From NCBI GenBank assembly GCA_041660065.1, contig JBAZXC010000005.1, forward strand, positions 292-64,291: a stretch of DNA of 64,000 nt. Reading direction: 5' to 3'. Both the position numbers and the translations under genes were made by a program. Numbering within the stretch: position 1 is the first letter of the stretch; each line of letters starts with the position of its first letter. The notes under the pieces are model-generated. The model ran no database searches and was not told where the DNA came from. It was given only the letters and a program-made list of their open reading frames with translations. Of the stretch, positions 1 to 64,000 are shown one piece after another. Source of the DNA: Parcubacteria group bacterium. GTDB taxonomy: Bacteria; Patescibacteriota; Minisyncoccia; Moranbacterales; GCA-2747515.

Positions 1-271
1 ACCGGATGGGACGACGTCTGTGGGGTTGCGGGTGGTACGATCAATAGCAAAAAAAGATCGCAAAGCATTGCGTGGGGCATTTGGCATCTCACAAGAAGAA
101 TCCATTCCCACAACCTTCTCCTCCTCCGTCCAGATCGTCATTGATCAAGATTCTATCGTACAAAACAAAGGTATCACGGGTTTCTTTGCCTCGATCTCAT
201 ACAATACGCCATTTTATCTTCTCTTTATTCTCAAAATGGCACTCATCATGTCCATTATGCTTTTTGTCCCG

Positions 272-1516
272 TCACTTGTTCTGGGTGCGGGAAAAACTCG
301 ATAAAATATACTGCTTTTCAGTGCAGTGTGAAATTGCAAGAGCAATAAAAATCCAAAAAAGAAGCGAGAGGTCGTTTTTCCAGTAGGGTGTATCGCCGAT
401 ACCGGAAAAAATGATCAGAAGAAGAGATGCTGTGTAAAGTACACTCAGAGTATCTTTGTGTACGGAATAGTGCATATATAAAAGGAAGAGTATGCGTGCA
501 TAAAAAAGCACGAAGAAAAATAATGAGAAAAAGCCTCCCGCATAAAGCAGTGTGAAAAAAAGATTGTGTGGTGTTGGCACTGCCCAATCGGGATATGGAG
601 AAAACCATTTTTGTGCATTGAGGTAATGCGATTGAAAGTTGTCGATCTCATGACCGGTTAAAGGAGATTCTTGGATAAAAAACAGTGTCACATCCCAGAT
701 CATAATACGGGATGCTAGTGATCCGTGAGAAAAGTCACTATTGCTGGTAATCATTTTTTGATATCCGATACTGCAAAGGAGGAGAAAAAGAACTCCAATA
801 ATTAAAAATGAAAACAATCTTTTCTTGAAAATAAAAACAGTAACTGTGGTAATCGTGAGACATAATGCCAAAATGGTATTAAAGGAATGTGTATAAAAAA
901 TGATCAAAAGAGATGCACCTAAAATAATCCAAGAGAGAAGATGACAATAGAGCGTCTTATAACAGTGAATTATAAAGGGGATAAAAATAAGAGGAGCAAT
1001 GTACAACGCAAGGTGGTTTGGTGAGAGATAAAAAGCGGATAGGCGTCCGTCAAATGTGGTGTTGCCAGTAATAAGATAAAAAAGAGCAATGCTGACAACG
1101 AATATGAGAGAAAGAAGCAATCCATAGTGAAGCACTGAACGATTAGTGTTATTTTGTGCCAGGTGTACGGCGAGCAGAAGACCTGTACAGGCGGGGATGC
1201 AGATCCACTCAATATAGACGCCAAGAGCATGAATAGATGGGTGCATGATAAGCGAGGGAAGGAACGATAATATCAGCAAAATTACACATAACCACAAAAA
1301 AGAATTTTTTTGTAAAAAATATCGTATCGTGGTGCGATGTGTAAAAAAGAGGATAATATTTAAAACAATGCACGATAGAGAAAGGATGCTTAATGACGCA
1401 AAAAACAACGAAATACGCAAAGGGTATGCGGGAATGATCACAACAACAAAAGCAATGAAAAAATCAAGAAAAAATAGTTGCAGTTTATTAAATTGATTTA
1501 TTGTTGGTAATTTCAT
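272..1516 (-). CDS. O-antigen ligase-like (Wzy_C/WaaL family) polytopic membrane protein
   Basis: Minus-strand ORF of about 415-440 aa with many hydrophobic helices. A loop carries 'TPHNLFFTLLYAGG', resembling the AHNxxL..E.G motif of O-antigen ligases. The start was trimmed to internal Met (MKLPTIN) to limit overlap with the upstream gene; the start is uncertain. Confidence 0.5.
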   Translation of the reverse strand: MKLPTINQFNKLQLFFLDFFIAFVVVIIPAYPLRISLFFASLSILSLSCIVLNIILFFTHRTTIRYFLQKNSFLWLCVILLILSFLPSLIMHPSIHALGVYIEWICIPACTGLLLAVHLAQNNTNRSVLHYGLLLSLIFVVSIALFYLITGNTTFDGRLSAFYLSPNHLALYIAPLIFIPFIIHCYKTLYCHLLSWIILGASLLIIFYTHSFNTILALCLTITTVTVFIFKKRLFSFLIIGVLFLLLCSIGYQKMITSNSDFSHGSLASRIMIWDVTLFFIQESPLTGHEIDNFQSHYLNAQKWFSPYPDWAVPTPHNLFFTLLYAGGFFSLFFFVLFYARILFLLYMHYSVHKDTLSVLYTASLLLIIFSGIGDTPYWKNDLSLLFWIFIALAISHCTEKQYILSSFSRTQNK

Positions 1517-2762
1517 AATATGCCGCAAGAGAAAGAATAAAAAGAAATATGGGGAGAACGTGTACAGAAAATAATGGTGTATCAAATAACGCATGTGTGA
1601 AAAAGACGATCAAACTTATTATAGCAAAAAAAGCAAGAGATTGTTTTCTATTGCGGTAAAAAATGATGACGGTATATGTAATAAGACATAAAAATAAAAA
1701 TAATCCAATCAAACCAAGTTCTACTGCAATATCAAGAAAAAGATTGTGTGCATAGATTGGTGTGCGATATGTTGCCGTCGGATCAACGATAGATGGATAT
1801 GCACCAAGTCCAACACCAAAGAATGGTCGTTGCGCAATTTCATCGCAAGCTTGTTTCCACAAAACGATTCGGTGTGTGCTCGAGGTGTCAGTTGCGTCGA
1901 ATGAGGAAAAAAATCTTTGTGTGAATGGATTATGGGGAGCCATAAAAAAAAGAATGAAGCAAAAAAGAATCGCAATAAAAATATGTTTTAGCGTGGTGTG
2001 CAATGAATGCCATAAAAAAATAACACTAAAAAAAAGACCGCTAAGTAGAGCAACGTAGCCACCGCGCGAAAATGTGAGAAGGTCGGCAACGATAAGAATA
2101 AAGGAGAGGATGATCCATTTTTTGTTGCGAGAGGTGATATATAGACCAAATGCGATAGGAATAATAAGTCCGAGATAAAAAGAAAATATGTGAGGGTCGG
2201 GGAAAAAACCTACTGCACGCATGATGTCATGTGAGCCGACATGCACTAGCCAACTATTGTATGTGCTGACTGATGCGGAAAAAGTTCCACCGAGGAAAAA
2301 TGGTGTAAATAGTGACCAAAAAGTTAAAAGTGTGGAGAGTGTGACAATAAACTGCATAATAAACTGAATGATCCCAATAATTCCGGCAAGCGTTGCTCCA
2401 TACACAATGGCACGGCATAACAACACATGAGCATTGGTTTGTGCGATAAAAAGTGTGATCAAGATATAATATAAGGGAGCAAATGAAAGTAAAAATAAAA
2501 TTTTACGCAATGTCCACAATTGTTCCGGAGAATAAAAGAGGGAGAATACAATATACATTGAAAAGAATGCAAAAAATACCACATGCCACCCTGTTGGTAT
2601 GTAAAGTGATTTTTTAAATAAGGAAATCGCTATGACACAGAAAAAGAGGAATAATATAATGATGCGCACAATGGCAAGATCGACGCCAGCAAAAGGGCTG
2701 AGGGCAAATTGTAGTGGCAGAAACAAAAATGTTAATGCTAAAATGTATTGAATGATATTCAT
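1488..2762 (-). CDS. O-antigen ligase family membrane protein
   Basis: 424-aa polytopic membrane ORF with 'SRGGYVALL' and 'YAHNLFLDIAVELGLIGL' motifs typical of the Wzy_C/WaaL family. The ATG at 2762 overlaps the stop of the upstream GT2 gene (operon packing). Confidence 0.55.
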   Translation of the reverse strand: MNIIQYILALTFLFLPLQFALSPFAGVDLAIVRIIILFLFFCVIAISLFKKSLYIPTGWHVVFFAFFSMYIVFSLFYSPEQLWTLRKILFLLSFAPLYYILITLFIAQTNAHVLLCRAIVYGATLAGIIGIIQFIMQFIVTLSTLLTFWSLFTPFFLGGTFSASVSTYNSWLVHVGSHDIMRAVGFFPDPHIFSFYLGLIIPIAFGLYITSRNKKWIILSFILIVADLLTFSRGGYVALLSGLFFSVIFLWHSLHTTLKHIFIAILFCFILFFMAPHNPFTQRFFSSFDATDTSSTHRIVLWKQACDEIAQRPFFGVGLGAYPSIVDPTATYRTPIYAHNLFLDIAVELGLIGLFLFLCLITYTVIIFYRNRKQSLAFFAIISLIVFFTHALFDTPLFSVHVLPIFLFILSLAAYYEITNNKSI

Positions 2763-3538
2763 TTAATGTAAAACAAGCGAAATATACGTAATAGTAGCAC
2801 ATGACATGCGCCAAAATGTTTTTTAAAAAAGGTATCTTGAGAAGCATAATACCATTTTTTCTGGATTTTTCCAGTGTTTTTGCTGCTCTGTCCACTTGTG
2901 TGAATGAGCGAAATTGTCGGGATATAATAAACAAAGCCATCATTATGATGCGCGCGTTCGCACAAATCCACGTCTTCAAAATACAAAAAAAACGATTCAT
3001 CAAATCCACCGATATCCCGTATAAATTGTGTGCGTGCACACATGGCAGCACCACTCACCCATCGTACAGGTGTTTTTTTTGTAAATTTCCATGGTTTTTT
3101 GTGTATGCCGATATGATTTTTGATTAGATGCAAAAGAGTGATTTTTTCTCCGACAGACCACTGCTGCGGGAGAAGATCTTCTGTGTTAACACGCGGAGAG
3201 ACAATCGTTTTCTCATCAATATGGAACACAATATCAAAGAAGTTTTTACAAAAAGAATGCGTATCAGGGTTGAGAAAACACACAAAGGGAAATTTCGCAT
3301 GCGTGAGGCCAATGTTATTTGCCGCGCCATAGCCGATATTTTTACCGATCTCAATGCATTTTTGATGCAAAAAACCAAAATTTTGAAGAGAGAGTGCTGT
3401 AGAATCATTATTGACAATAATTATTTCGTGGATGTGCGCATTTGGTACGTGTGCGAGGTCAAAAAGACACTTGTGCAATTCTATTGCACTGTGATAATTA
3501 ACGATAATAAAAGATATGGGTTTATGTGAGGGATTCAT
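2759..3538 (-). CDS. family 2 glycosyltransferase
   Basis: N-terminal 'FIIVNYHS' and 'IIIVNNDS' (DxD-type region) plus 'GYGAANNIG' are typical of the GT2 fold. ATG at 3538 chosen; the track ORF begins with a TTG at 3547. Confidence 0.7.
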   Translation of the reverse strand: MNPSHKPISFIIVNYHSAIELHKCLFDLAHVPNAHIHEIIIVNNDSTALSLQNFGFLHQKCIEIGKNIGYGAANNIGLTHAKFPFVCFLNPDTHSFCKNFFDIVFHIDEKTIVSPRVNTEDLLPQQWSVGEKITLLHLIKNHIGIHKKPWKFTKKTPVRWVSGAAMCARTQFIRDIGGFDESFFLYFEDVDLCERAHHNDGFVYYIPTISLIHTSGQSSKNTGKIQKKWYYASQDTFFKKHFGACHVLLLRIFRLFYIK

Positions 3539-4376
3539 AATCAACAAATGCCTTGTGAACAGATGACGCGTATGGGTGAAATTTTTTTTGTGCGTAATAA
3601 TTTTTTATTTTGCGAAGAAAGAAGTGGATATGAAACCATATCCTTGCAAGTCCGTGAGCATGCTTGTCAAAAAACAATAAACCGGAAAGCACGAGAAAAT
3701 ACGTCTTTATTTCCTTGTGGTTCTCGCTGACTTCATCATGAAATGCTTTGGCATGTGGCAGAAGACCGAGGGAGAATCCTTCTTTTTTTGCACGTAAACA
3801 AAAATCAGCGTCTTCATAATAGAGGAAAAAACGTTCATCAAATAGACCAATTTTCTTGTAAACGGAAGCATGTACTGTCATGACGCAGCCAGAAATGTAT
3901 TCTGAAGAAACGACTTTTTGCGTGAGATCTTTTATAGGCTCCGCGTGGGTGTTCTGACATGTAAAAAAATTGATTTTTCCACCAGAAAACCATTGTTTTT
4001 TTCTTGTTGTATCAAAGATCAAAGGAGAGGCGATTGCAACTATATTATCAGTCACAGCTGTGGTCAATAAAGAAGCACAATCTTTGGATAGGGTGGCATC
4101 AGGATTGCAATAGGTGATTGTTGTGGCATTTCGCTCCAAAGCATAGCGTGTGCCGATATTTGCCGCTGTGGCAAAGCCAACATTTTGCGTATTATAAATA
4201 TAAATAAGATTGGGATATTTGAGTTTGCAAAGCTCCAATGATTGATCCGATGATGCATTGTCAACAACAACAATCAGTGGATGGACGTGTTGTGACTGCA
4301 GGATACTATGAAGGCAACGAATGATCGAATCACCGCTATTATAATTCACGACGACAAAAAAATGTCTTTCATCCAT
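3522..4376 (-). CDS. family 2 glycosyltransferase
   Basis: 'FFVVVNYNSGD', 'VVVDNASSD' and 'NVGFATAANIG' GT2 signatures; ATG at 4376. Confidence 0.7.
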   Translation of the reverse strand: MDERHFFVVVNYNSGDSIIRCLHSILQSQHVHPLIVVVDNASSDQSLELCKLKYPNLIYIYNTQNVGFATAANIGTRYALERNATTITYCNPDATLSKDCASLLTTAVTDNIVAIASPLIFDTTRKKQWFSGGKINFFTCQNTHAEPIKDLTQKVVSSEYISGCVMTVHASVYKKIGLFDERFFLYYEDADFCLRAKKEGFSLGLLPHAKAFHDEVSENHKEIKTYFLVLSGLLFFDKHAHGLARIWFHIHFFLRKIKNYYAQKKFHPYASSVHKAFVDYESLT

Positions 4377-4383
4377 AAGATAG

Positions 4384-5796
4384 TTATGACCGTTTTGGTA
4401 ATATGTGCATTATATCATTGTGTGTGACAATGCGGAAGAAAAAAAGAAGAAAAAGATAAACGACGATGGCAATGCATGTACTAAAAACATGTGGCAGAGG
4501 AAGGAAAAAGAGCAAAATTGCCATAAGTTCGCCAGAAAGAATGATAAAAGGGAGTCTGATGTCTCCGCAAACAAATGGTGTGAGACGCTTTGTCATAATG
4601 ATCGCCACAAAAGCAACAAAAAATTCCGTAATCACAGAAACGATTGCTGCGCCGGTATAGGAATACAAATAGATAAAAATGCCATTCGCAACGATGTTAA
4701 GGAGTGCTGCAAAAAAAAGAGCATACATAAGTACTTTTTGATGTGCGCCAGCGATGAGAATGTTGGTAAAGAGTTGTCCAAAAAATACGCATGCAAGTGC
4801 AAAGATGAGTATTTGCAATACAGGGGCTGCATCATGAAAATCCGGTCCACCGACAATAGCGATAATCTCCGGCGCAAGATAGACCGTGCAAATGACAAGG
4901 GGTATGAGAATAATTGTGAAAAGTTTGATAATGATCGTTGTGATCTTATTGAAAATTAAAATATCCGAAATAATATAGCGGGACAGGAGAGGAAAAATCA
5001 GTCCGACAATCATTGCAGGAAAAAAAATAAGCGTTTCAATGATCTTATAAGCAGCGCCGTAGATGCCAACATCGCTTTGAGATTGCATAAAAGAAAGCAT
5101 GATTGCATCAAATTTAAAATAAAGAAAGGTGATGATAGCACTGATGCCCATAGGAGCGGATTCTTTGAGGAATTTTTTCCAGTAGACGCTATCAGGGATA
5201 AAAGATATTGTGACATAAGAACGAGTAACAAAGAAAAGAATGATAAAATTCCAGAACATTGTGGCTAAAAGAGAAATGGCCACAGCGGTGAAGCGCAGAT
5301 GTAGTGTGAGAACAAGTACGATTGTAAAAACCTGAATGATTTTCCCGGATAATTCAACGAGGGCAACGCGATCCATGGCGATATGTTTTTGAAAAACACC
5401 ATTAAGAAGTCCATAACCAGAGGAGAAAATGAAAGCGGCACAAGCAATGAGAATGCTCGTTTTTACATCCGTAGTATAGGGCAAAAACCATACAAAAAAT
5501 GTGCTGAGGAGAAAAATTACGCACGAAATGATCATGCGCAGCGTGAACACTCTGCTCATAATCCATGATTCATCAGCACCGTCCCGAGAAATGTCTCGTG
5601 TTGCGATTGGATAAAGGCCAAAATCACCAATTGCGGAGAAAAAGGCAAAAAAGGCAAGCATGGTCGTGTATTTACCAAAGCCTTCTGTGCCAAGGTATCG
5701 CGCTAACATGCCGATGGCAAAAAGTGCCAGTGCAATGGATATCACTTTTGTTATGACATTGAAAATGATATTATAGGAAATCTTTTGTGCGATCAT
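4384..5796 (-). CDS. Wzx-like polysaccharide/oligosaccharide flippase (MOP superfamily, Polysacc_synt)
   Basis: 470-aa protein with about 12-14 TM helices, organised like the Wzx/RfbX/SpoVB family. ATG at 5796 overlaps the jag stop. Confidence 0.6.
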   Translation of the reverse strand: MIAQKISYNIIFNVITKVISIALALFAIGMLARYLGTEGFGKYTTMLAFFAFFSAIGDFGLYPIATRDISRDGADESWIMSRVFTLRMIISCVIFLLSTFFVWFLPYTTDVKTSILIACAAFIFSSGYGLLNGVFQKHIAMDRVALVELSGKIIQVFTIVLVLTLHLRFTAVAISLLATMFWNFIILFFVTRSYVTISFIPDSVYWKKFLKESAPMGISAIITFLYFKFDAIMLSFMQSQSDVGIYGAAYKIIETLIFFPAMIVGLIFPLLSRYIISDILIFNKITTIIIKLFTIILIPLVICTVYLAPEIIAIVGGPDFHDAAPVLQILIFALACVFFGQLFTNILIAGAHQKVLMYALFFAALLNIVANGIFIYLYSYTGAAIVSVITEFFVAFVAIIMTKRLTPFVCGDIRLPFIILSGELMAILLFFLPLPHVFSTCIAIVVYLFLLFFFRIVTHNDIMHILPKRS

Positions 5797-6281
5797 AAAG
5801 ACTGCATAATGCCACGTGGTTTAACAATAACTTTTCGATCATCTTTCTCGCCAATGCTTTCAGTCTCTACGCGCATATCACCGCTGATGGTCGTGTGGAC
5901 AATGCGTCGTTCATAGGCATTCATCGGTCGAAGAATGATCGGCTTTTTTTCACGATGTGCTTGATCGGCCGCATCTTTGGCAATATGCGTGATCATGCGA
6001 TCCTTATCTTCCTTATAACCATTGATATCCAGATTGATGCGCTCCAAAAAGCCATCTTTGTTGAGGATCGATCGAATGATGTGTTCAAGTGCATAAAGAT
6101 TTGATCCATGTTGTCCAATGAGAAATCGTGAGTCTTTCTGCGTTTTAAGAGAGCATAAAAATGTTTTTACATCTGTTTTTGAGTCGATCTCTTCTTTGAT
6201 TGATATTGTGGCGTCAGAAAAGTCCATGAGATGGAGAATTTTTTCTATGCTAGCCTCAATGATTTCGTGGGGATTACTCAT
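5793..6281 (-). CDS. khpB: Jag/KhpB RNA-binding protein (KH + R3H domains)
   Basis: 162 aa with a C-terminal R3H motif 'NAYERRIVHTTIS'. Lies immediately downstream of yidC, as in the canonical rpmH-rnpA-yidC-jag operon. Confidence 0.7.
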   Translation of the reverse strand: MSNPHEIIEASIEKILHLMDFSDATISIKEEIDSKTDVKTFLCSLKTQKDSRFLIGQHGSNLYALEHIIRSILNKDGFLERINLDINGYKEDKDRMITHIAKDAADQAHREKKPIILRPMNAYERRIVHTTISGDMRVETESIGEKDDRKVIVKPRGIMQSL

Positions 6282-6296
6282 AATGTTTGTTGATAA

Positions 6297-7058
6297 TTAC
6301 GTGTTATCTTTTGTGGAGGACAGCCGTTTTTCTTTGTGTATAACAACCCATTGTTGTGCGATCATAAATGCGGTTGATGTAAGCCAATAAATTGCCAGTC
6401 CGGAGGGAAATTTCAATCCGATAAATAATGTCATGATTGGCACAATAAAAAGCATTTGTTTTTGCATGATTGTTGCAAAATCTGGAGTAACGTCTTTTTC
6501 ATCTTGTTTTTTTACAGCGGCGACTTGTAGCGCTTGTTTTGTTTGCATCATTTTTAGCTGATAAAATTGTGCCAATGCGGTTATGACAGCTATTGGAATG
6601 AATGGTTCGGTAATATTCATAAAACCGAGAAACATTTTGTTAAGGTCTTGAGGGAGGAAAACAAAAGAGGAATACAAATTTTCTGCATGAATTGCGAGGT
6701 CGGGGCTACTGGAGAGATTGACGATCACGCGATACATAGTGATAAAAATGATCATCTGGACAATAAGAGGGAGACATCCTGCTGCAGGATTGACTTTATG
6801 CTCACGGTAGAGAGCCATTGTTTCTTTGGAGAGCTTCTCCTTGTCATCCTTATATTTTTTTTGTAGTTCCTTGATTTTTGGCTGAAGATCCTGCATCTCC
6901 TTTTGAGACTCGATTTGTTTGCGAGAGAGGGGTATAAGTGCAAATTTTACAGCCAATGTTAAAACAATGATTGCAACACCAAAATCTCCAAAAATGTTAT
7001 AGAGAATAATAAGTATGTTATAAATCGGTTGATAGATGAGTACAAAAAAAATGTGCAT
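6297..7058 (-). CDS. yidC: membrane protein insertase YidC (short form)
   Basis: 253-aa membrane protein in the conserved position between rnpA and jag, with a YidC-like C-terminal TM region. The short form lacks the large periplasmic domain. Confidence 0.75.
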   Translation of the reverse strand: MHIFFVLIYQPIYNILIILYNIFGDFGVAIIVLTLAVKFALIPLSRKQIESQKEMQDLQPKIKELQKKYKDDKEKLSKETMALYREHKVNPAAGCLPLIVQMIIFITMYRVIVNLSSSPDLAIHAENLYSSFVFLPQDLNKMFLGFMNITEPFIPIAVITALAQFYQLKMMQTKQALQVAAVKKQDEKDVTPDFATIMQKQMLFIVPIMTLFIGLKFPSGLAIYWLTSTAFMIAQQWVVIHKEKRLSSTKDNT

Positions 7059-7077
7059 AATGATGTAATCTTATATA

Positions 7078-7413
7078 TTAAATGAGTTTTGCTTGAGAAA
7101 AAAGCGCTGAAAGTGTAGCGCAGGCTTCCCTATATGGTAACACTTTACCACGATTTGTATAGGAGATCACGATATCGTATCCGGGAGCAAGATTGAGAAG
7201 ATGTGTATGCAGTGCTGCATAAAGAACGCGCCTTTGTCTATTGCGTTTCACTGCGCTGGGGGAATATTTTTTCCCCACAACATATGCGATGTGTGAGTGT
7301 GGACTATTATTGGGTAAAAAAAATAGCAATGCACCACCAAAATAGTGGCGCTTGCCTTGTGAATATAGAGAAGAAAATCGATATGTGTGCAGTCGATGTG
7401 GTTTTGTAATCAT
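7078..7413 (-). CDS. rnpA: ribonuclease P protein component
   Basis: 'HRLHTYRF' and RNR-type basic motif 'VKRNRQRRVLYAAL'. Directly downstream of rpmH. ATG at 7413 chosen; a TTG at 7437 is also possible. Confidence 0.7.
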   Translation of the reverse strand: MITKPHRLHTYRFSSLYSQGKRHYFGGALLFFLPNNSPHSHIAYVVGKKYSPSAVKRNRQRRVLYAALHTHLLNLAPGYDIVISYTNRGKVLPYREACATLSALFSQAKLI

Positions 7414-7445
7414 AAACAAAAAAATAAAGACTTGCAACGAATCTG

Positions 7446-7580
7446 TTATACGGCAGCACGCACACGACCTTTTTGGCGTCGTCTCTTGAGAACAAGTTGT
7501 CCCGTGCGCGTTTGCATTCTTTTGAGAAATCCATGGACGGACTTTCGCTTTCCTTTTTTTGGTTGGTATGTTCTTTTCAT
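7446..7580 (-). CDS. rpmH: 50S ribosomal protein L34
   Basis: 44-aa translation [44 protein letters not shown] matches the L34 consensus. It is absent from the ORF track because it is shorter than 60 aa. Confidence 0.85.
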
Positions 7581-7639
7581 ATTATAATTATGTAACAATA
7601 ATCACTAGTAAATAGCTCAATTATCCTAACATGGCACGT

Positions 7640-7860
7640 GTTTAAAGTCAATAAATATCTTTGGGGCAGCGAGGGATGAATAAAAGTTATCCACAAGTTG
7701 TTCACAAACTGTGGATAAGTTGATATATTTTGTTTTATTGTGGATAAATGTTATAATTTTTCTATTGAAAATAGAATCAAGATATGCATGGCTGTGGACA
7801 TTTTGTGGATAACATAGTAATTCACCCGAAACGTGTGTTATTTAAAGGATTACTGGGGAT
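7640..7860. promoter_or_regulatory. oriC-type DnaA box cluster and dnaA promoter region
   Basis: Four perfect TTATCCACA boxes at 7687-7695 (+), 7710-7718 (-), 7739-7747 (-) and 7804-7812 (-), plus a near-match at 7794-7801. An AT-rich stretch lies between them, and the cluster sits between rpmH and dnaA. Confidence 0.7.
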
Positions 7861-7914
7861 AATTCTTTCATATTACGGATATATTAAGTGTAATTAGTGA
7901 ATTGAATTAAAAAA

Positions 7915-9342
7915 ATGGATACTATAGATCTGTGGAAATCAGTATTGGGAAGCATTGAATTATCAATTTCAAAGGCAAATTTTAGTACGTGGTTCAAAAA
8001 TACGAGAATTCTTTCTATAGAAAACAAGCATGTTATTGTTGGTGTGCCAAATGGATTTGCAAAAGAATGGTTGGAAAACAAATATCAGTCATATATTTTA
8101 CAAGCATTGCGTGTTGAAATGCCGGATGTTGTGAGTATGAGTTGTGCTGTGTATAATCCACAAAACATTGAACAAAACGTCTCTGTAAACAAAGAGCCTG
8201 AAAAACAAAAATTATCGGAAAAGTCTATTGGGGAAAAGAAGCGGGTATTTGAAGAAGAAAAAAAGCCCTATGTACAGCAAAAAACAGGCTTTTCCCAATC
8301 GCTTTTATCCGCAAATAACATTAGTCTCAATAGCCGTTACACATTTGATAATTTTATTGTCGGAGAACACAACGAGCTTGCAAAAGCGGCATGTCATGCT
8401 GTGTGTGAAAATTTGGGAAGAATTTATAATCCGCTCTTCATTTATGGTAAAGTTGGTTTAGGTAAGACGCATTTATTGCAAGCAATTGGGAATTATGTGC
8501 GATCGAGCGATGCAGCAAAAAAAATTGTTTATACAACATCTGAACGTTTTACAACGGAATTGGTTAATGCCATCAAAAATAATAAAGCGGATAAATTCAA
8601 GGAAGATTATCAACTTGTTGATTTGCTCATTATCGATGATGTGCAGTTTTTGGCAGGAAAAGAAAAAACACAGCAGGAATTCTTTCATATTTTTAATGTG
8701 CTCTACAATCTCAATAAGCAGATTGTAATTTCCAGTGATCGTCCTCCAAAATCAATTAGTACACTTGAGGAGCGATTGCGATCGCGGTTTGAGGGCGGTA
8801 TGATTGTGGATGTCAGTCAACCGGATTTGGAAACACGTATTGCAATTTTACGCACGAAAGCAATGGAAAAAGGATTTTATCTCAGTGACGATGTTTTGCG
8901 GTTTATGTCAGAAAATATCAAAAACAACGTGCGTGAGCTGGAGGGTGCATTGAATCGGGTAATCGCGATCTGTGATCTGCATAAGAAAGAGCCAACGCAA
9001 CAATTGGTGGAGCAGGCATTGGGGGAGATCATTCAAAGCAGCAAAAAGAAGTGTGTACAAAATAAAAATATCATTGATGTCATTTCTGAATTTTATGAAA
9101 TTGATAAGGAGGAACTGATCAAAAAAGGACGAAAGAAAGAAGTTGTGTATCCACGACAAGTGGCAATGTATCTTTTGCGAAAAGAATTAAACATGTCATA
9201 TCCGGGTATCGGAAAATATTTCAGCGGAAGGGACCACACAACTGCGCTTCATGCATATGAAAAGATCAATAGGGAAATTAAGGAAAATGATCGTTTGAGA
9301 GAAGAAATTGGGTTTCTGCGTGAGAAATTGTACTCCGTGTAA
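7915..9342 (+). CDS. dnaA: chromosomal replication initiator protein DnaA
   Basis: 475 aa with Walker A 'GKVGLGKTHL', AAA+ motifs and a C-terminal DNA-binding domain ('VAMYLLRKEL'). Confidence 0.95.
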   Translation: MDTIDLWKSVLGSIELSISKANFSTWFKNTRILSIENKHVIVGVPNGFAKEWLENKYQSYILQALRVEMPDVVSMSCAVYNPQNIEQNVSVNKEPEKQKLSEKSIGEKKRVFEEEKKPYVQQKTGFSQSLLSANNISLNSRYTFDNFIVGEHNELAKAACHAVCENLGRIYNPLFIYGKVGLGKTHLLQAIGNYVRSSDAAKKIVYTTSERFTTELVNAIKNNKADKFKEDYQLVDLLIIDDVQFLAGKEKTQQEFFHIFNVLYNLNKQIVISSDRPPKSISTLEERLRSRFEGGMIVDVSQPDLETRIAILRTKAMEKGFYLSDDVLRFMSENIKNNVRELEGALNRVIAICDLHKKEPTQQLVEQALGEIIQSSKKKCVQNKNIIDVISEFYEIDKEELIKKGRKKEVVYPRQVAMYLLRKELNMSYPGIGKYFSGRDHTTALHAYEKINREIKENDRLREEIGFLREKLYSV

Positions 9343-9390
9343 TTTTTTAGGATATTTATTATTCAAATAATCCATTTATTGTAGCGTATT

Positions 9391-10533
9391 ATGAAAGCAA
9401 CATGTACATACGAAAACCTTAAAAGCGCTCTACATGCAACAGAGTTTGCTACGAGCAAGAGTGCCACATTATCCATATTAAATAACATCCTCATTGAAAC
9501 GGATGGTGCACAGTTGTGTTTCTCGGCGACAAATTTGGAAATTGGGATCATCAAAAGAATTCAAGCAAAAATTGATGCTCCGGGAAAAATTGTTGTTTCC
9601 GCCGGTTTGCTGGGGAGTTTTTTGACAGCGTTGCGTGGTACGGATCATATCACCATGAGTGTTGATGGGCAGATCTTGCTGTTGCAGAGCGGTGCGCACA
9701 AAGCGCGTATCAATGGGTATAATGTGGATGAATTTCCCATTATTCCACAAAGCAGTGCACAAAACATGGTAGAATTTTCTCTGATATATCTCAAAGAATG
9801 CATTGCAAAAGTTTTGCATTTTACATCAAAAAGTGAAACACGCATTGAACTGACAGGTGTGTTTATGTCTTTTGGTTCTGATGAGGTATGTAGTGTAGCG
9901 ACTGACAGTTTTCGTTTGGGAGAAGTCAAGATTCCGGTCAGTGAATTGGCAGTAAACATAAAAGAATATCATACTGTTACAGAAAACAATAAAAACATCA
10001 TCCTTCCACAACAGCTTTGTGCATATATCAATAAGCTTTCTGATGATCATGATATTGTACAATGCAACATTGAAGAAAATCATTTATTCTTTGCATGTGG
10101 TGATCTTTCCATTACTGCACGGTTGATTGATGGTTCTTATCCTGATTATAAACAAATTATTCCCAAAGATGCGTTAACACATGTCGTAATTAAAAAGGAT
10201 GCTCTCATGGAGGCGATGAAAATCACAACTGTTTTTACAGGGCGAGAAAGTGGTGAGATCCATTTTGACATTGATGGACAAATACTTAAAATTACGACAC
10301 GACAGCAGGACGTTGGGGAAAATACAACAGAGCTCCCTGTACTTACTGAGGGAGAGCCACAAAATATCGTGCTTAATCCACGATTTGTCATTGATGGTAT
10401 TGGACGCATTGATGAAGAGGATGTGCGTATTTCAATCAACGGTAATACGTCACCGGTGATGTTTCGTGGATATAAAAACGGAGAAGTAAGTGAACGATAT
10501 ACATATATCGTCATGCCTGTAAAAAGTGCGTAA
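9391..10533 (+). CDS. dnaN: DNA polymerase III beta subunit (sliding clamp)
   Basis: 380 aa immediately after dnaA, with three-domain beta-clamp length and organisation. Confidence 0.9.
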   Translation: MKATCTYENLKSALHATEFATSKSATLSILNNILIETDGAQLCFSATNLEIGIIKRIQAKIDAPGKIVVSAGLLGSFLTALRGTDHITMSVDGQILLLQSGAHKARINGYNVDEFPIIPQSSAQNMVEFSLIYLKECIAKVLHFTSKSETRIELTGVFMSFGSDEVCSVATDSFRLGEVKIPVSELAVNIKEYHTVTENNKNIILPQQLCAYINKLSDDHDIVQCNIEENHLFFACGDLSITARLIDGSYPDYKQIIPKDALTHVVIKKDALMEAMKITTVFTGRESGEIHFDIDGQILKITTRQQDVGENTTELPVLTEGEPQNIVLNPRFVIDGIGRIDEEDVRISINGNTSPVMFRGYKNGEVSERYTYIVMPVKSA

Positions 10534-10535
10534 AA

Positions 10536-10838
10536 ATGAAAGGGATCAAATCATACATTCAAAAAAAGAAAAAAAATGCGCAGGCAATCCGCAAAGAAAA
10601 TATTTCCGTCGATGATCAAACGATCATGCATCTTTTTTCACGTGCAGTACGAGAAGAATATGGCAGACAAGGTGAAAAAAATATTGTACCAAAATTATAT
10701 AAAAATGGACTGATTTTTATCAGTATTCATAACGCGATCTGGGCGCAGGAAATATGGTTGCGTCGGGATTTTTTTGTCGAAGCTCTTAACGAAAAAATCG
10801 GACGCAAGGTTGTGAGAGGAATAAAAATCGCCACATAA
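10536..10838 (+). CDS. DUF721/DciA-like protein (possible helicase-loading factor)
   Basis: Basic 100-aa protein translationally coupled to dnaN. Its position and size match the DUF721/DciA genes found next to dnaN in many bacteria. Family assignment from memory only. Confidence 0.4.
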   Translation: MKGIKSYIQKKKKNAQAIRKENISVDDQTIMHLFSRAVREEYGRQGEKNIVPKLYKNGLIFISIHNAIWAQEIWLRRDFFVEALNEKIGRKVVRGIKIAT

Positions 10839-10852
10839 ATGGCGATTTTTTT
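10824..10852. terminator. bidirectional intrinsic terminator
   Basis: Hairpin AAATCGCCA-cataaa-TGGCGATTT with an A tract before and a T tract after. Lies between the convergent DUF721 and PBP1A genes. Confidence 0.5.
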
Positions 10853-10879
10853 GTACAATGCACAACAACAGGCTTGGTG

Positions 10880-13507
10880 TTAATAGGCTACAGAAACAGA
10901 TTTTTTTGCAGAAGCGGTGTTGCCAGCTGTGTCAGTCAAGCGTACCTCAATCGTGATCGATGAATTATTTTGGCTAGAGGGAATCGAATAGGTGTAACTT
11001 TTATCTTTTGTCTCAACTTTTTTTTCACCCTCTACAAAATATTCGATTTTTTCAACGTCGTAATCTGTTTTTGGGCTAACTTTTATGGTAAGTTTGTCAG
11101 AATTTACAGAATCCGGAACAGAGAGGGAAACTTCTGCTTTTAGATCCTCAAAATCTTCTTTTTTGCAGTCTTCCGGCACATCGTCAAAAACAGCATTTTT
11201 GTCCTTCTCTGTGTAATATTTTTTTACACCCTTTTCCCAATTTTTGTATTGAGGATCGGATTTTGGATCCTTTGGCTCATCGCCACGAGGATCGTCTTTG
11301 ATCACATAATGGAGAATATTGTGGATATTGGCAAATAAAATCTTATCTTTTTTGCTGTTGGGACAGTATTTGTTGGCAAGACAAAATGCATCATCTTTGC
11401 CGGGAATCTCACATACCTCAACTTTTTTTGTTTCAGGAAGCTCCCCGTCAAGAATGTCTTTTCCAGTCTTATTTTCGTCTTTATCATATTTTGGAAATTC
11501 TTTGCCGGATGGCTCGGAATATGCTTGTAAGATGAAATCACGAAAGATCGGCCCGGAGGCGCTGACGCCTGCGCCATAACTACTCATTGGCGAATTATCA
11601 TTATTGCCACTCCATATGCCTACGGCGACATCTGGTGTGTATCCCATAACCCATGCATCGCGGTTTTGATTTGTTGTACCAGTCTTTGCTGCAACGGGAC
11701 GATCATCAAAGCGCAAAACGTTATTTTCACCAAATGTTGGTGCGCGATATTTATTCGTTGAGATAATGTGGGAGAGCATTGCAACATATTTTTCGTCAAT
11801 TACGCGCTCTCCCTCGGTGGTTTGTGCTGTATAGATATTTGCACCGCCTTTGTCAGTAATGCTTAATACGGCGCGCTTTTCTTGCTTTATGCCGTTATTG
11901 GCAAAAACGGCATATGCGGCTGTGTGATCAAGGAGTTTGACTTCACCGCCTCCAAGTACAAGGGAGAGGCCATAGCGCTTTGGATCCTGTAAGCTTGTGA
12001 TGCCAAGTTGTTTTGCAAAAACAATTACTTCTTCAGGGTTTGCGAGATAGAGTGTCTTTACTGCGGGAATATTGAGCGACATGCCAAGGGCATCTTTCAT
12101 TTTGACGGGGCCACGAAATGTACCATCATAATTTTGTGGAATGTAATCCTCTGCCCCATCAACAGCAAAGTTTGTTTCGACGTCAAAGAGTATGGTTTCC
12201 GGTGTGTACCCTTTTTTAAAAGCGTAAAGGTACGCATAAGGCTTGAATGATGAGCCCGGTTGTCTATCGCGGATGGCAACATTGACTTGACCGTCGATCT
12301 TTTCATCAAAATAGTCGCGAGAGCCGACCATGGTGAGAATATCGCCGTTTTGCGGGTCAATGGCAACCAGAGCGGCATTTTCAGCTTTATATTTTTGTTC
12401 ATTTTCCAGAGCTTTGTCATGGACAATTTTTTCTGCAATTTGTTGTTTGTTCCAATCAAGTGTTGTGATCACCTTCAAGCCTTCTTTCTCGAGGAAGTCG
12501 GTGCCATACTGTTCTTCGAGGTAATCACGGACATACATGACAAAATGAGGTGCCTTGATATTTTCTGTATTTTTGGCAAGTTTTGCAAAAACGTCAGTTT
12601 CCTTTGCAGCTTTTGCCGCATCAGGACTGACGTAGCCCAGTTCCACCATTTGATCAAGGGCATATTCCTGCCGCACCTTTAGGCGATCTGTATAGGATCC
12701 ATAAGGCGAGTAACGGGATGGCGCTTGTGGAAGCGAGGCAAGGATCGTTGCTTCATCCAACGTGAGATCTTTTGCATGCTTGTTGAAAAATGTTTGCGAG
12801 GCGGCTTCAATGCCATAGGCGTTTGAACCATAAGGAATTTCATTGAGATACATGCCGAGAATTTCATCTTTGGAAAAACGTAATTCAATCTCAACGGCGA
12901 GAATGAGCTCTTTGATCTTACGTGTCATGCTACGCTCATCCGTAAGGATGGAATTTTTGACGAATTGTTGTGTGATCGTTGAACCGCCACGTCCCGCGCC
13001 AATGTGAAAAATATTGGAAATGACAGCATTGAGCACACCTTTGACGTCAAATCCCGGATGATGATAAAAATTACGATCTTCAAGTGCGATCGTCGCTTGT
13101 TTGACAACGAGAGGGATTTCTTCTTGAGGAATCAATGTGCGTTTTTCTTCGCCGTGAATGTCATAAAGAAGTATGGTGCCCGTACGATCATAGATTTTTG
13201 TGCTTTCATTGATCGTTCTGGCATTGATCTTGCCCGGCTCCGGGAGATCTTTGGCAAAATAGGCAAAAACACCCATTACAAACAAAAGGCCAATTGCACA
13301 AAGAATGCCAAAAAATTTCAAAAAAACAATCATTTTTTTACGAAAATCACGGTGTGGTTTTTTTTGCAGAGAAGATGGTCGGCGGGAAGTAAAAACGTTG
13401 CCAATCTTGTTCCATAGGCGTGTAAGTATATTTTTTTTGCGTGAACGGGAAAGGTCTCTGCGATACGGTTGTGTGCGCATTGTGTAGCGCGAAAACGTGT
13501 TTTTCAT
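10880..13507 (-). CDS. penicillin-binding protein 1A (bifunctional glycosyltransferase/transpeptidase) with C-terminal Ig-like extension
   Basis: 875 aa with GT51 motifs ('EDRNFYHH', 'GGSTITQQ') and a transpeptidase domain (SxxK, KTGT 'AAKTGTT'). The N-terminal cytoplasmic tail is basic. Confidence 0.85.
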   Translation of the reverse strand: MKNTFSRYTMRTQPYRRDLSRSRKKNILTRLWNKIGNVFTSRRPSSLQKKPHRDFRKKMIVFLKFFGILCAIGLLFVMGVFAYFAKDLPEPGKINARTINESTKIYDRTGTILLYDIHGEEKRTLIPQEEIPLVVKQATIALEDRNFYHHPGFDVKGVLNAVISNIFHIGAGRGGSTITQQFVKNSILTDERSMTRKIKELILAVEIELRFSKDEILGMYLNEIPYGSNAYGIEAASQTFFNKHAKDLTLDEATILASLPQAPSRYSPYGSYTDRLKVRQEYALDQMVELGYVSPDAAKAAKETDVFAKLAKNTENIKAPHFVMYVRDYLEEQYGTDFLEKEGLKVITTLDWNKQQIAEKIVHDKALENEQKYKAENAALVAIDPQNGDILTMVGSRDYFDEKIDGQVNVAIRDRQPGSSFKPYAYLYAFKKGYTPETILFDVETNFAVDGAEDYIPQNYDGTFRGPVKMKDALGMSLNIPAVKTLYLANPEEVIVFAKQLGITSLQDPKRYGLSLVLGGGEVKLLDHTAAYAVFANNGIKQEKRAVLSITDKGGANIYTAQTTEGERVIDEKYVAMLSHIISTNKYRAPTFGENNVLRFDDRPVAAKTGTTNQNRDAWVMGYTPDVAVGIWSGNNDNSPMSSYGAGVSASGPIFRDFILQAYSEPSGKEFPKYDKDENKTGKDILDGELPETKKVEVCEIPGKDDAFCLANKYCPNSKKDKILFANIHNILHYVIKDDPRGDEPKDPKSDPQYKNWEKGVKKYYTEKDKNAVFDDVPEDCKKEDFEDLKAEVSLSVPDSVNSDKLTIKVSPKTDYDVEKIEYFVEGEKKVETKDKSYTYSIPSSQNNSSITIEVRLTDTAGNTASAKKSVSVAY

Positions 13508-13601
13508 ATGTTTATATCATACACTCTTTGCGATGTTTTGAAAATTAAGAGTGGATACAGTATAAAGAATAAACACTTTTTTGTAAAGCGTTTATTTCTT
13601 C

Positions 13602-14906
13602 CTATTTTTCCAAAAAATCCAGATCTTTCTCGGTGATGTTTAATTGGTCAAGGATCCATATGTGTCGCTGATTTGTCGGATCGTATTTACCAACCAAAAA
13701 ACGCGCTTGCTCTGGATCATCATTTTTAATCAGTGTATGGATGCCGATATTTCCTTCTCTGTAGGCAATATCCTTTGTAAAACAGGTGCCTGGAGTAGAG
13801 CATGTTGTGCCACGAAATGTTCGTACGCACAGATTCCATGCGAGAGATTCGGATTTTTTGGCATCCTTTCCATTGGCTATATAATAATTTTTCAAAATAT
13901 CAAAAACTGCTCTAAAATCTCGTTTTTTCCCGTCCAATCCTTTTGCAAGAGCGGCGGTAAAATGTCCGCCAAATCCCGCATAATCCTCTTCTCCCATAAT
14001 TTGTCCTTCTTGATACGTTGCAATACCCTCCTCGCCTTTTGTGTAACGATCAAGACCAAGTCCCAACAAATGGATTTTGGTTCGATCACCAGCAGCACGT
14101 CTTTGGGCATGTATAAAGATCTCATGCGCGATCAAGCCTTGTAATTTTAGTCCGGAAACAGTGCGCTTTTGGGGTATTTTGATTTTTTTATCATCCTGAG
14201 AGACAGAAATTGCTTTTACATGATCATCAATTGCAACGTGCCATCCACTGATATTTTGTGACAATAAGGCATTTTCAAATGCTTCCTGGATGTTCTCGGC
14301 AGTATATTGCTCCTGAGAGGAAATAAAGCGAATGGGCTCAACCTTTTCATGTGGTGGAATTGTTGTTTCTGTTTCTGTATCACATAGATCCAGGATTTTT
14401 TGTGCAGAATCTTTCTGTTCATCCGTGCTTTTTTCAGAAGAGATTGTATCGCACATTTTTTTTGCGGTTTGCCACAGCGTATAATTGTGAATGTTTTGTT
14501 CTGGAACGCCGTAGACAAAAGATGAGTAATGATCAAATTTTTTATCATCACCGTCTAAGGTTGCGCGCATCATGCGTACTTCCGCGATTTTTTCATTGAT
14601 CTTCCATCGATACATTTGCCGTACAACGTCATTTTTTTCCTCATGCAGAATATCCCTTTTGAGTTCCACGAGTTCTTTTTCGCGATAGTCAAGCTCATTG
14701 GGATTGATCTTTGGATAGTCGAGATGCGGATTTTCAATTTCTCCACGAAGGAAAAGGTTTTTTTGATCCTCTCTCTTTTGTGGATCGTCATCAAAATATG
14801 TGTACGGCTGAAAACCGCCAACAAATTCAAGGCGGTCATACCATTTTTCGTCCACATATATTCCTCCTTGTTTTTCCGGGTAAAAAGTGCTTTCGGGTGA
14901 TGACAT
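13602..14906 (-). CDS. DUF1704/MATCAP-like putative metallopeptidase (HExxxH)
   Basis: 434 aa with 'AHEIFIH' (HExxxH) and downstream 'YQEGQ' resembling the QEGLA motif of the DUF1704 family. Last gene of the ATP-grasp operon. Confidence 0.45.
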   Translation of the reverse strand: MSSPESTFYPEKQGGIYVDEKWYDRLEFVGGFQPYTYFDDDPQKREDQKNLFLRGEIENPHLDYPKINPNELDYREKELVELKRDILHEEKNDVVRQMYRWKINEKIAEVRMMRATLDGDDKKFDHYSSFVYGVPEQNIHNYTLWQTAKKMCDTISSEKSTDEQKDSAQKILDLCDTETETTIPPHEKVEPIRFISSQEQYTAENIQEAFENALLSQNISGWHVAIDDHVKAISVSQDDKKIKIPQKRTVSGLKLQGLIAHEIFIHAQRRAAGDRTKIHLLGLGLDRYTKGEEGIATYQEGQIMGEEDYAGFGGHFTAALAKGLDGKKRDFRAVFDILKNYYIANGKDAKKSESLAWNLCVRTFRGTTCSTPGTCFTKDIAYREGNIGIHTLIKNDDPEQARFLVGKYDPTNQRHIWILDQLNITEKDLDFLEK

Positions 14907-14908
14907 AG

Positions 14909-16135
14909 CTATATGGTGATCACATGCATATGATCACGAATAAATGTAAAATCTTGTAAAAATTGATCTTTGTGTGCATTTTTTATTATTATAACACATG
15001 CCGTGCGATATCCGTTTTTTGCCAAACCGACTTTTTGAGAAGGAATGGCTTTTATGGAGTGATAGTGATAACTTGAAAGTTTTTTTAATACCTGTAGATG
15101 CGTGATTTTCTTGAAACCCCCATCATTTTTTGGGAAAAGTTCTATAACAGCAGTATAAATACACTTTTTATTTTTTTGAAAAATCTTTTTACCTTGCGCA
15201 TTTGCAATGAGTGCAGCATTGAGATCCAATCCTTGAGACATGTGATATAGTCGTGTGCGATAGCCGCCGACGCGTGGACCGATTTCCACTACCATAGGAC
15301 CCTTTTTTGTATAAATTAATTCAACATGACCGGGTGTATTTGTAAATGCTAACGCACGCGTTGCTTTTTTTGCAACATGATTTAACTTTGCTATTTTTTT
15401 GATCGAAAGGATTGATGGGGAGATCCGTGCAAAAATATGATGATCTTCAATGTCGCGATCCTTTGCGACAAATAGATCAACAGGATCGCCAAAAACGGTC
15501 ACATGCCCGTTTTTTTGCGCAAATGTTTGAACGGAATGCATGGATCCGCGCAAAAACTCTTCCATGAGGATGCGCGGTTTTTGTGTGCGATGCTCTTTGT
15601 TATAAATTGATGTAATGGTCTTTTTTATGAAATTGTAACTTGCAACCAGGTGATCATTTGACAGCACTTTTGTGACGAGAAGACTTTTTTGCAGATTTGC
15701 CGGTTTGATCATGAGAGGAAATCCAATTTTTTTTGCAAAACGTTTTACATCATTGATGTTATTGATGATTTTATATTTTGGGGTCATTGTTGGATCATAT
15801 GCGGTGAGTGCTTTGCGCATAAGGATCTTATCAATTGCCATTTTTGCGCTCGTGATTGTAATTGTGGGAATACCCAAGAAGTTACCGAGCCAGGATCGTG
15901 CAATCACATATCTTTCATAAAATGTTATGATTGCCACCGGTTGTGCGGAAAAATTTATAGTGCGCAGGGTATGAAGAAACTGATTTTTTGATCGTATGTC
16001 AACAAGAAAAATATTTTGGTACAGTGACATTTTCTCACGCTCCTTTTCGGTCGTGACGCAAATAATATAAGGGATTGATCTTGTAGAAAGATATTCCATA
16101 AAATCGTGAGAAGCAATTCCCAAAATAATGATCAT
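14909..16135 (-). CDS. ATP-grasp domain ligase
   Basis: 408 aa with 'PLMIKPANLQ', 'MEEFLRGSMHSVQ' and 'VELIYTKKGPMVVEIGPRVGG', typical of carboxylate-amine ATP-grasp ligases. Confidence 0.65.
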   Translation of the reverse strand: MIIILGIASHDFMEYLSTRSIPYIICVTTEKEREKMSLYQNIFLVDIRSKNQFLHTLRTINFSAQPVAIITFYERYVIARSWLGNFLGIPTITITSAKMAIDKILMRKALTAYDPTMTPKYKIINNINDVKRFAKKIGFPLMIKPANLQKSLLVTKVLSNDHLVASYNFIKKTITSIYNKEHRTQKPRILMEEFLRGSMHSVQTFAQKNGHVTVFGDPVDLFVAKDRDIEDHHIFARISPSILSIKKIAKLNHVAKKATRALAFTNTPGHVELIYTKKGPMVVEIGPRVGGYRTRLYHMSQGLDLNAALIANAQGKKIFQKNKKCIYTAVIELFPKNDGGFKKITHLQVLKKLSSYHYHSIKAIPSQKVGLAKNGYRTACVIIIKNAHKDQFLQDFTFIRDHMHVITI

Positions 16136-16173
16136 ATATAAAAAAATAATTAATTAAAAACCTCTCTGATTTT

Positions 16174-17223
16174 TCAGATTGACGGTTTCTTAAGGATTCT
16201 ATTGTAAAGGGCAATATATTGTGTGGCCATAAGAGAACGATCAAAATATTTCTCGGCAAATTTGCGACAGGCATCTCTTTCAAAGCGATCAATATTTTTT
16301 GTGGCCGCGAGCAAATCAGCAGGATCATTTGAAAAACAACCGATTTTTTCCATCTCAAAATACATTTTTTTCGGTAAGGCATTGATGAATGAACCGATGA
16401 CTGGTGTGCCACACGCCAATGCTTCCATTGCAACCAGAGGAAAAACAGAAAGTGGTGTGCGAATAGGGCACAAAAGCGCCTCAGCATTTTTTACATATGC
16501 AAACACATCTTTGCGAGAAGCTTCTCCTTTATAAATGATATTTTTATCAAGATGCGGTTTGATATTTTTATCAAAATAGTTTTGTCGCTCCAAAGAGTTA
16601 CCGATTCTTCCAAAAATGAGCAGTTTTTTGTCACTTTTTTTTGCGAGGTGAATGGCTGTATCAAATCCCTTGTGTTTATTTATGCGACCAAGCGTCATCA
16701 GATATGAGCCATTTTTTGAGGAATATTTAACGGTATTGATCGGAATGCCATTGGAAATAATGTCCGCATACCCAGTCAGTGTATTCATTCTGCCTTTGGA
16801 AAGCGCTACAGGATACGCGCCACTGCGCTTTAGTTGGTAACTGTCCCTTTTTTGTATTGGATTGTGTAATGTTATGACACAAGGTGTGTGTGATAATTTT
16901 GCAACTGATGCTGCGTATCTCTGATTGTGGAGGTGAATAATATCGAAGTCATTTTGATATTGTAAAACCATGCATTGGCTGATGATGATCAAATTCCTTC
17001 TCTCCTTATCCGTTTGTTGTGAAAAGTCCTTCATGTTCCACAAGCTTTTCGGTAATGTGTGAATGTGTTTTGCTTTTGTTTTCCAATCTCCGGGTGCAAA
17101 AAGAGTTACATCGACTCCTTTTTCCAAAAGAGCATCTGTTAAATTTTTTACGACGACTTCCGGTCCGCCAGTGGCACCAAAGGGAGGTGCAACCATTGCA
17201 ATTTTTAGCACAGATTTTTTCAT
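16174..17223 (-). CDS. GT4-family (GT-B fold) glycosyltransferase
   Basis: 349 aa with a C-terminal 'EALACGTPVIGS' (E-x7-E type motif) and GT-B organisation. Confidence 0.7.
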   Translation of the reverse strand: MKKSVLKIAMVAPPFGATGGPEVVVKNLTDALLEKGVDVTLFAPGDWKTKAKHIHTLPKSLWNMKDFSQQTDKERRNLIIISQCMVLQYQNDFDIIHLHNQRYAASVAKLSHTPCVITLHNPIQKRDSYQLKRSGAYPVALSKGRMNTLTGYADIISNGIPINTVKYSSKNGSYLMTLGRINKHKGFDTAIHLAKKSDKKLLIFGRIGNSLERQNYFDKNIKPHLDKNIIYKGEASRKDVFAYVKNAEALLCPIRTPLSVFPLVAMEALACGTPVIGSFINALPKKMYFEMEKIGCFSNDPADLLAATKNIDRFERDACRKFAEKYFDRSLMATQYIALYNRILKKPSI

Positions 17224-18183
17224 TTAAACAATCGTTTTAATAAATTCTTGAAAGTGTTTTTCTTTTGTCTTTTCATCTCCAACGAGATGTAGCAGATCAA
17301 ATCCCGGCGTAGTATTCATTTCGACAAGAAGCGGTTTTCCTGTATTTGTAAAGATAAAATCTAAAGAATAATTGGCTTCAGGATAAAGGGACAATTTTTT
17401 GACGATCTTTTTGACGATCTTTTGAATAGACGGCGGAATATTTTTGCGTGGAACAAAAACGGCTGAGGCGCCCTGATGAAAGTTGGTAAAAAGGGAACCT
17501 CTTTTGGCGATCCTGGAGAGGGCATAGACTAATTTGTGATTGATAAATATTAACCTCAGATCTGCCACCTCATCTTTTTTTGAAAAGTGGGGAATGCCTT
17601 TCTCACTCTTGATGAATTCTTGGATTAATGCTGGAAAAACAATTTTATTTTTTGGAATTTTATTTTTTTCATCAATGATTATACCAAAACCACCAGAGCC
17701 ATATAATGGTTTTATAACGACTTTTGAGGAGGAAATTTTTGCAAGTGCTTCCGTCATTTCTTTTTTATTTGTCGCCAAGAATGATCGTGGCATAAATTCG
17801 CCAAAGATCAAGTATTGGGAAAGCTTGTTGTCCAATAATGTTCTAAAAAGAGGGTGATTGAAAATCTTTGTTTTTTGAGAAAGAAGCATTTTAAAATCAA
17901 AGAGCGCATAATCATATTTTCCGGAAATTTTGTCAAAGACAAGATCCGGTGTGATTGGTGTTTTTATTTTGATCCATTTTTTATTGCGAAATGCCCATGA
18001 TTTTTTAAAGGCGTTGGTTTTTCCATCATACCAATCAATACTTGCTCGGTACATTTCTACGCCATTTAACAAGCCCCTCTCATGCCAATCTTCAAAAGAT
18101 TCTCTTGTGGTATCGCTTGCAATTGGTATTTTTTTATGCCAATCATTACTGGTGTAAATGACCATCATTTTTTTGTTTGCCAT
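17224..18183 (-). CDS. ATP-grasp ligase (RimK/TTL/YheCD-like)
   Basis: 319 aa with 'VVIKPLYGSGGFGI' and 'LVEMNTTPGF', characteristic of RimK/tubulin-tyrosine-ligase-like ATP-grasp enzymes. Confidence 0.6.
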   Translation of the reverse strand: MANKKMMVIYTSNDWHKKIPIASDTTRESFEDWHERGLLNGVEMYRASIDWYDGKTNAFKKSWAFRNKKWIKIKTPITPDLVFDKISGKYDYALFDFKMLLSQKTKIFNHPLFRTLLDNKLSQYLIFGEFMPRSFLATNKKEMTEALAKISSSKVVIKPLYGSGGFGIIIDEKNKIPKNKIVFPALIQEFIKSEKGIPHFSKKDEVADLRLIFINHKLVYALSRIAKRGSLFTNFHQGASAVFVPRKNIPPSIQKIVKKIVKKLSLYPEANYSLDFIFTNTGKPLLVEMNTTPGFDLLHLVGDEKTKEKHFQEFIKTIV

Positions 18184-18189
18184 AATGTT

Positions 18190-19599
18190 TTATTTGCTTA
18201 CATCAATTAAAAATTTTCCGAGATTTCGTTTTCCGATGATCATATCATATGTGAGATTTTCACGATCGATGATGTTCATACTAACAGTCATGCGTCTTTT
18301 GTCCAAAGTAATTTCTGCTTTTACTACAGGTCGGATCGATGCACCACTGGAAGAAAAAACAACCGCAATATCTGTGATGTGAGGAATATTCTTTTTATAT
18401 TTTCGCATGAAATCGTCTTTGATGACCTGCTCATTTTGAGGAACAAGGTCGTATCCTGCAAGATCAATTTTCGAAAAAGCATCAATAGTTGAACCAAAGC
18501 CAAGTTTGCGCGCAAGTTCTGTATCTATGGATGTAGAATAGGCTCCGGTATCAATTTTTGCTTTCGTTGTGATTTTTGCATCATTTGTGCCGATAATTTC
18601 CACATTTTCTACTGAGCCGATCACGCTTTTTCCGGAAACGCTCTCAAGCTCTTCCTCGATTTCACCGCCAAAGAGATTTTTGCCCACAGCAATACCGCGA
18701 GCGATAGAATTGATCTTGAGGCCTTCTACGCGCTCAAGGCGACGCTTGAGTCCTGCGAGGTTTGCAACTTGAATGGAGAGTCCCGGGCGTGCGTTGAGTT
18801 CCAGGATCACGGGACCATTATCGCGATCAATTGCAATGTCAGCACCGAGATAACCGAGTCCGGACGCAATTTGTGATTTGATCGCTAAATGGAGAATTTC
18901 ATCCCAATGGGGGATTTTGATGCCGGAAAGTAGGAGGCGTGTATTTGGCACATACTCCACAATGCGAGATTTACCTTGTACTGCTGTTGTTGTTACACCG
19001 CGTGCCATATCGATCCCAACGCCAATGCCACCTTGCTGGAGATTTGCTTTGCCGTCGGATTCTTCGGTTGGAAGGCGCAGCATCGCCATAACAGGCACTT
19101 TATTGTAAACAATGACGCGGATATCAGGGATGCCCTTATATGCATATGGACGGAATTCTTTTGATAGTTTGAGACGTTCTTCAAAAAAAGCAATATCCGG
19201 CGTACCGGAAAGAGAAAACTCACCATCCAAGATATGTCCAATATGCATTTTGAGATCGGCAATTGAGACGGGTCTGCCATTTGACCGTACCCATGTATCC
19301 AATGATCCTTTTTTTCTGCCATAGATCACAATGATACCTTCACCGCCCAGGCCACGATTTGGTTTGAGTACAAAACTTGATGGTAAGATGCTCCAATCAA
19401 AATTTTCCAGTGTACGGCGTGACGAAATCTGCGCGATCAATCGTGGCACGGGAACCCCGGCTTTTCGGAGTAATTTTTTTGATGTGATTTTTTCATCAGC
19501 AAGTCGTTTGGCTTTTTTGCGATTATTTGGACGAATGTATGTAAGGTTGCGCGCATTCATCCCAAGGATCTTCTTGCTTGCGGAAAACAAAGTAAACAT
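18190..19599 (-). CDS. RimK-like ATP-grasp ligase fused to C-terminal retropepsin-like (PF05618-type) domain
   Basis: N-terminal 'ILGMNARNLTYI' as in alpha-L-glutamate-ligase-related proteins. ATP-grasp core 'VILELNARPGL'. The C-terminal roughly 140 aa carry 'AKIDTGAYSTSID' (a D-T-G-A aspartic protease signature). Confidence 0.6.
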   Translation of the reverse strand: MFTLFSASKKILGMNARNLTYIRPNNRKKAKRLADEKITSKKLLRKAGVPVPRLIAQISSRRTLENFDWSILPSSFVLKPNRGLGGEGIIVIYGRKKGSLDTWVRSNGRPVSIADLKMHIGHILDGEFSLSGTPDIAFFEERLKLSKEFRPYAYKGIPDIRVIVYNKVPVMAMLRLPTEESDGKANLQQGGIGVGIDMARGVTTTAVQGKSRIVEYVPNTRLLLSGIKIPHWDEILHLAIKSQIASGLGYLGADIAIDRDNGPVILELNARPGLSIQVANLAGLKRRLERVEGLKINSIARGIAVGKNLFGGEIEEELESVSGKSVIGSVENVEIIGTNDAKITTKAKIDTGAYSTSIDTELARKLGFGSTIDAFSKIDLAGYDLVPQNEQVIKDDFMRKYKKNIPHITDIAVVFSSSGASIRPVVKAEITLDKRRMTVSMNIIDRENLTYDMIIGKRNLGKFLIDVSK

Positions 19600-19610
19600 G
19601 AGCAGAGATA

Positions 19611-20303
19611 TTATTGAATTTTTTTGATCACATCGCGAAAGCGGAGATATTCACTCAAGCGCAATCCAGTCCATTTTCCGATGAAGAGATTAATTGGGAT
19701 AATGAGGAGCACGACCCATGTGTGGATGAGTGTAAAACGGATGATCGTTTGTCCGATGATTGTTGTCGGAGAAAGGATCGTATATCCGACAAGAGCAATA
19801 AAAAGAGTTTCAACGGCAAGGAGGAGTGCAGTGCGAGAACCTTTTTCAATTTGCACGGTTACAAATTTTTCCACAAGCATAATGATGATAAGAATGGGAA
19901 AAACCGGCGCAGAAGAGAACCCTGTGCGACCTGTGCTACCACCAAATGCTAAAATTGCCAAAACGGCGAAAGAGACAACGGTGAGCGTGATGGCAACGCG
20001 AGGCAGGTAGAGAAGACGAAATTTTTTCAAAACATACCGCATCATCATGCCGACAAAAATGACGGTCACATAAACCATGATGGCGTATTTGATATCCGAC
20101 CAACGCTGTTGACCGATAAAGACGAATGCGAGTGTGATAATGGATGGCGTATAAATACCAAACGCTTGGATGCCAACAATTTGACGTAGTACAACAACGA
20201 CAGTAACGATCACAGGAAAAAGCAAGAGAAGTGTGATCGTTGAGATCTCAACATGCTGTGCCAATAAAAAATGGATCAGAGGATTATAATATGGTTCATA
20301 CAT
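19611..20303 (-). CDS. 7-TM membrane protein (partner of the RimK-like ligase)
   Basis: Seven hydrophobic helices. The start was moved to internal ATG 20303 (MYEPYYNPL), because the longest ORF would overlap ruvC by 89 nt. Confidence 0.5.
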   Translation of the reverse strand: MYEPYYNPLIHFLLAQHVEISTITLLLLFPVIVTVVVVLRQIVGIQAFGIYTPSIITLAFVFIGQQRWSDIKYAIMVYVTVIFVGMMMRYVLKKFRLLYLPRVAITLTVVSFAVLAILAFGGSTGRTGFSSAPVFPILIIIMLVEKFVTVQIEKGSRTALLLAVETLFIALVGYTILSPTTIIGQTIIRFTLIHTWVVLLIIPINLFIGKWTGLRLSEYLRFRDVIKKIQ

Positions 20304-20808
20304 AAGTGTGGAAATTAATTGTTTGTAAATATTTGCGTGAGTTACTGTGGCAAAGAGCAACGGCAAGGGCATCGGCCGTATCATCCGGTGTGGGAACTTT
20401 TTTTAATTTTAACACGTTTCTGATCATTTCTTGCATTTGGCTTTTATTTGCGCGGCCGTATCCCGTCAATGATTGTTTGATTTGTAGCGGCGTGTATTCA
20501 CCAATCACGAGTTTATGAGAAAAACATGTGTGTAGGATCACGCCACGCGCTTGCGCAACAGTGATGATCGTTTTTGCATTTTTGAAATAAAACAATGTTT
20601 CGAGTCCAGCCTCATGTGGTTTGTATGTATTGATCAGATCAGTGATTCCTGAAACGATTTCCGCAAGTCGTGTAGCATCGGACAGTGTCGAAAGTGTTTC
20701 AATGTGTCCATAGGCAACAACCTTGTTGGAAAGTTTTTGCGGATCATGATCGATCACGCCCCATCCTACAATTGCTGTGCCGGGATCTATGCCTAGTATA
20801 CGCACCAT
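20296..20808 (-). CDS. ruvC: Holliday junction resolvase RuvC
   Basis: 'ILGIDPGTAIVGWGVI' N-terminus and RuvC length. ATG at 20808 chosen; the TTG at 20829 is the track start. Confidence 0.85.
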   Translation of the reverse strand: MVRILGIDPGTAIVGWGVIDHDPQKLSNKVVAYGHIETLSTLSDATRLAEIVSGITDLINTYKPHEAGLETLFYFKNAKTIITVAQARGVILHTCFSHKLVIGEYTPLQIKQSLTGYGRANKSQMQEMIRNVLKLKKVPTPDDTADALAVALCHSNSRKYLQTINFHTYV

Positions 20809-20840
20809 AATTTTATTTTTAACATTCAACTATAGCACAT

Positions 20841-21539
20841 TTAAGCAACGTTGTCAAAGATTTCCACCACATCGTCAAGGTTGTCAATGAGGTCATACAG
20901 TTTTTTGTATGCACCTTTATCATTTTCACTTAATTGTATTGTTTGCGTAGGATTATAGACAAGTTTTGCTTCGGTAACATCATCTGTAATGTGTGAAAGT
21001 ACGGCATGTAATTCTTGTGGTTTGGTAATAATGATTACAGAATGATCCTCAACAAAAACGTCATCAGCACCAGCATCAATTGCCGTCATTTCTGCCGTGT
21101 CAACATCTTGTGATGCAGTGACAATGTACCCAACGTAATCAAATTGAAAGGCGACGCTTCCGCTTGGTACAAATTTTCCATTGTTTTTTTTGAGAATAGT
21201 TTTGATTTCTGTGAGCGTGCGATTGGTGTTGTCCGTGGCGCAGGCAATCATCATTGCAACGCCACCCGGACCCATGGCCTCATACACAACCTCCTCAATG
21301 CGCGCACTATCTGTGCCACTGCCACGCTTGATCGCACGGTCGATATTATCTTTTGGCATATTTGTCTTGCGCGCTTGATCGATTGCGATGCGTAGAGCAT
21401 TGTTTGTAATCACATCTGATCCGCCGTTTTGTACAGCAACGGCAATGATCTTGGCAATGCGTGTAAACACTTTTGATCGTTTGGTATCTTGTGCTTCTTT
21501 GCGATGTTTAATACCCGACCATTTATTATGTCCTGACAT
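20841..21539 (-). CDS. yebC: YebC/PmpR family transcriptional regulator
   Basis: 232 aa beginning 'MSGHNKWSGIKHRK'; the classic yebC-ruvC pairing. Confidence 0.85.
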   Translation of the reverse strand: MSGHNKWSGIKHRKEAQDTKRSKVFTRIAKIIAVAVQNGGSDVITNNALRIAIDQARKTNMPKDNIDRAIKRGSGTDSARIEEVVYEAMGPGGVAMMIACATDNTNRTLTEIKTILKKNNGKFVPSGSVAFQFDYVGYIVTASQDVDTAEMTAIDAGADDVFVEDHSVIIITKPQELHAVLSHITDDVTEAKLVYNPTQTIQLSENDKGAYKKLYDLIDNLDDVVEIFDNVA

Positions 21540-21622
21540 AGAGAAGTTTTTCTAAGAGTTTAATAGTGAAATTGATTGAGTGTTTTTATATTCTCATTTT
21601 TTTATTTTTTGCGCAAGATTTT

Positions 21623-23134
21623 TTATTGTACGTCATGTTTTGGGGTACCTGTGCAGAAATTATATACAGATGCGTCAGATGGCACAATGGAGGGAATATC
21701 GCATCGATTTGTATCTTGTGTGAGTGTGTATGATGGAAACAAATACTGTTGTTTGTAAAACGAGGGGACAAATTCTGCAATTTTTTTATCAACGCCAGAG
21801 AGAGTATGTGTGATCAATGCATTTATTTTTTCAAAAAGAACAACAAAAAAAGATAATTGTGAGCGCGCGAAAGAGGTGTGCATGTGAGGGTTGTAAATAG
21901 CATCGTAGGCAATGGTTTGCTCGGCAGTTTGTTGTGTGAGCAATTGTTCATTGGCGATGGCGCGCATGATAATTGCAAGAGTTTGCTGCTGTTTTGCGCG
22001 ATCTTTTGGGATGGTCCACTGCCATGTGTTGCCGATTAGCTCATAGGTAGCATTATCGGAAATAGTATCTGTTGTGTCTCCATAAGATATGTGATCGGAC
22101 ACGGATCCATCCGGTCGGCGCAATTCGATCACGCCGGTTTTGTTGGGGAGGGTAATGGCGGCATATGTATGTGTGATCATTTTTGTGGCGCCTTTTTTGA
22201 TCGTAATATGTTGACTGATTGGATGATTGACCAGCGTCTTTTTTGTTGAGCCGGTCGCGATGCTCCATCCATAAAGATCGAGAGAATCTTTTTCTGCATT
22301 GTGCAATAAAAGATACTCATTGCCCGTATCTTTGCCGGCAGGATTTGGGACAATTTTTGTAATTTTCAATTTATATTTTGGATATTTTGTGACAACAACG
22401 GTAAAATTCTGCACAATGTCCTCGCTGTCATCTTGCACGCGCACAGAGCCGTAGTATGTTCCTGCAGTTTCATATTTGTGGCGCGTTTCCCATACATAGC
22501 TTCGGTGGCCATCGCCAAAGTCCCAGCGTACTTTTAATTTTTCACCATCGATATCTGTTGCACGTATTGAAAAATCCGCGTAGACATTTGTGTAGGCAAT
22601 TTTTTGTATGACGGTTTTTGTAAGGATAGGAAGATTATTAAAGACGTTTGGCTTTTGTGGCGTGAGAAATTTGCTCCAGCGCCATGATTGGTTTGTGAGA
22701 TCAAAATTAAAAGAAAGGTTTTCTCGAGAGGATTGATATGAAGTGGTGCTGACGATTTTTTCGTTCGGTGCGATAAGGGATATTGTTTCATTGCTGTTAT
22801 TGAGTGCAAAGATGAATTGTGTGCGGAAGATCACAATGTAAGTGTGTGCTTCAATAATAGTACTGTGTGTAAATGTATAGGATCCGGTAGAAGAGGCATC
22901 ATGCAATGTCCAATTTTTGAGATCAGCAGAAATATCATTGGGGTTGTAAATCTCAATAAACTCGTTGGTTTCCTCGTCATTAAGCGGATTTGGCAATATC
23001 TCACTCAATAATAGTTGCGGATATGATTGTGTTCGCGGATCTGGCGTATTGGATGTATCCGGAGTCATTTCTGCCCAATACCAATCAGGAGCGTTATTCA
23101 GCGATAATCCCTCGTGCGCTTGTGTGTACGACAC
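21623..23134 (-). CDS. lamin-tail-domain (LTD) repeat surface protein, 3' portion of a frameshifted gene
   Basis: Contains two LTD units ('LLSEILPNPLNDEETNEFIEIYNP', 'KIVPNPAGKDTGNEYLLLHN'). Reading frame continues from ORF 23190..24146 after a 1-nt frameshift near 23225. Confidence 0.6.
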   Translation of the reverse strand: MSYTQAHEGLSLNNAPDWYWAEMTPDTSNTPDPRTQSYPQLLLSEILPNPLNDEETNEFIEIYNPNDISADLKNWTLHDASSTGSYTFTHSTIIEAHTYIVIFRTQFIFALNNSNETISLIAPNEKIVSTTSYQSSRENLSFNFDLTNQSWRWSKFLTPQKPNVFNNLPILTKTVIQKIAYTNVYADFSIRATDIDGEKLKVRWDFGDGHRSYVWETRHKYETAGTYYGSVRVQDDSEDIVQNFTVVVTKYPKYKLKITKIVPNPAGKDTGNEYLLLHNAEKDSLDLYGWSIATGSTKKTLVNHPISQHITIKKGATKMITHTYAAITLPNKTGVIELRRPDGSVSDHISYGDTTDTISDNATYELIGNTWQWTIPKDRAKQQQTLAIIMRAIANEQLLTQQTAEQTIAYDAIYNPHMHTSFARSQLSFFVVLFEKINALITHTLSGVDKKIAEFVPSFYKQQYLFPSYTLTQDTNRCDIPSIVPSDASVYNFCTGTPKHDVQ

Positions 23135-23189
23135 AGTAGAGATTGTTTTACCGTTTGGTGCGATGAGTGAGACTGTTTCGTCACCACTG

Positions 23190-24146
23190 TTATTGAGCGC
23201 AAATCCGAATGTGCTGCGATATACGATCTAAATATGCATGTGCATCGATTGTCGCATCACCAAAAAGATATGTTCCAGTTGCCGTTGCATCTTTGATCAT
23301 CCAATTTTCTAGTGATGCAGATGTATCAAAAGGATTGTAGATCTCAATGAATTCATCAGTTTCTTCATTGTCGATCGGGTCAGGGAGAAGCTCGTTAAGC
23401 ATGAGCGCGGGATAATCTTTTGTGAGGGGATTTTCCATATTTTCTGCATGTGGCGTCGGAGATTCTTCATACCACTGCGAATCGTCATAATTCCACGACA
23501 ATCCCTCGTGAGATGTTGTATATGCATAGTGTGCGATGCGGATGTGGTCCGCGTTATCCACAAAGATTTCTTCGTCGCTGTTGTTGAGCACAAAAGAAAA
23601 ATCTCGTTGATTGTACAGTGTGAGATAGTCGTGTGGCGCTAGTATGATATTGCCAAATGTGAAACGCTTCGATGGACTTGCGATGCCGGTTTTATCATAG
23701 ATTTCCCAATCTTTTAAATCGACAGTGCTATCGCTGTCATTGTATAATTCGATAAATTCATTGCCTGTGTCCGATCCGGACGGGTTTGCTAAAATTTCAT
23801 TGATGCGGATAGCGTCTGCAGTCAAAGATCTTGCAGTTTTTTCTGTAAGAATTTTTTGTGGTTCATTGGGTGTTGGCGGTGTTGGCGTTTCTGTGGGATC
23901 GAGGATTGTATCAAGCGGTGATGAAGGGGCGCCTTCTTCCAATGGGATTGAGGGCAGCTGTTCAGAAGGGGACACTTCTTCTCTCTCTTCCATTGTGAGA
24001 GGAAGATCATTTTTTGGTGTTGGTGTCTCTTGAATAGGAGGAACTGAAACGGGCGGATCGGTTGATGTGGGCGTGTCAGCACATGTATAGAATGGCGGTA
24101 TGCCAATGAGCAAAACAAACAAAATGACACGAAAGACTATGCGCAT
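23190..24146 (-). CDS. secreted lamin-tail-domain repeat protein, 5' portion of a frameshifted gene
   Basis: Signal peptide (MRIVFRVILFVLLIG), a Pro/Thr-rich linker, then LTD units ('INEILANPSGSDTGNEFIELYND', 'LNELLPDPIDNEETDEFIEIYNP'). The last LTD is truncated by the frameshift. Confidence 0.6.
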   Translation of the reverse strand: MRIVFRVILFVLLIGIPPFYTCADTPTSTDPPVSVPPIQETPTPKNDLPLTMEEREEVSPSEQLPSIPLEEGAPSSPLDTILDPTETPTPPTPNEPQKILTEKTARSLTADAIRINEILANPSGSDTGNEFIELYNDSDSTVDLKDWEIYDKTGIASPSKRFTFGNIILAPHDYLTLYNQRDFSFVLNNSDEEIFVDNADHIRIAHYAYTTSHEGLSWNYDDSQWYEESPTPHAENMENPLTKDYPALMLNELLPDPIDNEETDEFIEIYNPFDTSASLENWMIKDATATGTYLFGDATIDAHAYLDRISQHIRICAQ

Positions 24147-24220
24147 AAAAAAAATTATAAACAGGAAACATCTTTTTGTTTTTGCATGGTTTTTTATCTT
24201 AGCAAAAATAATATAATTGT

Positions 24221-24247
24221 CAAAAAAAGCCGTATTTACGGCTTTTG
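24221..24247 (-). terminator. intrinsic terminator
   Basis: AAAGCCGTA-tt-TACGGCTTT hairpin followed by a T7 tract on the minus strand, after the 24271..24822 gene. Confidence 0.5.
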
Positions 24248-24270
24248 ATGTGCAGTGTCAATAAAAGATC

Positions 24271-24822
24271 TCACATGCCACTACCGGTAATTTGCTCCAA
24301 GCTCTTTTTGCGTTGTTGTGTAACAATTTGCGATTTGATTTCATAAGGGTTGCCGACAGAACGGAATATAAAACGGGATTGTTCAGCAGCAGTTTGCACA
24401 GTCAAATCGCCAAAATTAAAAATTGTGGGGAAAAAGCCTTTGACTTCTGTGGACACATCTTGGATCGAACGATATTTAAGCTCGCTCACTTGTCGAGAAA
24501 AGAGACCTTTTTGTTCGACGTTGACGATGCGTTCTGTGGTCATGATCCAAATGTCGAGATAATAATCAAACCAAATGACAAAACCGTAAATCCACATAAG
24601 AAGCGCAAAGAATGTTTGGAGAAAATAAAAAAGTGTTTTGGCGCCTTCATCGATGAATTCTGTAAAAATATAGGGATATAATATGATACTAAGAAACATT
24701 GTTCCCAAAAGCGCATAAATGGGCATGAATTGGATCACGATGTTGAACCAGTGTCTATGAATGATGCGAATGATCTGTTCATTCGGATTTTGCGATGTGA
24801 AATAATAATCCAATGGTTTCAT
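24271..24822 (-). CDS. membrane protein with bacterial PH-like (YdbT/bPH_2-type) domain
   Basis: Two N-terminal TM helices followed by a roughly 90-aa soluble domain; family assignment tentative. Confidence 0.4.
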   Translation of the reverse strand: MKPLDYYFTSQNPNEQIIRIIHRHWFNIVIQFMPIYALLGTMFLSIILYPYIFTEFIDEGAKTLFYFLQTFFALLMWIYGFVIWFDYYLDIWIMTTERIVNVEQKGLFSRQVSELKYRSIQDVSTEVKGFFPTIFNFGDLTVQTAAEQSRFIFRSVGNPYEIKSQIVTQQRKKSLEQITGSGM

Positions 24823-24827
24823 ATTTT

Positions 24828-25052
24828 TTAATATAAATTACTGCTAGAAAAGATCTCATCAAAAGGAATAGAAACAAAAAGAGAAAAATTGACGATCACA
24901 AGGGCAATCGTTGTCACAATAAAAAAGATGATGAGTGGCTTGGTAAAGGATGGGTTGATGGAGTATTCTTGTAGTCGCGTAACAATAAAAAAACTTGCGA
25001 GCATAATTGTGAGAACAAAGAGGATATAGATGATGGCAAAAAGGAGTAGCAT
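24828..25052 (-). CDS. small 2-TM membrane protein
   Basis: 74-aa hydrophobic ORF between ruvB and the bPH gene, on the same strand. Confidence 0.35.
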   Translation of the reverse strand: MLLLFAIIYILFVLTIMLASFFIVTRLQEYSINPSFTKPLIIFFIVTTIALVIVNFSLFVSIPFDEIFSSSNLY

Positions 25053-25068
25053 AAGATTTTATGATGAG

Positions 25069-26085
25069 TTAGCGTTTTAATTGGGCATAGCCATGATCGG
25101 TCACGATGCGTCCGCGCGGAGAACGTTCAAGAAAGCCTCTTTGCATGAGATATGGCTCATAAACATCCTCAATGGTTTGAACTTCCTCTGAAAGTGCATT
25201 GGCGATTGTCTGGATGCCAACGGGACCGCCGTTGAATTTGTCGATAATAAGTGTCAAAAACTCCCGATCAGTCGGCTCAAGACCATTGTCATCGATATCA
25301 AGCATCTCGAGCGCTTGTTGGGCGACATGGGCATTGATCACATCATGTTCATGCACTTCTGCCCAGTCGCGGGCACGCTTTAAGAGGCGATTGGCGATGC
25401 GCGGTGTCTGGCGTGCGGCACGCGCAAGACAGAGAGCGCCGGCATCATCGATCGCACATGTGAGAATCGATGCACTGCGTGCAATGATCCTCTCAATATC
25501 CTCTTGTTTATAGAATTCCAAGCGATGGATCACGCCAAAACGATCGCGAAGCGGTCCTGTGAGATTGCCCATGCGCGTTGTTGCACCAATGAGGGTGAAT
25601 TTTGGCAGATCGATCTGCAATGCCTGTGCACTGGGTCCTTTGCCTACGATGAGATCGAGTTTGTGATCTTCCATTGCCGGATAGAGCACCTCCTCAACTA
25701 CTTTGTTGAGGCGGTGGATCTCATCGATAAAAAGTACATCGCCATCTTGCATGTTGGTGAGAATCGATCCGAGATCGCCGACGCGTTCGATTGCCGGTCC
25801 GGATGTCGTTTTGATATTGACATTCATCTCGCGCGCAATGATGTTGGCAAGTGTCGTTTTGCCCAGCCCCGGCGGTCCGTAGAGGAGGATGTGTTCTAGC
25901 GGTTCTTTGCGCTTTTTTGCGGCGTCGAGGAAGATGCGGAGTTGTTTTTTGATCTTTTCTTGTCCGACGTATTCACTAAGTTTTTGTGGACGAAGTGTAT
26001 AATCAATGGTGAATTCACTCGGAATTGCCGGTTCTTGTGGTTGCGTGTCGCTCTCTGCGCTGTGATCATGCGTAATAAGTGTCAT
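25069..26085 (-). CDS. ruvB: Holliday junction branch migration ATPase RuvB
   Basis: '[14 protein letters not shown]', '[11 protein letters not shown]' and a RuvB C-terminal winged helix. Confidence 0.95.
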
Positions 26086-26147
26086 AGCCGTTTTTGCTTT
26101 TTAAGAAAGGAAAAGTAAGGGTTCTACGTAGTATATTGTAGCACCTC

Positions 26148-26176
26148 TTGACAGGATTTCAAAGGTATGCTAAGAT
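26148..26176 (+). promoter_or_regulatory. sigma70-type promoter (TTGACA-17-TAAGAT)
   Basis: TTGACA at 26148-26153, a 17-bp spacer, and TAAGAT at 26171-26176. Confidence 0.45.
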
Positions 26177-26182
26177 AGTAAG

Positions 26183-26456
26183 TCCTGTTAGGATGTGTTT
26201 AAAAATTGATGTTTTTGTATCTGTAGGCACAACTATGGGCTTTTCTATCTTTGAAGCTCATATCGGAAGATGTTCGTCCAGATCGGGTTCTTGTGGTTTC
26301 GGCTGCGGCTCTCCTCGATGCTTCTTCTCCCCGCATGCGTCATCGACCATGCGGGTATGCTGCCTACGGTTTCAACTAAGGAGGTAGCAACTGTCTACAG
26401 ATACAAAAACAGCAACAAACAGCAAATAAACCCCGCCACTTTGGCGGGGTTTTTTA
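26183..26456 (+). ncRNA. candidate structured small RNA or 5' leader of unknown class
   Basis: A roughly 275-nt transcript is predicted from the consensus promoter to the intrinsic terminator CCCCGCCActtTGGCGGGG+T6 at 26431-26455. It contains an 8-bp hairpin (CCCGCATG...CATGCGGG) and an AAGGAGGT element with no following start codon. No tmRNA, RNase P or SRP signature is recognisable. Confidence 0.3.
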
Positions 26457-26509
26457 CATGACATTTATACAGCATGATATAATTAAGAATATTTTTAAAA
26501 ACAATATGT

Positions 26510-27313
26510 ATGAATAATTCAGGTGAAAATGGAGAAAAGATCCCGCATAATTTTGTGGAACAAAACATTCAAGAGGGTCAAATGGATATCCCGTATGTTA
26601 CACCAGAAGATCGACGTAATGCAAAGAAACAGTTGGAAAAACCGCTAGCGGTGGAAGAGGGTGAGGATGGTGAAACAAAACTGTCTGCGGAAAATGCAAA
26701 GATCACGATACAAAAAACGAACTTGGATCAGAGAGAGGCGGATGAACTTGCCGAGTTTAAACGCAAAAATGAACATGGTCTTGGCAACAGTAAGAATGAT
26801 GTAAGCGTGCGGGAATTGCCAAATGCTGAAGAATGGCAACGGTTGGATCGTTTTGTTGTGAATAATGGACAAGAGGAAAAAGATTTCACCAAGATCATGC
26901 CGGAAATGCGTCATTACAAAATATTTTTTTGTCCTTCGCTTGCACAAGACAAGCACTCCGTGGCAACGGACGAGGCAAATAAAAATATTTATGTTATGGG
27001 TAACATGACGTCACTTCTCGACATTGTGGAATTGTTGCACAAAATTGGACATGTGTGGGAAAGTAGCGGTATGGATAGTAATGTGGAAAATATGGATTCT
27101 CAGGATGCTATGCTCAAAAAAGAATATAACGCAACACACTTTACTATGAAAATGTTGAAGCCGTTTTTGGTCGGTCAAAATGGTAAAAATATCGAAAATG
27201 TCGTGTATGGCAATTACCATGAATATGTAGAAGAAATGAATGGATCTGTGCAAGATCCTCATCACAAAAATGTGCGCGACGGGCAAATCGATCGTCCGGA
27301 GCTGGAGAAGTAA
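26510..27313 (+). CDS. hypothetical acidic protein
   Basis: 267-aa ORF with good coding character and no recognisable motif. Confidence 0.5.
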   Translation: MNNSGENGEKIPHNFVEQNIQEGQMDIPYVTPEDRRNAKKQLEKPLAVEEGEDGETKLSAENAKITIQKTNLDQREADELAEFKRKNEHGLGNSKNDVSVRELPNAEEWQRLDRFVVNNGQEEKDFTKIMPEMRHYKIFFCPSLAQDKHSVATDEANKNIYVMGNMTSLLDIVELLHKIGHVWESSGMDSNVENMDSQDAMLKKEYNATHFTMKMLKPFLVGQNGKNIENVVYGNYHEYVEEMNGSVQDPHHKNVRDGQIDRPELEK

Positions 27314-27357
27314 ACAATAAAAAACTGATTACATAAGGTAATCAGTTTTTGTTTTGT

Positions 27358-30300
27358 TTACAGCGTTGTAACGCGTTTGGCTTCCTCAAGGGTTGTGGCG
27401 CCTTCAAGGACTTTGAGGAGAGCGTCTTGCTCCATGGTGAGCATGCCTTTTTCGATCGCTTTTTTCTTGAGATCTGCCATCATTGCGCCGTGAGCGATCA
27501 GTTCGCGCAAATCGTCGTCCATGATAAATACTTCCGATACGACGGTACGGCCTTTATACCCGATGCCATTACACTTTGGACATCCGCCCGGGATGAAGAT
27601 TTTTTCTGTCTGGGGGCGTGGAATTGCGACAACCGGTGAAATGCCTTCAAGTGTTTTTGTGATCATGATTTTTTCTTCTTCCGTTACCGGACGATCTTTT
27701 TTACATTCACAGAGCGTACGTACGAGACGCTGGGCGATAAAGGCATTGACGGCGGTAGTGAGGTCGTCAGTGCCAATGCCGAGGCGGATGAGGCGCTGTA
27801 CAGCACCAACGGCATCGTTGGTGTGAAGCGAAGAGATGAGGAGATGACCTGTAAGTGCGGCATTGACTGCTGTTTCCGCCGTTTCTTCATCGCGGATTTC
27901 ACCAACCAACATCACATCGGGATCTTGACGGAGGAGGGCGCGAAGTGCAGAAGCAAATGTATAGCCGGCCTTTTTATCGATCTGTGTTTGCAAAATACCA
28001 TCGAGCTGATATTCGATCGGATCTTCGATGGTGATGATCTTGATGTCAGGGTTGCTGATCTCACGCAAGACGCTGTACAGTGTTGTGGTTTTACCGGAGC
28101 CTGTCGGACCTGTGTTGAGGATGATGCCGTATGGTTTATGTGCTTGTGACATGATGCGGTCGAGATTGTAATCACGGATGCCAATTGTATGCAAGTCGAT
28201 GTTGACAGTTTCTCTGTTGAGGAGGCGCAACACAACTGTCTCGCCATAACCGCCGACGATGATCGAAACACGCACATCCACATGATTTTCCGTTGCATCT
28301 TCCTTTTCATAAAGAATGCGGAAACGACTGTCGGAAACACCTTGGCGAATTGTCGTAGGGATGTTGCTGATGACCTTGATCTTGCTGAGAAGAAGGGGGT
28401 AACTGATGATCGGCATATGGGCGATGGATTGCAATACGCCATCGACACGCATACGGATATCGACAAAATCTTCCTGCGGCTCAATGTGGATATCACTTGA
28501 TTTGAGCGTTGATCCATAGGCGAGGATCACGGGGAGAACATCATTGTCATCAGCTTTGTTGACACAGGCGTCGATGGCAGTAAAATTTTGCGCATTGGCG
28601 CCGGCAAGATTTTGGATCTCATTTTTGACAAAAATGCCATGTGCAAGAGATTGCGACATGAGGTCTTCATAAAGTTTTTCGATGAGTTCTCCTTCAGTCG
28701 TGACTCGCATAATCTCCTCGATCGTTGTTTGTCCTTTTAATGCTTTCAAAACACCATCTTGTGTCATCGTGACCAAACCGTCTTCAATTGCTGATTTCAT
28801 GATCTCAGTCTCACTTGCGAGATCAAGGATCATTTGTTCAATTGTGCTGGTCATGGTAAGAACCTCAAAAATGCCGATGCGACCCTTATAGCCTGTGTTA
28901 TGGCATTGATCACATCCGACAGCGCGATATATGGAAGTGATTTGTTTTGGGATTTCCAACTTTGCTTTTGGCGAAATGAGAGCTACCATTTTCATGAACA
29001 TCTCGATGGTCTCTTGCGCCGGCACGTATTGTTCTTTGCAGTTTTCGCACAGGGTACGCACAAGACGTTGTGCCATAAAGACATTTGTTGCAGATGGGAT
29101 GAGCGTTGGTTTGACACCGAGCTCCATGAGACGAGGGATCGTTGCAATGGCGTTATTGGTGTGTAGTGTGGAAAGCACGAGATGACCGGTGAGAGCGGCG
29201 TTCACAGCAACGTCAGCTGTTTCATCATCGCGGATCTCACCGACGAGAATGACATCAGGGTCTTGCCTCACAATTGCGCGCAATCCTCTGGCAAAAGTAT
29301 AGCCATGCTCTTTCGAAATTTGCGTCTGGGAGATGCCTTCGATCTGATACTCGATCGGATCCTCGATCGTGATGATCTTTGTCTCTGCCGTTTTGATGTG
29401 GTTGATAAGCGTATAAAGTGTTGTCGTCTTGCCGGATCCTGTTGGACCTGTTGTGAGAATCATGCCGGCATTTTTGGCGATATTTTTTTGGATATCCTCA
29501 AAGGCTTTTCCTGCGAGGCCGAGAGTATTGATGTCTACGGTAATGCTATCACTGCGCAAAAGACGAAGTACGATACCCTCAAATTCCTTACCCGGAATTG
29601 TGGATACACGGACATCAATTTGCGTCGTGCCATCAAGCTCAGAAGTAAAGTGACCATCTTGCGCCTCATCGCGGATATTGATCCGCATTTTGCTCATGAG
29701 TTTGATACGGTTGGTCAATAGTTTGTGCGTGTGATGTGGGATGGTGGTAATGTCTTGCAGTACACCATCGATGCGATAACGCATGTGCACAGATTCCTTT
29801 TGTGGTTCAAGATGAATGTCGCTTGCAAGAAGCTTGACTGCGCCGGAAAAAATAATATTGAGCACCTCGGTTGTGGGTAATTCGTCAATATTTTCTTTGA
29901 GTCGCAATAATTGTCCGAGACCTTGTTCAAATTCCTCGAGATCTTTTCCTGTAAGCGTTAGACGCATTGTGTCGATTGCGTCAATAAAATACGCATTTTT
30001 GTATTGACGCAGTAATTTTTCAAAAGAATCATGAGAGATCACAAACAGCTCCACGTCCCATCCTTTTGTGTCACGCAAATCTGCAATGAGTTGGTGAAGC
30101 TCGGGGTTTTCCGGATTAGGGCTGCCGAGTTTGAGAAATTTTCCTGATGAGTGGAACGCTGCAACCTGATATTGTTTGGCGACATCTTCTTTGATCGTGG
30201 AAACATCATCACTAGAGATTGGGGTGATGTTGAGATCGATATAAGGGAGGCCGAGTCTTTTTGCGGTGTAGGAAGCAAATTCTTCCTGACTTTTTGATTG

Positions 30301-30378
30301 GAGATGTTGCAGGGTGCGTTCGGTTTCTCTTGCGTGAAGTTTCTCGGCTTGCTCGTCAGGGTGTGTGATGATGACCAT
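27358..30378 (-). CDS. tandem-duplicated PilB/GspE-family secretion ATPase (two complete ATPase modules in one polypeptide)
   Basis: N-terminal T2SSE_N-like domain, then two full N2+CTD modules. Each has a Walker A ('LTTGPTGSGKTTT' / 'LNTGPTGSGKTTT'), Asp/His boxes, a tetracysteine zinc motif ('CENCKEQ...CDQCHNTGYKGR' / 'CECKKDR...CPKCNGIGYKGR') and a C-terminal 'EEIMRVT'-type tail. Confidence 0.85.
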   Translation of the reverse strand: MVIITHPDEQAEKLHARETERTLQHLQSKSQEEFASYTAKRLGLPYIDLNITPISSDDVSTIKEDVAKQYQVAAFHSSGKFLKLGSPNPENPELHQLIADLRDTKGWDVELFVISHDSFEKLLRQYKNAYFIDAIDTMRLTLTGKDLEEFEQGLGQLLRLKENIDELPTTEVLNIIFSGAVKLLASDIHLEPQKESVHMRYRIDGVLQDITTIPHHTHKLLTNRIKLMSKMRINIRDEAQDGHFTSELDGTTQIDVRVSTIPGKEFEGIVLRLLRSDSITVDINTLGLAGKAFEDIQKNIAKNAGMILTTGPTGSGKTTTLYTLINHIKTAETKIITIEDPIEYQIEGISQTQISKEHGYTFARGLRAIVRQDPDVILVGEIRDDETADVAVNAALTGHLVLSTLHTNNAIATIPRLMELGVKPTLIPSATNVFMAQRLVRTLCENCKEQYVPAQETIEMFMKMVALISPKAKLEIPKQITSIYRAVGCDQCHNTGYKGRIGIFEVLTMTSTIEQMILDLASETEIMKSAIEDGLVTMTQDGVLKALKGQTTIEEIMRVTTEGELIEKLYEDLMSQSLAHGIFVKNEIQNLAGANAQNFTAIDACVNKADDNDVLPVILAYGSTLKSSDIHIEPQEDFVDIRMRVDGVLQSIAHMPIISYPLLLSKIKVISNIPTTIRQGVSDSRFRILYEKEDATENHVDVRVSIIVGGYGETVVLRLLNRETVNIDLHTIGIRDYNLDRIMSQAHKPYGIILNTGPTGSGKTTTLYSVLREISNPDIKIITIEDPIEYQLDGILQTQIDKKAGYTFASALRALLRQDPDVMLVGEIRDEETAETAVNAALTGHLLISSLHTNDAVGAVQRLIRLGIGTDDLTTAVNAFIAQRLVRTLCECKKDRPVTEEEKIMITKTLEGISPVVAIPRPQTEKIFIPGGCPKCNGIGYKGRTVVSEVFIMDDDLRELIAHGAMMADLKKKAIEKGMLTMEQDALLKVLEGATTLEEAKRVTTL

Positions 30379-30523
30379 ATTTTTTGATTTTTTTATTTAC
30401 GAACAAAAAGGGATATAGCAATGATGAAAATCTGCAAAAATTACAAGAGACCATCATTATGTCACAGAATAAGATGTCCTTATTTTAGCAGTTTTTTTTG
30501 AGAAGTGAAAGCGATGAGGATGT

Positions 30524-31678
30524 TTAATTAAGAAGGGAGATATATGGCATAAGGAGATCACACATATCTGTATGGATTTCTTCTGTTGAATGTGCTGCAA
30601 GGGGTAGCTCGTAGTTATACTCTTCGAGAACCGTGATACCATCGAGCGTTTCTTCCAATGCAAGGTTTGCATTTTTTGTGTCGATCAACGCACAAAATGT
30701 GTGATCGTCATTTTCATACACGAGAAGAAATATTTTGCCTGATGGGTAATTTTGTTTCATTTTTTTCAAGATCGCGTGCAATTGGTGTTTTTCTGCTTTT
30801 GTCTGTATACGATCTTGATGTGTGATCGTTGAGATGACGATTTGTTTATGACAGGGCAGTGTGGTGAGATTTTTCATCGTGCGTCCCCACAATTGTAAGA
30901 GAGAGAAAGTCTGATTGCGATAGAGGTTGTGAATGATAATCTGCTGATCTGCGCCAAGCTCGATCAGGTGACTTGCTAGCGTCAATGCATGCGGTGTGGT
31001 GTTGTGATTTTGAAAACTGTTTGTTTCACTGATGATGCCGGCAAGGAGGCATTGCGCACAGGTTTTGGGAATTTTTGTGCTGGGTAATTTCTCGAGGACA
31101 TCACCGACAACTTCTGATACAGAGGATGCGACAGCATTGACGATATTCACTTGGCCATATTGTTCATTGGCACTTTTGTTGTCGATATTGATGATTGGAA
31201 TTTCATAAAAAATATCCGGCATATCATCATAGATCTTTCCCATGGATTCTTTTTCAATAGCACCAATGGCGATGATGATGTCATAGGGAAACTTGCCAGG
31301 GAGAAATGAAAAATCGCGAGAATCAACCATGCCATGCTCTGGTGTGATGCGAATATTGAGCGTGTCCTCACCCGGTTCTGTTTGTACATTGAGGATTTTG
31401 TTGTATTTTGTATTAAAAGAAAGGATGAGATCACGAGAGCCGGAGATAGAATGAACGATCGAAGAGTTTTTTGCACGGGGAAGAAAGTTGAGTGACGCAG
31501 TTTCTTCAAATGGATCGGAATAGGCAATTGTTGTGGTGATACTTTTTACCTCACAAAAATGCGTCAAAGCCAGGGCGCAACAAAACAAGTCATGCTTTGG
31601 GCTTTCCGGCAAAAGAATGAGGACGTGAGAACTGTTATTTAACAGTTTATCAAATTGTTTGACAACATCTTTGGACAT
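30524..31678 (-). CDS. DHH/DHHA1-family protein with degenerate catalytic motifs (NrnA-like, possibly inactive)
   Basis: Length and architecture resemble NrnA. Motif III reads 'INIDNKSAN' instead of IDHH, and the N-terminal DxD region reads 'PKHDL'. Confidence 0.5.
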   Translation of the reverse strand: MSKDVVKQFDKLLNNSSHVLILLPESPKHDLFCCALALTHFCEVKSITTTIAYSDPFEETASLNFLPRAKNSSIVHSISGSRDLILSFNTKYNKILNVQTEPGEDTLNIRITPEHGMVDSRDFSFLPGKFPYDIIIAIGAIEKESMGKIYDDMPDIFYEIPIINIDNKSANEQYGQVNIVNAVASSVSEVVGDVLEKLPSTKIPKTCAQCLLAGIISETNSFQNHNTTPHALTLASHLIELGADQQIIIHNLYRNQTFSLLQLWGRTMKNLTTLPCHKQIVISTITHQDRIQTKAEKHQLHAILKKMKQNYPSGKIFLLVYENDDHTFCALIDTKNANLALEETLDGITVLEEYNYELPLAAHSTEEIHTDMCDLLMPYISLLN

Positions 31679-31778
31679 GGCTGTTTGTCGTTTATTTAGG
31701 TGATATTACAGAGTATCAACGGATGATTGCTTTGTCAAACAATTGATTCTCCGGTCAAAATGTCGTATTCTATGAAGT

Positions 31779-32201
31779 ATGAAAACGATTATTTCAACGT
31801 CAATTGCGCAAACGCATGCATTTGCGCGAGATATTATTGAAAATTTGCCTGATAAAACCACCATAATTTGTTTGCAGGGTGAGCTTGGTAGTGGCAAAAC
31901 GACTTTAGCACAGGGGATTTTGGAGTATTGTGGTGCAGAGGGTCCGTATACCAGTCCGACATTTACGATCATAAAACAGTATGATATCGATGCATACGGC
32001 AAGAAGCGCGTATATCATATTGATACATATCGCATCGGCAGTCATGATATGATAGAATTGGGATGGCAAGAGATGATCAGCGATCGTCAAAATCTCATAA
32101 TTGTCGAATGGCCAGAGCGCATTGCCGATATTTTGCCGGCTGACGCGATAAAAATCTCGTGTGAATGGATCGATGAAAAAACGCGTAGGTATATTATGTA
32201 A
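31779..32201 (+). CDS. tsaE: tRNA threonylcarbamoyladenosine biosynthesis protein TsaE
   Basis: 'LQGELGSGKTTLAQG' P-loop, about 140 aa. Confidence 0.8.
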   Translation: MKTIISTSIAQTHAFARDIIENLPDKTTIICLQGELGSGKTTLAQGILEYCGAEGPYTSPTFTIIKQYDIDAYGKKRVYHIDTYRIGSHDMIELGWQEMISDRQNLIIVEWPERIADILPADAIKISCEWIDEKTRRYIM

Positions 32202-32240
32202 TCAGTAAATGAAAAAATGATAAATCACTAAGTAACATAT

Positions 32241-32987
32241 ATGAAAAGAACCATAGCGGCAGTTGTTTTGCTCGGTGGGTGTATGATCCTCACCGGATGT
32301 AAACAACAGGAAGCAACAACAGATCAATCACAACAAGAAACGCAGAAGGCTAAGGGATATATTGATACAATGGCAGCTGTCAATAAGTCGTCGCGCGAAA
32401 AGATTGCAAGTGCGACCGAAGCAGAAAACAAGAGGTTAAATGAAACATTATCAGCAGACAATAATTCACAAACAACTATGCAAAACGTTCCATCGCAGAT
32501 CAATATGGATCTCGCGCAAACATGTAAAAGCGCAACGATCAAAACAAGCAAAGGGGATATTACCGTGTCATTTCATAATGCAGATGCGCCGGTTACCGTG
32601 GCAAATTTTTGTACACTTGCGCAAAAAGGGTTTTATGACGGTGTAATTTTTCATCGTGTGATCAAAGATTTCATGATCCAAGGAGGTGACCCGACAGGCA
32701 CGGGTACAGGCGGTCCTGGGTACAAATTTGCTGATGAACTTCCACAAGCCGGTGCATACAAGATCGGCTCACTCGCAATGGCAAACGCCGGACCAAATAC
32801 CAACGGTAGTCAATTCTTTATCGTGACAGGGGACGCTGGTGTGGGCTTGCCACCACTTTATACGCTGTTTGGGGAAGTGACGAGTGGACTGGATGTTGCT
32901 CTAGCGATTCAAGGGGTACCAACCGGCGCACAAGACAAACCAGTCGATGATGTGGTGATCACAAGTGTTGATGTGAGTGTGCAATAA
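32241..32987 (+). CDS. cyclophilin-type peptidyl-prolyl cis-trans isomerase, lipoprotein
   Basis: Lipobox 'LTGC', a linker, then the cyclophilin core 'FHRVIKDFMIQGGDPTGTG...GSLAMANAGPNTNGSQFFI'. Confidence 0.85.
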   Translation: MKRTIAAVVLLGGCMILTGCKQQEATTDQSQQETQKAKGYIDTMAAVNKSSREKIASATEAENKRLNETLSADNNSQTTMQNVPSQINMDLAQTCKSATIKTSKGDITVSFHNADAPVTVANFCTLAQKGFYDGVIFHRVIKDFMIQGGDPTGTGTGGPGYKFADELPQAGAYKIGSLAMANAGPNTNGSQFFIVTGDAGVGLPPLYTLFGEVTSGLDVALAIQGVPTGAQDKPVDDVVITSVDVSVQ

Positions 32988-33030
32988 GTGAAATTGTAAG
33001 AATATAAAAACGACGTGTAGTGATTTTGCA

Positions 33031-33062
33031 GGAGCAGGTTTATAACCTGCTCCTTTCATTTT
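33031..33062 (+). terminator. intrinsic terminator, member of the GGAGCAGGTT-AACCTGCTCC hairpin family
   Basis: GGAGCAGGTT-tat-AACCTGCTCC followed by TTTCATTTT, downstream of the isomerase gene. Confidence 0.55.
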
Positions 33063-33169
33063 AGCGGTGAGTATTTATAAAAAGAATCTTGGTAAGTACT
33101 AAGAAAACTTATTAGAAAATAAAAACGACGCACAGTGATGCACGTCGCTCTTTTTTTTGAAAGTCAATA

Positions 33170-33925
33170 TTAATATTCTTGGCCGATCGACCACATGGTT
33201 TCAAAAATACTTTTCAGACTGGCATGGATCTTTCGACTCTCAATGATCAGTGCGAATTTTTCTTCAAAGGATAAAATGCTTACTTTGTCACTGCCATAGA
33301 TCATGATCTCTATCTCAATATTGAAAATGTCAGTAGACAGGCATCGTGATTTTTGTAAGAATTCTGAATTTGTTTTATCAAATGGACTTAATTTTTCACT
33401 TTGTGGCAATAGTTTTCTTACAGAAATCCTTTTTTTAATCCTCTCGGGAATAAAATATTCAGAGAAAAAATCTTCGTCAAAATTAGACGTATACGCATCA
33501 TAATACATGACGCAAATTTCTTTTTTGGGATAGTTGAGTGCATCTTTCAAGACCTCCTTTATCCCAGCGGTTTCTTCAAAATAGCGAATGGTCGGCTTTT
33601 TGTCGATGAAATTGGCAAAGGAGAGAAGTTGGGGCATGAGATCGGAAATATGTTTTTTTCTTTCGTCCATCACGCGTTCCAGATTGCGAGGGTCTTCAGA
33701 AAAATAATGGATTTTGCCACCTTTTTTGATGGCACTCATAAGGCCTTTTTTCATCAGGTTTTCCAATGAGAGATAGACCGTGGTTCTCTTGATGTCTGAT
33801 TTGGTAGCGATCCTGCTCACCGAGGCCTCGCCCAACTCCAAAGCGGCCAAATAGATTTTGGCCTCTGTTTCAGTGAGTCCGGCGTCTGATAGTTGTTTGT
33901 AAAGCATAGATGTAAATAGTGTCAT
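33170..33925 (-). CDS. TrmB-family transcriptional regulator
   Basis: N-terminal HTH 'LTETEAKIYLAALELGEASVSRIATKSDIKRTTVYLSLENLMKKGL' plus a TrmB-type C-terminal domain. Start ambiguous (GTG 33940, ATG 33925 or ATG 33907). Confidence 0.65.
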   Translation of the reverse strand: MTLFTSMLYKQLSDAGLTETEAKIYLAALELGEASVSRIATKSDIKRTTVYLSLENLMKKGLMSAIKKGGKIHYFSEDPRNLERVMDERKKHISDLMPQLLSFANFIDKKPTIRYFEETAGIKEVLKDALNYPKKEICVMYYDAYTSNFDEDFFSEYFIPERIKKRISVRKLLPQSEKLSPFDKTNSEFLQKSRCLSTDIFNIEIEIMIYGSDKVSILSFEEKFALIIESRKIHASLKSIFETMWSIGQEY

Positions 33926-34139
33926 CGGAAATGACAACACATTTATTATATCATATATACAAAAAAAGTCAATAAATAAGGTATTTTTATGATATTCTAA
34001 ATTATAATTTTGTCACACCAGGCATTTATAATGACAAAAGTCAATTTTTATGTTATACTACACAGTCAAGTTAAGAAAGAGTTTTGAGACTTGAGGATCT
34101 TTAAAAACTGAATGAAAATAATTCCCAAGGAGGAATAAA

Positions 34140-34514
34140 ATGGAAAGAATAGATCTGATTTATATGGAAGAAGAAGTACACGTTGTGTTCTCCCGCAACG
34201 GAAAGTATGAAATCACCTGCATGGGTGATTGTTGCGGGAGGAGAGAGCTCTTCTTTGAAGCAGTTAATAGACTGTTGAAAGGAGAGGAAAGGAAGTTGCT
34301 CATAATATGGGCAGCATATGTTCATGAGGATCTTGTGAAAAAACTCTTCTTGAAATTCAATGTTATAAAATCAGGTCAGTTCCACACCTGTAGAATTGGT
34401 GAAAAAGGTACATGCTATGCATGCAACATAGAGTTGGAAAAACGTATTGAAGCATCCTCGACAGAGGATATCAGAAATACACTTTTCAAAATAAAGTCCC
34501 TAGGACTTTATTAA
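34140..34514 (+). CDS. hypothetical Cys-rich protein
   Basis: 124 aa with 'CMGDCCGRR' and 'HTCRIGEKGTCYAC' cysteine clusters. Strong SD sequence AAGGAGGAATAAAATG. Confidence 0.5.
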   Translation: MERIDLIYMEEEVHVVFSRNGKYEITCMGDCCGRRELFFEAVNRLLKGEERKLLIIWAAYVHEDLVKKLFLKFNVIKSGQFHTCRIGEKGTCYACNIELEKRIEASSTEDIRNTLFKIKSLGLY

Positions 34515-34538
34515 ATCTCTGTAATGTTTACGTTCACA

Positions 34539-34573
34539 CCCCGCTGATGCAAATGCATCGGCGGGGTTTAATT
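34539..34573 (+). terminator. intrinsic terminator (copy 1 of a duplicated terminator)
   Basis: CCCCGCTGATGCA-aat-GCATCGGCGGGG hairpin followed by TTTAATT, preceded by 'acgttcacac'. Confidence 0.5.
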
Positions 34574-34581
34574 ATAAAAAT

Positions 34582-35235
34582 ATGGAATTAAAAATGGAAA
34601 ATTCAAAAAATAGAATAAATTGGTCGGAGATACTGAAGAAATATGGAGTACCAACAGTTTTGAAAGATAAATTGCTGAGACCGTATTTTGAAAAAGTTGA
34701 TGTGAAAGAGTCTATTTTAGATGTTGGTTGCGGTACGGGATATTTCTCGGGAATTCTATGTGCGAGGGGCTATAAAGTATCAGGAGTTGATCTGAATAGC
34801 CAATTGGAAAGCACTGATCGATTCGATTTTGATCAAGCGGATTTTGTCTCATTTGAAACGAACAAAAAGTTTCAAACCATCTTGTTGATCAACATCTTAA
34901 CCACCGTTCCTTTTTCAGATAGGATAAAAATCCTCGAAAAGATAAAAGAAATAAAAACTGAAGAAGGAATTGCTTATGTGGTCAACACCAATGCTGATTT
35001 GGTGGGAACTGATTTTAACTCAGAATCTCTTTCTAGCTATAGGCTGGCGGATGATAAAGTGAGACTTAAGGCCAAATTGGTCAATGGGAGGTCTATTGAG
35101 TTTGATGATTATGTAATCGGGAGAGAAGAAATGAAAGAAATGTGTGCAATGGTTGGTCTATATATTGTGGAGATAAAAGATTTCCAATCTGAAGAGATAG
35201 ACAAACCGATTTATGAGATGTATGTATTGAAATAA
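34582..35235 (+). CDS. class I SAM-dependent methyltransferase
   Basis: Motif I 'ILDVGCGTGYFSGILCARGYKVSGVDL'. Confidence 0.7.
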   Translation: MELKMENSKNRINWSEILKKYGVPTVLKDKLLRPYFEKVDVKESILDVGCGTGYFSGILCARGYKVSGVDLNSQLESTDRFDFDQADFVSFETNKKFQTILLINILTTVPFSDRIKILEKIKEIKTEEGIAYVVNTNADLVGTDFNSESLSSYRLADDKVRLKAKLVNGRSIEFDDYVIGREEMKEMCAMVGLYIVEIKDFQSEEIDKPIYEMYVLK

Positions 35236-35245
35236 TACGTTCACA

Positions 35246-35280
35246 CCCCGTTGATGCAATGCATCAGCGGGGCTTTTATT
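35246..35280 (+). terminator. intrinsic terminator (copy 2 of the duplicated terminator)
   Basis: CCCCGTTGATGCA-a-TGCATCAGCGGGG followed by CTTTTATTTTT, again preceded by 'acgttcacac'. Confidence 0.55.
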
Positions 35281-35367
35281 TTTAAAAGATGCAAAAAATT
35301 GCGAAGACTTTTTTGCACAATTGGTATAAGCACGCTATCATAAAAGTGTGCTTTTATAATATCTTCT

Positions 35368-38064
35368 ATGACAAAAAATAAACATTCCTCCTCCGCTAAA
35401 GCTACGGCGGGACGTAGTAAAACACTTTTACTTCTTGATGGAAATGCGATTCTGCATAGGGCGTATCATGCGATCCCGCCGCTTTCGACCGATGATGGCG
35501 TGCAGACCAATGCGGTGTATGGATTTGTATCCACACTTTTTACTGTATTGGAAAAATTCCAGCCGGAATATATCGTGGCGTCGTTTGATGTGCCGGGGAA
35601 GAATTTTCGTCATGAGATGTTTCCTGAATACAAAACAAAGCGCAAAGAAACGCCGGAAGACCTTACGCCACAATTTGATCTCGTTAAGGATGTGGTGCGA
35701 TCGTTGGGGATCACGATTGTGGAGAAAGAAGGCTTTGAGGCAGATGATGTGATCGGGACGATCTCTACACATATTACTGATGATGTGGATGTGGTGATCG
35801 TGACAGGGGATAAAGATACATTGCAACTGGTCAACGATCATGTACGCGTATTTACAATGTCGCGCGGTATCCATGACATGGTGCTCTATGACAGGGAATT
35901 GGTCAAAGATAAAATGGGTGTAGAGGTGGAGCAAATCGTGGACTATAAGGGCTTGCGCGGGGATCCAAGTGATAACATCCCCGGCGTGAAGGGCATCGGA
36001 GAAAAGACGGCTGTCGAACTTTTGACAACATATCATGATCTGGACCACATTTACAGTCATATCGATGAGATCAAGGACAGCGTGCGCAAAAAATTGGAAG
36101 CAAATAAAGAAAAAGCCTATCTCTCACGAACACTTGGCATCATTCGTACGGATGTGCCTGTTGCCCTCATCAATCTCGGTGCGGCACAAACAGCGGATAT
36201 CACATTTGATCGCGCACGCACGATGTTTCACAAACTGGGGTTCAATAGTTTGATCAGGCGATTTCCCACTTCTGCAGGGGCGCAGGAAAAAACACAATCG
36301 CAAAAAAACGCAATGCACATTACAGTTGTCGCGGAACGTGATGTGGCGATGGTATGCAAAAAATGCGCATCATCTGTGGTAAGTGTTGCGATTGACGCTT
36401 CGCAGACGCAAATGTATGGTATGGCGCTGTTTGTGGGTGATCAAGTACAGTATATGCCATATACACAAAAAACAGCGGAAATCCTTGGGCATTTTATGAA
36501 GGACAGTACGATCAAAAAAGTGATTTATGATGTAAAATCATTTTTGCATGATGTGGAGCGGTGGCATATGACAGTTGACGGCGTAGTGGATGATGTGTTG
36601 CTTCAAGCATATGTGGTCCAACAAAACAAAAAATTCGATCTCGATGCGCTTGCCTTTGATGTGCTAGGTGTTTTGTCAGAGGGAAAAAAGACAAGCAATC
36701 AAATGGCGCTTATGTTACGCGATCATGATGAACAGGTCAATGTCGTATGCACACGCGCATATCATACGGCAATGTTGCATGCACATTTTTGTGCAAAGAT
36801 CGATGAGATCATCAAAACGCAAAAAGAAAAAGCGAATATCAAAACCGTTTTGGATACGATTGAGATGCCACTCATCGATGTGCTTTTTCACATGGAAAAG
36901 AGAGGCATTGGCATTGACAAAGGTCGTCTCAAAGAAATTGCCACAGTGATCAATGCGGAGATTGATACACTTACGCAGACGATTTACGGTCATGCGGGAG
37001 AAGTTTTCAATATCAACTCTACACAACAATTGCGCGTGATCCTCTTTGATAAATTACAGATCTCGACGCAAAATATCAAAAAAACCAAAACAGGATTTTC
37101 TACGGCATCTGATGAGTTGGGAAAAATTCGTGACGTGCATCCGATCGTTGCGGAGATCGAGCGATATCGTGAGCTTTTCAAGCTCAAGACAACGTATGTG
37201 GATGTACTGCCAACTTTGACCGATGCGGAAGATCGTATCCACACAACATTCAATCAAGCGGTGGCAACGACGGGACGATTGTCATCATCAGACCCAAATC
37301 TGCAAAACATCCCGATCCGCACAGAGGATGGACGGCGTTTGCGCGAAGGCTTCAAAGCAAAAAAAGGATATACATTTGTCAGCGTGGATTATTCGCAGAT
37401 CGATCTGCGGTGTGTGGCGCATGTTAGTGGTGATCCGGCATTGATCAAAGCGTTCAATGACGGTATGGACATTCACACATATACGGCGGCACAGGTGTTG
37501 GGTATTGCACCGGAGGAGATTACCAAGGAACAGCGTAGAAGTGCCAAGGAATTGAATTTTGGGCTCATCTATGGCATGGGACAGTTTGGGTTTGCACGAG
37601 CGGCTGGCATTGATACCAAAGAGGCCAAGAAATTCATTACGGCATATTTTGAAAAGTTTGCCGGTGTGAAGGTATATATCGAAAATACCAAAAAACAAGC
37701 GATGAAGAGCGGGTATGTGGAAACGCTTTTCGGTCGCAGACGCTATGTCAAAGAGATCCAATCAAAGAATTTTCAATTACACGCGGCAGGGGAGCGTGCG
37801 GCGATCAACATGCCGATCCAAGGACTTGCGGCAGACATTATGAAACTGGCGATGATCGCGGCAGATCGTCATATCGCAAAGAAGTATGGCACAGATGATG
37901 CATATGCCGTATTGCAAATTCACGATGAGATCATTTTTGAAGTGTGTGAAGAATTGGCAGGAGAGTTTGCAGAGCAGATGACACATGTAATGGAGAATGT
38001 CTGCACGTTGAAAGTTCCACTAGCTGTCGATGTGTCACAAGGCGAGCGGTGGAGTGAGCTGTAG
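35368..38064 (+). CDS. polA: DNA polymerase I
   Basis: 898 aa with a 5'-3' exonuclease domain, a central 3'-5' exo-like domain and polymerase motifs A ('DYSQIDLR'), B ('RRSAKELNFGLIYG') and C ('QIHDEI'). Confidence 0.95.
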   Translation: MTKNKHSSSAKATAGRSKTLLLLDGNAILHRAYHAIPPLSTDDGVQTNAVYGFVSTLFTVLEKFQPEYIVASFDVPGKNFRHEMFPEYKTKRKETPEDLTPQFDLVKDVVRSLGITIVEKEGFEADDVIGTISTHITDDVDVVIVTGDKDTLQLVNDHVRVFTMSRGIHDMVLYDRELVKDKMGVEVEQIVDYKGLRGDPSDNIPGVKGIGEKTAVELLTTYHDLDHIYSHIDEIKDSVRKKLEANKEKAYLSRTLGIIRTDVPVALINLGAAQTADITFDRARTMFHKLGFNSLIRRFPTSAGAQEKTQSQKNAMHITVVAERDVAMVCKKCASSVVSVAIDASQTQMYGMALFVGDQVQYMPYTQKTAEILGHFMKDSTIKKVIYDVKSFLHDVERWHMTVDGVVDDVLLQAYVVQQNKKFDLDALAFDVLGVLSEGKKTSNQMALMLRDHDEQVNVVCTRAYHTAMLHAHFCAKIDEIIKTQKEKANIKTVLDTIEMPLIDVLFHMEKRGIGIDKGRLKEIATVINAEIDTLTQTIYGHAGEVFNINSTQQLRVILFDKLQISTQNIKKTKTGFSTASDELGKIRDVHPIVAEIERYRELFKLKTTYVDVLPTLTDAEDRIHTTFNQAVATTGRLSSSDPNLQNIPIRTEDGRRLREGFKAKKGYTFVSVDYSQIDLRCVAHVSGDPALIKAFNDGMDIHTYTAAQVLGIAPEEITKEQRRSAKELNFGLIYGMGQFGFARAAGIDTKEAKKFITAYFEKFAGVKVYIENTKKQAMKSGYVETLFGRRRYVKEIQSKNFQLHAAGERAAINMPIQGLAADIMKLAMIAADRHIAKKYGTDDAYAVLQIHDEIIFEVCEELAGEFAEQMTHVMENVCTLKVPLAVDVSQGERWSEL

Positions 38065-38103
38065 GATTATTACATTTCTTTATGCTTTGTATCAAAAATA
38101 AAA

Positions 38104-38140
38104 AAGGCGGAAAATTGTGTTAAGCTTTTCTGCCTTTTTG
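38104..38140 (+). terminator. intrinsic terminator after polA
   Basis: GGCGGAAAA...TTTTCTGCC hairpin followed by TTTTTG. Confidence 0.45.
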
Positions 38141-38171
38141 ATCAATTCATCAATTTTTTTAAAACATCTCA

Positions 38172-38210
38172 TAAAAAAAGTAGCTTTATGTTTTTAGCAC
38201 AAAGCTACTT
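38172..38210 (-). terminator. intrinsic terminator after the 38233..38796 gene
   Basis: AGTAGCTTT...AAAGCTACT hairpin followed by T7 on the minus strand. Confidence 0.45.
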
Positions 38211-38232
38211 AGCGTTGATTTTTTGGAGAAAT

Positions 38233-38796
38233 TTATCTCGGAATAGGGTATGGCGGAGTTAAAGTTCCTTCTGGAATATGGATAATATATTTACCTGTAA
38301 AATTTGGTTGTAAATTTTCGTAAAGCATTTTTGGTAAGAAATAATGCATTAGGGGTTGTTGAACCGTGTTTTTTTCTACTTCAAATGCAATATATGCATC
38401 TTCTCTATTTTTATCCTGGAGTATCTTCACTTTACGGCATGAAAGCATTGTAAAGGCAACTTTACGGCGATCGTTTTTGTCTAGATCTTGTTGATGAAAT
38501 GCGTAATAACAGTTGTTATCAATTCGCACTTCAGAAACATAACTATTTTCTGAGATTGGAGCTATAGACATTTTGTAATCCTCAACTAATTGCGTCGTGG
38601 AAAAAATCCGGATTAAAAAGCCTATGATAATAAATCCAATTACAGTGCCAAGTCCTGCCCCAATAACAGATGATATAATTGTATTAGTGCGAGTAATTTT
38701 TTGGCCTTTTTTCTCCGCATGAATTTCATTTGCTTTTACAACAAATCTCCCAAAAAATAATGCCAAACAAATCAATGCTATTAATGATGTAATCAT
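38233..38796 (-). CDS. hypothetical membrane-anchored protein
   Basis: 187 aa with an N-terminal TM helix, a second TM near residue 50, and a soluble domain. Confidence 0.45.
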   Translation of the reverse strand: MITSLIALICLALFFGRFVVKANEIHAEKKGQKITRTNTIISSVIGAGLGTVIGFIIIGFLIRIFSTTQLVEDYKMSIAPISENSYVSEVRIDNNCYYAFHQQDLDKNDRRKVAFTMLSCRKVKILQDKNREDAYIAFEVEKNTVQQPLMHYFLPKMLYENLQPNFTGKYIIHIPEGTLTPPYPIPR

Positions 38797-39036
38797 GAAT
38801 AGTTTCTCCTTTTAAGGTACAATATGATGGCAAAATGCCACGAAATATATTTATCCAAATTTCAATTAAAATTAGCTCATTTTGCAAAAAAAGTCAATGA
38901 TCAATCTCATCTCCTCTTTATATGGGAAAAACATGGAAAAACAAAATATTGACAATCTTACTATTTTGGAGTACATTGCAAAGCTGTAATGTCGAGGTGG
39001 CTTATTGCAGAATCATACATATAAAGGGAGGTAATC

Positions 39037-39294
39037 ATGCAGAGTAAATTTACAAGTGCAATTCCAAAAGTTGGACAAATTGTAGAAATTACAGTTAAAG
39101 ATTTTGTTATGGAGGCTCGCGTTAAATATCGATACGCAAATCCAGTAAGCCAAGAAATAGTTCTCGATGTAACTGATGCTCCCAAGTCGACCATACCGGT
39201 CGTACTCGTCTATCAAGACGGCAATTGGAAGGTCACATCGCCGGAGAGATGCCCGTTTTATAACAGAGAAGTCTTCGTTAATGTTTTGGAGTGA
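39037..39294 (+). CDS. hypothetical small protein
   Basis: 85 aa with a good SD (AAAGGGAGGTAATCATG) and a family-type terminator downstream. Confidence 0.45.
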   Translation: MQSKFTSAIPKVGQIVEITVKDFVMEARVKYRYANPVSQEIVLDVTDAPKSTIPVVLVYQDGNWKVTSPERCPFYNREVFVNVLE

Positions 39295-39359
39295 CGATCG
39301 ACAAAGGAAAGCCATTTTTTTGAGAGTCAATGATTCCTCACGGATGATTTAACCTTGCA

Positions 39360-39390
39360 GGAGCATGTTTGCAACATGCTCCTTTTATTT
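39360..39390 (+). terminator. intrinsic terminator, hairpin-family variant
   Basis: GGAGCATGTT-tgc-AACATGCTCC followed by TTTTATTT. Confidence 0.5.
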
Positions 39391-39525
39391 CGTTCAAGCA
39401 CACGGAATTTATTACATGGTTTTACTCTTGTTTAAAACGATTGTGTGCATTATAATACACAATTGGCACGTAGTATAAAATGTGTGATATACTAACAAAT
39501 GAACATTAACTAAATATCATAATAT

Positions 39526-40797
39526 ATGAAAAAAGGATATATATATGCAGTCAGCGCCGGATGTCTTGCGGTGATCGCATTGTCTGGATGCGGATGTAAA
39601 CGAAATGCAGAGGAGATTTCTACTGAGGAAAAAACGCCCGGAAACGTTGTTGTGCCATATGAAAAACCGGCAAATGCCAGTCCGATCACCGGGCTTGCAT
39701 GTGATAATTATGACAAACGTCCTTTTGGCGTGATGTATAGTGGTGATGTGGAGACACGACCGTATTTTTCCAATATTACCAAGGCGGATATGGTGGTGGA
39801 GATGCCACACCGCGCGATCCATGATGGGACGCGTGTGATGGGTGTTTTCGGGTGTAATGCGCCGACACAAATTGGTCCGATGCGATCAGCACGAGTGGAT
39901 TTTATGAATGTGGCAGGCTCGATCGATGCAGTGTTCGTGTTGTGGGGCGGGGATAGCGTGACCAAAAATCTCTTGGATAACAAAGTGATGAACAGTCTGA
40001 CATGCGCTGATGGTGGTGTAAATGCGGGTGATGCGGCATGCTATCGCTTGGACAAGGGCGTTGTGCCATTGGATATGGAAGACCGCGCGTTTACATCGAT
40101 GCCGGAACTCATCAAATCAGCGAGCGGATATGGCTATTCCAACCAAAATACATTTGCCGGATTTGAACATCAAGGAGAAATTTCCAGAGACCAGCGTCCG
40201 GAATATGGCCAAATCTCAGTGGGCTATGACAATCCATTTCGTGTGAACTACGAATACAATCCTGAGACAAACTCTTATGATCGTCTTTTCAACAAAAAGG
40301 AGGAATATGATTTTGTGACCAAGGAACGGGTATCGCCAAAGAATGTGATCGTGATCCAGACAAAAAAAGATGCTTTTTATATCGACACAGACTATGTGTC
40401 GCAGGGACTTCGTGATCCATGGGCTGGTATAGATGAAACGCACAAAAAGAACGACAATGGACAATATCCGAACTTTCAGCTCGGTGATCCGTGGTTTGAT
40501 ACGAGATTTGAGGGAGAAGCATATTTCTATATGAACGGACAAGAGATCGTTGGCACATGGAAGAAAGAACGAGGAGACAAAAAACCATTCAAATTTTATG
40601 ATGCAAATGGACAGGATGTTCACTTTGTGCCAGGACAAATTTGGTTGCAGGTTGTGTCTAATGGCAAGACGGTAAAATGGAATCCCGGTACGGCAGAGGA
40701 TCGTGCAGAAAATAAGACAAAGCGCGAACAGGCGGCTCTTGCGCCGGCGACGACCGCAACGGATGCTACGGCTACCACAGAAACAACAGCAGAGTAA
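39526..40797 (+). CDS. lipoprotein (possibly DUF3048/YerB-like)
   Basis: Lipobox 'LSGCGC'; 423 aa; C-terminal Ala/Thr-rich tail; family assignment tentative. Confidence 0.45.
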   Translation: MKKGYIYAVSAGCLAVIALSGCGCKRNAEEISTEEKTPGNVVVPYEKPANASPITGLACDNYDKRPFGVMYSGDVETRPYFSNITKADMVVEMPHRAIHDGTRVMGVFGCNAPTQIGPMRSARVDFMNVAGSIDAVFVLWGGDSVTKNLLDNKVMNSLTCADGGVNAGDAACYRLDKGVVPLDMEDRAFTSMPELIKSASGYGYSNQNTFAGFEHQGEISRDQRPEYGQISVGYDNPFRVNYEYNPETNSYDRLFNKKEEYDFVTKERVSPKNVIVIQTKKDAFYIDTDYVSQGLRDPWAGIDETHKKNDNGQYPNFQLGDPWFDTRFEGEAYFYMNGQEIVGTWKKERGDKKPFKFYDANGQDVHFVPGQIWLQVVSNGKTVKWNPGTAEDRAENKTKREQAALAPATTATDATATTETTAE

Positions 40798-40875
40798 TTG
40801 ACCCAAAAAGGATCAAATAAAGAGCGTCCAACGTATGCTATAATGTGCAAATGGGCGCTTTTTTAATGGAAAATT

Positions 40876-41817
40876 ATGCTTATCTACATATGTGGTGAAG
40901 AAACATATACAACACATCATAAAGTTGAAGAATTGAAGTCTGCATACATACAAAAAAATGTTGGAGGAGGGAATTGCGTGGTTTTTGACTGTGATGAAAA
41001 GTGTGATGTGTATGAGATCTGTCGCACGATCGGAGCACAGGACCTTTTTGCGTCAGAAAAAATGATCATTATCAAAAATTTTATCCAGTCCACAAAAGCC
41101 GAAGAGCAAAAGATCATGCAAAAAGCAATTTCCGGCACAGATATAATCGTTTTTTGGGAAACGGGTCTGCCACGCAAGAATGCATTTTTAGTGGGTTGGC
41201 TCAACAAAAATGCTGATGAAGTTCTCGAAGGGAAAAAACTCGTTGGTCATGATTTGACCATGTGGATCACACAATATGCCAAAAAATGTAATGCGAAAAT
41301 TGACAGAGAGACGGTCGATGAGCTCGTTCTCTATGTAGGCAATGATCTATGGCGATTGGCACAAGAGATTGATAAATTGTCAGCATATGTGTCCGGACGT
41401 GTCATTGCAGTTGAAGATGTACACGTTTTGGTGCATGGGCAGATTGATGCGGATATGTTTGCAACGATTGAGGCAATCGTTGCACGAGACAAGGGACATG
41501 CACTGACATTGCTCAAAAAACAGCTTGCCAAAGGTGATGATCCCTTCCATATTTTTAGCATGTATACATATCAGATCCGCACGTTGCTTCTCGTTGGTGG
41601 TGCATCACAATGGGGCGTGGTTCAGGATAGAAATGTTGTTGCAAAGCTTGCGGGGGTGCACCCGTTTGTCGCACAAAAAGCACTTCTCCTTGTCAAAAAA
41701 GTCTCACAAAAAGTACTAACAAACGCACATAAGCACCTAACGGTTCTGGACAGAGAGATCAAAACCGGTAAACGGGATGTGCAGAGTGCATTGGATCTTT
41801 TTGTCATGGGGATATAG
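40876..41817 (+). CDS. holA: DNA polymerase III delta subunit
   Basis: 313 aa; starts 'MLIYICGEETY'; delta-subunit length and helical C-terminal domain. Confidence 0.7.
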   Translation: MLIYICGEETYTTHHKVEELKSAYIQKNVGGGNCVVFDCDEKCDVYEICRTIGAQDLFASEKMIIIKNFIQSTKAEEQKIMQKAISGTDIIVFWETGLPRKNAFLVGWLNKNADEVLEGKKLVGHDLTMWITQYAKKCNAKIDRETVDELVLYVGNDLWRLAQEIDKLSAYVSGRVIAVEDVHVLVHGQIDADMFATIEAIVARDKGHALTLLKKQLAKGDDPFHIFSMYTYQIRTLLLVGGASQWGVVQDRNVVAKLAGVHPFVAQKALLLVKKVSQKVLTNAHKHLTVLDREIKTGKRDVQSALDLFVMGI

Positions 41818-41877
41818 AAAATGTAAAACAATTATTCACCTTTTTCTACATATTATAAAATTATCTGACAAATGTAC

Positions 41878-41972
41878 GTCTTTGCGAGGAGGAACGACGA
41901 AGCAATCTTAAATATTGAAAAAAATACAGTATATCCAAACAAGTTTGCTTCGTCGTTCCTCCTCGCAAAGAC
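41878..41972. repeat. 28-bp perfect inverted repeat with 39-nt spacer (large hairpin)
   Basis: GTCTTTGCGAGGAGGAACGACGAAGCAA at 41878-41905 pairs perfectly with TTGCTTCGTCGTTCCTCCTCGCAAAGAC at 41945-41972. Confidence 0.7.
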
Positions 41973-42135
41973 AAGAGTTTTAGAGATATTTTCTTGGGAA
42001 AAGGTGAATAGGGACAATGTAAAAAATTGCCAAAATATTCTTTGTGTGGCACTATAATGGAATAAAAGGCATATCACATGTGGTATTGCCGTTTGTTCTT
42101 TTATCAATACATGGAGATAAAAAGGAGAGGAGAAA

Positions 42136-43086
42136 ATGTCGTGGATCATATTTCAACCAATTTACAAGGAGGCGATATGGGGCGGTCTCAATTTAGCAAC
42201 GCTCTTTAGAAGAAAGTTGCCACAGAAATCTTCGCACATTGCAGAAAGCTGGGAAATTGTTGATCGACCCAATAATCAATCTTGCGTAAGGTATAAACAA
42301 CAAAAGACAACATTGAGAGAGGTTATATTATCCGATGGTGCTTACGTGATGGGTCCGAGATGGGACGCACAAGATCGATTTCCGATACTTGTGAAATTAT
42401 TGGATTGCAATGATCGCTTGAGTCTGCAAGTACATCCGCCACATGAAATAGCAAAAAAATTTGGTGGTGATGCTAAGGATGAATTTTGGTATGTGATAGA
42501 AACCACAAAGGAGGAAGCCCAAATTTTTGCCGGTTTGAAAAAAGGTGTGACGCGAGAAATTTTCATACAAGCATTGGATCAAAGGAACCTGGAGTCGTGT
42601 TTGCACGCGGAGAAATGTGAGAAAGGGAAGTCGATCTTTATCCCAAGTGGACGGTTGCATGCGATCGATACAGGGAATGTCATATTGGAAATTCAAAAGA
42701 ATTCCACGACAACATTTCGTGTGTATGATTGGGATCGTCCCGGTCTCGATGGCAAACCGCGCCAATTGCATATTAAGGAGTCACTGTCTAGTACCAATTT
42801 CAGTGATTATGAACCGCATATGCATAAAAATCTCTCAAATGCGATTCTGGCGACGAATTCTTCATTTACTGTGACTGCAACAACGATCGAGCACGCTGGT
42901 AAGCCGCTAGCACTGAGAGCAAACCACTGTCCACGACTATTACATGTTGTGGAAGGCACAGTATTTGACCAGAACACTGGTGCAATTTTGCACATTGGGT
43001 CAACGGCTCTTCTGCCATATGCAGAAAGTTTCTCAATTTCCACAAGTGATGTTGCAAAAGTTCTTGTGACACGTATCCATGTGTGA
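42136..43086 (+). CDS. manA: type I mannose-6-phosphate isomerase (cupin)
   Basis: 'LSLQVHPPHE' and 'SIFIPSGRLHAI' cupin motifs, as in Bacillus-type Pmi. Confidence 0.75.
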   Translation: MSWIIFQPIYKEAIWGGLNLATLFRRKLPQKSSHIAESWEIVDRPNNQSCVRYKQQKTTLREVILSDGAYVMGPRWDAQDRFPILVKLLDCNDRLSLQVHPPHEIAKKFGGDAKDEFWYVIETTKEEAQIFAGLKKGVTREIFIQALDQRNLESCLHAEKCEKGKSIFIPSGRLHAIDTGNVILEIQKNSTTTFRVYDWDRPGLDGKPRQLHIKESLSSTNFSDYEPHMHKNLSNAILATNSSFTVTATTIEHAGKPLALRANHCPRLLHVVEGTVFDQNTGAILHIGSTALLPYAESFSISTSDVAKVLVTRIHV

Positions 43087-43194
43087 TGCGTCAAAAATGT
43101 GACAAAAAAATGAAACCCACATACTTGGAGCTACAGTATGTGGGTTTTTCTTCATACAAAAAACATCCCCATAGTGAGGATGCTTTTTGAAAGG

Positions 43195-43464
43195 TTATTT
43201 TTTCTTCATCGCAACAACTTTTTTGTTGAGGCGTGATTTTTTGCGTGCGGCGGTATTTTTTTTGATGACATTCTTTTGCACGGCTTTGTCGAGTGCTTTT
43301 TGTGAAAGTTTCAAATATGTGTCAACCTCCTTTGTGTTATTGGTTGCAATTGCTTTTTCGAGTTTTTTGATTGCTGTACGATATGCACCGCGGGTTTTGC
43401 GATTTGCCTCGGTTTTTTTTGCAGTGACTTTTACATACTTCTTTGCAGCATCGATGATTGGCAT
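43195..43464 (-). CDS. rpsT: 30S ribosomal protein S20
   Basis: 'MPIIDAAKKYVKVTAKKTEANRKTRGAYRTAIKK...' S20 consensus; internal ATG at 43464 used. Confidence 0.8.
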   Translation of the reverse strand: MPIIDAAKKYVKVTAKKTEANRKTRGAYRTAIKKLEKAIATNNTKEVDTYLKLSQKALDKAVQKNVIKKNTAARKKSRLNKKVVAMKKK

Positions 43465-43641
43465 AGTGTTATTGAGATAATTGAATTTAAATTCGTCCTG
43501 TCGCTCACGAGCGACTGGATACATCCTGCCACTTGCGAGTGACGGGATAAGCATTAGATACCGATCACATCCGCAAAACTGAGAAATTCACGAAAACGAT
43601 CGTTTCTTATTTTTAGCACAGAACTTTGATTTTGGCAAGAT

Positions 43642-43681
43642 TAGATTGGTAGACATTTAGACAGGTAGATTAGTAGACCAG
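43642..43681. repeat. array of five 8-bp-phased TAGAC/TAGAT pentamers (left member of an inverted array pair)
   Basis: Five consecutive 8-bp units: tagattgg, tagacatt, tagacagg, tagattag, tagaccag. Lies just upstream of the rpsT promoter (TTGCCA-17-TAAAAAT on the minus strand). Confidence 0.6.
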
Positions 43682-43751
43682 TGAAAGGGTGTATTGTAAA
43701 TATTTTTTTGCGTATATCCATAATGTAGTGGTACACTTGTGATAGAAAGCA

Positions 43752-43780
43752 TTGCCGTTTTAATGATAATTTTGTATACT
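43752..43780 (+). promoter_or_regulatory. putative ruvA promoter (TTGCCG-17-TATACT)
   Basis: -35 at 43752-43757, -10 at 43775-43780; this would place the right array in the 5' UTR. Confidence 0.35.
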
Positions 43781-43784
43781 TTTT

Positions 43785-43824
43785 GTCTACATTTCTACTA
43801 GTCTAAATGTCTAACAGTCTAAAA
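43785..43824. repeat. array of five 8-bp-phased GTCTA pentamers ending 1 nt before the ruvA ATG (right member, inverted relative to 43642..43681)
   Basis: Five consecutive 8-bp units: gtctacat, ttctacta, gtctaaat, gtctaaca, gtctaaaa, then the ATG at 43826. No Shine-Dalgarno sequence. Confidence 0.6.
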
Positions 43825-43825
43825 A

Positions 43826-44389
43826 ATGATCGGTTATCTCAAAGGTTCTATTATCGCCAAGACCAAAGATGCTATTATTGTGGATGTTCATGATGTGGGA
43901 TATGAGGTTTTTATGTCTGGTTTTGCTGTGGAAAAAGTTGATGGGGATGTATCTCTTCATATTCATACACATGTGCGCGAACAAGAAATTTCTCTCTATG
44001 GATTTTTGACAAAAGAGGAATTGCGGATGTTCGAGATGCTCATCAGCATTTCCGGTATCGGGCCAAAGGCGGCACTCAATATTCTTTCAATTGCCGACGT
44101 GCCGACATTGTCAACAGCGATCGCGCACAAAGACACAAGCATCCTCACAAGGGTATCCGGCATTGGCAAAAAAACAGCAGAAAAAGTCATCCTGGAACTT
44201 TCCGGAAAAGTTGTCGCACCAATCGATGCGGCAATCGGTAATGCGATGACACACGCTGATGCGATCGATGCATTACGCTCTCTCGGTTATAGCGCATCCG
44301 AAGCGCGCGATGCCTTGAGCAATGTGCCAAAGGACGTGAAAGATGTGGGCGAGTGTGTGCGATTGGCGCTTAAATATTTGGGCAAATAA
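43826..44389 (+). CDS. ruvA: Holliday junction DNA helicase RuvA
   Basis: 'MIGYLKGSI...DVGYEVFMS' and 'ISGIGPKAALNIL' HhH motifs. Confidence 0.9.
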   Translation: MIGYLKGSIIAKTKDAIIVDVHDVGYEVFMSGFAVEKVDGDVSLHIHTHVREQEISLYGFLTKEELRMFEMLISISGIGPKAALNILSIADVPTLSTAIAHKDTSILTRVSGIGKKTAEKVILELSGKVVAPIDAAIGNAMTHADAIDALRSLGYSASEARDALSNVPKDVKDVGECVRLALKYLGK

Positions 44390-44393
44390 AAAT

Positions 44394-45077
44394 ATGGAAA
44401 AAACATGCGGTGTATTATATGCAGTGGCAACGCCAATCGGTAATCTGGGCGATATGACCATGCGTGCGATCGAGACACTAAAGACTGTTGATCTGATCGT
44501 GTGCGAGGATACGCGTGTGACAGTAAAATTGTTGCGTCACTATGAGATCAACACCAAAACGGTTTCATATCATCAACATACAACGGATGACAAAGCACAG
44601 CGCATTATCGATGAGATCATCGAGGGAAAAAATGTTGCTGTCGTGACGGATGCCGGTACACCGGGCATCAGTGATCCGGGCAATAAACTTGTCGCATTGG
44701 CAGTTGAGAACGGTATTCGCGTTGAGCCGATTCCCGGTCCGTCGGCACTTGGCGCGATTGTTTCCGTTGCCGGCATTGATCTGCAGAAATTTCTCTTTTT
44801 GGCATATCCGCCACACAAAAAAGGACGACAAACATTCTTTCATCAGGTGATCGCATCTGATGTGCCGGTAATTTATTATGACAGCGTGCATCGTGTGATC
44901 AAAAATCTCCACCTCCTCCAAGAATTATCAGAAGAAGAACCACACGTGATCGTCGGACGCGAATTGACCAAAATGCATGAAGAGATCGTGCGTGGCGCAG
45001 TGGCGGAAGTGCTGGCGTATTTTGCAGAACATCCGGATAAAGTGCGTGGCGAATTTGTGGTTATTGTGTGCAAATAA
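44394..45077 (+). CDS. rsmI: 16S rRNA (cytidine1402-2'-O)-methyltransferase RsmI
   Basis: 'LYAVATPIGNLGDMTMRAIETLK...DLIVCEDTR' tetrapyrrole-methylase-fold RsmI signature; ATG at 44394 chosen. Confidence 0.8.
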   Translation: MEKTCGVLYAVATPIGNLGDMTMRAIETLKTVDLIVCEDTRVTVKLLRHYEINTKTVSYHQHTTDDKAQRIIDEIIEGKNVAVVTDAGTPGISDPGNKLVALAVENGIRVEPIPGPSALGAIVSVAGIDLQKFLFLAYPPHKKGRQTFFHQVIASDVPVIYYDSVHRVIKNLHLLQELSEEEPHVIVGRELTKMHEEIVRGAVAEVLAYFAEHPDKVRGEFVVIVCK

Positions 45078-45130
45078 GATCAAAGTGTCATTGCGAGTTC
45101 GCCTATGGTGGACGAAGGTAATTTCAGACA

Positions 45131-45238
45131 GCATTATTGAAAGCAAAATGCTGTCATCCTGAACTTGTTTCAGGATCTCACATGTATGGCTTATATAGAT
45201 CTTGAAACAAGTTCAGGATGACATGGAAATTAAATGAG
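45131..45238. repeat. copy 1 of a ~110-bp repeat element with internal 26-bp inverted repeat
   Basis: TGTCATCCTGAACTTGTTTCAGGATC at 45152-45177 and GATCTTGAAACAAGTTCAGGATGACA at 45198-45223 (1 mismatch). The whole element is about 90% identical to the reverse complement of 59133..59250. Confidence 0.65.
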
Positions 45239-45258
45239 CTCATAAAAAATTCAAAAAT

Positions 45259-45295
45259 AAAAAACTCCCTTCGTCAGTCGACGGGGGAGTTTTTG
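45259..45295. terminator. bidirectional intrinsic terminator
   Basis: ACTCCCTTCGTC-agtc-GACGGGGGAGT hairpin flanked by an A tract and a T tract. Confidence 0.5.
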
Positions 45296-45307
45296 AATTT
45301 CAAAAAA

Positions 45308-45643
45308 TTATTTCTTGCGGATAAGCCCAACAACAAGAGAAACGATAAAAAGGAGGATGCCGACAACAAGCAATCCAAACCATGCACCGAGATGTGAAAT
45401 GGATCCGAGCCAGAGCGAAAATCCTGTGAGGACAAATACACCACCGATGATACCGACAAATACGATCGTGAATGTCACAACGGCATTGTGTGTGATGCGA
45501 TTTGCTGTCTCCTCTACGCGTTCAGCGATACGATCTTGTGCGAGCTTGAGAAGCGATCCTGCAAGCTCGGAGATCGCGGACACAACCGGCGAGGAGAGGG
45601 CACTTTCTATTGGTGAGGATTCTTCTTTGTGAGATGGGGTCAT
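45308..45643 (-). CDS. small 2-TM membrane protein (holin-like)
   Basis: 111 aa with an amphipathic N-terminus, two TM helices and a basic C-terminus (RKK), resembling phage-holin-family proteins. Speculative. Confidence 0.35.
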   Translation of the reverse strand: MTPSHKEESSPIESALSSPVVSAISELAGSLLKLAQDRIAERVEETANRITHNAVVTFTIVFVGIIGGVFVLTGFSLWLGSISHLGAWFGLLVVGILLFIVSLVVGLIRKK

Positions 45644-45749
45644 AAATTTTTTCTAAGTGATTACTGTACGTTTACTATACCATGTTTGGCAGGAGAAAAA
45701 AAGAAATCGGCACAGTCAATATAATGATTGTGCCGATCGGACGTTGGTA

Positions 45750-46100
45750 TTAATGAAACACTCCGGAGGGACGTACTTCTGCACGCCGTTCCTCCAGGAG
45801 CTTTGAGAATTGCTCGTCATCATACGCATACTCGGCGGCTTCGCAGAGATACGAGTTAAAACTGAACACGCGCAAGAATCTACAGGCAACTTCCTTTTTG
45901 AGGATCGTCGATCGGATCACAGCTTCCACCACCTTGATGTTTGAGTGATAGTAACTGACGATGTTCCAGATGTCAGTCTCACACAGGCGTTCTGCATGTG
46001 TTGTGATCTGATCGTACATGTCCTTTCCAAGGTTTTTTGAGTTCATTACTGCCTCGATGATGGATTGTGCGTTAGGGGATACGGGAGTTCTAGTAGCCAT
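45750..46100 (-). CDS. hypothetical protein, paralog of 46299..46775
   Basis: Shares 'F(S/R)FN(S/Y)(Y/T)LCE(A/S)A...DD(E/Q)(Q/D)F' with the neighbouring gene. ATG 46100 chosen because of the GGAGGT SD and the consensus promoter. Confidence 0.5.
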   Translation of the reverse strand: MATRTPVSPNAQSIIEAVMNSKNLGKDMYDQITTHAERLCETDIWNIVSYYHSNIKVVEAVIRSTILKKEVACRFLRVFSFNSYLCEAAEYAYDDEQFSKLLEERRAEVRPSGVFH

Positions 46101-46161
46101 TGAAATACCTCCATTCATGGGGTTTATTGTTAAATTTACTTCACTAAAAAACCAACTGACT

Positions 46162-46190
46162 ATTATATCACCAAATTGACAATTTGTCAA
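46162..46190 (-). promoter_or_regulatory. consensus sigma70 promoter TTGACA-17-TATAAT whose -35 lies inside the palindrome TTGACAATTTGTCAA
   Basis: Minus-strand -35 at 46190-46185 and -10 at 46167-46162. Perfect palindrome TTGACAAtTTGTCAA at 46176-46190. Confidence 0.5.
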
Positions 46191-46233
46191 TATTTAGTGA
46201 TAAAAAGTGCCATAAATAAAGGGTTTTTGGCAA

Positions 46234-46277
46234 AATAAAAACCCGATATGCACAAACGCAGTTGTGCGATATCGGGT
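46234..46277 (-). terminator. intrinsic terminator after 46299..46775
   Basis: CCCGATAT...ATATCGGG stem with an inner stem GCACAA/TTGTGC, followed by T tracts on the minus strand. Confidence 0.5.
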
Positions 46278-46298
46278 GTGGAGGTTCTGGGGCAGTTT

Positions 46299-46775
46299 TC
46301 AGGCGGCGAGAGGTAAAGTGGCGTGGCGTTTGTCCATCACTGGAGTTAAAATGGCCGCTATTTTAGGGTCATTGGTAGCCGCGTCGATCAACCAGAGATT
46401 ATCTGTGGACAGATGCATAATGACTCGCGAAAACAAACGTCGAGCATCCGGAGAATTTCTTTTGTGCATGCTCGCAATGAGCCACACAATGAAATCCTGA
46501 TCATCTTTATGGATTTTTGCAGCAGACTCACAGAGTGTGTAGTTAAACCTGAACGTTTGCGAAAGTTCAGCCTGTAGTGTTTCTGCGGTTGCGATGCCCA
46601 TGCTGATCACTTTCGCGATCAAGCGGACATCATCTTTAAAGGTGATAAAAAAATTCTTCAGATCACTCTGAAAGGTTAATCGATCGGCGATCTGACGAAG
46701 TTCAAATTCTGCAGTAGCAAGATGATTGCCACCACCACGCCTGATTGCCTGAGTACGTTGGATCACTTTGTTCAT
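46299..46775 (-). CDS. hypothetical protein, paralog of 45750..46100
   Basis: 158 aa; own promoter TTGACA-17-TAGGAT; SD AGGAGGAGG. Confidence 0.5.
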   Translation of the reverse strand: MNKVIQRTQAIRRGGGNHLATAEFELRQIADRLTFQSDLKNFFITFKDDVRLIAKVISMGIATAETLQAELSQTFRFNYTLCESAAKIHKDDQDFIVWLIASMHKRNSPDARRLFSRVIMHLSTDNLWLIDAATNDPKIAAILTPVMDKRHATLPLAA

Positions 46776-46941
46776 GGGGAGACCTCCTCCTAGGGTTTGT
46801 TGTTGAGGGTAATTGTTAAGGTAAACAGAGTATCCTAGCAGAAAAAGGCGACTTTGTCAACTGCATGCATCATTTTTTCTTGATTTTATAAGGTTTTTCC
46901 TTTATACTTGCTATAGATAATCCTTCTTTTTTATGCATGTT

Positions 46942-48363
46942 ATGACAAAAAATTTTTACATCACGACGACTTTGCCTTATGTTAATGCTGCGCCACATGT
47001 TGGTTTTGCCAGTGAGATCGTGTACGCAGATGCACGTGCACGCTTTGAACGACTCTCAGGCAAGGATGTGGTATTCAATACCGGTACAGATGAACATGGT
47101 AGTAAGATCTGGCAAAAGGCCACAGAAGCAGGAAAGGATCCGCAAACATATGTGGATGAATATGCGACAAAATTTGATGAGCTCAAAAATCTTTTGAATT
47201 TGAGTTACACACATTTCATCCGCACGACAGACGCGCATCACATATCTGCGGCACAGGAAATGTGGCGACGCGTGGATGCCAATGGCTTTATTTACAAAAA
47301 ACAATACAGTGTGAAATATTGCGTCGGCTGTGAATTGGAAAAGACGGATAGTGAGTTGGTGGATGGAGAGTGTCCGCTACACCCTGGGAAAGAATTGGAA
47401 CTTATCGATGAAGAAAACTATTTCTTTAAGTTCAGTGCATTTGGAGAAAAATTGCTTGCACTCTATAAAAACAACCCGGAGTTTGTTATGCCACACAAGA
47501 GACTGAACGAAATCGCATCTTTTGTAGAAGGGGGGTTGCAGGATTTCTCGATCTCGCGACTCAAAGAAAAAATGCCATGGGGTGTTGCGGTGCCGGGCGA
47601 TGACGATCATGTGATGTATGTGTGGTTTGATGCGCTGACAAATTATATCTCCACTATCGGGTGGTTTGATGATGAGAAAAATTTTGAAAAATTCTGGGGT
47701 ACGACTGATGCGCCAAACGCGATTCAAATTGCAGGAAAAGACAATCTGCGCCAGCAAAGCGCAATGTGGCAAGCGATGCTTATGGCGGCAGAATTGCCAA
47801 CAAGCAAACAAATATTTATCAATGGGTTTATCGGTGTGGACGGACAAAAGATGAGCAAATCATTGGGCAATGTGATTGCACCAAAAGAAATGGTAGAAAA
47901 ATACGGGGTAGACGGTACACGCTATCTCCTCCTCACCAAGAGCAACTTCGGCGAGGACAGGGACATTTCATGGGACAAAATGACGGCAAAATATAATGCT
48001 GATCTGGCAAACGGTCTGGGCAATCTCACGGCGCGCATCATCACGCTTGCAGGAGATTTGCAGTATGATGCAGAAAAGATCGAGCACATCGACCTCGCGG
48101 AAGATGTGAATGCAATGCAGATGAATCACGCATTGGAAAAAGTGTGGGAAAGGGTAACACGTGCCAACAAATTCATCGAGGACAACAAACCATGGGAATT
48201 GCGCAAAAACGATGAAGCAAAATTTACCGAAGTGATGGTCACACTATTGCAAGACCTGCATACGATCGCAGTTGCACTGCAACCATTTATGCCGGAATCA
48301 TCAGAAAAGATCGTGAGCGCGCTCAAAACCCGCGAACGCGTAATCCTTTTTGGAAGGATATAA
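46942..48363 (+). CDS. metG: methionine--tRNA ligase (short form)
   Basis: 'TTTLPYVNAAPHVGFA' (HIGH region), 'KMSKSLGN' (KMSKS motif) and a zinc knuckle 'CVGCEL...GECPLH'. Confidence 0.9.
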   Translation: MTKNFYITTTLPYVNAAPHVGFASEIVYADARARFERLSGKDVVFNTGTDEHGSKIWQKATEAGKDPQTYVDEYATKFDELKNLLNLSYTHFIRTTDAHHISAAQEMWRRVDANGFIYKKQYSVKYCVGCELEKTDSELVDGECPLHPGKELELIDEENYFFKFSAFGEKLLALYKNNPEFVMPHKRLNEIASFVEGGLQDFSISRLKEKMPWGVAVPGDDDHVMYVWFDALTNYISTIGWFDDEKNFEKFWGTTDAPNAIQIAGKDNLRQQSAMWQAMLMAAELPTSKQIFINGFIGVDGQKMSKSLGNVIAPKEMVEKYGVDGTRYLLLTKSNFGEDRDISWDKMTAKYNADLANGLGNLTARIITLAGDLQYDAEKIEHIDLAEDVNAMQMNHALEKVWERVTRANKFIEDNKPWELRKNDEAKFTEVMVTLLQDLHTIAVALQPFMPESSEKIVSALKTRERVILFGRI

Positions 48364-48376
48364 AATCAATTATGCA

Positions 48377-48400
48377 GGAGCAGATTTATAATCTGTTTCT
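48377..48400 (+). terminator. degenerate member of the GGAGCAG hairpin family after metG
   Basis: GGAGCAGATT-tata-AATCTGTTTC is an imperfect stem with no clean U tract. Confidence 0.25.
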
Positions 48401-48408
48401 GTATCAGA

Positions 48409-49041
48409 TCACAAGTTCTTTGATGTTAAAATATCCTTGGCTTGTGTGAGTCTATCCTCGAAGTTGTCCTCAGTATTTATACACATGAGTCCATGTTTTT
48501 TCGCTTCCTCACTAAAATATTTCCCATATACAATCAATGATTTCGCAGCAAACTTGATTGTTTCCTCATTTTTGGTATTACCCATCAACCAATCGTGATA
48601 CTGGCTGGTATTTTGATATAATCCTTTGAGAATCTCTTCTTTATGTATTTTAACTAAATACATAATTTTAATGTTTGTATTATCTTTGTATTTTTTTACC
48701 AAATGTGGTAGTAGGTGAGTGCCTTCGATAATATAATCCATTTTGCATAACAAGAGATGGTCAATTAGAGATTCCACACCTGGCCACACAGACGTGATCT
48801 CTGTCATGTCAGCGTCAAAGATCTCTTGATCTGTGTAATTTCTAAAAAAATCATCAATCTTATCGGCGTTGAACATTTTCATAAAGGGAAATTTTTTTTC
48901 TCGCTCGTCAGCTTTAAAATAAGGCATAATAATAGGACGGATATTATCGACGGAAAGATAGGGAATTTTGAGTTTGTCACCTAACTCTCTGGACAGAGTG
49001 CTTTTGCCTGCGCGTGGCGAACCACTGATCAAATAGATCAT
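48409..49041 (-). CDS. P-loop NTPase / small-molecule kinase-like protein
   Basis: 'ISGSPRAGKSTL' Walker A; 210 aa. Confidence 0.5.
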   Translation of the reverse strand: MIYLISGSPRAGKSTLSRELGDKLKIPYLSVDNIRPIIMPYFKADEREKKFPFMKMFNADKIDDFFRNYTDQEIFDADMTEITSVWPGVESLIDHLLLCKMDYIIEGTHLLPHLVKKYKDNTNIKIMYLVKIHKEEILKGLYQNTSQYHDWLMGNTKNEETIKFAAKSLIVYGKYFSEEAKKHGLMCINTEDNFEDRLTQAKDILTSKNL

Positions 49042-49152
49042 AAAATTAATTTATATTTAGTATTTATAATAGTACTCTAAATAAAATATATTCACAAAAA
49101 CCAAAAACAGAAAATCCCCAATGACGATGCAGAGGGGATTTTTGATGAGTGA

Positions 49153-49467
49153 TTATTCAACGTGATCGATAAATGTGATTATGCGTTCATAAATGGACTG
49201 GAGCATTTCCAGCGTAAATAGCGTATCACCTTCTAAAAATTCGCGATTTTCTGCGACAAATGACAATAGTTTTATACCTAATCGTGAAGTGACACACTGA
49301 ACAAGTAATTGTGTCAGTAACTCTATGGGTTGTTCAGCATTCTTTTCTAAATAGCTTTGAGAGAATTGTTTTTGATAGGCGATAAATGTTTGCTTAAGTT
49401 GTTCTTGTTGCAAGGCATCTCGTCTTTCAATTTCCTTCAAAGCATTCATTATTGTGGCAGTGTCCAT
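49153..49467 (-). CDS. hypothetical protein
   Basis: 104-aa helical ORF. Confidence 0.4.
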   Translation of the reverse strand: MDTATIMNALKEIERRDALQQEQLKQTFIAYQKQFSQSYLEKNAEQPIELLTQLLVQCVTSRLGIKLLSFVAENREFLEGDTLFTLEMLQSIYERIITFIDHVE

Positions 49468-49511
49468 GTATTTCTCCTAAAATTTGAGGTTAATATGAGT
49501 AGATGCAGTTT

Positions 49512-49922
49512 TTACCAGCGCTCACCATGGATGTAAGCGCCTTCAGATTCCGGAACCTCCGAAAGTATTTCTGATAGAAACCATCCGGCAATAATTCCTT
49601 TTTCTCCCATGTTGAAATGGCTGTTGTGTAGAATTGTATCAAAAAGGAGTATGTGAAGATGTTTTTCTGATTCAGATATTTGAGCATCCTTCCATTTCCA
49701 CTGTTCGAAAGTGAAAAATATTCCAGAAAAGATCCCTCGCCCACGCGCATGGGATTCCTCACTGAAAATACTTGATACATAGTTAACCCACGGGTTATTG
49801 AATTTTGTAAATTCATCCGGACACAGCTCCTTGTTCACGATAAAACGAACGATTTTTCCATTTAACATTTCTCTGGCAAAACCTTCCACCATAAATTTTT
49901 CTACAGTTTTTTGAGTTGGCAT
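49512..49922 (-). CDS. hypothetical protein
   Basis: 136-aa ORF; the overlapping alternate-frame ORF 49490..49816 is disfavoured. Confidence 0.4.
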   Translation of the reverse strand: MPTQKTVEKFMVEGFAREMLNGKIVRFIVNKELCPDEFTKFNNPWVNYVSSIFSEESHARGRGIFSGIFFTFEQWKWKDAQISESEKHLHILLFDTILHNSHFNMGEKGIIAGWFLSEILSEVPESEGAYIHGERW

Positions 49923-50073
49923 GGCACGATCTCCTTAGTTGGTGGTTTGTTTGGCGCATCTTCATTGTGAAAGAACGATTGACAGTCAAGCATATGGCAC
50001 TATCTGCAATATGTCAATTAAAGTTCAACAAATGTTGACAATATATTGACAACAGTATAGGATGAGGATATAT

Positions 50074-50862
50074 ATGTCAGTCAATCTAACACTCAAAAAA
50101 TTGGGGCTTAATGAAAAAGAAGTGCGAGTATATCTCGCTTTGCTTCGGCGTGGAAAAACTAAACCTGCAGAATTGGCAAAACTGACCAAGCTCAACAGGG
50201 CAACGCTCTATCATATTGCCAAAGGCCTGGTTTCTTCAGGTATCATTGCCGAAGACTTGAGCGGTAAAACTTTGCAATATGTATCTTTGCCGATCAACGA
50301 TCTGAAAAATATTTTAGAATCTGACAAAAGGGCATTAAAAGAGAAAGAGGATTTGGTCAAGCGGGCAGTTGGTGAGCTTCGACTTATTAGTTCAGAAAAA
50401 TCATATCCCGTCCCCAAGATCAGATTTATAGAAGAGAAAGATCTGGAAAAGTTCTTGTTTGATAATTTGGTGAAGTGGCAAAAAAATGTCATTGCATCAG
50501 ACGGTTTTTGGTGGGGTTTTCAAGACCACACGTTTGTTGAAAATTATCCCGCTTGGATCGCGGAGAGTTGGAAAACAAAGGAAAGTCAGCATAAAAATTA
50601 TTTACCGCAAGTGTTTACAAATGATTCGGCTCCTGAGCGGAGATTAAAAGGGAAATACCAGCCAAAAAGACATGTCAAATTTTTGGCGGATACAAATTTT
50701 ACAGCAACCACGTGGGTGTGTGGAAATTATATTGTCATGATCCATACGCGCCACACCCCTTTTTATCTCATTGAAATTCATGATGAAATGATGGCGCTTA
50801 ATATGCGAGAAATATTTCGAAAGTTATGGGAAATTCCGACAAAAGAGGCGAATAAATTATAA
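50074..50862 (+). CDS. TrmB-family transcriptional regulator (paralog of 33170..33925)
   Basis: HTH 'LNEKEVRVYLALLRRGKTKPAELAKLTKLNRATLYHIAKGLVSSGI'; ATG 50074 has the SD AGGATGAGGA. Confidence 0.6.
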   Translation: MSVNLTLKKLGLNEKEVRVYLALLRRGKTKPAELAKLTKLNRATLYHIAKGLVSSGIIAEDLSGKTLQYVSLPINDLKNILESDKRALKEKEDLVKRAVGELRLISSEKSYPVPKIRFIEEKDLEKFLFDNLVKWQKNVIASDGFWWGFQDHTFVENYPAWIAESWKTKESQHKNYLPQVFTNDSAPERRLKGKYQPKRHVKFLADTNFTATTWVCGNYIVMIHTRHTPFYLIEIHDEMMALNMREIFRKLWEIPTKEANKL

Positions 50863-50870
50863 AACAAAAT

Positions 50871-51359
50871 ATGAAATGGATCTATCAAAAAAATGATGTG
50901 CCGGTGCGGGATGCTGGTAAAAAGGTGCGTTATAAAGTGACGCCTGCAGCATATGTGATCCCTGTGTGGCAGGGGAAAATCTTGCTTGCGCGGCGATTTC
51001 AGACAGGGTATGAAGATGGCAATTATAGTCTGGTGGCGGGGCATGTGGAGCGGGGAGAAACGTTTGTACAATGCATTGTGCGGGAAACAAGGGAGGAGAT
51101 CGGGATCATCGTGCAACCAGATGATTTGGAAATGGTGCATACAATGCATAGGAAAATAGGAAAAGATAGTGAGCGTGTGGATCTGTTTTTTGTGACAACG
51201 CGGTGGCAGGGCGAGATCACAAATTGTGAGCCTCATAAATGTGACGATCTTTTGTGGTGTGATGGTGAAAATTTGCCTCAAAACACCATTCCCTATATCG
51301 CGCAAGCGGTTCAAATGATCATCAATGATGTGCCATACAGTGAGCATGGGTGGCGTTGA
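50871..51359 (+). CDS. NUDIX hydrolase
   Basis: Nudix box 'GHVERGETFVQCIVRETREEIGI'. Confidence 0.75.
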   Translation: MKWIYQKNDVPVRDAGKKVRYKVTPAAYVIPVWQGKILLARRFQTGYEDGNYSLVAGHVERGETFVQCIVRETREEIGIIVQPDDLEMVHTMHRKIGKDSERVDLFFVTTRWQGEITNCEPHKCDDLLWCDGENLPQNTIPYIAQAVQMIINDVPYSEHGWR

Positions 51360-51376
51360 GTTTTTTGTGTGATGAA

Positions 51377-51405
51377 TTGACGTAAGGCGTGATTTCTGCT
51401 ATACT
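51377..51405 (+). promoter_or_regulatory. sigma70-type promoter TTGACG-17-TATACT with a ~135-nt leader
   Basis: -35 at 51377-51382 and -10 at 51400-51405. No SD before the ATG at 51542. Confidence 0.45.
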
Positions 51406-51541
51406 TTTTGGACGGTCTTATCAAAGGTGATCCTTGCAAAAAAGGCACTTTTGATCTGACTTTAGTCAGTGCTAGAGAGGCATACTGGCGCAGTAAAGGT
51501 CGACATTAACAATTGCATAAATCGCCTAACGTAAAAACCAT

Positions 51542-51817
51542 ATGGTACTATTTTTTGTTGGGGTTTTGGAGATGATTATTGTCACATTGTGGACCAAAAT
51601 GGTTGTCGAAACCAGAGTGATCGCCAGTGGGGCGGTAACGATGGTAAATATCCTGATCTGGTACTATGTACTACAAAAGATCGTGGATGATATCAGCAAC
51701 TGGCAACTGGTTCTCTTGTATGCCGTGGGGTGTGCTGTGGGAACTGTGATCAGTACATACTATTTCCACATGGACGAGGGAGCCAAAGCTCGCTTGATAG
51801 AACAAAATAATTCGTAA
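51542..51817 (+). CDS. small 3-TM membrane protein
   Basis: 91 aa and hydrophobic; followed by a strong terminator. Confidence 0.4.
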   Translation: MVLFFVGVLEMIIVTLWTKMVVETRVIASGAVTMVNILIWYYVLQKIVDDISNWQLVLLYAVGCAVGTVISTYYFHMDEGAKARLIEQNNS

Positions 51818-51873
51818 TTATAAACAGATGAAAGACGATGTCCCTTTAGGGAAAGCGCAAATCGAAAGAACAT

Positions 51874-51917
51874 AAACCGCTCTTATGAAAGTGATAAAGA
51901 GCGGTTTTTGTTTTTTA
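51874..51917 (+). terminator. intrinsic terminator
   Basis: AAACCGCTCTT...AAGAGCGGTTT hairpin followed by TTTGTTTTTT. Confidence 0.55.
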
Positions 51918-52139
51918 TTTATAGAGGACGTGTGCATTTGTTAGCATCTTTGTTATTTCTACACCATCTACCGGCAACAAAGCGAAAAATTTGTATTGCG
52001 TAGATAAGTCATTAATTTGTAGCTCTGGTTGTGTCGCCTTGCCTATTTTATTGACATAATTTAAAAAATAGTATATTGTATAGAGTCAGTTTTTTAAAAG
52101 GCAAATAATTTAAATCAACCATCCAGAGGAGGATGAATC

Positions 52140-52787
52140 ATGAATATTCTTAAAGATCTAACTAAAGAAGATGCAAACATTCCGGTTTTTCAGATTTCTA
52201 ACTTTAGTTTTTTCCCGCATGTATTTGTGGAATCTTTGCCGTCATGTCCTAATTGTGCAGTTTTCAGCATTAAAGACGATGCCCGGCAAGAGACAACGTA
52301 CATGGCTATCTCTGCTAATGTGCATGTTTCGCCTTTTGGGAATACATGGCGAGAAGTTTTTGATGACTTTCTCGCTTTTGCCAGGGCGAATTCATTATTC
52401 TTGAAGGACTGTATCGGAATGAATTTTTTCAAGAATAGTCCTGAAAATTATACGTCGGAATCAATGGGATCCATCCCAGAATTAAAAGCATATAAAAAAG
52501 GTGGAGAAGTTAATGTCATTCATGAAAAACCTTTTTCAAACGATCGACATCCAGAGCTTGAACCTGGGGAAATGTTTCTTTGCAATACTTCAGAAGAGAG
52601 TTTCATTGCTTTCTTATGGAAAACAAAGAGACGGGGAAAGATAGCATATTCTATCTTTGGTGATTTGGTCAATGATAAAAGGAGGAAAAATGACGAAGAT
52701 CTTTACTATCCCGTTTTCATTCAAATGGCTGAGGTCAAGTGTAGAGGAATAGGTAACCTTAACGGCATGCAGCCTGCTGATTCTTGA
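52140..52787 (+). CDS. hypothetical protein
   Basis: 215 aa; strong SD GAGGAGGATGAATCATG. Confidence 0.45.
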   Translation: MNILKDLTKEDANIPVFQISNFSFFPHVFVESLPSCPNCAVFSIKDDARQETTYMAISANVHVSPFGNTWREVFDDFLAFARANSLFLKDCIGMNFFKNSPENYTSESMGSIPELKAYKKGGEVNVIHEKPFSNDRHPELEPGEMFLCNTSEESFIAFLWKTKRRGKIAYSIFGDLVNDKRRKNDEDLYYPVFIQMAEVKCRGIGNLNGMQPADS

Positions 52788-53087
52788 GTATCTTCTGAAT
52801 TATTCAATAAAATCCTACATACCATATGACGATCCGTTACTTATCGCAGAGCGGGTCGTTTTTTAATTCCTAAAACAAAACTTTTATTCATAAATCCAGT
52901 TCCCATCGTATTAACCAGTCTGCAGGTGAAGTGGAGAAATCTGATAAAAACAATATATTCTTACACTCTTTGATTTTAAGATTTCTCGACTTTTCTCAAG
53001 AAGATAAAGAGGCATATAGTTTTGGTATATTTGTCTATATAATGGGAATTGTGAGATGATGTATTTGAAATATATAATTTAATTCTA

Positions 53088-53121
53088 CTCTCCCGCAGGG
53101 AGAGGGTTGGGGTAAGGGTAA
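53088..53121 (+). repeat. hairpin plus G-tract element, copy 1 (CTCTCCC-gca-GGGAGAGGGTTGGGGTAAGGG)
   Basis: About 85% identical to 53387..53420. Four G tracts follow the hairpin; 19 nt upstream of the DUF1653 ATG. Confidence 0.45.
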
Positions 53122-53139
53122 TTTGATTCCCATAAAAAT

Positions 53140-53367
53140 ATGGAAAATTTAAAAAATGGTATTTATCAGCACTATAAGGGGAAGCGGTACGAAGTGATCG
53201 GCGTGGCGCGCCATAGTGAGACATTGGAGGAGTTGGTGGTATATCGTGCGCTGTATCACTCGGAAGAATGTGGGGACAATGCGATGTGGGTACGGCCAAA
53301 GAGCATGTTTTGTGAGATGGTAGAGATCGGCGGAGTAAAAAAACCACGGTTTCAGTTTATTAAATAA
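53140..53367 (+). CDS. DUF1653-like small protein
   Basis: 'GIYQHYKGKRYEV' N-terminal motif; 75 aa. Confidence 0.5.
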   Translation: MENLKNGIYQHYKGKRYEVIGVARHSETLEELVVYRALYHSEECGDNAMWVRPKSMFCEMVEIGGVKKPRFQFIK

Positions 53368-53386
53368 ATTTTTATACGTAATTTAA

Positions 53387-53420
53387 CCCCCTCTCCCTTA
53401 GGGAGAGGGCGGGGTGAGGG
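53387..53420 (+). repeat. hairpin plus G-tract element, copy 2 (CCCTCTCCC-tta-GGGAGAGGGCGGGGTGAGGG)
   Basis: 7 nt upstream of the ATG at 53428. Confidence 0.45.
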
Positions 53421-53427
53421 CAAAAAT

Positions 53428-54147
53428 ATGGCACAAAAAAATATTCTCGGAGACTTGCGCAAGGAATTGCGCAAAAATGCTGACAAAGACGTCAAAAAAA
53501 GTGGAGAGCGATTTTTTAAGGAGGATGTAAAGTTTTATGGTATCAAAACGGCGACAGTGGCAAAAATCGCAAAAAAATATTTTTCTTTGATCAAAGATCT
53601 GCAGAAAAAGGAAATCTTTGATCTTTGCGAAGAGTTGTGGCAATCAGGATATATGGAGGAGTCATTTATCGCATGCAATTGGTCATATTCCCTACGAAAG
53701 AATTATGAGAAGAAAGATCTCAGAGTTTTTGAAAAATGGGTAAAAAATTATGTATCAAACTGGGCATCATGTGACACATTGTGCAATCATACGATCGGCA
53801 CGACCGTGGAAATGTATCCGGAGCATATCGCAGATCTCAAAAAGTGGGCACGATCCAAAAATCGTTGGGTGCGCCGAGCGTCGGCGGTGACGCTCATTGT
53901 GCCGGCAAAGAAAGGGAAATTTCTTTCGGATATTTTTGCAATTGCGGATATATTGCTTACAGACAGTGATGATATGGTGCAAAAAGGCTATGGATGGATG
54001 CTCAAAGTGGCAAGTCAGGCACATCAAAAAGAGGTCTTTGATTACGTGATGCAAAACAAATCTGTGATGCCACGCACAGCACTGCGTTATGCGATCGAAA
54101 AAATGCCCAAAGAGCTAAAAGAGCAGGCGATGATGAGGTCTGTATAG
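53428..54147 (+). CDS. DNA alkylation repair protein (AlkD-like HEAT-repeat glycosylase family)
   Basis: 239 aa with 'WASCDTLC', 'WVRRASAVTLIVPAKKG' and 'GYGWMLKV' motifs of the DNA_alkylation family. Confidence 0.65.
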   Translation: MAQKNILGDLRKELRKNADKDVKKSGERFFKEDVKFYGIKTATVAKIAKKYFSLIKDLQKKEIFDLCEELWQSGYMEESFIACNWSYSLRKNYEKKDLRVFEKWVKNYVSNWASCDTLCNHTIGTTVEMYPEHIADLKKWARSKNRWVRRASAVTLIVPAKKGKFLSDIFAIADILLTDSDDMVQKGYGWMLKVASQAHQKEVFDYVMQNKSVMPRTALRYAIEKMPKELKEQAMMRSV

Positions 54148-54254
54148 GATTTTATGTGGGTAAGCCTAAAAATTGCACGAAAACAAGAGATGTTGACTAA
54201 TTCACCCAAATAGTATATATTAAGGATAGTTAATTCACCTAAATATTAAAGATT

Positions 54255-55382
54255 ATGATAATCAAAAGGATCATCCAAGAACCCATTGAAAAAGATCTTT
54301 TTGGTGGGAAAGCAATCATTATTTATGGGGCGAGACAAGTGGGAAAAACCACTTTAGTAAAGCAAATCCAAAAAAAATATCTCAATGAATCACTGTATAT
54401 CAACTGTGATGAGCCTGATGTGCAGCAATCTTTGACCGGTAAGACATCCACTGAACTCTTTCACTTTTTTCAGGGAAAGAGGCTGATTATCATTGATGAA
54501 GCGCAAAGGGTGGAAAATATTGGCATGACGCTGAAGTTGATCGTGGATAATTATCCAGGAATTCAAGTGGTGGCTACCGGGTCTTCGTCTTTTGAATTAT
54601 CAAACAAGATCGTAGAACCGCTTACGGGGCGGGCTATAGAATATACGTTATATCCTTTTTCTGTGGAAGAACTTCAAACAATATATGATCCAATAGAAAT
54701 GAAGAGGCTTTTAGAGACACGCATGTTGTTTGGAAGTTATCCGGCGATGGTAATGGGTGAAAAAAATAGAGAAAGAACACTGATCACATTGGCAAATAAT
54801 TATACGCATAAGGACATCTTGCAATATCACAACATCAAAAATCCGGAGGTTCTGATCAAGTTGTTGCAAGCGCTGGCCTTGCAAATAGGCAATGAGGTTT
54901 CATATAATGAATTGGCGAGCTTGGTAGGCATAGATAAAGTTACCGTTGCCAGCTATATCCAGCTATTAGAAAAAGCTTTTATCATCTTTCGTCTCAATCC
55001 ATTCAGTCGGAATCTGCGAAATGAGTTGAAAAAAATGAGAAAGATTTACTTTTATGATACAGGCATAAGGAATGCGCTCATCAATAATTTTAATACGCTG
55101 GATATTCGCCAAGATGTGGGAGCGCTGTGGGAAAATTATGTGATCAGCGAAAGAATAAAAAGCAACAACAATCATTTTCAAAACAAAAATATGTATTTTT
55201 GGCGTACCTGGGATCAAAAAGAAATTGACTTGGTGGAAGAACGGGGTGGTGTTCTTAGTGCCTTTGAAGTCAAATGGAAGGTTAAGAAATCAAAAGTGCC
55301 TAAAGATTTTTTGGATGCTTATCAAAATTCAAATTTTATTTTGATCAATAGGGATAATTTTTTGGATATATTTCACAATTAA
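54255..55382 (+). CDS. AAA+ superfamily ATPase with C-terminal DUF4143-like domain
   Basis: 'IIIYGARQVGKTTL' Walker A and 'LIIIDEAQ' Walker B; COG1373-type architecture. Confidence 0.65.
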   Translation: MIIKRIIQEPIEKDLFGGKAIIIYGARQVGKTTLVKQIQKKYLNESLYINCDEPDVQQSLTGKTSTELFHFFQGKRLIIIDEAQRVENIGMTLKLIVDNYPGIQVVATGSSSFELSNKIVEPLTGRAIEYTLYPFSVEELQTIYDPIEMKRLLETRMLFGSYPAMVMGEKNRERTLITLANNYTHKDILQYHNIKNPEVLIKLLQALALQIGNEVSYNELASLVGIDKVTVASYIQLLEKAFIIFRLNPFSRNLRNELKKMRKIYFYDTGIRNALINNFNTLDIRQDVGALWENYVISERIKSNNNHFQNKNMYFWRTWDQKEIDLVEERGGVLSAFEVKWKVKKSKVPKDFLDAYQNSNFILINRDNFLDIFHN

Positions 55383-55396
55383 TTTTTTTTTGAGCT

Positions 55397-57541
55397 ATGA
55401 GAACTATTCTAAAAAAATACTTTGGCTTTGAGGAGTTTCGACCATTGCAAAAAGAGATCATAGAAAATGTTTTGGCGGGGAAAGATACATTTGTTTTGAT
55501 GCCGACCGGTGGAGGAAAGTCATTGTGCTATCAGTTGCCTGCATTGAAGTTTCCGGGGATCACGCTCGTCATTTCACCGCTGATCGCTCTCATGAAAGAT
55601 CAGGTGGATGCACTGCGTGCCAATGGTGTGTCTGCGGAATTCTTGAATTCCTCGCTGTCTCTTGATGAGATCCAGAGGATCCAAAAAGATGCACTTGCCG
55701 GGCATATCAAGATTCTCTATATCGCACCGGAGCGGATGTCGTTGGCAGGGTTTGAGAATTTTTTGAAAAAATTACAACCAAGCCTCATCGCCGTGGATGA
55801 AGCGCATTGTATCTCCGAATGGGGACATGATTTCCGTCCGGAATACCGCAATCTCAAAAGATTAAAGGACATTTTCCCCGGTGTGCCGGTTATCGCTCTT
55901 ACGGCAACCGCAACAGAAAAGGTGCGTCAGGATATTTTGGACCAACTCGGGTTTGATGATTCCAATGTTTTTATTTCCAGTTTTGATCGGGCAAATCTTT
56001 TTTTCCGTGTGGTAGAAAAAAAGAATGCGTTTGACAAGCTCTTGCAACTGCTCAAGGATCGCAAAAACGAATCGATCATTATTTATTGCTTTTCACGTAA
56101 AGATACGGAAAATATCGCCCAAAATCTCCGTGCGGAAGGATTCTCTGCGCTGGCATATCATGCGGGATTGGATGCAGAAAGCAGGAAAAAAACACAAGAG
56201 GCGTTTATCAGAGATGAAACAAATATTATTGTTGCAACGATTGCATTTGGGATGGGCATTGATAAGCCAAACGTGCGACTCGTTGTGCATTATACATTTC
56301 CCAAGTCTCTTGAGGGGTATTATCAAGAAATTGGTCGTGCCGGTCGTGATGGGTTGCCGGGGGAGTGTGTGATGTTCTATACATATGCGGATGCGCGCAA
56401 ACATCAATATTTTTTGAATGACATTGCAGATGAAAATATCAAAAAGCAAACCGAACAAAAGTTGCGTGAAGTGATGGAATATGCGGATCTCAATTCTTGC
56501 AGAAGGCGTCATCTCCTCTCATATTTTGGCGAGAAATACGAGGAAGAAAACTGTGGCGGATGCGATGAATGTCTTTCGGAAAAAGAAGTTTTTGATGCAA
56601 CAACTGTTACGCAAAAAATTCTTTCAGCAGTCATTCGTACGGGTTCGCGTTTTGGTGCGGGGTATATCGCTGATGTTCTCGTGGGCAAAAACATCAAACA
56701 GATACGGGATCGCGGGCATGACACGCTTTCTGTCTATGGCATTGTCAAAGACTTTTCCGCAGGACAGTTGCGTGAGATCATGCGATCGCTCGTTGGCGCG
56801 GGTATTTTACAAAAAGCACAAGGGGATTATCCGATAGTGGAGATCACAAATAAAGGGAAAAAGTTTCTCAATGACACAGAAAAAATATTTCTCCCAAAAC
56901 CGAAAGAAGAGGTTTTGACAAAGAGAATAAAAGATCAAGGCAATTTTGCGTATGATGAAGTGTTGTTTGATCAATTACGAGCATTGCGCAAGAGCATTGC
57001 AAACGATATGAATGTGCCGCCGTTTGTGGTGTTCTCCGATGTATCACTTCGTGAGATGGCGCACGATTTCCCCGTAGATGAGAAAAGCTTCTTGCAGATT
57101 ACCGGCGTGGGTGAGCAGAAATTGAAGAATTTTGGTCAGACATTTTTGCAAGAAATACGGACATATGTGGATAAAAATGATGTACAATCAAAAGATCTCA
57201 ATAAGAATTCTCAACAAAGAAAAATCAAAAAAACACGCACAGTGAATGTAAAGGGTGGAACATATCACATCACCAAAGATCTGCTAAAACAAAAAATGTC
57301 GATTGCAGACATCGCACAGGAGCGCGGACTCGCGGAAAGTACGATCATTGCGCATATCGAAAAATTGATCGCTTCTGATGAGCGTGTGGACATCGCATAT
57401 CTCAAACCGTCAAAAAAGGTCTTTGATGAAATGCAAAAGGCTTTCGTGCAATGTAAAACAGAAGCATTGAGCCCCGTATTTGAACATTTGAATAAAAAAT
57501 ATCCATATGATCTGTTGCGATTGGTGAGATTATTTTTATAA
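55397..57541 (+). CDS. recQ: ATP-dependent DNA helicase RecQ
   Basis: Helicase motifs ('[13 protein letters not shown]', '[14 protein letters not shown]'), an RQC zinc motif ('[12 protein letters not shown]...CGGCDEC') and a C-terminal HRDC domain. Confidence 0.9.
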
Positions 57542-57652
57542 GTGGGGGAATGAGGAAAAAACGGACAATACTTTCAGTCATGCATGATATTTTTTATAAA
57601 ATACATGTTTCTGTTATGATATACTCAGGTAAAATTATAAACAATCAGATCT

Positions 57653-58303
57653 ATGATCAAGGCAATTATTTTTGACATGAATGGAGTGATTATTGATGAT
57701 GAACATGCGCATGAGATGGCGTTTCGAGATACGGTTAAAGAATATAAAATTGATCTTACACACGATGATTATCTTGCGTGTTGCGCAGGAAAAACGGATC
57801 GACGCGGATATGAGGATATTGCAAAAAAATTTCAGCAAGATCTGCCCGTTGATACTTTACTTGATCGTAAATGGAAGATTTATCCGCAACTATTTGAAAA
57901 ACACAAAAAAGCCTTTGAGGGTGTTGTGGAGCTCATTCGTGATCTTTCACAAAAATATACAATTGCACTTGCGTCCAGCGCTTCGCGTGATGAGGTTATT
58001 CTGATCACCAAAGAATTTGACGTGGAAAAATATTTTTCTGTGATGATTTCTGCAAATGATGTAGTCAACGGAAAACCACATCCGGAACCATATCTCAAAA
58101 CCGCAGAGCTGTTGCATGTTTCTCCCGTATCATGTGCGGTCATAGAAGATTCTCCGAGTGGTGTGCGTGCGGCAAAATCTGCAGGCTGTTATTGCATTGC
58201 AATCACAACGACACATACAAAAGAAGATTTGCGAGAGGCGGATGTGATCGTCGGATCTTTCGCAGATATTGATGATGTTCTAATCAATAAATTGGGAGTA
58301 TAA
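57653..58303 (+). CDS. HAD-family hydrolase (beta-phosphoglucomutase-like)
   Basis: 'IIFDMNGVIID' motif I; 'EDSPSGVRAAKSAG' motif IV region. Confidence 0.75.
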   Translation: MIKAIIFDMNGVIIDDEHAHEMAFRDTVKEYKIDLTHDDYLACCAGKTDRRGYEDIAKKFQQDLPVDTLLDRKWKIYPQLFEKHKKAFEGVVELIRDLSQKYTIALASSASRDEVILITKEFDVEKYFSVMISANDVVNGKPHPEPYLKTAELLHVSPVSCAVIEDSPSGVRAAKSAGCYCIAITTTHTKEDLREADVIVGSFADIDDVLINKLGV

Positions 58304-58306
58304 AAT

Positions 58307-58963
58307 ATGTTGGATCAAAAAGAAATAATCCAAAAAACCGTTGCATATGTCCAAAGTGCGCTTTTGCAGGCGGATGGGGCACATGACTGGTGGCATGTGT
58401 ATCGTGTGTGGCAATTGGCAAAGCATATCGCGAAAGAAGAGGGTGCGGACACGTTTGTGATCGAATTAAGCGCATTATTGCATGATGTCGCAGATGCAAA
58501 ACTGTATGGAGGCGATGAAGAGATCGGAGTGAGAAGGATCAGAGAATTTTTGTCGTCAGTTGATATTTCCACTGATGTGATCGAGCGTGTAATAAATATC
58601 ATTATACACCTCTCATTTCGCGAAACTTTTCACGAGAAAGAATATAAGTCTGTAGAACTTTTTGTTGTACAAGACGCCGATCGATTGGATGCATTGGGCG
58701 CTATTGGCATTGCACGAGCATTTAGCTATGGAGAACGTAAGGGATGCAAAATACACGATCCGCAGATCAAGCCAAATTTACAAATGACGAAAGAACAATA
58801 TGTAAAAAGGGAGTCAACGACGATCAACCACTTCTACGAGAAATTGCTTTTATTAAAAGATCAAATGAACACAAAAACAGGCAAAGTCATTGCACAAGAA
58901 AGGCATGCGTTTATGGAACAATATCTCGCAGAATTTTATAAAGAGTGGGAAGGTAAAAAATAA
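58307..58963 (+). CDS. HD-domain phosphohydrolase
   Basis: 'WWHVYRVWQLA...LLHDVAD' H...HD motif. Confidence 0.7.
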   Translation: MLDQKEIIQKTVAYVQSALLQADGAHDWWHVYRVWQLAKHIAKEEGADTFVIELSALLHDVADAKLYGGDEEIGVRRIREFLSSVDISTDVIERVINIIIHLSFRETFHEKEYKSVELFVVQDADRLDALGAIGIARAFSYGERKGCKIHDPQIKPNLQMTKEQYVKRESTTINHFYEKLLLLKDQMNTKTGKVIAQERHAFMEQYLAEFYKEWEGKK

Positions 58964-58981
58964 TAATAAAAATAATTTTTT

Positions 58982-59143
58982 ATGAAAATATATTTTGCGG
59001 GGTCAATTCGTGGCGGGAGAGGTGATAAAGAATTGTATTTGCAGCTCATTCGGTATATCAGTAAATATTTGGGCAAGAGCAGGTTTGTAACCTGCTCCTT
59101 TCATTTTTTTTGTGCTACAATATTTTTAGTTGAGATCATTTAA
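58982..59143 (+). pseudogene. remnant of a nucleoside 2-deoxyribosyltransferase/DNPH1(Rcl)-like gene, truncated after ~31 codons by repeat insertion
   Basis: Opening 'MKIYFAGSIRGGRGDKELYLQLIRYISKYLG' matches the conserved N-terminus of the DNPH1/Rcl family. The frame then reads through the terminator hairpin (59077-59098) and stops at 59143. Confidence 0.35.
59077..59110 (+). terminator. intrinsic terminator, hairpin-family member
   Basis: AGAGCAGGTT-tgt-AACCTGCTCC followed by TTTCATTTTTTTT. Confidence 0.5.
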
Positions 59144-59250
59144 TTTCCATGTCATGCTGAACTTGTTTCAGCATCTATATAAGCCATAGATGTGAGATCC
59201 TGAAACAAGTTCAGGATGACAGAAGTTTGCTTTTAATAATCGCTTATATA
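59133..59250. repeat. copy 2 (inverted orientation) of the ~110-bp repeat element with internal 26-bp inverted repeat
   Basis: TGTCATGCTGAACTTGTTTCAGCATC at 59150-59175 and GATCCTGAAACAAGTTCAGGATGACA at 59196-59221. The loop and flanks are the reverse complement of copy 1 at 45131..45238. Confidence 0.65.
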
Positions 59251-59374
59251 AAAGAAAAAATGACATTTATATTAAACTAATCAGTTGAAAAGAATCAGAA
59301 AAAGCACTGTGATGAAACCAGATGATCGGCAAATGATTTATGTGAGTTAGAAATTGGTGAAATGTAAAATGTGT

Positions 59375-59397
59375 GGAGCAGGTTGCAAACCTGCTCC
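59375..59397 (+). repeat. hairpin-family member without U tract, upstream of tatD
   Basis: GGAGCAGGTT-gca-AACCTGCTCC. Confidence 0.3.
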
Positions 59398-59426
59398 TGC
59401 TCGATTATCTTAATATGTGGCAAATT

Positions 59427-60251
59427 ATGAATGAACAAAAAATTCCGATGATCGATTCACATATGCATCTTCATGATGTGAAGTTTGATCATGATCGCGT
59501 GGATGTGATCGCACGCGCGCATGATGCGGGCATGGTGCAGATGATCACTGTGGGGACAAATCAAGAGTCATCACAACGTGCTGTGGATCTCGCGCATGCG
59601 GAGAAAGACGTTTTTGCGACAATCGGGTTGCACCCGCTTCATCTTTTTTCTGCGAGCAATTGTGATCCGGAAGAGCAGTTCATCGAAGAATTTGATCATG
59701 ATTTTTATTATTCACTTGCGCAAGATGATCGCGTGGTGGCGATTGGGGAAGTTGGTTTGGATTATCACCATTTTGGAGAGGGAGATGATATAGAGATGAT
59801 CAAGGAAAAGCAACGAGAGGTTTTCAAAGAATGTATTGTAATGTGCAATGACGTCCGCAAGCCGATCGTGGTGCACTGCTGGGATGGGTATGAAGAACTT
59901 GTCGATATTTTGACACAATTTCCGGTAGAAAAACGTGGTGTGATCCACAGTTATATCGGCAGTTGGAAAAATGCGGAGAAATTCATTGCACTGGGCTACA
60001 AGATCGGGGTGAATGGAATCGTGACATATGGGGACTCTTACGATAAATTATTGCGTAATATTGATTTGAAAGATCTCCTTATCGAGACAGATTGCCCTTA
60101 TCTACCACCGCGCCCATTGCCACGCGAAAACCGCTGTGAACCACGCGATGTGTATTATGTTGCACAAAAGATCGCCGATGTAAAAGACCTGTCAACAGAA
60201 GAAATATTGCAGACAACAACAAAAAATGCCAAAGAAGTTTTCCATATTTAG
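59427..60251 (+). CDS. tatD: TatD-family metal-dependent DNase/hydrolase
   Basis: 'MIDSHMHLHD' N-terminal His motif. ATG 59427 chosen because the longer ORF would read through the upstream hairpin. Confidence 0.8.
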   Translation: MNEQKIPMIDSHMHLHDVKFDHDRVDVIARAHDAGMVQMITVGTNQESSQRAVDLAHAEKDVFATIGLHPLHLFSASNCDPEEQFIEEFDHDFYYSLAQDDRVVAIGEVGLDYHHFGEGDDIEMIKEKQREVFKECIVMCNDVRKPIVVHCWDGYEELVDILTQFPVEKRGVIHSYIGSWKNAEKFIALGYKIGVNGIVTYGDSYDKLLRNIDLKDLLIETDCPYLPPRPLPRENRCEPRDVYYVAQKIADVKDLSTEEILQTTTKNAKEVFHI

Positions 60252-60313
60252 ACAGGTCTTTCCTTGATTTTGTAAATTTGTTGTATAATGAGAGCACAGA
60301 GAATAATTTAGGC

Positions 60314-61168
60314 ATGACAAAATTTTTTATGGAAGGAAATAGGGAATTTAATAGTCCACAACCAGATAATGATTCTCAGAAAGAGCAATTGCAACAGGAA
60401 AAGGAATCGATGAGAAAAAGAGTGGAGGCTTTGCGAGAGACTGACAGTCCGTATGATGACTCCGTCTATAATATTGCAGAAAAGGAAGGAGACTACAGAA
60501 AAGTATTATCTCGTGGGAATATACCAAGCGTGACAGCTGAGGAGTTGGCGAATCTCTATTCCAATGAAACATTGGAAAAGATCGAAGCGGAAAAAGCTAA
60601 ATGGATCGATGATCTGACGGGATTGCAAAATCGAACGGCATTTGTACATGAAGTGAAAAAATATCTTACGCTTGAAAAGCGAACGGAAAGTGAAGTTGCT
60701 TTTCTTATGATCGACTTCGATCATTTTAAAAGAGTGAATGATGAGCAAGGTCATGATGCGGGCGATGTTGCATTAGAGAAAATTGCACGAATTATTGATA
60801 GGACAGTGCGTGATTCCGATATCGTATATCGTTATGGAGGAGAAGAATTTATGGTGCTTTTGCCAAATACGGATTCACGATCAGCTCTCATATTGGCTGA
60901 ACGTATACGATCTTCAGTAGAAAATTCAGATATTACAGTTACTGATAATGAAGGAAAAGAAGTGACTTTAAAAAAGACGGTGAGCATAGGTTGTGTGGGC
61001 ACAGATCAAATTGCAGATTGGCAGGATTTGAGTAAAAAAGATATGGAACAACTGTTGAATAAGATCACAAACTTTGCGGATCGAGCGATGTACACCTCAA
61101 AGATTTGTGGAAGGAATCGTGTGACGCTGTTTGATGAAACGTTGGTTGATGTCGCAAAAAAGAAATAA
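60314..61168 (+). CDS. GGDEF-domain diguanylate cyclase with ~130-aa N-terminal coiled-coil region
   Basis: 'RYGGEEFMVLLPN' active-site motif. The track start at 60278 sits inside a TATAAT -10 element at 60283-60288, so ATG 60314 is preferred. Confidence 0.75.
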   Translation: MTKFFMEGNREFNSPQPDNDSQKEQLQQEKESMRKRVEALRETDSPYDDSVYNIAEKEGDYRKVLSRGNIPSVTAEELANLYSNETLEKIEAEKAKWIDDLTGLQNRTAFVHEVKKYLTLEKRTESEVAFLMIDFDHFKRVNDEQGHDAGDVALEKIARIIDRTVRDSDIVYRYGGEEFMVLLPNTDSRSALILAERIRSSVENSDITVTDNEGKEVTLKKTVSIGCVGTDQIADWQDLSKKDMEQLLNKITNFADRAMYTSKICGRNRVTLFDETLVDVAKKK

Positions 61169-61221
61169 AGGCGCAAAAAACACCTTCCTCGCACGGCGAG
61201 AGAAGGTGTTTCGTATTGTGA

Positions 61222-61569
61222 TCAGTGCGTCAGTTCTTTTTCATTGAGAATTCTCTCAATAGTGTCGGCAGAGGAAAAGATCCTCTCGACAGTTGCACGA
61301 AATCGCCCAAGTGAGCAATGATTGATGCGGAGCACACAATAAGGACGTTGATCCATGTGATCTTTTGCATCTGTGAGATGGATGAATATAAATCCCTCAT
61401 ACGGTCGCGCGGATTTTTTGTAAAGCCGCTGCGGATCCTTGATCTTTCGGCAGTAGACCTTCAATGCAATGTGGGTAAATCCACAAAAATTTGCGAGAAG
61501 ATCAGTAGGAATTGCAGCTTTTTTCCTTTTGATAACTTGGGCGCGACGTAGCATTTTGGGTTCAGGCAT
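61222..61569 (-). CDS. hypothetical protein, paralog of 61693..62031
   Basis: Shares 'IPT(D/E)...W/FTH..I...Y.RK' and 'GF(I/V)FI(H/F)L' blocks with its neighbour; ATG 61569 chosen. Confidence 0.45.
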   Translation of the reverse strand: MPEPKMLRRAQVIKRKKAAIPTDLLANFCGFTHIALKVYCRKIKDPQRLYKKSARPYEGFIFIHLTDAKDHMDQRPYCVLRINHCSLGRFRATVERIFSSADTIERILNEKELTH

Positions 61570-61692
61570 ACAGAGCTCCTTTGTTGGAATGATGGTAAAA
61601 AACGGGTTTTTATGATATGAGCATAATGCCAATCACTTTCTGTGTCAATAAAGTAAAACCCGTATCGTGTTCGATGCGGGTTTTGTAGGGGT

Positions 61693-62031
61693 TTAATTGA
61701 ATGCGCGTACAAGAGAATTATCCATATTTGTCGTGAGGCCGCGCACGTAACTTGCAAAATTTCTCCGTGTCATGCGTTTGATCTCGATCGTTCGTACAGG
61801 TTTTGCGTGTACGATGCCATTTTCTCTAGCGAGAAAGATGAATACAAAACCGAGAACTCTGCGAGATGTAATGAGCTTTCCTTTTGTGCTTTGTTTCTTC
61901 ACGCGTTTGTGATATGCGCAGATCTGGAAATGCGTCCATTTGGGAAAGCGTGAAACTATTTCAGTGGGAATAATGGGACATTCCGCATACACACACGCTT
62001 TTTCCAGAGCTTCCTTTCGAAGTAATGTCAT
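61693..62031 (-). CDS. hypothetical protein, paralog of 61222..61569
   Basis: 112-aa ORF immediately downstream (3' side) of tRNA-Leu on the same strand. Confidence 0.45.
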   Translation of the reverse strand: MTLLRKEALEKACVYAECPIIPTEIVSRFPKWTHFQICAYHKRVKKQSTKGKLITSRRVLGFVFIFLARENGIVHAKPVRTIEIKRMTRRNFASYVRGLTTNMDNSLVRAFN

Positions 62032-62234
62032 CGGTTACTCCTCATGTTTTGTGCATTATTGCATTTGTAAATGAACCGGATAATAAAAAAATCGCACGAC
62101 GCGAATTTTTTGTGTTGTATATTTTTATAAACACAAAAACCTCAAAAAGAGATTTTTATGTTTATTGTGCTGGAGACCCTCCTTCGCCGAAGGCTTCGGC
62201 AGGGCGAGGGATGATTTATGTATTTTTGTATTTG

Positions 62235-62318
62235 TGCTGGAGAGAGGACTTGAACCTCCACAGGATTGCTCCCGCCAGGGCCTAAACCTGGTGCGTCTAC
62301 CAATTCCGCCACCCCAGC
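62235..62318 (-). tRNA. tRNA-Leu(UAG), class II with long variable arm; 3' CCA not encoded
   Basis: Reverse complement reads GCTGGGGTGGCGGAATTGGTAGACGCACCAGGTTTAGGCCCTGGCGGGAGCAATCCTGTGGAGGTTCAAGTCCTCTCTCCAGCA. It has a 7-bp acceptor stem, a Leu-type D loop, anticodon loop UUUAGGC (anticodon UAG), and T loop GGTTCAAGTCC. Confidence 0.85.
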
Positions 62319-62424
62319 ATGGTGCTTCTGGAGAACAAAACAATCATATCAAAAAATGATGGCTGTGTCTAGTATAAAACGGTACTATTTCAAAAAAGAC
62401 GCAGGACAAAGCATCTTTGGGATA

Positions 62425-62721
62425 CTAGTGTATAAGTCCCTTCACGCGAGTCGCTTCTTGTTCCAGAGCGGGAGACTCTTCATATTCGCCGTGATGGCGG
62501 GTATCGTCACCGTAGGTGTATTTTTTGTGGTCAATGTGAAAACTGATATTGAGATCGCGTCCGGTGAGTGTCACATACATGTGGAATCGTGGAAAACCAC
62601 TACTGCCCATGATACGGACAAAGCTCATCTCGTTGTCTGCTGTATAGTGTTGAAATGTATATCCGGCACGTCGCAATGCCACGGCAGGATTTGTGGAAAT
62701 GTTTGGAATTGTGAAACGCAT
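62425..62721 (-). CDS. hypothetical 98-aa protein (start abuts the phased pentamer array, no SD)
   Basis: Protein-like composition (MRFTIPNIS...). The overlapping plus-strand ORF 62266..62745 runs through the tRNA and is low-complexity, so the minus-strand ORF is preferred. Confidence 0.35.
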   Translation of the reverse strand: MRFTIPNISTNPAVALRRAGYTFQHYTADNEMSFVRIMGSSGFPRFHMYVTLTGRDLNISFHIDHKKYTYGDDTRHHGEYEESPALEQEATRVKGLIH

Positions 62722-62726
62722 AAAAT

Positions 62727-62766
62727 TAGTATGTTAGTATATTAGACTTGTAGTATTGTAGTATAT
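62727..62766. repeat. array of five 8-bp-phased TAGTA/TAGAC pentamers (left member, locus 2)
   Basis: Five consecutive 8-bp units: tagtatgt, tagtatat, tagacttg, tagtattg, tagtatat. On the minus strand the array ends 5 nt before the ATG of the 98-aa gene. Confidence 0.6.
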
Positions 62767-62790
62767 GAATTTTTAAATTTATTTTTTTTA

Positions 62791-62830
62791 GTCTACTTTT
62801 CTAAAAGTCTATTCGTCTACCCATCTAGCT
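62791..62830. repeat. array of five 8-bp-phased GTCTA/TTCTA pentamers (right member, locus 2), overlapping the cca stop codon
   Basis: Five consecutive 8-bp units: gtctactt, ttctaaaa, gtctattc, gtctaccc, atctagct. Separated from the left array by a 24-bp A/T spacer. Confidence 0.6.
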
Positions 62831-64000
62831 GACCCAATGTTTTTTCTTGATGTCTTGATCTTCTTCACATCTTTTTTCCTCGATCTTATCCTTTGCAAGA
62901 TTTACCAGTGTAGCAAGGTTTTCATCTTTTAACAAGAGTGCGCGCGCAGAAAGTTGCTCCAGTGTGTTCTTTGCAGGGTTATCGATCACTTCAGCGAGAA
63001 GTACGTTCAGAATTGCACCAATCTGGGGTCCGGGAGTGAATTTGAGGTCTTTGATCATGATATCACCGTTGAGCTTGAGCATTTTGACGCTGACGGGGTC
63101 ATGGGATACTTTGTCGATCATGTATTCAAAATGGCGCAATTTATAGGGTTTTGCCTTTTTTGTGCCCGAACCGAGTCTGTCTCCGATGCGTACGTCCATG
63201 AGATCTTTCATATTTTCCAATCCGACTTTGGTGATGATACGGCGTACTGCTGTTTCCGTCACTTCGTCCACACTGTAGTAGAACATGTGGTTGCGCACCA
63301 GCAGAACTGTTTTATCGATTACTTTTTTAGGGAATTTCAAACGATGAAGAATTGTTTTGGTCATGCGAGCACTGATGTATTCATGGTTATAGAAAGTGCA
63401 ATCGCGTCCGGTACCTTGTTTGGCTTCCGGCTTGCCGATGTCGTGAAAAAGAGTTGCGAGACGCACCTCCAATTTTTTGCTCGGGCATGTTTGCACTGCT
63501 TGGAGACTGTGCTCCCATACAGTCAGTGTATGGTGGTGATTTTGCTCGACGTCGACCCCATGTATGAGTTCGGGGAGAAAATGCGTGAGGAGGCCAGTGT
63601 CATAGAGCATTTGTATGCCGTGTGCCACATGATCGCTCATGACGATCTTGGTGAATTCATCTCGGATGCGTTCCATAGAAACGTGCATAAGCAAAGCATC
63701 TTTTTCTTTGATTGCGTTGAAAGTGTTTTCTTCAATAGTGAAATTCAACCGTGCGGCAAATCGTACGGCACGGATCATGCGCAGGGCATCCTCTTCAAAG
63801 CGTTCTTGCGGATCGCCGACACAGCGGATGATGTGATCACGCGTGTCTTTTTGCCCGTCAAATGGGTCGATGAGGTTGTTGTTGATATCAAGTGCGAGTG
63901 CATTCATCGTAAAGTCTCTACGAGAAAGATCTTCCATGAGCGTCTTGGCAAATTGCACATCATCCGGTCGTCTGCGATCGGAATATGTGGATTCAATGCG
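62825..64000 (-). CDS. cca: CCA-adding enzyme / poly(A) polymerase family tRNA nucleotidyltransferase with C-terminal HD domain (5'-truncated by the window edge)
   Basis: 'DDVQFAKTLMEDLSRRDFTMNALA' head-domain motif and an HD domain ('LFHDIGK'). The reading frame stays open to coordinate 64000, so the N-terminus lies outside the window. Confidence 0.8.
   Translation of the reverse strand, partial: RIESTYSDRRRPDDVQFAKTLMEDLSRRDFTMNALALDINNNLIDPFDGQKDTRDHIIRCVGDPQERFEEDALRMIRAVRFAARLNFTIEENTFNAIKEKDALLMHVSMERIRDEFTKIVMSDHVAHGIQMLYDTGLLTHFLPELIHGVDVEQNHHHTLTVWEHSLQAVQTCPSKKLEVRLATLFHDIGKPEAKQGTGRDCTFYNHEYISARMTKTILHRLKFPKKVIDKTVLLVRNHMFYYSVDEVTETAVRRIITKVGLENMKDLMDVRIGDRLGSGTKKAKPYKLRHFEYMIDKVSHDPVSVKMLKLNGDIMIKDLKFTPGPQIGAILNVLLAEVIDNPAKNTLEQLSARALLLKDENLATLVNLAKDKIEEKRCEEDQDIKKKHWVS

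Follow-up and report, generated by a model that had tools for sequence, protein, structure and literature searches.

The RloABC system of Pseudomonas aeruginosa has been characterised genetically, structurally and biochemically, and bears on the shape of the cell, its tolerance of osmotic stress and its sensitivity to beta-lactams (Lormand et al., mBio 2025; PMC12239564). Its retropepsin RloA is secreted and shows no genetic interaction with rimB; both RloA and RimB cut poly-Glu chains of at least eight residues via basic residues around the DTG site. Cells without RloA have osmotic, shape and antibiotic defects that are suppressed when RloB or RloC is lost too, and 96% of RloB matches were reported to be in Proteobacteria (PMC12239564). 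In RimK-RimB (the ribosomal protein S6 alpha-L-glutamate ligase and its retropepsin), both enzymes are cytoplasmic, the ATP-grasp ligase being physically coupled to the retropepsin, which shortens poly-Glu; this system works without a 7TM partner. In the eukaryotic tubulin cycle, ATP-grasp ligases of the TTL/TTLL type add C-terminal residues, while MATCAP/TMCP gluzincins, carrying HExxxH and EEG motifs, strip C-terminal Tyr and Glu, polyglutamate chains included (PMC10499314). Finally, low salinity raises expression of a QEGLA gene and a GshB-like ATP-grasp gene of Photobacterium 27- and 38-fold (PMC10308900).

We compared with these systems a set of six genes, g1 to g6, found in a 64,000-nt stretch of DNA (the window) whose host is a tiny-genome Moranbacteria bacterium (CPR). 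A sequence-only reading of the window had known of no experimental study of this gene combination, but the core gene set was studied in P. aeruginosa as RloABC in 2025 (PMC12239564).

Gene content of the locus

All six minus-strand ORFs lie tightly packed where that reading had placed them (Table 1), and every peptide string it quoted is found in the sequence. The gaps are -8 nt (ruvC/g1), 11 nt (g1/g2), 6 nt (g2/g3), 0 nt (g3/g4), 38 nt (g4/g5), 2 nt (g5/g6) and 94 nt (g6/PBP1A). The class A PBP gene (Pfam Transgly, 3.5e-60; Transpeptidase, 1.4e-21) is the last of the minus-strand run. No terminator-like site falls between the six genes, the sole minus-strand match (19209-19196) being inside g2; 3' of the PBP gene there is only one, at 10593-10579. 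A promoter-like site was located at 13587-13559. We infer from spacing alone that the six genes are co-transcribed. The dnaA-dnaN genes adjoin the locus.

Table 1. Positions of the genes, domains and flanks discussed in the text, in window coordinates
Feature	Position	Strand	Basis or remark
Upstream conserved flank: yebC (20841-21539), ruvC (20296-20829)	20296..21539	-	Pfam
g1, 7TM_transglut membrane protein without ectodomain	19611..20303	-	corresponds to C-terminal 7TM half of RloB
g1 cytoplasmic tail motif GKWTGLRLSEYLRF	19638..19679	-	conserved in family
g2, RloC-type ATP-grasp ligase fused to RimB/RloA-type retropepsin	18190..19599	-	Pfam, TIGR02291
g2 ATP-grasp domain, aa 17-292	18724..19551	-	ATPgrasp_ST positions 2-277 of 278
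g2 retropepsin domain, aa 322-468	18196..18636	-	catalytic D350-T-G-A at 18541-18552
g3, RimK/GshB-like ATP-grasp ligase	17224..18183	-	Pfam, RimK structures; commonest cassette gene
g4, GT4 glycosyltransferase	16174..17223	-	Pfam; cassette gene
g5, L-amino-acid-ligase-type ATP-grasp	14909..16135	-	Pfam, BacD structures; cassette gene
g6, MATCAP/DUF1704-family gluzincin metallopeptidase, predicted carboxypeptidase	13602..14906	-	PF08014, motifs, fold
Replaceable accessory cassette, g3-g6	13593..18181		blastn against relatives, GC
Downstream conserved flank: class A PBP (transglycosylase and transpeptidase), PBP1A	10880..13507	-	Pfam

Pfam searches recovered each predicted family well above its curated cut-off, the catalytic motifs are intact, and the domain assignments all hold. 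The g1 protein matches PF14402 (7TM_transglut, 2.7e-25), aligns to positions 313-507 only of the 508-position RloB model, and unlike RloB has no inactive-transglutaminase ectodomain. Its seven predicted TM helices are borne out by seven hydrophobic segments and an all-helical AF2 model (pLDDT 94.1), and the positive-inside rule predicts an N-out/C-in orientation. The gene's coordinates stand: an alternative start at 20384 is possible, but the 230-aa form is backed by orthologues. Across the family (39 members, ranging from Moranbacteria proteins to classical RloB), the tail motif follows the pattern G-K/R-W/Y-x-G-L-R-x-x-E-Y/L-x-R-F, with G209, R215, E218, R221 and F222 97-100% conserved and the extreme C-terminus not conserved. 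Conservation of the 7TM protein clusters on the cytoplasmic face, together with one membrane-embedded Glu. None of the remaining five proteins has a TM segment; the one hydrophobic peak in g4 is its catalytic motif EALACGTPVI.

The two halves of g2 match PF14397 (ATPgrasp_ST, 8.6e-70) and PF05618 (retropepsin, 1.3e-8). Across 26 homologues, K79, D159, R161, D254, E267 and N269 of the ligase are invariant, as are K348, D350, T351, G352, A353, R423 and R446 of the retropepsin. For the latter domain, alignment with solved structures of the RimB/RloA family (9g59, 9g58 and 2pma) pairs AKIDTGAY with their AKMDTGAY and puts DTGA at the catalytic position, as proposed. By keeping K348-x-D350TGA, R423 and R446, g2 resembles RloA in its DTGA site and basic substrate channel. 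Unlike the secreted RloA, however, this retropepsin is fused to the ligase C-terminus and is predicted to be cytoplasmic, since the protein has no signal peptide. Homologues at 62-84% identity occur in more than 100 protein clusters, and those with a source name are mostly from Moranbacteria.

Several ATP-grasp models of the RimK/GSH-S/YheCD kind match the g3 protein, with values of about 1e-11 to 1e-13 (RimK, 6.7e-12; GSH-S_ATP, 7.1e-11). Its closest solved structures are the RimK entries 7qys, 5zct and 4iwx, with which the catalytic motifs align, and its best NCBIfam match is glutathione synthase. The g5 protein matches ATP-grasp_4 (1.4e-14) and is closest to BacD and other L-amino-acid ligases of solved structure, HVE...VEIGPR lining up with BacD HTE...IESAAR. 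Both are thus additional ATP-grasp ligases, as first read, and g4 is likewise a GT4 enzyme (Glycos_transf_1, 1.8e-17; Glyco_transf_4, 7.9e-13), weakly similar to those of the BshA/MshA type.

The g6 protein matches PF08014 (MATCAP, 4e-29), and an AF2 model (pLDDT 91.2) agrees with its proposed likeness to MATCAP: by fold, its top hit in the PDB is the human enzyme (MATCAP, 7z5g; probability 1.0), although identity is only 14-19% and TM-scores are 0.4-0.56. The HExxxH motif (HEIFIH, 14109-14126) aligns with the catalytic HEIGTH of MATCAP. YQEGQ (298-302), previously taken as the QEGLA equivalent, is displaced by E292-E293-G294-I295-A296 (EEG at 14025-14033), which aligns with MATCAP EEGLA. All 36 homologues compared have H261, E262, H266, E293 and G294.

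Two family assignments need qualifying. With 287 bits against a TIGR02291 cut-off of 314 (1.1e-85), g2 is just below that equivalog family, and g6, placed in DUF1704 by PF08014, scores 78 bits against 339 for TIGR02421; since both fall under the cut-offs, they are relatives rather than members. Against the RimK family model, g2 and g3 are below the cut-off (56 and 47 bits, respectively, vs. 143).

A conserved two-gene core and a strain-variable cassette

In all of the roughly 40 loci, which range from those of Moranbacteria to the rloABC loci of cyanobacteria and gammaproteobacteria, the 7TM and ligase genes are neighbours, and g1 directly precedes the ligase wherever the order was examined. 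The same query recovered the classical three-gene rlo form in cyanobacterial and gammaproteobacterial MAGs (L025, L026), and in both forms an RloC-type ligase gene lies beside a 7TM_transglut gene and a RimB/RloA-type retropepsin. In Moranbacteria, the constant elements are yebC-ruvC-7TM-fusion and the downstream PBP1A gene: yebC-ruvC is syntenic wherever the upstream flank is covered, and the PBP gene follows the cassette in all loci long enough to show it. PBP1A adjacency is confined to Moranbacteria and may be merely inherited gene order.

Between these constant parts the content changes. Compared by blastn with its closest relative (L005), the window is 77-78% identical over the flanks, 18182-21545 and 10006-13592, and has no cassette homology between them. 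Of the cassette, the window shares only g5-g6 with L006 and only g3 with L001, and two relatives (L013 and L016) have no cassette at all. A g3-like gene is found in 11 of the 14 complete cassettes and a GT4 gene in only two of these ligase-anchored 14, as well as in several MATCAP-anchored loci; a g5 orthologue occurs, among ligase-anchored loci, in L006 only. Accessory genes vary by strain and comprise between one and four additional ligases, together with GT4, YdjC or a methyltransferase. The cassette has a GC content of 0.378, vs. 0.41-0.435 in flanking genes. Thus, g3-g6 is a lower-GC mosaic cassette, mostly of ATP-grasp ligases, that differs even among close relatives. The exact six-gene combination is seen in this window only, and of the single set first described, the 7TM and ligase-retropepsin genes are constant but the GT4, BacD-like ligase and MATCAP genes are replaceable. 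These comparisons show a two-layered locus, with a conserved two-gene core (g1-g2) followed by a strain-variable cassette before PBP1A. They also place the core among the Rlo/Rim ligase-protease systems, as a variant belonging to Patescibacteria (CPR); it differs further from the Rlo form in the ligase/GT/peptidase cassette 3' of the core and in its CPR host.

In O-antigen and capsule loci, variable surface-polymer genes are swapped between conserved flanks. The present locus resembles them in whole-cassette replacement, mosaicism and lower GC between conserved flanks, but its cassette holds mainly ATP-grasp amidoligases instead of sugar-nucleotide and glycosyltransferase genes, with no Wzx/Wzy-type genes inside it.

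Linkage of MATCAP-family peptidases to the ligase

A g2 fusion lies within 10 kb in 8 of 15 MATCAP-anchored loci; the count takes in loci flanked by 6 kb or more on each side. This is far above the ~2% that we estimate for a 20-kb neighbourhood in a ~1-Mb genome. About half of the MATCAP genes in these bacteria are without core linkage, some elsewhere in the genome, and linked and unlinked copies are intermixed in the tree. In Magasanik-, Kerfeld-, Buchanan-, Peregrini- and Gracilibacteria, a ~780-aa ATPgrasp_ST-MATCAP fusion is found in more than 120 protein clusters, with both active sites invariant. It keeps a truncated retropepsin remnant (DTG changed to DPH, about 60 aa deleted), which is dead and indicates that one peptidase has replaced another on the same ligase. 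MATCAP is therefore predicted to be functionally tied to the g2-type ligase.

With their PKD-7TM_transglut partners, these fusions combine the ligase, 7TM and peptidase families of g2, g1 and g6, and in Magasanikbacteria the loci encode a second, g3-like ligase as well. They differ in that MATCAP is on the ligase and the retropepsin is inactive, in the N-terminal PKD ectodomain missing from g1, and in usually having no accessory cassette. The gammaproteobacterial QEGLA (TIGR02421) gene likewise lies beside a GshB-like ATP-grasp gene, an adjacency judged in Photobacterium from consecutive locus tags only; that family is the one whose cut-off g6 falls far below.

Possible function of the locus

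With a probability of about 0.5, we favour a system docked at the membrane in which acidic peptide chains are assembled and trimmed, the product varying among strains. The conserved basic/aromatic tail motif of g1 would serve as the cytoplasmic docking site of the g2 ligase, which would spend ATP lengthening a peptide that is alpha-linked and probably rich in glutamate, carried by an acceptor or primer. The g2 retropepsin would cut chains internally, for length control or for primer release or generation. Accessory ligases may append further strain-specific residues, GT4, where present, may attach a sugar, and g6 would remove residues from the C-terminal end. An envelope-directed product, handed to or through the 7-TM protein, is favoured over a purely intracellular one because the 7-TM partner is invariant, the cassette swapping is like that of exposed structures, and the P. 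aeruginosa phenotypes fit. If so, the locus points to a little-studied bacterial way of making and trimming short peptide chains.

Alternatively, the ligases could extend, and the peptidases shorten, the C-termini of cytoplasmic proteins, as RimK/RimB do on S6, with the 7-TM protein a membrane sensor or regulator instead of a conduit. Bacteria would then have their own version of the tubulin tyrosination/glutamylation cycle. The catalytic domains are all predicted to be cytoplasmic, RimK is the nearest relative of g3, the g2 retropepsin is ligase-coupled and RimB-like, protein C-termini are the targets of MATCAP enzymes, ligase-peptidase fusions suggest a writer-eraser pair, and 7TM conservation is on the cytoplasmic side. 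We nevertheless consider this unlikely: strain-variable ligases with GT4, YdjC or methyltransferase genes are hard to square with a conserved protein being modified under regulation, g1 lacks a sensor ectodomain, the Pseudomonas protease is secreted and shows no genetic interaction with rimB, and among the genes neighbouring the loci examined no candidate substrate is conserved. The tubulin-cycle parallel, in which the CPR ligase and peptidase can be a single polypeptide tied to a 7TM protein and there is no tubulin, is one of working and is no evidence for a common substrate.

Synthesis of a soluble di-/oligopeptide or glycosyl-amino-acid conjugate (an osmolyte or thiol-like cofactor), recycled by the peptidases and imported or exported by the 7-TM protein, seems quite improbable. 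A dipeptide would not suit RloA-type retropepsins, with their need for at least eight consecutive Glu, or MATCAP, which acts on polypeptide tails; moreover, the minimal module has one ligase only in many CPR lineages, and hypervariability is unusual in a metabolite pathway. These points weigh against the likeness of g5 to dipeptide-forming ligases such as BacD, the weak likeness of g4 to BshA/MshA-type enzymes that glycosylate small acceptors, the YdjC deacetylase in one cassette, and the osmotic-shift ties of the Rlo phenotypes and the Photobacterium pair. Very improbable, in our view, is that only the core pair works and g3-g6 are unrelated genes that gather, close to the replication origin, at a site prone to recombination. 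Variable content, the two relatives without a cassette, MATCAP genes elsewhere and the neighbouring dnaA-dnaN would fit, but cassette genes are overwhelmingly ATP-grasp amidoligases and peptidases and not a random sample, MATCAP-core linkage far exceeds our estimate, direct ligase-MATCAP fusions exist, and the six genes have 0-38 nt gaps with no intervening terminator.

The favoured build-and-trim reading keeps the general idea first advanced from sequence, a membrane-associated amidoligase-peptidase system parallel to tubulin ligases and MATCAP, which fits the evidence and is strengthened by the direct ligase-MATCAP fusions in other CPR phyla. Glycosylation of the product is conjectural, and GT4 is present in only two of 14 complete cassettes. 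Trimming on a surface substrate, also proposed, is not suggested by the topology, because both peptidases and all ligases are predicted to be cytoplasmic. Since RloA is secreted, the compartment where trimming matters may differ from that in Pseudomonas.

Gene layout and domain assignments

The sequence-only reading had placed six closely packed minus-strand genes at 20303 to 13602, and these open reading frames, here g1 to g6, were borne out exactly; the families it had guessed from motifs were all recovered by profile searches against Pfam and NCBIfam (Table). From g1 to g6 the gaps are, in order, 11, 6, 0, 38 and 2 nt. Upstream, ruvC overlaps g1 by 8 nt, and downstream a gene for a class A penicillin-binding protein (PBP) follows g6 after 94 nt. 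The six genes have no terminator-like site between them, the sole minus-strand match falling inside g2, and one such site follows the PBP gene; promoter-like sites precede both ruvC and the PBP gene. The window contains neither paralogues of g1–g6 nor an S6 gene. A graspetide-type RiPP cluster with an adjacent precursor-peptide gene was rejected, since gaps of 0–38 nt leave no room for one within the cluster; a precursor encoded elsewhere would be conceivable. An anti-phage defence system was also rejected, as none of the six proteins matched a PADLOC model at E values up to 0.01.

Table. Coordinates of the features discussed, with the profile matches of the six proteins. Positions are in the window unless a comparison locus (L) is named.
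Feature	Position (strand)	Assignment	Profile match or observation
g1	19611–20303 (−)	7TM_transglut protein	PF14402, 2.7e-25, 89.7 bits (cut-off 25)
g2	18190–19599 (−)	ATP-grasp ligase–retropepsin fusion	ATPgrasp_ST PF14397, full model, 8.6e-70, 235.5 bits (cut-off 31.4); TIGR02291, 1.1e-85, 287.4 bits (cut-off 314.2); C-terminal retropepsin PF05618, aa 322–468, 1.3e-8
g3	17224–18183 (−)	RimK/GshB/YheCD-like ATP-grasp	~1e-12
g4	16174–17223 (−)	GT4 glycosyltransferase	Glycos_transf_1, 63.9 bits (1.8e-17); Glyco_transf_4, 49.2 bits; both above cut-offs
g5	14909–16135 (−)	BacD-like L-amino-acid ligase	ATP-grasp_4 PF13535, 1.4e-14, 54.4 bits (cut-off 27)
g6	13602–14906 (−)	MATCAP/DUF1704 metallopeptidase	PF08014, 4e-29, 102.1 bits (cut-off 27)
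Terminator-like match	19209–19196 (−)		
Promoter-like match	20808–20857 (−)		11/12 positions plus extended TG
LTD ORF pair	21623–23134 and 23190–24146 (−)	lamin-tail domain (LTD)	one with PKD
Replication-origin gene set	4384–10838		
Cassette deacetylase, L009	12485–13117	YdjC family	
Cassette methyltransferase, L004	14225–14821	SAM methyltransferase	
Cassette HExxH protein, L005	14200–16059 (−)		HEIGHV
Cassette HExxH protein, L015	13288–15129 (+)		HEFTHF

The promoter-like match ahead of ruvC is the best in the region and ends exactly at the annotated TTG start. Translation probably begins at an ATG further downstream (MVRILGIDPG...), unless the transcript is leaderless. Upstream of yebC, the two neighbouring LTD ORFs occupy a position at which relatives carry one LTD-PKD-LTD gene of ~650–825 aa, and the pair may be a split or frameshifted gene. 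On the other side of the locus, the origin-side genes comprise a Polysacc_synt/MATE-like flippase gene and yidC, then plus-strand dnaA-dnaN-dciA, convergent with the PBP gene.

The seven transmembrane helices expected of g1 correspond to seven hydrophobic segments, and the positive-inside rule places the N-terminus outside and the C-terminus inside. Across 39 members of the 7TM family, conservation lies mostly on the cytoplasmic face, at R40, G44, R96, P101 and a tail motif, G-K/R-W/Y-x-G-L-R-x-x-E-Y/L-x-R-F, and E145, a membrane-embedded glutamate, is likewise conserved. Because the extreme C-terminus varies, it is an unlikely substrate of the ligase, and this candidate was rejected. The g1 protein adjoins the g2 ligase in every locus examined; its proposed role is that of a docking platform, a conduit or both. 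The family comprises 1,275 clusters at 50% identity, and its members are either bare (~215–240 aa) or carry N-terminal ectodomains.

The g2 protein scores slightly short of the TIGR02291 cut-off, placing it in the family but not in the equivalog. Calling g2 and g3 RimK-like holds at the level of Pfam domains, but neither reaches the RimK family model TIGR00768 (56.4 and 47.4 bits, respectively, against a cut-off of 143.4). The g3 protein aligns with RimK structures and has intact nucleotide and Mg motifs. For g4, no NCBIfam equivalog model was reached, and its single hydrophobic peak lies within the catalytic motif; g2–g6 contain no genuine transmembrane segment. The g5 protein aligns with BacD and other L-amino-acid ligases with its E...E-x3-R motif intact, and is BacD-like by domain and motif, scoring just 42.8 bits against the 850 of the BacD equivalog model.

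In g6, the proposed HExxxH motif (HEIFIH, 261–266) aligns with HEIGTH of human MATCAP. The MATCAP/TMCP site is defined as HExxxH together with an EEG motif that supplies the third ligand (PMC10499314). YQEGQ, which the sequence-only reading had pointed out, is not the QEGLA equivalent; that role falls to EEGIA (292–296), which aligns with MATCAP EEGLA. Among 36 homologues, H261, E262, H266, E293 and G294 are invariant, and E292 of the EEG motif is invariant or nearly so. The AF2 model (pLDDT 91.2) has a predicted MATCAP-like fold: its four best Foldseek matches in the PDB are human MATCAP (7z5g, 7z6s; probability 1.0, E values 2.5e-5 to 1e-4, TM-scores 0.37–0.56), followed by gluzincins of the M32/ACE/DUF885 type. 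Membership in the QEGLA-motif equivalog TIGR02421 did not hold up (77.7 bits against 338.65). We predict that g6 is a carboxypeptidase acting on a C-terminal Tyr or Glu. Eukaryotic enzymes of the MATCAP/TMCP type cleave off C-terminal Tyr and trim polyglutamate chains as well (PMC10499314), which fits a Glu-rich product.

Relationship of the core to the Rlo system

The NCBIfam search pointed to the RloA and RloB models, and by its sequence the core, g1 plus g2, is a variant of the Rlo system. The gene set had been thought to lack any experimental study; this no longer holds for the core, the Rlo system having been studied in Pseudomonas aeruginosa in 2025 (PMC12239564). There, the rloABC genes specify three proteins: RloA, a retropepsin that is secreted; RloB, which joins an inactive transglutaminase to a 7TM region; and RloC, an ATP-grasp ligase of the cytoplasm (PMC12239564). 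RloA cleaves runs of eight or more Glu residues. Without its three RloA paralogues, P. aeruginosa dies under hypo-osmotic conditions and is defective in cell shape, biofilm and antibiotic resistance; deletion of rloB or rloC suppresses these defects fully (hypo-osmotic growth) or in part (PMC12239564).

Both systems pair an RloC-type ligase with an adjacent 7TM_transglut protein. In Rlo the catalytic D-T/S-G-A is also flanked by a basic substrate channel, a feature found in g2 by sequence. The predicted aspartic-protease site of g2 does align with the RimB/RloA-family structures 9g59, 9g58 and 2pma; K348-I-D350-T-G-A, R423 and R446 do not vary among 26 homologues, and from motif context K348, R423 and R446 would be equivalent to RloA K46, R114 and R137. 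Whereas RloB has an N-terminal periplasmic inactive-transglutaminase domain, g1 lacks an ectodomain: it is 230 aa long, covers the RloB model only at 313–507 of 508 positions, and has no match to that domain (PF14400). RloA is a stand-alone protein secreted by means of a signal peptide, whereas the retropepsin of the window is the C-terminal domain of g2. No hydrophobic (transmembrane) segment was found in g2, and because the retropepsin is fused to the ligase it is predicted to be cytoplasmic, as is RimB with RimK. Rlo was studied in Pseudomonas, whereas the window belongs to a Candidatus Moranbacteria (Parcubacteria/CPR) MAG; g2 and g6 have 100% identity to NCBI MAG proteins encoded on a 78.6-kb contig. 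The g2 query also recovered the classical rloABC architecture in cyanobacterial and gammaproteobacterial MAGs (L025, L026), with PF14400 present in the RloB of L025.

A constant core, a variable cassette and coupling to MATCAP

We compared the cassettes around g2, using a single genome for each species together with long contigs. All Moranbacteria loci share yebC-ruvC-7TM-fusion, with the PBP1A gene farther downstream; what lies between differs from locus to locus. Of the 14 complete cassettes, window included, a g3-like ligase occurs in 11, MATCAP in four, and GT4 and a g5-like ligase in two each; two are empty. Nearly all other cassette ORFs are additional ATP-grasp ligases (RimK-like, R2K and others), with an occasional YdjC deacetylase, methyltransferase or 613–619-aa HExxH protein. 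The closest relative, L005, has 77–78% DNA identity to the window over yebC-g2 and over the PBP gene, and shares no DNA from 13593 to 18181. Two other loci share DNA with parts of the window cassette, one with g5-g6 only (L006) and one with g3 only (L001). Cassette GC is 0.378, against 0.41–0.435 in the flanking genes. The six genes are indeed packed together in the window, as the sequence-only reading had it, but only the core is constant, and the exact g1–g6 combination was seen in the window alone among the loci surveyed. Shared flanks around a varying, mosaic middle of lower GC thus show a constant core with a replaceable cassette rather than a fixed six-gene operon. The presence of GT4, YdjC and methyltransferase genes in some cassettes points tentatively to sugar or other tailoring reactions as an optional part of the system. 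In L005 and L015, the HExxH proteins replace MATCAP in the cassette; they lack any Pfam match, show no similarity to g6 that could be detected, and may belong to another metallopeptidase family not yet described.

Scanning metagenomes with g6 as the sole query gave no matches, whereas an alignment of g6 homologues did. In the resulting 15 non-redundant loci, each flanked by 6 kb or more on either side, a g2 fusion lies within 10 kb of MATCAP in eight; further MATCAP copies are unlinked to the core. On one Moranbacteria contig, Ga0209318_1000011 (L083, L087), there are two MATCAP paralogues, one in an Rlo-PBP cassette and one unlinked. A neighbour-joining tree gave no clean split of cassette-linked from unlinked copies, the g6 clade holding nine linked and three unlinked members, and this interleaving suggests that MATCAP moved repeatedly into and out of the cassette.

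In other loci (L022–L024) an RloC-type ligase and a MATCAP domain lie on one chain, adjoining a PKD-7TM_transglut protein; one example of 799 aa matches ATPgrasp_ST at 3.4e-56 and MATCAP at 1.8e-44. Such fusions (~780 aa; proteins P0241–P0360) form more than 120 protein clusters in Magasanik-, Kerfeld-, Buchanan-, Peregrini- and Gracilibacteria. A PKD-7TM_transglut gene always precedes them, often with no second ligase nearby (L022–L024, L109–L111), and neither active site varies. When the two fusion types are compared by profile-profile alignment, the match extends through the retropepsin region, with weak pairwise support. Between its two domains the MATCAP fusion has a shortened retropepsin remnant in which AKIDTGA has become AKIDPH (DTG to DPH) and the terminal IIGK..L.KFL.D strand is still present. 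The remnant is apparently inactive, and we read the MATCAP fusion as a probable peptidase swap on the same ligase scaffold. Linkage, fusions and this swap on a shared scaffold together provide strong comparative evidence that a MATCAP-type enzyme would act on the product of the ligase.

Proposed product, alternatives and significance

At a probability of about 0.5, our preferred reading is the membrane-docked building, trimming and cassette diversification of an envelope-directed acidic peptide. Docked on g1, g2 would build an alpha-linked acidic peptide whose length the fused retropepsin would set, or which it would release; the cassette ligases and GT4 would diversify the peptide, and g6 would trim its C-terminus. 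Direction to the envelope is proposed from the obligatory membrane partner, the replace-and-mosaic behaviour of the cassette and the Pseudomonas phenotypes. An editing of cytoplasmic protein tails in the manner of RimK, in which the 7TM protein would be a regulator, would keep the whole process inside the cell; we regard it as unlikely. Synthesis of a soluble peptide or glycoconjugate is improbable. That g3–g6 are without functional integration we consider very improbable, given the comparative evidence coupling MATCAP to the ligase.

A broader, speculative and rather unlikely reading is that, across CPR bacteria, a 7TM-docked RloC-type ligase coupled or fused with a MATCAP-type carboxypeptidase would carry out reversible C-terminal addition and removal of amino acids. 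Such a system would be the prokaryotic equivalent of the tubulin TTL/TTLL-MATCAP 'code' of eukaryotes, and might even be where that code arose. On this view, the swappable ligase cassette of Moranbacteria would write a peptide 'code' particular to each strain on a substrate in the envelope or close to the membrane, with host attachment or phage evasion as conceivable uses.

Neither the component families nor the core system is new, Rlo having been known by experiment since 2025. The family definitions reportedly trace back to comparative genomics. Our literature search, whose reach did not include the 2009 amidoligase paper of Iyer and Aravind, found no paper mentioning both MATCAP and ATP-grasp, nor any two of DUF1704, QEGLA, MATCAP and ATP-grasp. 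In the literature that could be searched we came across no description of the CPR ligase-retropepsin and ligase-dead-retropepsin-MATCAP fusions, the bare or PKD-bearing CPR 7TM protein of these loci, a quantitative MATCAP-ligase linkage, or a replaceable amidoligase cassette. It was not until 2025 that Rlo was seen to be important in Pseudomonas for tolerating osmotic stress, for cell shape, for biofilm formation and for resistance to antibiotics. In CPR bacteria the system occurs as minimal natural variants, with two genes, ligase and peptidase on one chain and an ectodomain that is sometimes absent; these reveal the indispensable parts, and their reconstitution could be easier. Through the repeated direct coupling of ligase and MATCAP, the large bacterial DUF1704/QEGLA family acquires a concrete functional context for the first time, together with a mechanistic tie to the tubulin-tail-trimming enzymes of eukaryotes. 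Many Moranbacteria retain the locus despite very small genomes while its accessory ligases are constantly reshuffled, which suggests that the product is important for their lifestyle and under diversifying selection.

In Photobacterium, a QEGLA protein and an adjacent GshB-like gene (consecutive locus tags) are up 27- and 38-fold at low salinity (PMC10308900), an induction that, by analogy, echoes the osmotic phenotype of Rlo. Finally, six loci that are 41–84% identical to the window operon and have CPR-type synteny (L005, L011, L019, L020, L022, L023) come from MAGs publicly labelled 'Micavibrio sp.' or 'uncultured Gammaproteobacteria', and these taxonomic labels look doubtful.

Follow-up and report, generated by a model that had tools for sequence, protein, structure and literature searches.

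Tandem duplication of the motor module in a PilB/GspE-clade ATPase encoded at a conserved ruvB locus of Patescibacteria

Organization of the gene and its surroundings

Translation of the window, that is, the whole 64-kb stretch of DNA analyzed, places an open reading frame exactly at positions 27358-30378 of the minus strand; it begins with ATG and comprises 1006 codons followed by a stop. Its product is identical to P0001, named 'MAG: GspE/PulE family protein [Parcubacteria group bacterium]' at NCBI. The features of the gene and of its immediate surroundings are as follows:

27358..30378, minus strand: whole ORF, one N1 domain and, after it, two motor modules of PilB type
30001..30255, minus strand: N1 domain (MshEN/T2SSE_N fold), residues 42-126, single copy (Pfam PF05157, E = 5.7e-8)
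28696..29868, minus strand: motor module 1 (N2D + CTD), residues 171-561
29425..29448, minus strand: Walker A of module 1 (GPTGSGKT), residues 311-318
28543..28695, minus strand: inter-module segment, residues 562-612
27361..28542, minus strand: motor module 2 (N2D + CTD), residues 613-1006
28087..28110, minus strand: Walker A of module 2 (GPTGSGKT), residues 757-764
30524..31678, minus strand: NrnA-like DHH-family protein, 384 aa, upstream, co-directional and adjoining the pilB gene
25069..26085, minus strand: ruvB, conserved downstream neighbor of the pilB gene across Patescibacteria lineages
27320..27350, no strand assigned: terminator-like hairpin with a 13-bp stem and T runs on both sides, directly past the stop codon (pattern match only)

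Pfam recognizes one MshEN (T2SSE_N) domain in the 1006-aa product, at residues 42-126, and two T2SSE stretches, and hmmsearch with a module profile delimits the modules at about 172-559 and 614-1003. The two halves are 48% identical over 395 aa by BLASTP (E = 2e-119), a similarity that is far above chance and far removed from that of a recent, collapsed repeat. These matches bear out the preliminary description of a PilB/GspE motor duplicated in tandem within one chain, here assigned to the minus strand. The Walker A strings quoted there (MILTTGPTGSGKTTTLYTLIN at residue 311 in module 1 and IILNTGPTGSGKTTTLYSVLR at residue 757 in module 2) and the C-terminal tail strings TTIEEIMRVTT and TTLEEAKRVTT are likewise all present in the translation. 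The N1 region aligns with the N-terminal region of Geobacter metallireducens PilB. The inter-module segment is modeled as a low-confidence helix carrying a family motif, in which Y570, L573 and Q576 are invariant, followed by two short helices that mirror helices 145-163 ahead of module 1. The duplicated unit thus measures about 445 aa (116-561 versus 562-1006). Separate production of module 2 from an internal start at the conserved Met574 was considered and rejected, there being no Shine-Dalgarno sequence at the proper distance and the surrounding residues being conserved at the protein level.

The gene lies in the conserved order tsaE / DHH-like / pilB / ruvB / yebC / ruvC, close to dnaA, in a region where replication and repair genes (dnaA, dnaN, polA, ruvA/B/C, recQ, holA) abound. 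As described previously, it is flanked upstream by a degenerate DHH protein, whose motif reads NIDNKSAN and is intact in the single-module lineage L009, and downstream by a 267-aa ORF for which no family match was found; this ORF lies on the opposite strand, between pilB and ruvB. Promoter and terminator scans, being pattern matches only, were used as a hint. The adjacency of DHH-like and pilB genes recurs in L001, L002, L004, L007 and L009, the DHH neighbor being absent at L005, L008 and L021, and adjacency to ruvB and the DHH-like gene persists between lineages as little as about 40% identical, in single- and double-module forms alike.

The preliminary description had found no pilus genes in the window, and all searches concur. 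Pfam detects no T2SSF/PilC, PilM, PilN/O, PilT or prepilin peptidase in the 49 non-shadow ORFs of at least 150 aa in the window (shorter ORFs were checked by pattern only), tblastn and hmmsearch return no second T2SSE in it, and neither strict nor relaxed class-III signal-peptide patterns reveal a pilin. Also, no pilC, pilM, pilT or pilin occurs within 10 kb at 21 related loci. Type IVa pilus genes are usually dispersed over several loci (Denise 2019), and among CPR bacteria, bins of Moranbacteria not excepted, T4P components occur widely (Meheust 2019 and further literature). It is plausible that the partner proteins are encoded elsewhere in the genome.

Family assignment and conservation of both modules

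Among solved structures, Geobacter PilB (5TSG/6OLJ, E = 1e-108) and GspE are the best matches. Each module aligns end to end with PilB of G. metallireducens (5TSG/5TSH/6OLJ) and with GspE, at about 42% identity over the full length of PilB and about 23-26% to PilT, and Foldseek comparison of the AlphaFold2 modules with PilB chains gives TM values of 0.9-0.94 (0.93 for module 1 versus 5TSG). The retraction-type model TIGR01420 is matched over its core only. The protein scores 845 bits with TIGR02538 (PilB, cut-off 676) and 875 bits with TIGR02533 (GspE, cut-off 630), each score being the sum of two stretches, which means that they do not separate PilB from GspE or ComGA. Double-module proteins inflate equivalog scores in this way, and the current name is merely 'GspE/PulE family protein'.

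PilT/PilU retraction ATPases are characterized by a length of about 350 aa, an extended pore loop 3 and the lack of N1 and of a zinc motif; the product differs from them, with a zinc motif in both modules. An N1 domain, putatively docking to PilM/GspL, is present once per chain. By eye, RLGLPYIDLNITP in the MshEN domain does not fit the MshE c-di-GMP motif RLGxx(L/V/I)(L/V/I)xxG(L/V/I)(L/V/I)xxxxLxxxLxxQ, the 24-residue c-di-GMP-binding motif of MshEN reportedly defined by Wang et al. in 2016; the N1 stretch at this position reads RLGLPYIDLN. The product is probably a genuine and functional type IV filament ATPase of the assembly type (PilB/GspE clade); its motor unit (N2D + CTD) is duplicated in tandem behind a single N1 docking domain, and a pilus role for the double-module protein is suggested by homology only.

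Active-site residues were examined in both modules and in 116 close relatives, with roles assigned after the study of G. metallireducens PilB that defined its catalytic, Arg-finger and PilB/GspE-specific inter-chain Arg residues (McCallum 2017). The Walker A signature GxxxxGK[ST] is present in both modules (K317/T318 and K763/T764), with the Lys invariant in all 116 relatives. Also invariant are the atypical Walker B, with Gly in place of the acidic residue, and its catalytic Glu (G380-E381, G826-E827), the Asp box (E339/E343 and E785/E789, of which E343 and E789 are the Mg-coordinating Glu), the His box (H399/H406 in module 1, H845/H852 in module 2), the N2D Arg fingers (R257/R272 and R703/R718, equivalent to Gm R271 and R286) and the clade-specific inter-chain Arg (R441 and R887, equivalent to Gm R455; 116/116). 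The pore-loop-1 residues are kept in both modules as D384/E386 and D830/E832. Distant representatives of the main family and the three-module protein described below also retain the tested residues in both modules, the sole exception being one conservative Arg-to-Lys change at the inter-chain Arg. The earlier statement that both halves keep their catalytic residues therefore holds, including the Arg fingers and catalytic Glu on alignment to PilB, and both modules look active, with a full active site and the known inter-subunit residues.

The claim of a tetracysteine zinc motif in each module stands with one correction. Four Cys are present in both, as in PilB/GspE, and module 1 has the classical CxxC...CxxC arrangement (C444, C447, C489, C492), but module 2 reads CxC...CxxC (C890, C892, C933, C936), a putative metal site with a knuckle one residue shorter that is fixed in 116/116 close relatives. 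The second module-specific difference is at the position of Gm-R257, occupied by R685 in module 2 and by H243 in module 1, where 98 of the 116 relatives have His. Both differences, in which the proteins depart from PilB/GspE, are limited to the Moranbacteria subclade and absent in deeper family members.

Relative to the closest relative, dN is 0.064 for module 1 and 0.055 for module 2, about 3-fold below that of N1 and the linker; dS is saturated in both (>1.7 or undefined), leaving dN and rough upper bounds on omega as the usable figures. These values indicate that both modules are under strong purifying selection. Evolution is somewhat faster in module 2 than in module 1, with a mean M2-M2 distance of 0.90 against 0.77 for M1-M1; M1-M2 distances are 0.94-0.97. 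The proposal that the halves are free to diverge in function receives small support from the His substitution, the CxC knuckle and the faster module 2, the first two of these being confined to the Moranbacteria subclade.

Distribution and origin of the duplicated forms

At least 116 full-length relatives (clusters at 90% identity, from NCBI, JGI, ENA and Logan assemblies) share the architecture, and the family forms 13 clusters at 50% identity. A genome scan with family-specific peptides, which returned orthologous loci as its sole matches, found the family in the genomes of 10 Moraniibacteriota species, one of them represented by the complete chromosome CP175956.1. The preliminary description had named an assembly artefact (a collapsed tandem duplicate) as grounds for refutation. 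This possibility, and that of an annotation error in which a sequencing mistake joins two adjacent genes, can be set aside as virtually nil, since the modules are just 48% identical and both under strong purifying selection, and the uninterrupted ORF and conserved linker motif occur in more than 100 independent assemblies and a closed chromosome.

No description of a tandem, fused or double PilB/GspE ATPase was found by full-text searches of the literature or in reviews of PilB and T4F, and the proteins constitute a conserved, apparently undescribed Patescibacteria family. The preliminary description treated the protein singly; the family and its locus are conserved, the duplication is recurrent, and a three-module form exists.

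The duplication arose at least two times, and probably three. Independent duplications each have their own linker; in one protein (P0128) the modules are still about 75% identical, and one lineage carries three intact modules in a single chain. The best-scoring proteins out of 1.8 billion representatives include two- and three-module forms only, and both numbers divide six. An unrelated double-module protein (P0138) has a degenerate first module, with Walker A K changed to T and Asp-box E to Q. A single origin of the main family is supported by the linker motif that its members have in common and by the nearest-neighbor pattern, the neighbor-joining evidence being modest, as the M2-M2 distance is barely under that of M1-M2. 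The closest single-module PilBs (P0145, P0163 and P0139) lie at the same tsaE / DHH / pilB / ruvB / yebC / ruvC locus. Because single-module pilB occupies this locus in other Parcubacteria, the fusion must have formed in situ, by intragenic duplication.

Enlargement by internal repetition has a precedent in the PilB-clade ATPase PilF of Thermus thermophilus (6F8L, 5OIU; about 900 aa). In PilF the repeated part is the N-terminal GSPII/MshEN domains, with a single ATPase module, whereas the protein of the window repeats the ATPase module behind a single N1. PilB and GspE share its Walker A, atypical Walker B, Asp box, His box, Arg fingers, inter-chain Arg, zinc motif and N-terminal N1/MshEN domain; unlike them, it has two modules (three in one relative) behind the single N1, and its gene resides at a ruvB/DHH locus instead of with pilC/pilD or gspF.

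Possible assemblies and functions of the double-module ATPase

PilB/GspE motors are thought to be homohexamers that break symmetry (C2 or C3) in a rotary ATP cycle, and it is debated which of the six subunits fire at the same time and in what way they engage the platform protein. For the present fused PilB-clade motor, we consider it somewhat more probable than not that three chains form one six-module ring and that the platform protein is encoded elsewhere. In such a trimer of covalent dimers, modules 1 and 2 would alternate round the ring, each N2D packing against the neighboring CTD as in homohexameric PilB, and two chains of the three-module variant would close a ring as a dimer of trimers. 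ATP turnover by the ring would drive a PilC-type platform protein encoded elsewhere, which would polymerize pilins for attachment and/or DNA uptake. The three N1 domains per ring would dock to PilM/GspL-like partners and would match a three-fold, internally duplicated (pseudo-six-fold) platform protein. The trimer-of-dimers reading of the preliminary description is reasonable and is favored here as a candidate assembly.

Three chains, each internally duplicated, reportedly make up the platform protein PulF (PMC10790770; Denise 2019). As the presumed partner, PilC/GspF resembles the ATPase in its internally duplicated T2SSF and in the pseudo-six-fold character of the PulF trimer (PMC10790770), its symmetry being that of a trimer of double-module ATPases; it differs in being a membrane protein with no ATPase activity, and none is encoded near the gene of the window. 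A further analogy, and an analogy only, as fold and function are unrelated, may be drawn with the sliding clamps, in which three two-module chains or two three-module chains give the same pseudo-six-fold ring: PCNA has 3x2 domains and the bacterial beta clamp 2x3. A fresh duplicate could work in a single ring without evolving a new interface, because the modules of P0128 are still about 75% identical and the linkers are independent.

Alternatively, six chains could form a stacked double ring, with six copies of module 1 in one ring and six of module 2 beneath, the membrane-proximal ring engaging the platform and the distal one regulating, pre-loading or engaging another substrate. We regard this arrangement as rather unlikely, albeit the strongest of the competing explanations. 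Two or three homologous ATPase modules in tandem with retained active sites also occur in KaiC, the T7SS protein EccC and type II AAA+ proteins, whose tandem P-loop modules stack as separate rings; these belong to other families. In the GspE-Hcp1 fusion structure 4KSR, the C-terminal partner is reportedly a ring stacked under the ATPase, with the GspE C-termini on one ring face, and a second module could thus fit underneath. A double ring would also retain six N1 domains per assembly, and both the M2-M2 distance of 0.90 versus 0.77 for M1-M1 and the monomer predictions are compatible with it: AlphaFold2 predicts no intra-chain CTD1:N2D2 packing unit with confidence (pTM 0.47 with the whole chain, 0.57 with CTD1-linker-N2D2, and five models that spread widely). 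However, the pore-loop and inter-chain residues that presumably touch PilC and neighboring subunits, and that would be expected to relax in a distal ring lacking contact with the platform, are equally conserved in both modules, and the three-module form would require three stacked rings. Moreover, newly duplicated, identical modules could hardly sort into two homotypic rings, whereas placement as neighbors in a single ring needs no new specificity, as the still similar modules of P0128 suggest.

A different possibility, which we hold to be doubtful, is that the protein is an orphan motor whose work would lie outside the pilus or concern DNA, such as DNA uptake or processing, while a PilB from a separate cluster builds the pili. 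The lasting adjacency to ruvB and the DHH-like gene and the replication- and repair-rich surroundings would fit this role, as would the co-localization of CPR pilus components, PilB included, in numerous genomes (Meheust 2019), which would make the locus copy an additional one. Yet synteny in reduced Patescibacteria genomes can last without a functional link, the DHH neighbor is missing at three loci and catalytically degenerate in the window, and pilB is set apart from ruvB there by a terminator-like hairpin and by an ORF on the opposite strand. The protein also retains features that mark assembly ATPases of pili and T2SS, namely the zinc motif, the pore residues and an N1 domain for docking, and a location away from other pilus genes is normal for T4aP. 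Less probable still, and very unlikely, one module could be a regulatory pseudo-ATPase that binds ATP and does not turn it over, in an alternation of catalytic and non-catalytic sites like that of F1 alpha3-beta3. Module 1, with His for Gm-R257, or module 2, with its short zinc knuckle, would be the candidates, given that both differences are fixed in the Moranbacteria subclade, and P0138 illustrates such degeneration in an unrelated protein. Nevertheless, binding and hydrolysis residues are invariant in both modules of the family, both differences are missing in its deeper members, and Gm-R257 is outside the two universally conserved Arg fingers (McCallum 2017).

In a broader and also unlikely version, to which we give slightly more credence than to the orphan motor, the protein would be a distinct PilB-derived machine with alternating, functionally specialized sites, working in the uptake or processing of DNA or in some other task outside the pilus, and not merely a fused ordinary copy of the pilus ATPase. 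If true, Patescibacteria would repeatedly have made covalent 3x2 and 2x3 pseudo-hexamers from homohexameric PilB, in DNA-scavenging episymbionts and at a conserved locus beside ruvB and a DHH-family protein, with no adjacent pilus genes.

Natural covalent dimers and trimers of fully active modules would offer for this motor what linked hexamers engineered from ClpX gave: single ring positions could be mutated independently, and the 3x2 versus 2x3 series would constrain the symmetries that the mechanism tolerates. A ring of three dimers would mirror the trimeric, internally duplicated platform and support co-evolution of three-fold symmetry in motor and platform. For the Patescibacteria themselves, ultrasmall symbionts in which attachment and DNA scavenging are central traits, a conserved, origin-proximal pilB locus apart from the pilus clusters may bear on one or the other.

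Two motor modules in a single chain

The ORF under study encodes a PilB-clade assembly ATPase that carries two fully equipped motor modules per chain. Its main features are:

27358-30378, minus strand: double PilB ORF, ATG start, 1006 aa, about 113 kDa
Residues 42-126: MshEN/T2SSE_N domain, present once (Pfam)
Residues ~171-561: module 1 (half-against-half alignment)
Residues ~613-1005: module 2 (half-against-half alignment)

Two T2SSE stretches were recognized by Pfam, and the halves share 48% identity over 395 residues (E = 2e-119). NCBIfam equivalog scores exceed the cut-off for both GspE and PilB and cannot discriminate between these sub-families, since each sums two stretches; in public databases double-module proteins are named just 'GspE/PulE family protein'. 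Functional residues of Geobacter metallireducens (Gm) PilB (McCallum et al. 2017, PMC5424180) were transferred to both modules by HMMER alignment to 5TSG/6OLJ.

Table. Functional residues of the two modules (module 1; module 2)
Walker A Lys: K317; K763
Asp-box Mg-Glu: E343; E789
Catalytic Glu: E381; E827
His box: H399, H406; H845, H852
Arg fingers: R257, R272; R703, R718
Clade-specific inter-chain Arg: R441; R887

Each of these residues is invariant in both modules of all close relatives (116/116), and the set is also retained in both modules of distant main-family representatives, the sole exception being an Arg to Lys replacement of the inter-chain residue in module 2 of the relative P0134. 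Both modules likewise keep the acidic residues of pore loop 1 (Gm D398/E400). The preliminary description had stated that both halves keep their catalytic residues, and the alignment to PilB structures bears this out, with Arg fingers and catalytic Glu intact in the two. Every motif string quoted from the modules was found in the ORF, whose strand the preliminary description had left out; of the tetracysteine zinc motifs assigned to both, that of module 1 stands (CxxC...CxxC) and module 2 has CxC...CxxC instead. The observation made on the sequence is confirmed, and its interpretation as a whole is borne out in part.

Small differences do exist between modules. The Gm-R257 position is occupied by His in module 1 (98 of 116 relatives) and by Arg in module 2 (116 of 116), and the CxC knuckle of module 2 occurs in all 116; both the His and the knuckle are restricted to the Moranbacteria subclade. 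Measured with respect to the nearest relative, which is 88% identical, dN amounts to 0.064 in module 1 and 0.055 in module 2, versus 0.15 in the N1 domain and 0.20 in the linker; because synonymous substitutions have reached saturation, omega comes to no more than a few percent in either module. Module 2 evolves somewhat faster than module 1.

AlphaFold2 modelling of the whole protein (109-sequence alignment) gave a mean pLDDT of 80.8 and a pTM of just 0.47, each module matching PilB chains with TM 0.9-0.94; no two-module structure was found among solved relatives. The inter-module linker is structured in part: a low-confidence helix (563-577) bears a conserved family motif (Y570, L573, Q576) and is followed by two short helices, which are the counterparts of those preceding module 1, indicating a duplicated unit of ~445 aa (116-561 versus 562-1006).

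Occurrence, origin and recurrence of multi-module PilB proteins

Searches over 5.8 billion proteins, clustered at 90% identity, recovered at least 116 clusters of 1003-1050 aa with full-length coverage and identities down to 52%, originating from NCBI, JGI, ENA and Logan assemblies, the named ones being Moranbacteria/Parcubacteria. When 1.84 billion representatives at 50% identity were searched exhaustively without a profile, 13 more double-module clusters of the family emerged (39-49% identity). A scan of GTDB species genomes yielded ten orthologues, which belong to MAGs of Moraniibacteriota, the closed chromosome CP175956.1 among them. The double-module architecture is conserved and under selection. 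The artefacts that could mimic it, collapse of a repeat or merging of two genes, are ruled out by the 48% identity between modules and the uninterrupted ORF in all relatives.

Three loci (L010, L013 and L016; DYDB01000005.1, CAZHQB010000030.1 and CAYRUU010000007.1) with 77-88% identical orthologues derive from MAGs titled 'Micavibrio sp.', an alphaproteobacterium; these are probably mislabelled taxonomically, as gene content and protein family indicate Moraniibacteriota. One orthologue (L019:3229-6039; ORF segment of 940 aa) lacks module-profile positions ~78-177 within module 2; it is a deletion variant, a pseudogene or misassembled.

The nearest single-module PilBs (P0145, P0139 and P0163; 559-565 aa) are encoded at the same locus as double pilB, in the order DHH / pilB / ruvB, or pilB / ruvB / yebC / ruvC beside dnaA-dnaN; P0158, a neighbouring cluster of single-module proteins, carries the name Parcubacteria. 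From this shared location it follows that fusion came about by intragenic tandem duplication of pilB, and that the gene duplicated already stood apart from pilus genes.

Duplication has also recurred. In two double-module proteins of the same genomic neighbourhood, P0128 (PolA / TsaE / double; L021:3226-6213, GCA_021733405.1) and P0131 (PolX / double / ruvB), the closest relative of each module is its own sibling (distances of 0.30 and 0.62, respectively) and the linkers lack the family motif, which indicates independent duplications, certain in P0128 and probable in P0131. Identity between the P0128 modules is ~75%, a sign that its independent duplication is recent; residues 120-181 of this protein, before module 1, correspond to the C-terminal portion of the module profile and may be left over from one more partial copy.

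A three-module protein of 1460 aa (P0019; L004:10001-14383, JGI 3300022698 Ga0248662_100121) is encoded on one contig only, at the DHH / pilB locus, and has three active sites, all intact. Its middle module combines a type 2 N2D (67% identical to that of the third module) with a type 1 CTD (64% identical to that of the first), the pattern expected if unequal crossing-over had duplicated the CTD1-linker-N2D2 segment; the copies have since diverged, which excludes an artefact. No proteins of four or more modules occur among the top scorers of the protein searches. An unrelated double-module T2SSE of 1047 aa (P0138; L006:10001-13144, GCA_964384625.1) lies on a contig whose gene content is not Patescibacteria-like (sulfatases, ECF sigma factor, BatA). 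A fragment of T2SSF, the platform protein, is fused to its N-terminus, and its first module is degenerate, with Thr for the Walker A Lys and Gln for the Asp-box Glu.

Genomic context of double pilB

The window is a housekeeping region with dnaA and dnaN at 7.9-10.5 kb, genes that place it at or near the chromosomal replication origin; polA, ruvA, ruvB, ruvC, yebC, recQ, holA and metG are also encoded, as is a cell-envelope glycosylation and ATP-grasp cluster. Features of this context are:

7915-10533, plus strand: dnaA and dnaN
13602-20384, minus strand: 7TM_transglut, 3-4 ATP-grasp (ATPgrasp_ST / RimK-like), MATCAP-like peptidase and glycosyltransferase
21623-24146, minus strand: two lamin-tail-domain (LTD, with or without PKD) proteins, after ruvB and bPH_2
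26510-27313, plus strand: 267-aa acidic ORF without family match, between pilB and ruvB
30524-31678, minus strand: NrnA-like DHH protein, conserved, upstream of double pilB
60278-61168, plus strand: GGDEF diguanylate cyclase domain protein

GC skew is positive throughout the window, and in relatives yidC, an R3H (Jag-like) protein and rnpA-type genes adjoin dnaA/dnaN.

As the preliminary description had noted, pilus genes are missing from the vicinity: T2SSF/PilC, PilM/N/O, PilT, a prepilin peptidase, a second T2SSE and pilin-type signal peptides were all searched for in the 64-kb window and none was found. The order tsaE / DHH-like / double pilB / ruvB / bPH / LTD-PKD protein / yebC / ruvC recurs, whole or largely, around relatives of 54-78% identity and around the three-module protein. 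The ruvB / bPH_2 / LTD-PKD order is present in L002 and L004, and L002 also keeps the 7TM and ATP-grasp genes of the cluster, downstream of ruvC. The related loci examined have no counterpart of the 267-aa ORF between pilB and ruvB, and it may have been inserted in this lineage only. The GGDEF protein is encoded by a Patescibacteria genome of reduced size; the MshEN c-di-GMP-binding motif is not seen in the N1 domain of this PilB.

The DHH-like gene (375-386 aa) is co-directional with and directly upstream of double pilB. Its DHH motif is intact in a single-module lineage (NIDHHASN; L009:85-1233) and degenerate in double-module Moranbacteria (NIDNKSAN, motif I being altered too); the good conservation that the protein shows all the same suggests a non-catalytic role.

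Proposed assembly and novelty

Three chains may form one six-module ring, in which modules would alternate and which would drive a platform of the PilC type whose gene lies elsewhere. Stacking of modules in other tandem P-loop ATPases (KaiC, EccC, type II AAA+) counts against a single ring. Also against it, a second AlphaFold2 model (CTD1-linker-N2D2), aimed at the canonical inter-subunit 'packing unit' of N2D2 on CTD1, gave no confident prediction of this packing within the chain (pTM 0.57, models differing widely). Four points speak for the single ring. The near-identical modules of a fresh duplicate (P0128) must work without new interfaces, and modules that are identical could not segregate into two rings of one type each. 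Six is divisible by both module numbers, 2 and 3. Conservation of pore and interface residues is as strong in one module as in the other. Finally, the platform protein is a chain with an internal duplication and is reported to trimerise (PMC10790770; Denise 2019).

The putative pilus link of double PilB rests on homology and on published accounts of T4P genes as widespread among CPR bacteria, Moranbacteria bins included, and of T4aP genes as usually dispersed (Denise 2019). No mention of a fused, tandem or double PilB/GspE ATPase was found in full-text literature searches, nor does this architecture appear in a 2024 review of PilB, a 2019 survey of the type IV filament superfamily or an archaeal T4P census. 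Fold, chemistry and probable role are those known from PilB; what is new is the covalent joining of several modules, together with its recurrence and the conserved non-pilus locus.

Follow-up and report, generated by a model that had tools for sequence, protein, structure and literature searches.

Paired inverted arrays of TAG-core octamers at rpsT–ruvA and cca–ORF98 resemble the empty arms of intergenic hairpin cassettes

The rpsT–ruvA intergenic region of the 64-kb stretch of DNA analysed here (the window) carries two arrays of short repeats in inverted orientation, one on each side of a promoter-containing spacer. The features of this region (locus 1) are as follows.

43195–43464, − strand: rpsT (S20), with a conserved leader of ~140 nt (43465–43608)
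43642–43681, + strand: left arm, five 8-bp units TAGAY-NNN, TAG-sense on the + strand
43682–43784: spacer of 103 bp, holding the conserved ruvA promoter
43785–43824, − strand: right arm, five 8-bp units, TAGAM on the − strand and GTCTA on the + strand
43826–44389, + strand: ruvA, with domains RuvA_N, HHH_5 and RuvA_C; the product begins MIGYLKG

Each arm consists of five units in an 8-bp phase with an invariant TAG (CTA on the opposite strand), confirming the description in an earlier note on this DNA. The left arm reads TAGATTGG TAGACATT TAGACAGG TAGATTAG TAGACCAG and starts 3 bp past the −35 of the conserved rpsT promoter, whose hexamers lie on the − strand at 43638–43609 (TTGCCA-18-AAAAAT). 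The promoter-like hexamers of ruvA are on the + strand, TTGCCG at 43752–43757 and, after a 17-bp gap, TATACT at 43775–43780. Both promoters had been picked out previously and both are kept in relatives; the ruvA promoter block aligns with that of relatives without arms. Four bases (43781–43784) separate the ruvA −10 from the right arm, which reads GTCTACAT TTCTACTA GTCTAAAT GTCTAACA GTCTAAAA and is followed by a single A and the ruvA ATG at 43826. The right arm is essentially the entire ruvA 5′ UTR, and the sequence bears out the claim that it ends 1 nt ahead of the start codon. A candidate leftward promoter in the spacer (TGGATA-16-TACAAT, 43720–43693, − strand), recognised by consensus match only, has its predicted transcript start just ahead of the left arm. 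A search of 43400–43900 for intrinsic terminators returned no terminator-like site. In an Rfam scan only tRNA-Leu passed the gathering threshold, and nothing reached E < 3 across 43400–43900.

The paired inverted layout was said to recur in the window, and it does so at 62727–62827, between ORF98 and cca, the gene for the CCA-adding enzyme (locus 2).

62425–62721, − strand: ORF98, a conserved 98-aa Parcubacteria/Moranbacteria protein with a KA1-like alpha/beta fold
62727–62766, + strand: ORF98-side arm, five 8-bp units, four TAGTA and one TAGAC
62767–62787: spacer of 21 bp between the arms, A/T only
62788–62827, − strand: cca-side arm, five units TAGAN-NNN

The stop codon of cca is the first TAG of the cca-side arm (62825–62827). 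On the − strand the ORF98-side arm is a CUA-sense leader with 5 nt between its end and the ORF98 ATG, and it is predicted to be unstructured as RNA (ΔG 0). ORF98 is syntenic with cca and adjoins tRNA-Leu; a profile search with ORF98 against PDB sequences gave no useful match. No intrinsic terminator was found at the locus-2 arms.

The arrays are non-random and constrained in sequence, as originally proposed. The pattern TAG-N5 repeated five times matches the window four times (two arms at each of two loci) and is absent from all 100 dinucleotide shuffles. When all trinucleotide cores were scanned at periods of 5–12, these four arrays alone reached at least five units, and a PWM scan of the 64-kb window found no array beyond the four arms. 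Pooling the 20 units gives no mismatches at 60 TAG core positions versus 43% off consensus at positions 4–8, a contrast with P ~2e-15 under uniform decay. The two loci have only the core in common, within a unit type (TAGAC, period 8) that both share. Elsewhere in the window TAGAC is ~2.7-fold rarer than expected, with 24 and 27 copies observed against ~68 expected per strand from composition arithmetic, and this under-representation speaks against a DNA-uptake sequence. CRISPR, iterons and DnaA boxes were rejected because the unit is too short and spacers are lacking, and oriC lies elsewhere (7687–7812). The units are too heterogeneous for phase-variable slippage. A search of the literature for these repeat strings found nothing matching.

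The arms of locus 1 are 82% complementary and are predicted to pair strongly as RNA (ΔG −60.9, z −6.9). The complementarity does not depend on register, and it therefore reflects the common unit consensus and not hairpin-specific covariation. Pairing of the locus-2 arms is predicted to be poor (73% complementary, z −1.4 to −1.8). A bidirectional intrinsic terminator was rejected for want of a U tract and a GC stem, and because the genes on either side of locus 1 are divergent. Binding of RuvA to an extruded cruciform was set aside as well; extrusion is unlikely with a loop of 106 nt, and the ruv genes have no connection to locus 2. With its repeat–promoter–repeat form between divergent genes, locus 1 also has the look of an inverton, in which 38-bp inverted repeats would be recombination sites and a flip of the 103 bp would turn TTGCCG-17-TATACT from ruvA to rpsT. 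This is barely credible here: no recombinase gene was found near locus 1, the locus-2 spacer is only 21 bp, tandem-repeat arms are atypical as recombinase sites, and the locus-1 spacer was not flipped in any of the assemblies examined.

The ruvA gene has no SD. The arrays had been suggested as an element in its place, and also as a hint of a shared recombination and repair regulon. An SD-like motif of 4 nt or longer was found in only 12 of the 63 window genes. The genome, a Parcubacteria MAG, is largely SD-less, so ruvA without an SD is normal, and ruvA is SD-less in array-free relatives too. SD replacement is not upheld; what stands of the mRNA-leader reading is the weaker form, an unstructured SD-less leader, with the right arm by itself predicted to be unstructured as RNA (ΔG −4.9, z +0.3). 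The shared regulon, LexA/SOS control included, fails on the distribution of the arrays, which are absent from ruvB, ruvC, polA and recQ and present between cca and ORF98. The partial copy reported ahead of ruvB (25069–26085) proved to be only CTACGTAGTATATTGTAG, with two TAGs 10 bp apart.

A more specific version of the leader reading takes (NNNGUCUA)5 in the 5′ UTR as a multi-site platform for an RNA-binding protein, which might resemble S1 or Csp or be a ring protein comparable to TRAP and HutP, readers of NAG triplets. Binding would control SD-independent initiation at ruvA and ORF98, and the TAG-sense arm would act as a pairing anti-leader. CTA-rich leaders do recur ahead of ruvA and ORF98 in relatives, in variable phase. 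From the last CTA to the start codon the distance is 5 nt for both ruvA and ORF98 (counted from the arm ends as drawn, 1 nt and 5 nt). Both leaders are unstructured, and several ATGs are in phase with the CTA repeat. The placement of the arrays is strand-specific, and the TAACTGA heptamer repeats share both placement and proposed mechanism (PMC4679880). The platform is nevertheless improbable. The left arm of locus 1 lies upstream of the rpsT promoter and would be transcribed only from the candidate internal promoter, SD-less unstructured leaders without repeats are the norm in this genome, and CTA is depleted in other leaders (0.59 of expectation). We know of no candidate binding protein.

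In relatives with 72–87% RuvA identity the arrays of the ruvA locus are absent or decayed, and the promoters are conserved (L255, L121, L123 and L124). The locus-2 orthologue has a period of 7 in L251 and L252 versus a period of 8, with TAGAC, in the window. The unit type is common to the loci of one genome and differs between genomes at the orthologous locus. This pattern of presence and absence resembles that of a decaying dispersed repeat and not that of a conserved operator. The only Y1 transposase seen was in a relative and had ordinary IS200-type hairpins.

Close relatives without arrays are also compatible with decaying 8-bp minisatellites that have no present function and were expanded by slippage in permissive intergenic DNA. 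Many of the genome matches described below are perfect octamer tandem repeats, and long simple sequence repeats of 5–11 nt are known as sporadic and lineage-specific (PMC4679880). Uniform decay conflicts with the intact cores in the window, and slippage does not account for exactly five units in each of four arms, the inverted pairing at both loci or the single unit type common to the loci of a genome. Minisatellites are thus a very improbable origin.

An 8-bp phase had been considered foreign to operators and iterons. This cannot be maintained, as the ParG boxes, the MetJ met-box and the Geobacter metallireducens octamers are known, and the DNA-operator reading of the arrays is a live rival, the chief one to the cassette reading given below. 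It takes them as operator arrays for a small oligomerising dsDNA-binding protein of the ribbon-helix-helix (RHH) type, in the style of MetJ, ParG or omega. One dimer would occupy each TAGAC box, and at 8-bp spacing adjacent dimers would be in contact, forming a spiral over 40 bp. RNA polymerase would be blocked over +1 to +40 of ruvA by the right arm; the left arm would touch the rpsT −35, and bridging between the arms may loop the promoters. The window arms have the fixed-period boxes, variable spacers and promoter overlap of RHH operators, with a strict 8-bp phase, an invariant 4–5-bp core, variable AT-rich spacers and five boxes in four arms, and the arms are inverted whatever sequence separates them. 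The first base of the right arm lies 5 nt past the last base of TATACT, and the ParG OF operator is likewise downstream of a −10. At locus 1 the left arm is not part of the conserved transcripts, and core conservation there needs a sequence reader. The tandem 8-bp MetJ boxes AGACGTCT read TAGAC at their junctions (PMC3413123), and the paired tandem-octamer sites of Geobacter were proposed as sites for global regulators (PMC2700814).

Several observations count against an RHH protein and make this reading unlikely. No match to RHH, MetJ, ParG, CopG or Omega was found among the window ORFs in a Pfam scan of those of at least 90 aa, with intergenic ORFs of at least 28 aa inspected by eye. No other small DNA-binding candidate was found in the window either; it has only two TrmB-family regulators. 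ORF98, beside locus 2, has a KA1-like and not an RHH fold. The arrays are lost or decayed at the ruvA locus of relatives with 85–87% RuvA identity despite the conserved promoters, and a fixed protein lattice is hard to square with the change of period from 8 to 7 at the orthologous cca–ORF98 locus. The arrays are also placed strand-specifically with respect to stops and starts, and a regulator leaves the association with PF05635 cassettes described next unexplained. PUF- and TALE-like readers, also suggested at the outset, have nothing in their favour.

Arms of this kind flank genes in other genomes. In the close relative L252, whose ORF98 is 77% identical, a TAG-core arm (~17 units, period 7) and a CTAC-core arm (~11 units) enclose a PF05635 gene. 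This cassette separates nrdA from nrdB as an insertion, whereas in other relatives the two genes are 25–121 bp apart. Its exit arm has an 18-nt identity, ACTACTAGCTACACGCTA, with the ORF98 leader of the same genome, the orthologue of the window locus-2 arm. PF05635 genes are flanked directly by arms, TAG upstream and CTA downstream, in L052 (two), L056, L058, L007 and L183, and less clearly in L021 and L196; together these are nearly all of the PF05635-like ORFs in the ~1.3 Mb of DNA examined. An independent sample of ten plasmid PF05635 genes was chosen without regard to repeats. These genes lie within operons (between cas6 and cas4, between cas10 and cmr3, and others) in the order stop, arm, gene, arm, ATG, and their flanks are tandem 7–8-nt arms in inverted orientation. 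In nine of the ten, both flanks have a best self-period of 7 or 8 (the exception is the upstream flank in L257), and the duplex between 5′ and 3′ flanks has z ≤ −2.6 in 7/10. Many of the plasmid arms have no TAG core, which indicates that TAG is not universal in the cassette family.

The cargo-less architecture is more widespread. Genome and metagenome scans were fixed on a TAGA core and an 8-bp phase, and so say nothing on TAGA versus other cores; at the least they returned >120 metagenome matches, many with 4–6 degenerate units per arm. The CPR genome matches listed include L065, L085 and L106, and several contigs carry two elements. Comparable paired TAG/CTA arms occur in many phyla, and the class is not novel to this genome as first supposed. 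The arms are placed by coding ends: TAG-sense arrays abut or overlap an upstream stop codon in 24/37 cases versus 2/23 for CTA-sense arrays (P = 1.5e-5), and CTA-sense arrays lie 4–12 nt ahead of an ATG in 7/15 versus 1/20 (P = 0.011). The L106 element follows a tRNA and is the sole case with a U6 tail. A pattern scan of viral contigs gave four matches, one of them similar, and searches of viral contigs with PF05635 proteins or by alignment gave no useful match.

The arrays are most likely the empty arms of little-studied intergenic hairpin cassettes rather than a ruvA-specific control switch. The fuller statement, that they are cargo-less arms of an IVS-like cassette family and that the ruvA-side arm is now an unstructured SD-less leader, is the best explanation and is held tentatively, with somewhat less than even confidence. 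A cassette arm would be a short tandem array of a genome-specific 7–8-bp unit (TAGACNNN in the window), and fuller members would carry between their arms a PF05635 gene (23S-rRNA intervening-sequence protein, S23p, 'four helix bundle protein'). The layout would run from the upstream stop through a TAG-sense entry arm, the gene and a CTA-sense exit arm to the next ATG. Since neither 7 nor 8 is divisible by 3, the entry arm presents TAG in all three frames and would halt any ribosome entering, as where cca ends on the first TAG at locus 2. The exit arm would read (NNNGUCUA)n, a direct repeat poor in G and unable to self-fold, which fits the SD-independent initiation of most genes here. Co-transcribed arms may pair as a long imperfect stem, like the rRNA intervening sequences excised by RNase III.

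Locus 2 matches the cassette layout exactly, from the cca stop codon at the first TAG to the ORF98 ATG 5 nt past the last unit. Locus 1 matches on the exit side, where the arm ends 1 nt ahead of the ruvA ATG; no co-directional gene was found upstream of its entry arm. Neither the 103-bp nor the 21-bp spacer holds a PF05635 gene, and no such gene or transposase was found in the 64-kb window, so the window elements can only be cargo-less derivatives. No target-site duplication was seen at either locus. The locus-1 element encloses the ruvA promoter, and hence the right arm alone would be transcribed with ruvA, as its whole 5′ UTR. Homology of the locus-1 spacer to arm-free relatives counts against the cassette reading, since a simple unit insertion would require the promoter to have been carried in or surrounded by the element before the lineages split, with later decay of the arms. 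The absence of a PF05635 gene from the window, the poor pairing at locus 2, the register-independent complementarity at locus 1 and the plasmid arms with no TAG core weigh on the same side.

Passive arms leave the strict conservation of TAGAC and the concerted change of unit type unexplained. At locus 1 the two arms probably never share a transcript and are not entered by any ORF, so that neither a stop function nor pairing can explain 10/10 conserved TAGs. Strict conservation together with unit types that change in concert points to a putative trans-acting reader or to gene conversion. The S23p- and Avd-like PF05635 proteins are homopentameric four-helix bundles that bind nucleic acid. It is conceivable, if quite improbable, that the arms are cis sites of the cassette's own S23p/Avd-like PF05635 protein, with one 7–8-nt unit read by each subunit, much as TRAP and HutP do with NAG triplets. 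A five-unit arm would then wrap one PF05635 pentamer, and the gene-plus-arms module would seed orphan arms in leaders and promoters such as those of ruvA, rpsT and ORF98. If true, this would explain the concerted change of unit type across the loci of a genome, define a genome-specific transcriptional or post-transcriptional regulon, and provide the first function for PF05635 proteins outside DGRs.

Seen as a ruvA regulator the finding has lost weight, and as a class it has gained in interest. The arms suggest that the very common, functionally uncharacterised PF05635 'four helix bundle' genes travel as plug-in cassettes, which tandem-repeat arms would make neutral to neighbour genes in any reading frame. 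In SD-less, tightly packed genomes, those of CPR bacteria among them, orphan arms that become leaders and promoter flanks would be cheap regulatory novelty. The PF05635 link is a concrete, testable candidate for what binds the repeats. The paired arms also tie together the Geobacter octamer sites, the TAACTGA repeats, cyanobacterial heptamer arrays and rRNA intervening sequences.

REP, BIME and REPIN elements and bacterial MITEs are dispersed, intergenic, hairpin-capable and genome-specific, and often come right after stop codons. The window elements are likewise dispersed intergenic inverted repeats with a patchy distribution among relatives. They differ in having tandem-octamer arms, no target-site duplication and copies that are not near-identical, and in a copy density of only two per 64 kb. 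Among RHH arrays, the omega heptads have a 7-bp period. ParG boxes have a 4-bp core and a 4-bp AT spacer, with eight ACTC boxes downstream of the −10 in OF; ParG accepts direct and inverted boxes, and MetJ binds an 8-bp met-box (PMC3413123). RHH arrays comprise 2 to >10 boxes, direct and inverted, and may directly follow a −10 (PMC3413123). The window arms share with the ParG OF/parH and MetJ arrays a short core, a variable AT-rich spacer and an 8-bp (or 7-bp) period. Unlike those arrays, they come with no RHH protein found in the window and are not conserved with the adjoining gene, their period varies between close relatives, and their placement by coding ends is strand-specific.

Direct repeats of the TAACTGA heptamer occur in Beggiatoaceae, Cyanobacteria and Bacteroidetes (PMC4679880). 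These repeats and the window arms are both built of stop-containing tandem units with a period that is not a multiple of 3, overlap upstream stops, lie a few nt ahead of SD-less starts and occupy loci not conserved in close relatives. TAACTGA repeats are mostly single and perfect, with the stop-codon ('forward') sense beside the start codon, whereas the window arms form inverted pairs, have the CUA sense on the start side and diverge by 43% at non-core positions. In Geobacter metallireducens there are 24 opposite-strand pairs of sites, each made of four tandem octanucleotides (PMC2700814). Its sites of classes 1–3 are GTTGCTYN x4, TCTCCGTS[Y] x3 and MTYCTGA x5, for which IHF/HU-type global regulators were only proposed (PMC2700814). 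The Geobacter sites resemble the window arms in their opposite-strand pairing at variable distance, their 3–5 tandem 7–9-nt units with better conserved inner units, and their species-specific dispersal at tens of intergenic or intra-operon positions. They differ in their cores, class 1 being without a stop-codon core, and a PF05635 link was not reported for them.

The 23S rRNA IVS of Coxiella and Leptospira are regarded as selfish elements of unknown origin, with a terminal-inverted-repeat stem that is cut by RNase III and an S23p ORF in its loop (PMC4990558). 23S_rRNA_IVP ORFs have been found in CPR rRNA insertions (PMC11270868). The window elements differ from IVS in lying in the spacers of protein genes and not in rRNA helices, in having no ORF, and in having arms of tandem 8-bp repeats where the IVS has a unique 28-bp stem. 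The locus-1 arms are also probably not co-transcribed, and RNase III cleavage of the window elements is a prediction. The two systems are alike in their inverted-repeat arms and, in L252, in a PF05635 gene that lies between arms sharing sequence with the orthologue of locus 2.

The two arrays of five 8-bp units around the rpsT-ruvA promoters (locus 1), described in an earlier note, match the letters of the window. A second pair (locus 2) lies between cca, the CCA-adding enzyme gene, and ORF98, a conserved 98-aa gene. Each array is called an arm; TAG-sense arms are entry arms and CTA-sense arms, which carry TAG on the opposite strand, are exit arms.

43642-43681: left arm of locus 1, units TAGATTGG TAGACATT TAGACAGG TAGATTAG TAGACCAG
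43785-43824: right arm of locus 1, units GTCTACAT TTCTACTA GTCTAAAT GTCTAACA GTCTAAAA
62727-62766 and 62788-62827: the two arms of locus 2
From 43464, leftward: rpsT, encoding S20
From 43826, rightward: ruvA, its ATG separated from the right arm by a single A

A search for five consecutive TAG-N5 units returned four matches in the window, which are the four arms, and none in 100 shuffles, confirming that the arrays exceed chance frequency. Scans with all trinucleotide cores at periods 5 through 12 revealed no other array of at least five units in the window, and a PWM derived from the 20 units found no third locus there. TAG is invariant in 20/20 units and positions 4-8 deviate from the consensus at 43% (uniform decay of units, P ~2e-15); upstream regions are otherwise poor in TAG (0.42 of expectation) and CTA (0.59). 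Because of the shuffles, the period and PWM scans and the invariant TAG, the arrays are real, unique in the window and core-constrained. This core conservation contradicts neutral decay of the units, which is a very improbable explanation. Isolated TAGAY/RTCTA words are unusually numerous at 33-35 kb, around the first of two genes for TrmB-family winged-helix regulators (33170-33940 and 50062-50862). The holA-PMI intergenic inverted repeat (41858-41992; 52-nt arms, 81% complementary, 31-nt loop) is without short tandem units.

An NCBI MAG, 'Parcubacteria group bacterium', encodes a protein with 100% identity to the 187-aa window RuvA, whose nearest named relatives are Moraniibacteriota (~60% identity). 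The promoter-like hexamers named in the earlier note are present at locus 1 and conserved in relatives. The right arm begins 4 bases past the ruvA -10 and occupies the entire ruvA 5' UTR, and the left arm begins 3 bp beyond the -35 of the rpsT promoter. An operator array on double-stranded DNA for an RHH-type protein would match the array geometry as well as the coverage of ruvA from +1 to +40, but no candidate protein was found in the window. At locus 2 the entry arm provides the cca stop codon as its first TAG, and on the other side the ORF98 ATG lies 5 nt past the exit arm, with tRNA-Leu further out. Stop codons in the window are TAA (43), TGA (13) and TAG (7).

The missing Shine-Dalgarno sequence of ruvA proved not to be special: just 12/63 window genes have an SD-like motif of even 4 nt between -20 and -4, and ruvA is SD-less in array-less relatives too. 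Since SD motifs are few, window leaders are short and rich in A/U, and -10 boxes (gaTATAaT) are frequently found 15-35 nt upstream of the ATG, the sequence suggests that initiation in this genome is largely SD-independent and partly leaderless. The rpsT leader (~140 nt, 43465-43608, - strand) is kept across relatives (TGAGAAAT...CGATCGTT...TTTTTAGCA), with G+C-rich inverted repeats; it has no Rfam match and may be an S20 autoregulatory leader. The proposed link of the second locus to ruvB fails, because locus 2 neighbors cca and ORF98 and ruvB is at 25069-26085; the supposed partial copy upstream of ruvB amounts to CTACGTAGTATATTGTAG. A candidate small RNA lies at 26148-26456 (+ strand) within the 424-bp gap that precedes ruvB, with promoter-like TTGACA-17-TAAGAT followed ~280 nt on by a clean intrinsic terminator (CCCCGCCACTTTGGCGGGGTTTTTT); this interval has no convincing ORF and no Rfam match. 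A short ORF at 58982-59143 starts MKIYFAGSIRGGRGDKELY, which may resemble a nucleoside 2-deoxyribosyltransferase-like N-terminus, then degenerates and is probably a pseudogene. The window also contains a probable origin of replication.

7438-7914: probable oriC, with four perfect DnaA boxes (TTATCCACA) at 7687-7812
7446-7598 and 7078-7437, - strand: rpmH-rnpA, on one side
7915-9342: dnaA, on the other side, then dnaN and a DciA-like gene

Synteny of rpsT-ruvA, with both promoters alignable, extends to relatives with RuvA identities of 87 (L255), 85 (L121/L122), 73 (L123) and 72% (L124). The left arm is missing in L255, L121 and L123 and is a remnant, TAGATTCTTAGACATAGAGG, in L124. Of the right arm, L255 keeps three in-phase CTA units and the others scattered CTAs, and ~53 kb from these relatives contains no array of at least four units. 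ORF98 is a real gene belonging to a conserved 97-108-aa family whose 495 matches, in Parcubacteria and Moranbacteria, all lie downstream of cca. In relatives with 91% and 86% identity the cca-ORF98 spacer has a TAG-rich arm past the cca stop codon and a CTA-rich one ahead of the ORF98 start, but the units are spaced irregularly or at 7 bp; the 77% relative has only a CTAC-rich arm of period ~7, and more distant relatives are without arms. In L253, a relative whose contig is 1.18 Mb long, a hairpin-flanked 140-aa Y1_Tnp gene (IS200/IS605 or RAYT-like; 10387-10809) lies directly 3' of ORF98, with an IS1595 transposase nearby. On these alignments the arms are long-standing at their positions and fast-evolving, with a period that differs between genomes, and do not fit a conserved gene-specific operator; an RHH-type array accounts for neither the arm loss nor the change of period. 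The recurring CTA-rich leaders agree with a leader platform for an RNA-binding protein, but the left arm does not fit, and this explanation is rather improbable.

One genome per GTDB species was scanned for five TAGA-N4 units. Many of the matches listed were plain tandem repeats of an octamer, above all in Bacteroidota and Chloroflexota, and among the others were window-like paired inverted arms in the CPR genomes L065 (Peribacteria), L085 (Peregrinibacteria) and L106. Metagenomes were scanned for three TAGA units, 8-38 nt and three TCTA units. The matches listed comprised (TAGA)n microsatellites, TCTAGA palindromes and a large class of paired arms with 4-6 degenerate units on AT-rich, Bacteroidota-like and high-GC contigs, sometimes two within a few kb. 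Array placement relative to genes is strand-specific. TAG-sense arrays abut or overlap an upstream stop codon in 24/37 cases versus 2/23 for CTA-sense arrays (P = 1.5e-5), the stop coinciding with one of the first three TAGs; CTA-sense arrays are placed 4-12 nt ahead of a start codon in 7/15 cases versus 1/20 for TAG-sense arrays (P = 0.011). Window locus 2 combines both rules. Paired or single TAGA arrays also directly follow tRNA gene 3' ends (L106 3556-3638, L149, L202, L222, L038); the L106 hairpin is near-perfect (dG ~-46, z -6), followed by U6, and terminator-like. Two contigs from one metagenome carry perfect tandem repeats of TAGACGTC, amounting to consecutive copies of the MetJ met-box consensus AGACGTCT (L164 3578-3627, L150 2222-2386).

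In L252, the close relative with 77% identical ORF98, a 110-aa gene of PF05635 (the 23S-rRNA-IVS protein family; S23p, four helix bundle protein) sits between nrdA and nrdB. Upstream of it are ~17 TAG-core units (period 7); downstream are ~11 CTAC-core units, of which the final one ends 5 nt short of the nrdB ATG. This cassette is an insertion, because in two other relatives the two nrd genes are separated by 25 and 121 bp of repeat-free DNA. The cassette exit arm shares 18 identical nt with the L252 ORF98 leader, the orthologue of the window locus-2 arm. The L252 protein was used as a query against all fetched DNA. PF05635 genes directly flanked by a TAG arm and a CTA arm were found in L052 (two genes), L056, L058, L007 and L183, and more weakly flanked ones in L021 and L196; the L058 arms are true inverted repeats over ~27 nt. 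Because these loci had been chosen for repeats, ten plasmid PF05635 genes (L256-L265) were taken from tblastn as an independent sample. All ten lie within operons, such as cas6|cas4 and cas10|cmr3, typically in the order stop, 5' arm, ATG...stop, 3' arm, next ATG (clearest in L258, L261 and L264). Tandem 7-8-nt repeats, inverted between the two sides, make up the arms, and only some arms have a TAG core. The best self-period is 7 or 8 on both sides in 9/10, the exception being the L257 upstream flank, and 5'/3' flank complementarity reaches z <= -2.6 in 7/10. No description of this association for PF05635 genes outside rRNA was found in the searchable literature. An RHH-type operator accounts for neither the PF05635 link nor the strand-specific placement and is unlikely overall.

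The most likely reading, a tentative one, takes the window arrays to be arms of the PF05635 cassette family without cargo, since locus 2 connects through the L252 ORF98 leader to its paralog, the L252 cassette arm, and the architecture is shared. The unit type is common within a genome and different between genomes, and exit arms are unstructured as RNA (dG 0 to -4.9, z positive). Co-transcribed arms would pair and be processed, and the family would spread via transposition or gene conversion. At locus 1 an element may have enclosed or brought the ruvA promoter before the lineages split, its arms having since decayed in the relatives. No ORF runs into either locus-1 arm, and the two are probably not on one transcript. 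They are 82% complementary, equally in several registers, so the complementarity reflects the unit consensus rather than a specific hairpin. The whole locus-1 fold has dG -60.9 (z -6.9), and locus-2 arm pairing is weak (z -1.4 to -1.8). An inverton agrees with the locus-1 anatomy but with nothing further, and is extremely improbable. The cassette reading leaves the retention of all ten locus-1 TAGs unexplained; it calls for some reader of the sequence or for frequent conversion from a master copy under selection. There is a slim chance that the units are read by the pentameric PF05635 protein itself.

The earlier observation is thus confirmed and its interpretation supported in part: the arrays are less a ruvA switch than a view onto a widespread cassette-and-arm system. 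No paper containing the window repeat strings was found in the searchable literature; four lines of work come close. The 8-bp phase is a known operator geometry, because ParG binds degenerate ACTC boxes with invariable 4-bp AT-rich spacers, direct or inverted, including eight boxes downstream of a -10, and the MetJ target is tandem 8-bp AGACGTCT boxes (PMC3413123). In rRNA intervening sequences an S23p ORF occupies the loop of a terminal-inverted-repeat stem excised by RNase III, and S23p assembles as a homopentamer of four-helix bundles (PMC4990558); 23S_rRNA_IVP ORFs are present in CPR rRNA insertions (PMC11270868). TAACTGA heptamer repeats in Beggiatoaceae, Cyanobacteria and Bacteroidetes lie directly ahead of SD-less starts, overlap upstream stops, place stops in three frames and are absent from close relatives, with S1, Csp or CsrA-like proteins as proposed binders (PMC4679880). 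In Geobacter metallireducens there are 24 site pairs in which each site consists of four tandem octanucleotides (GTTGCTYN) and the partners lie on opposite strands, a variable distance apart, and two further classes that include eight pairs of five-tandem-heptanucleotide sites; these are species-specific, and global-regulator binding was proposed without test (PMC2700814). The window element is a variant of a kind that is known but functionally unexplained.
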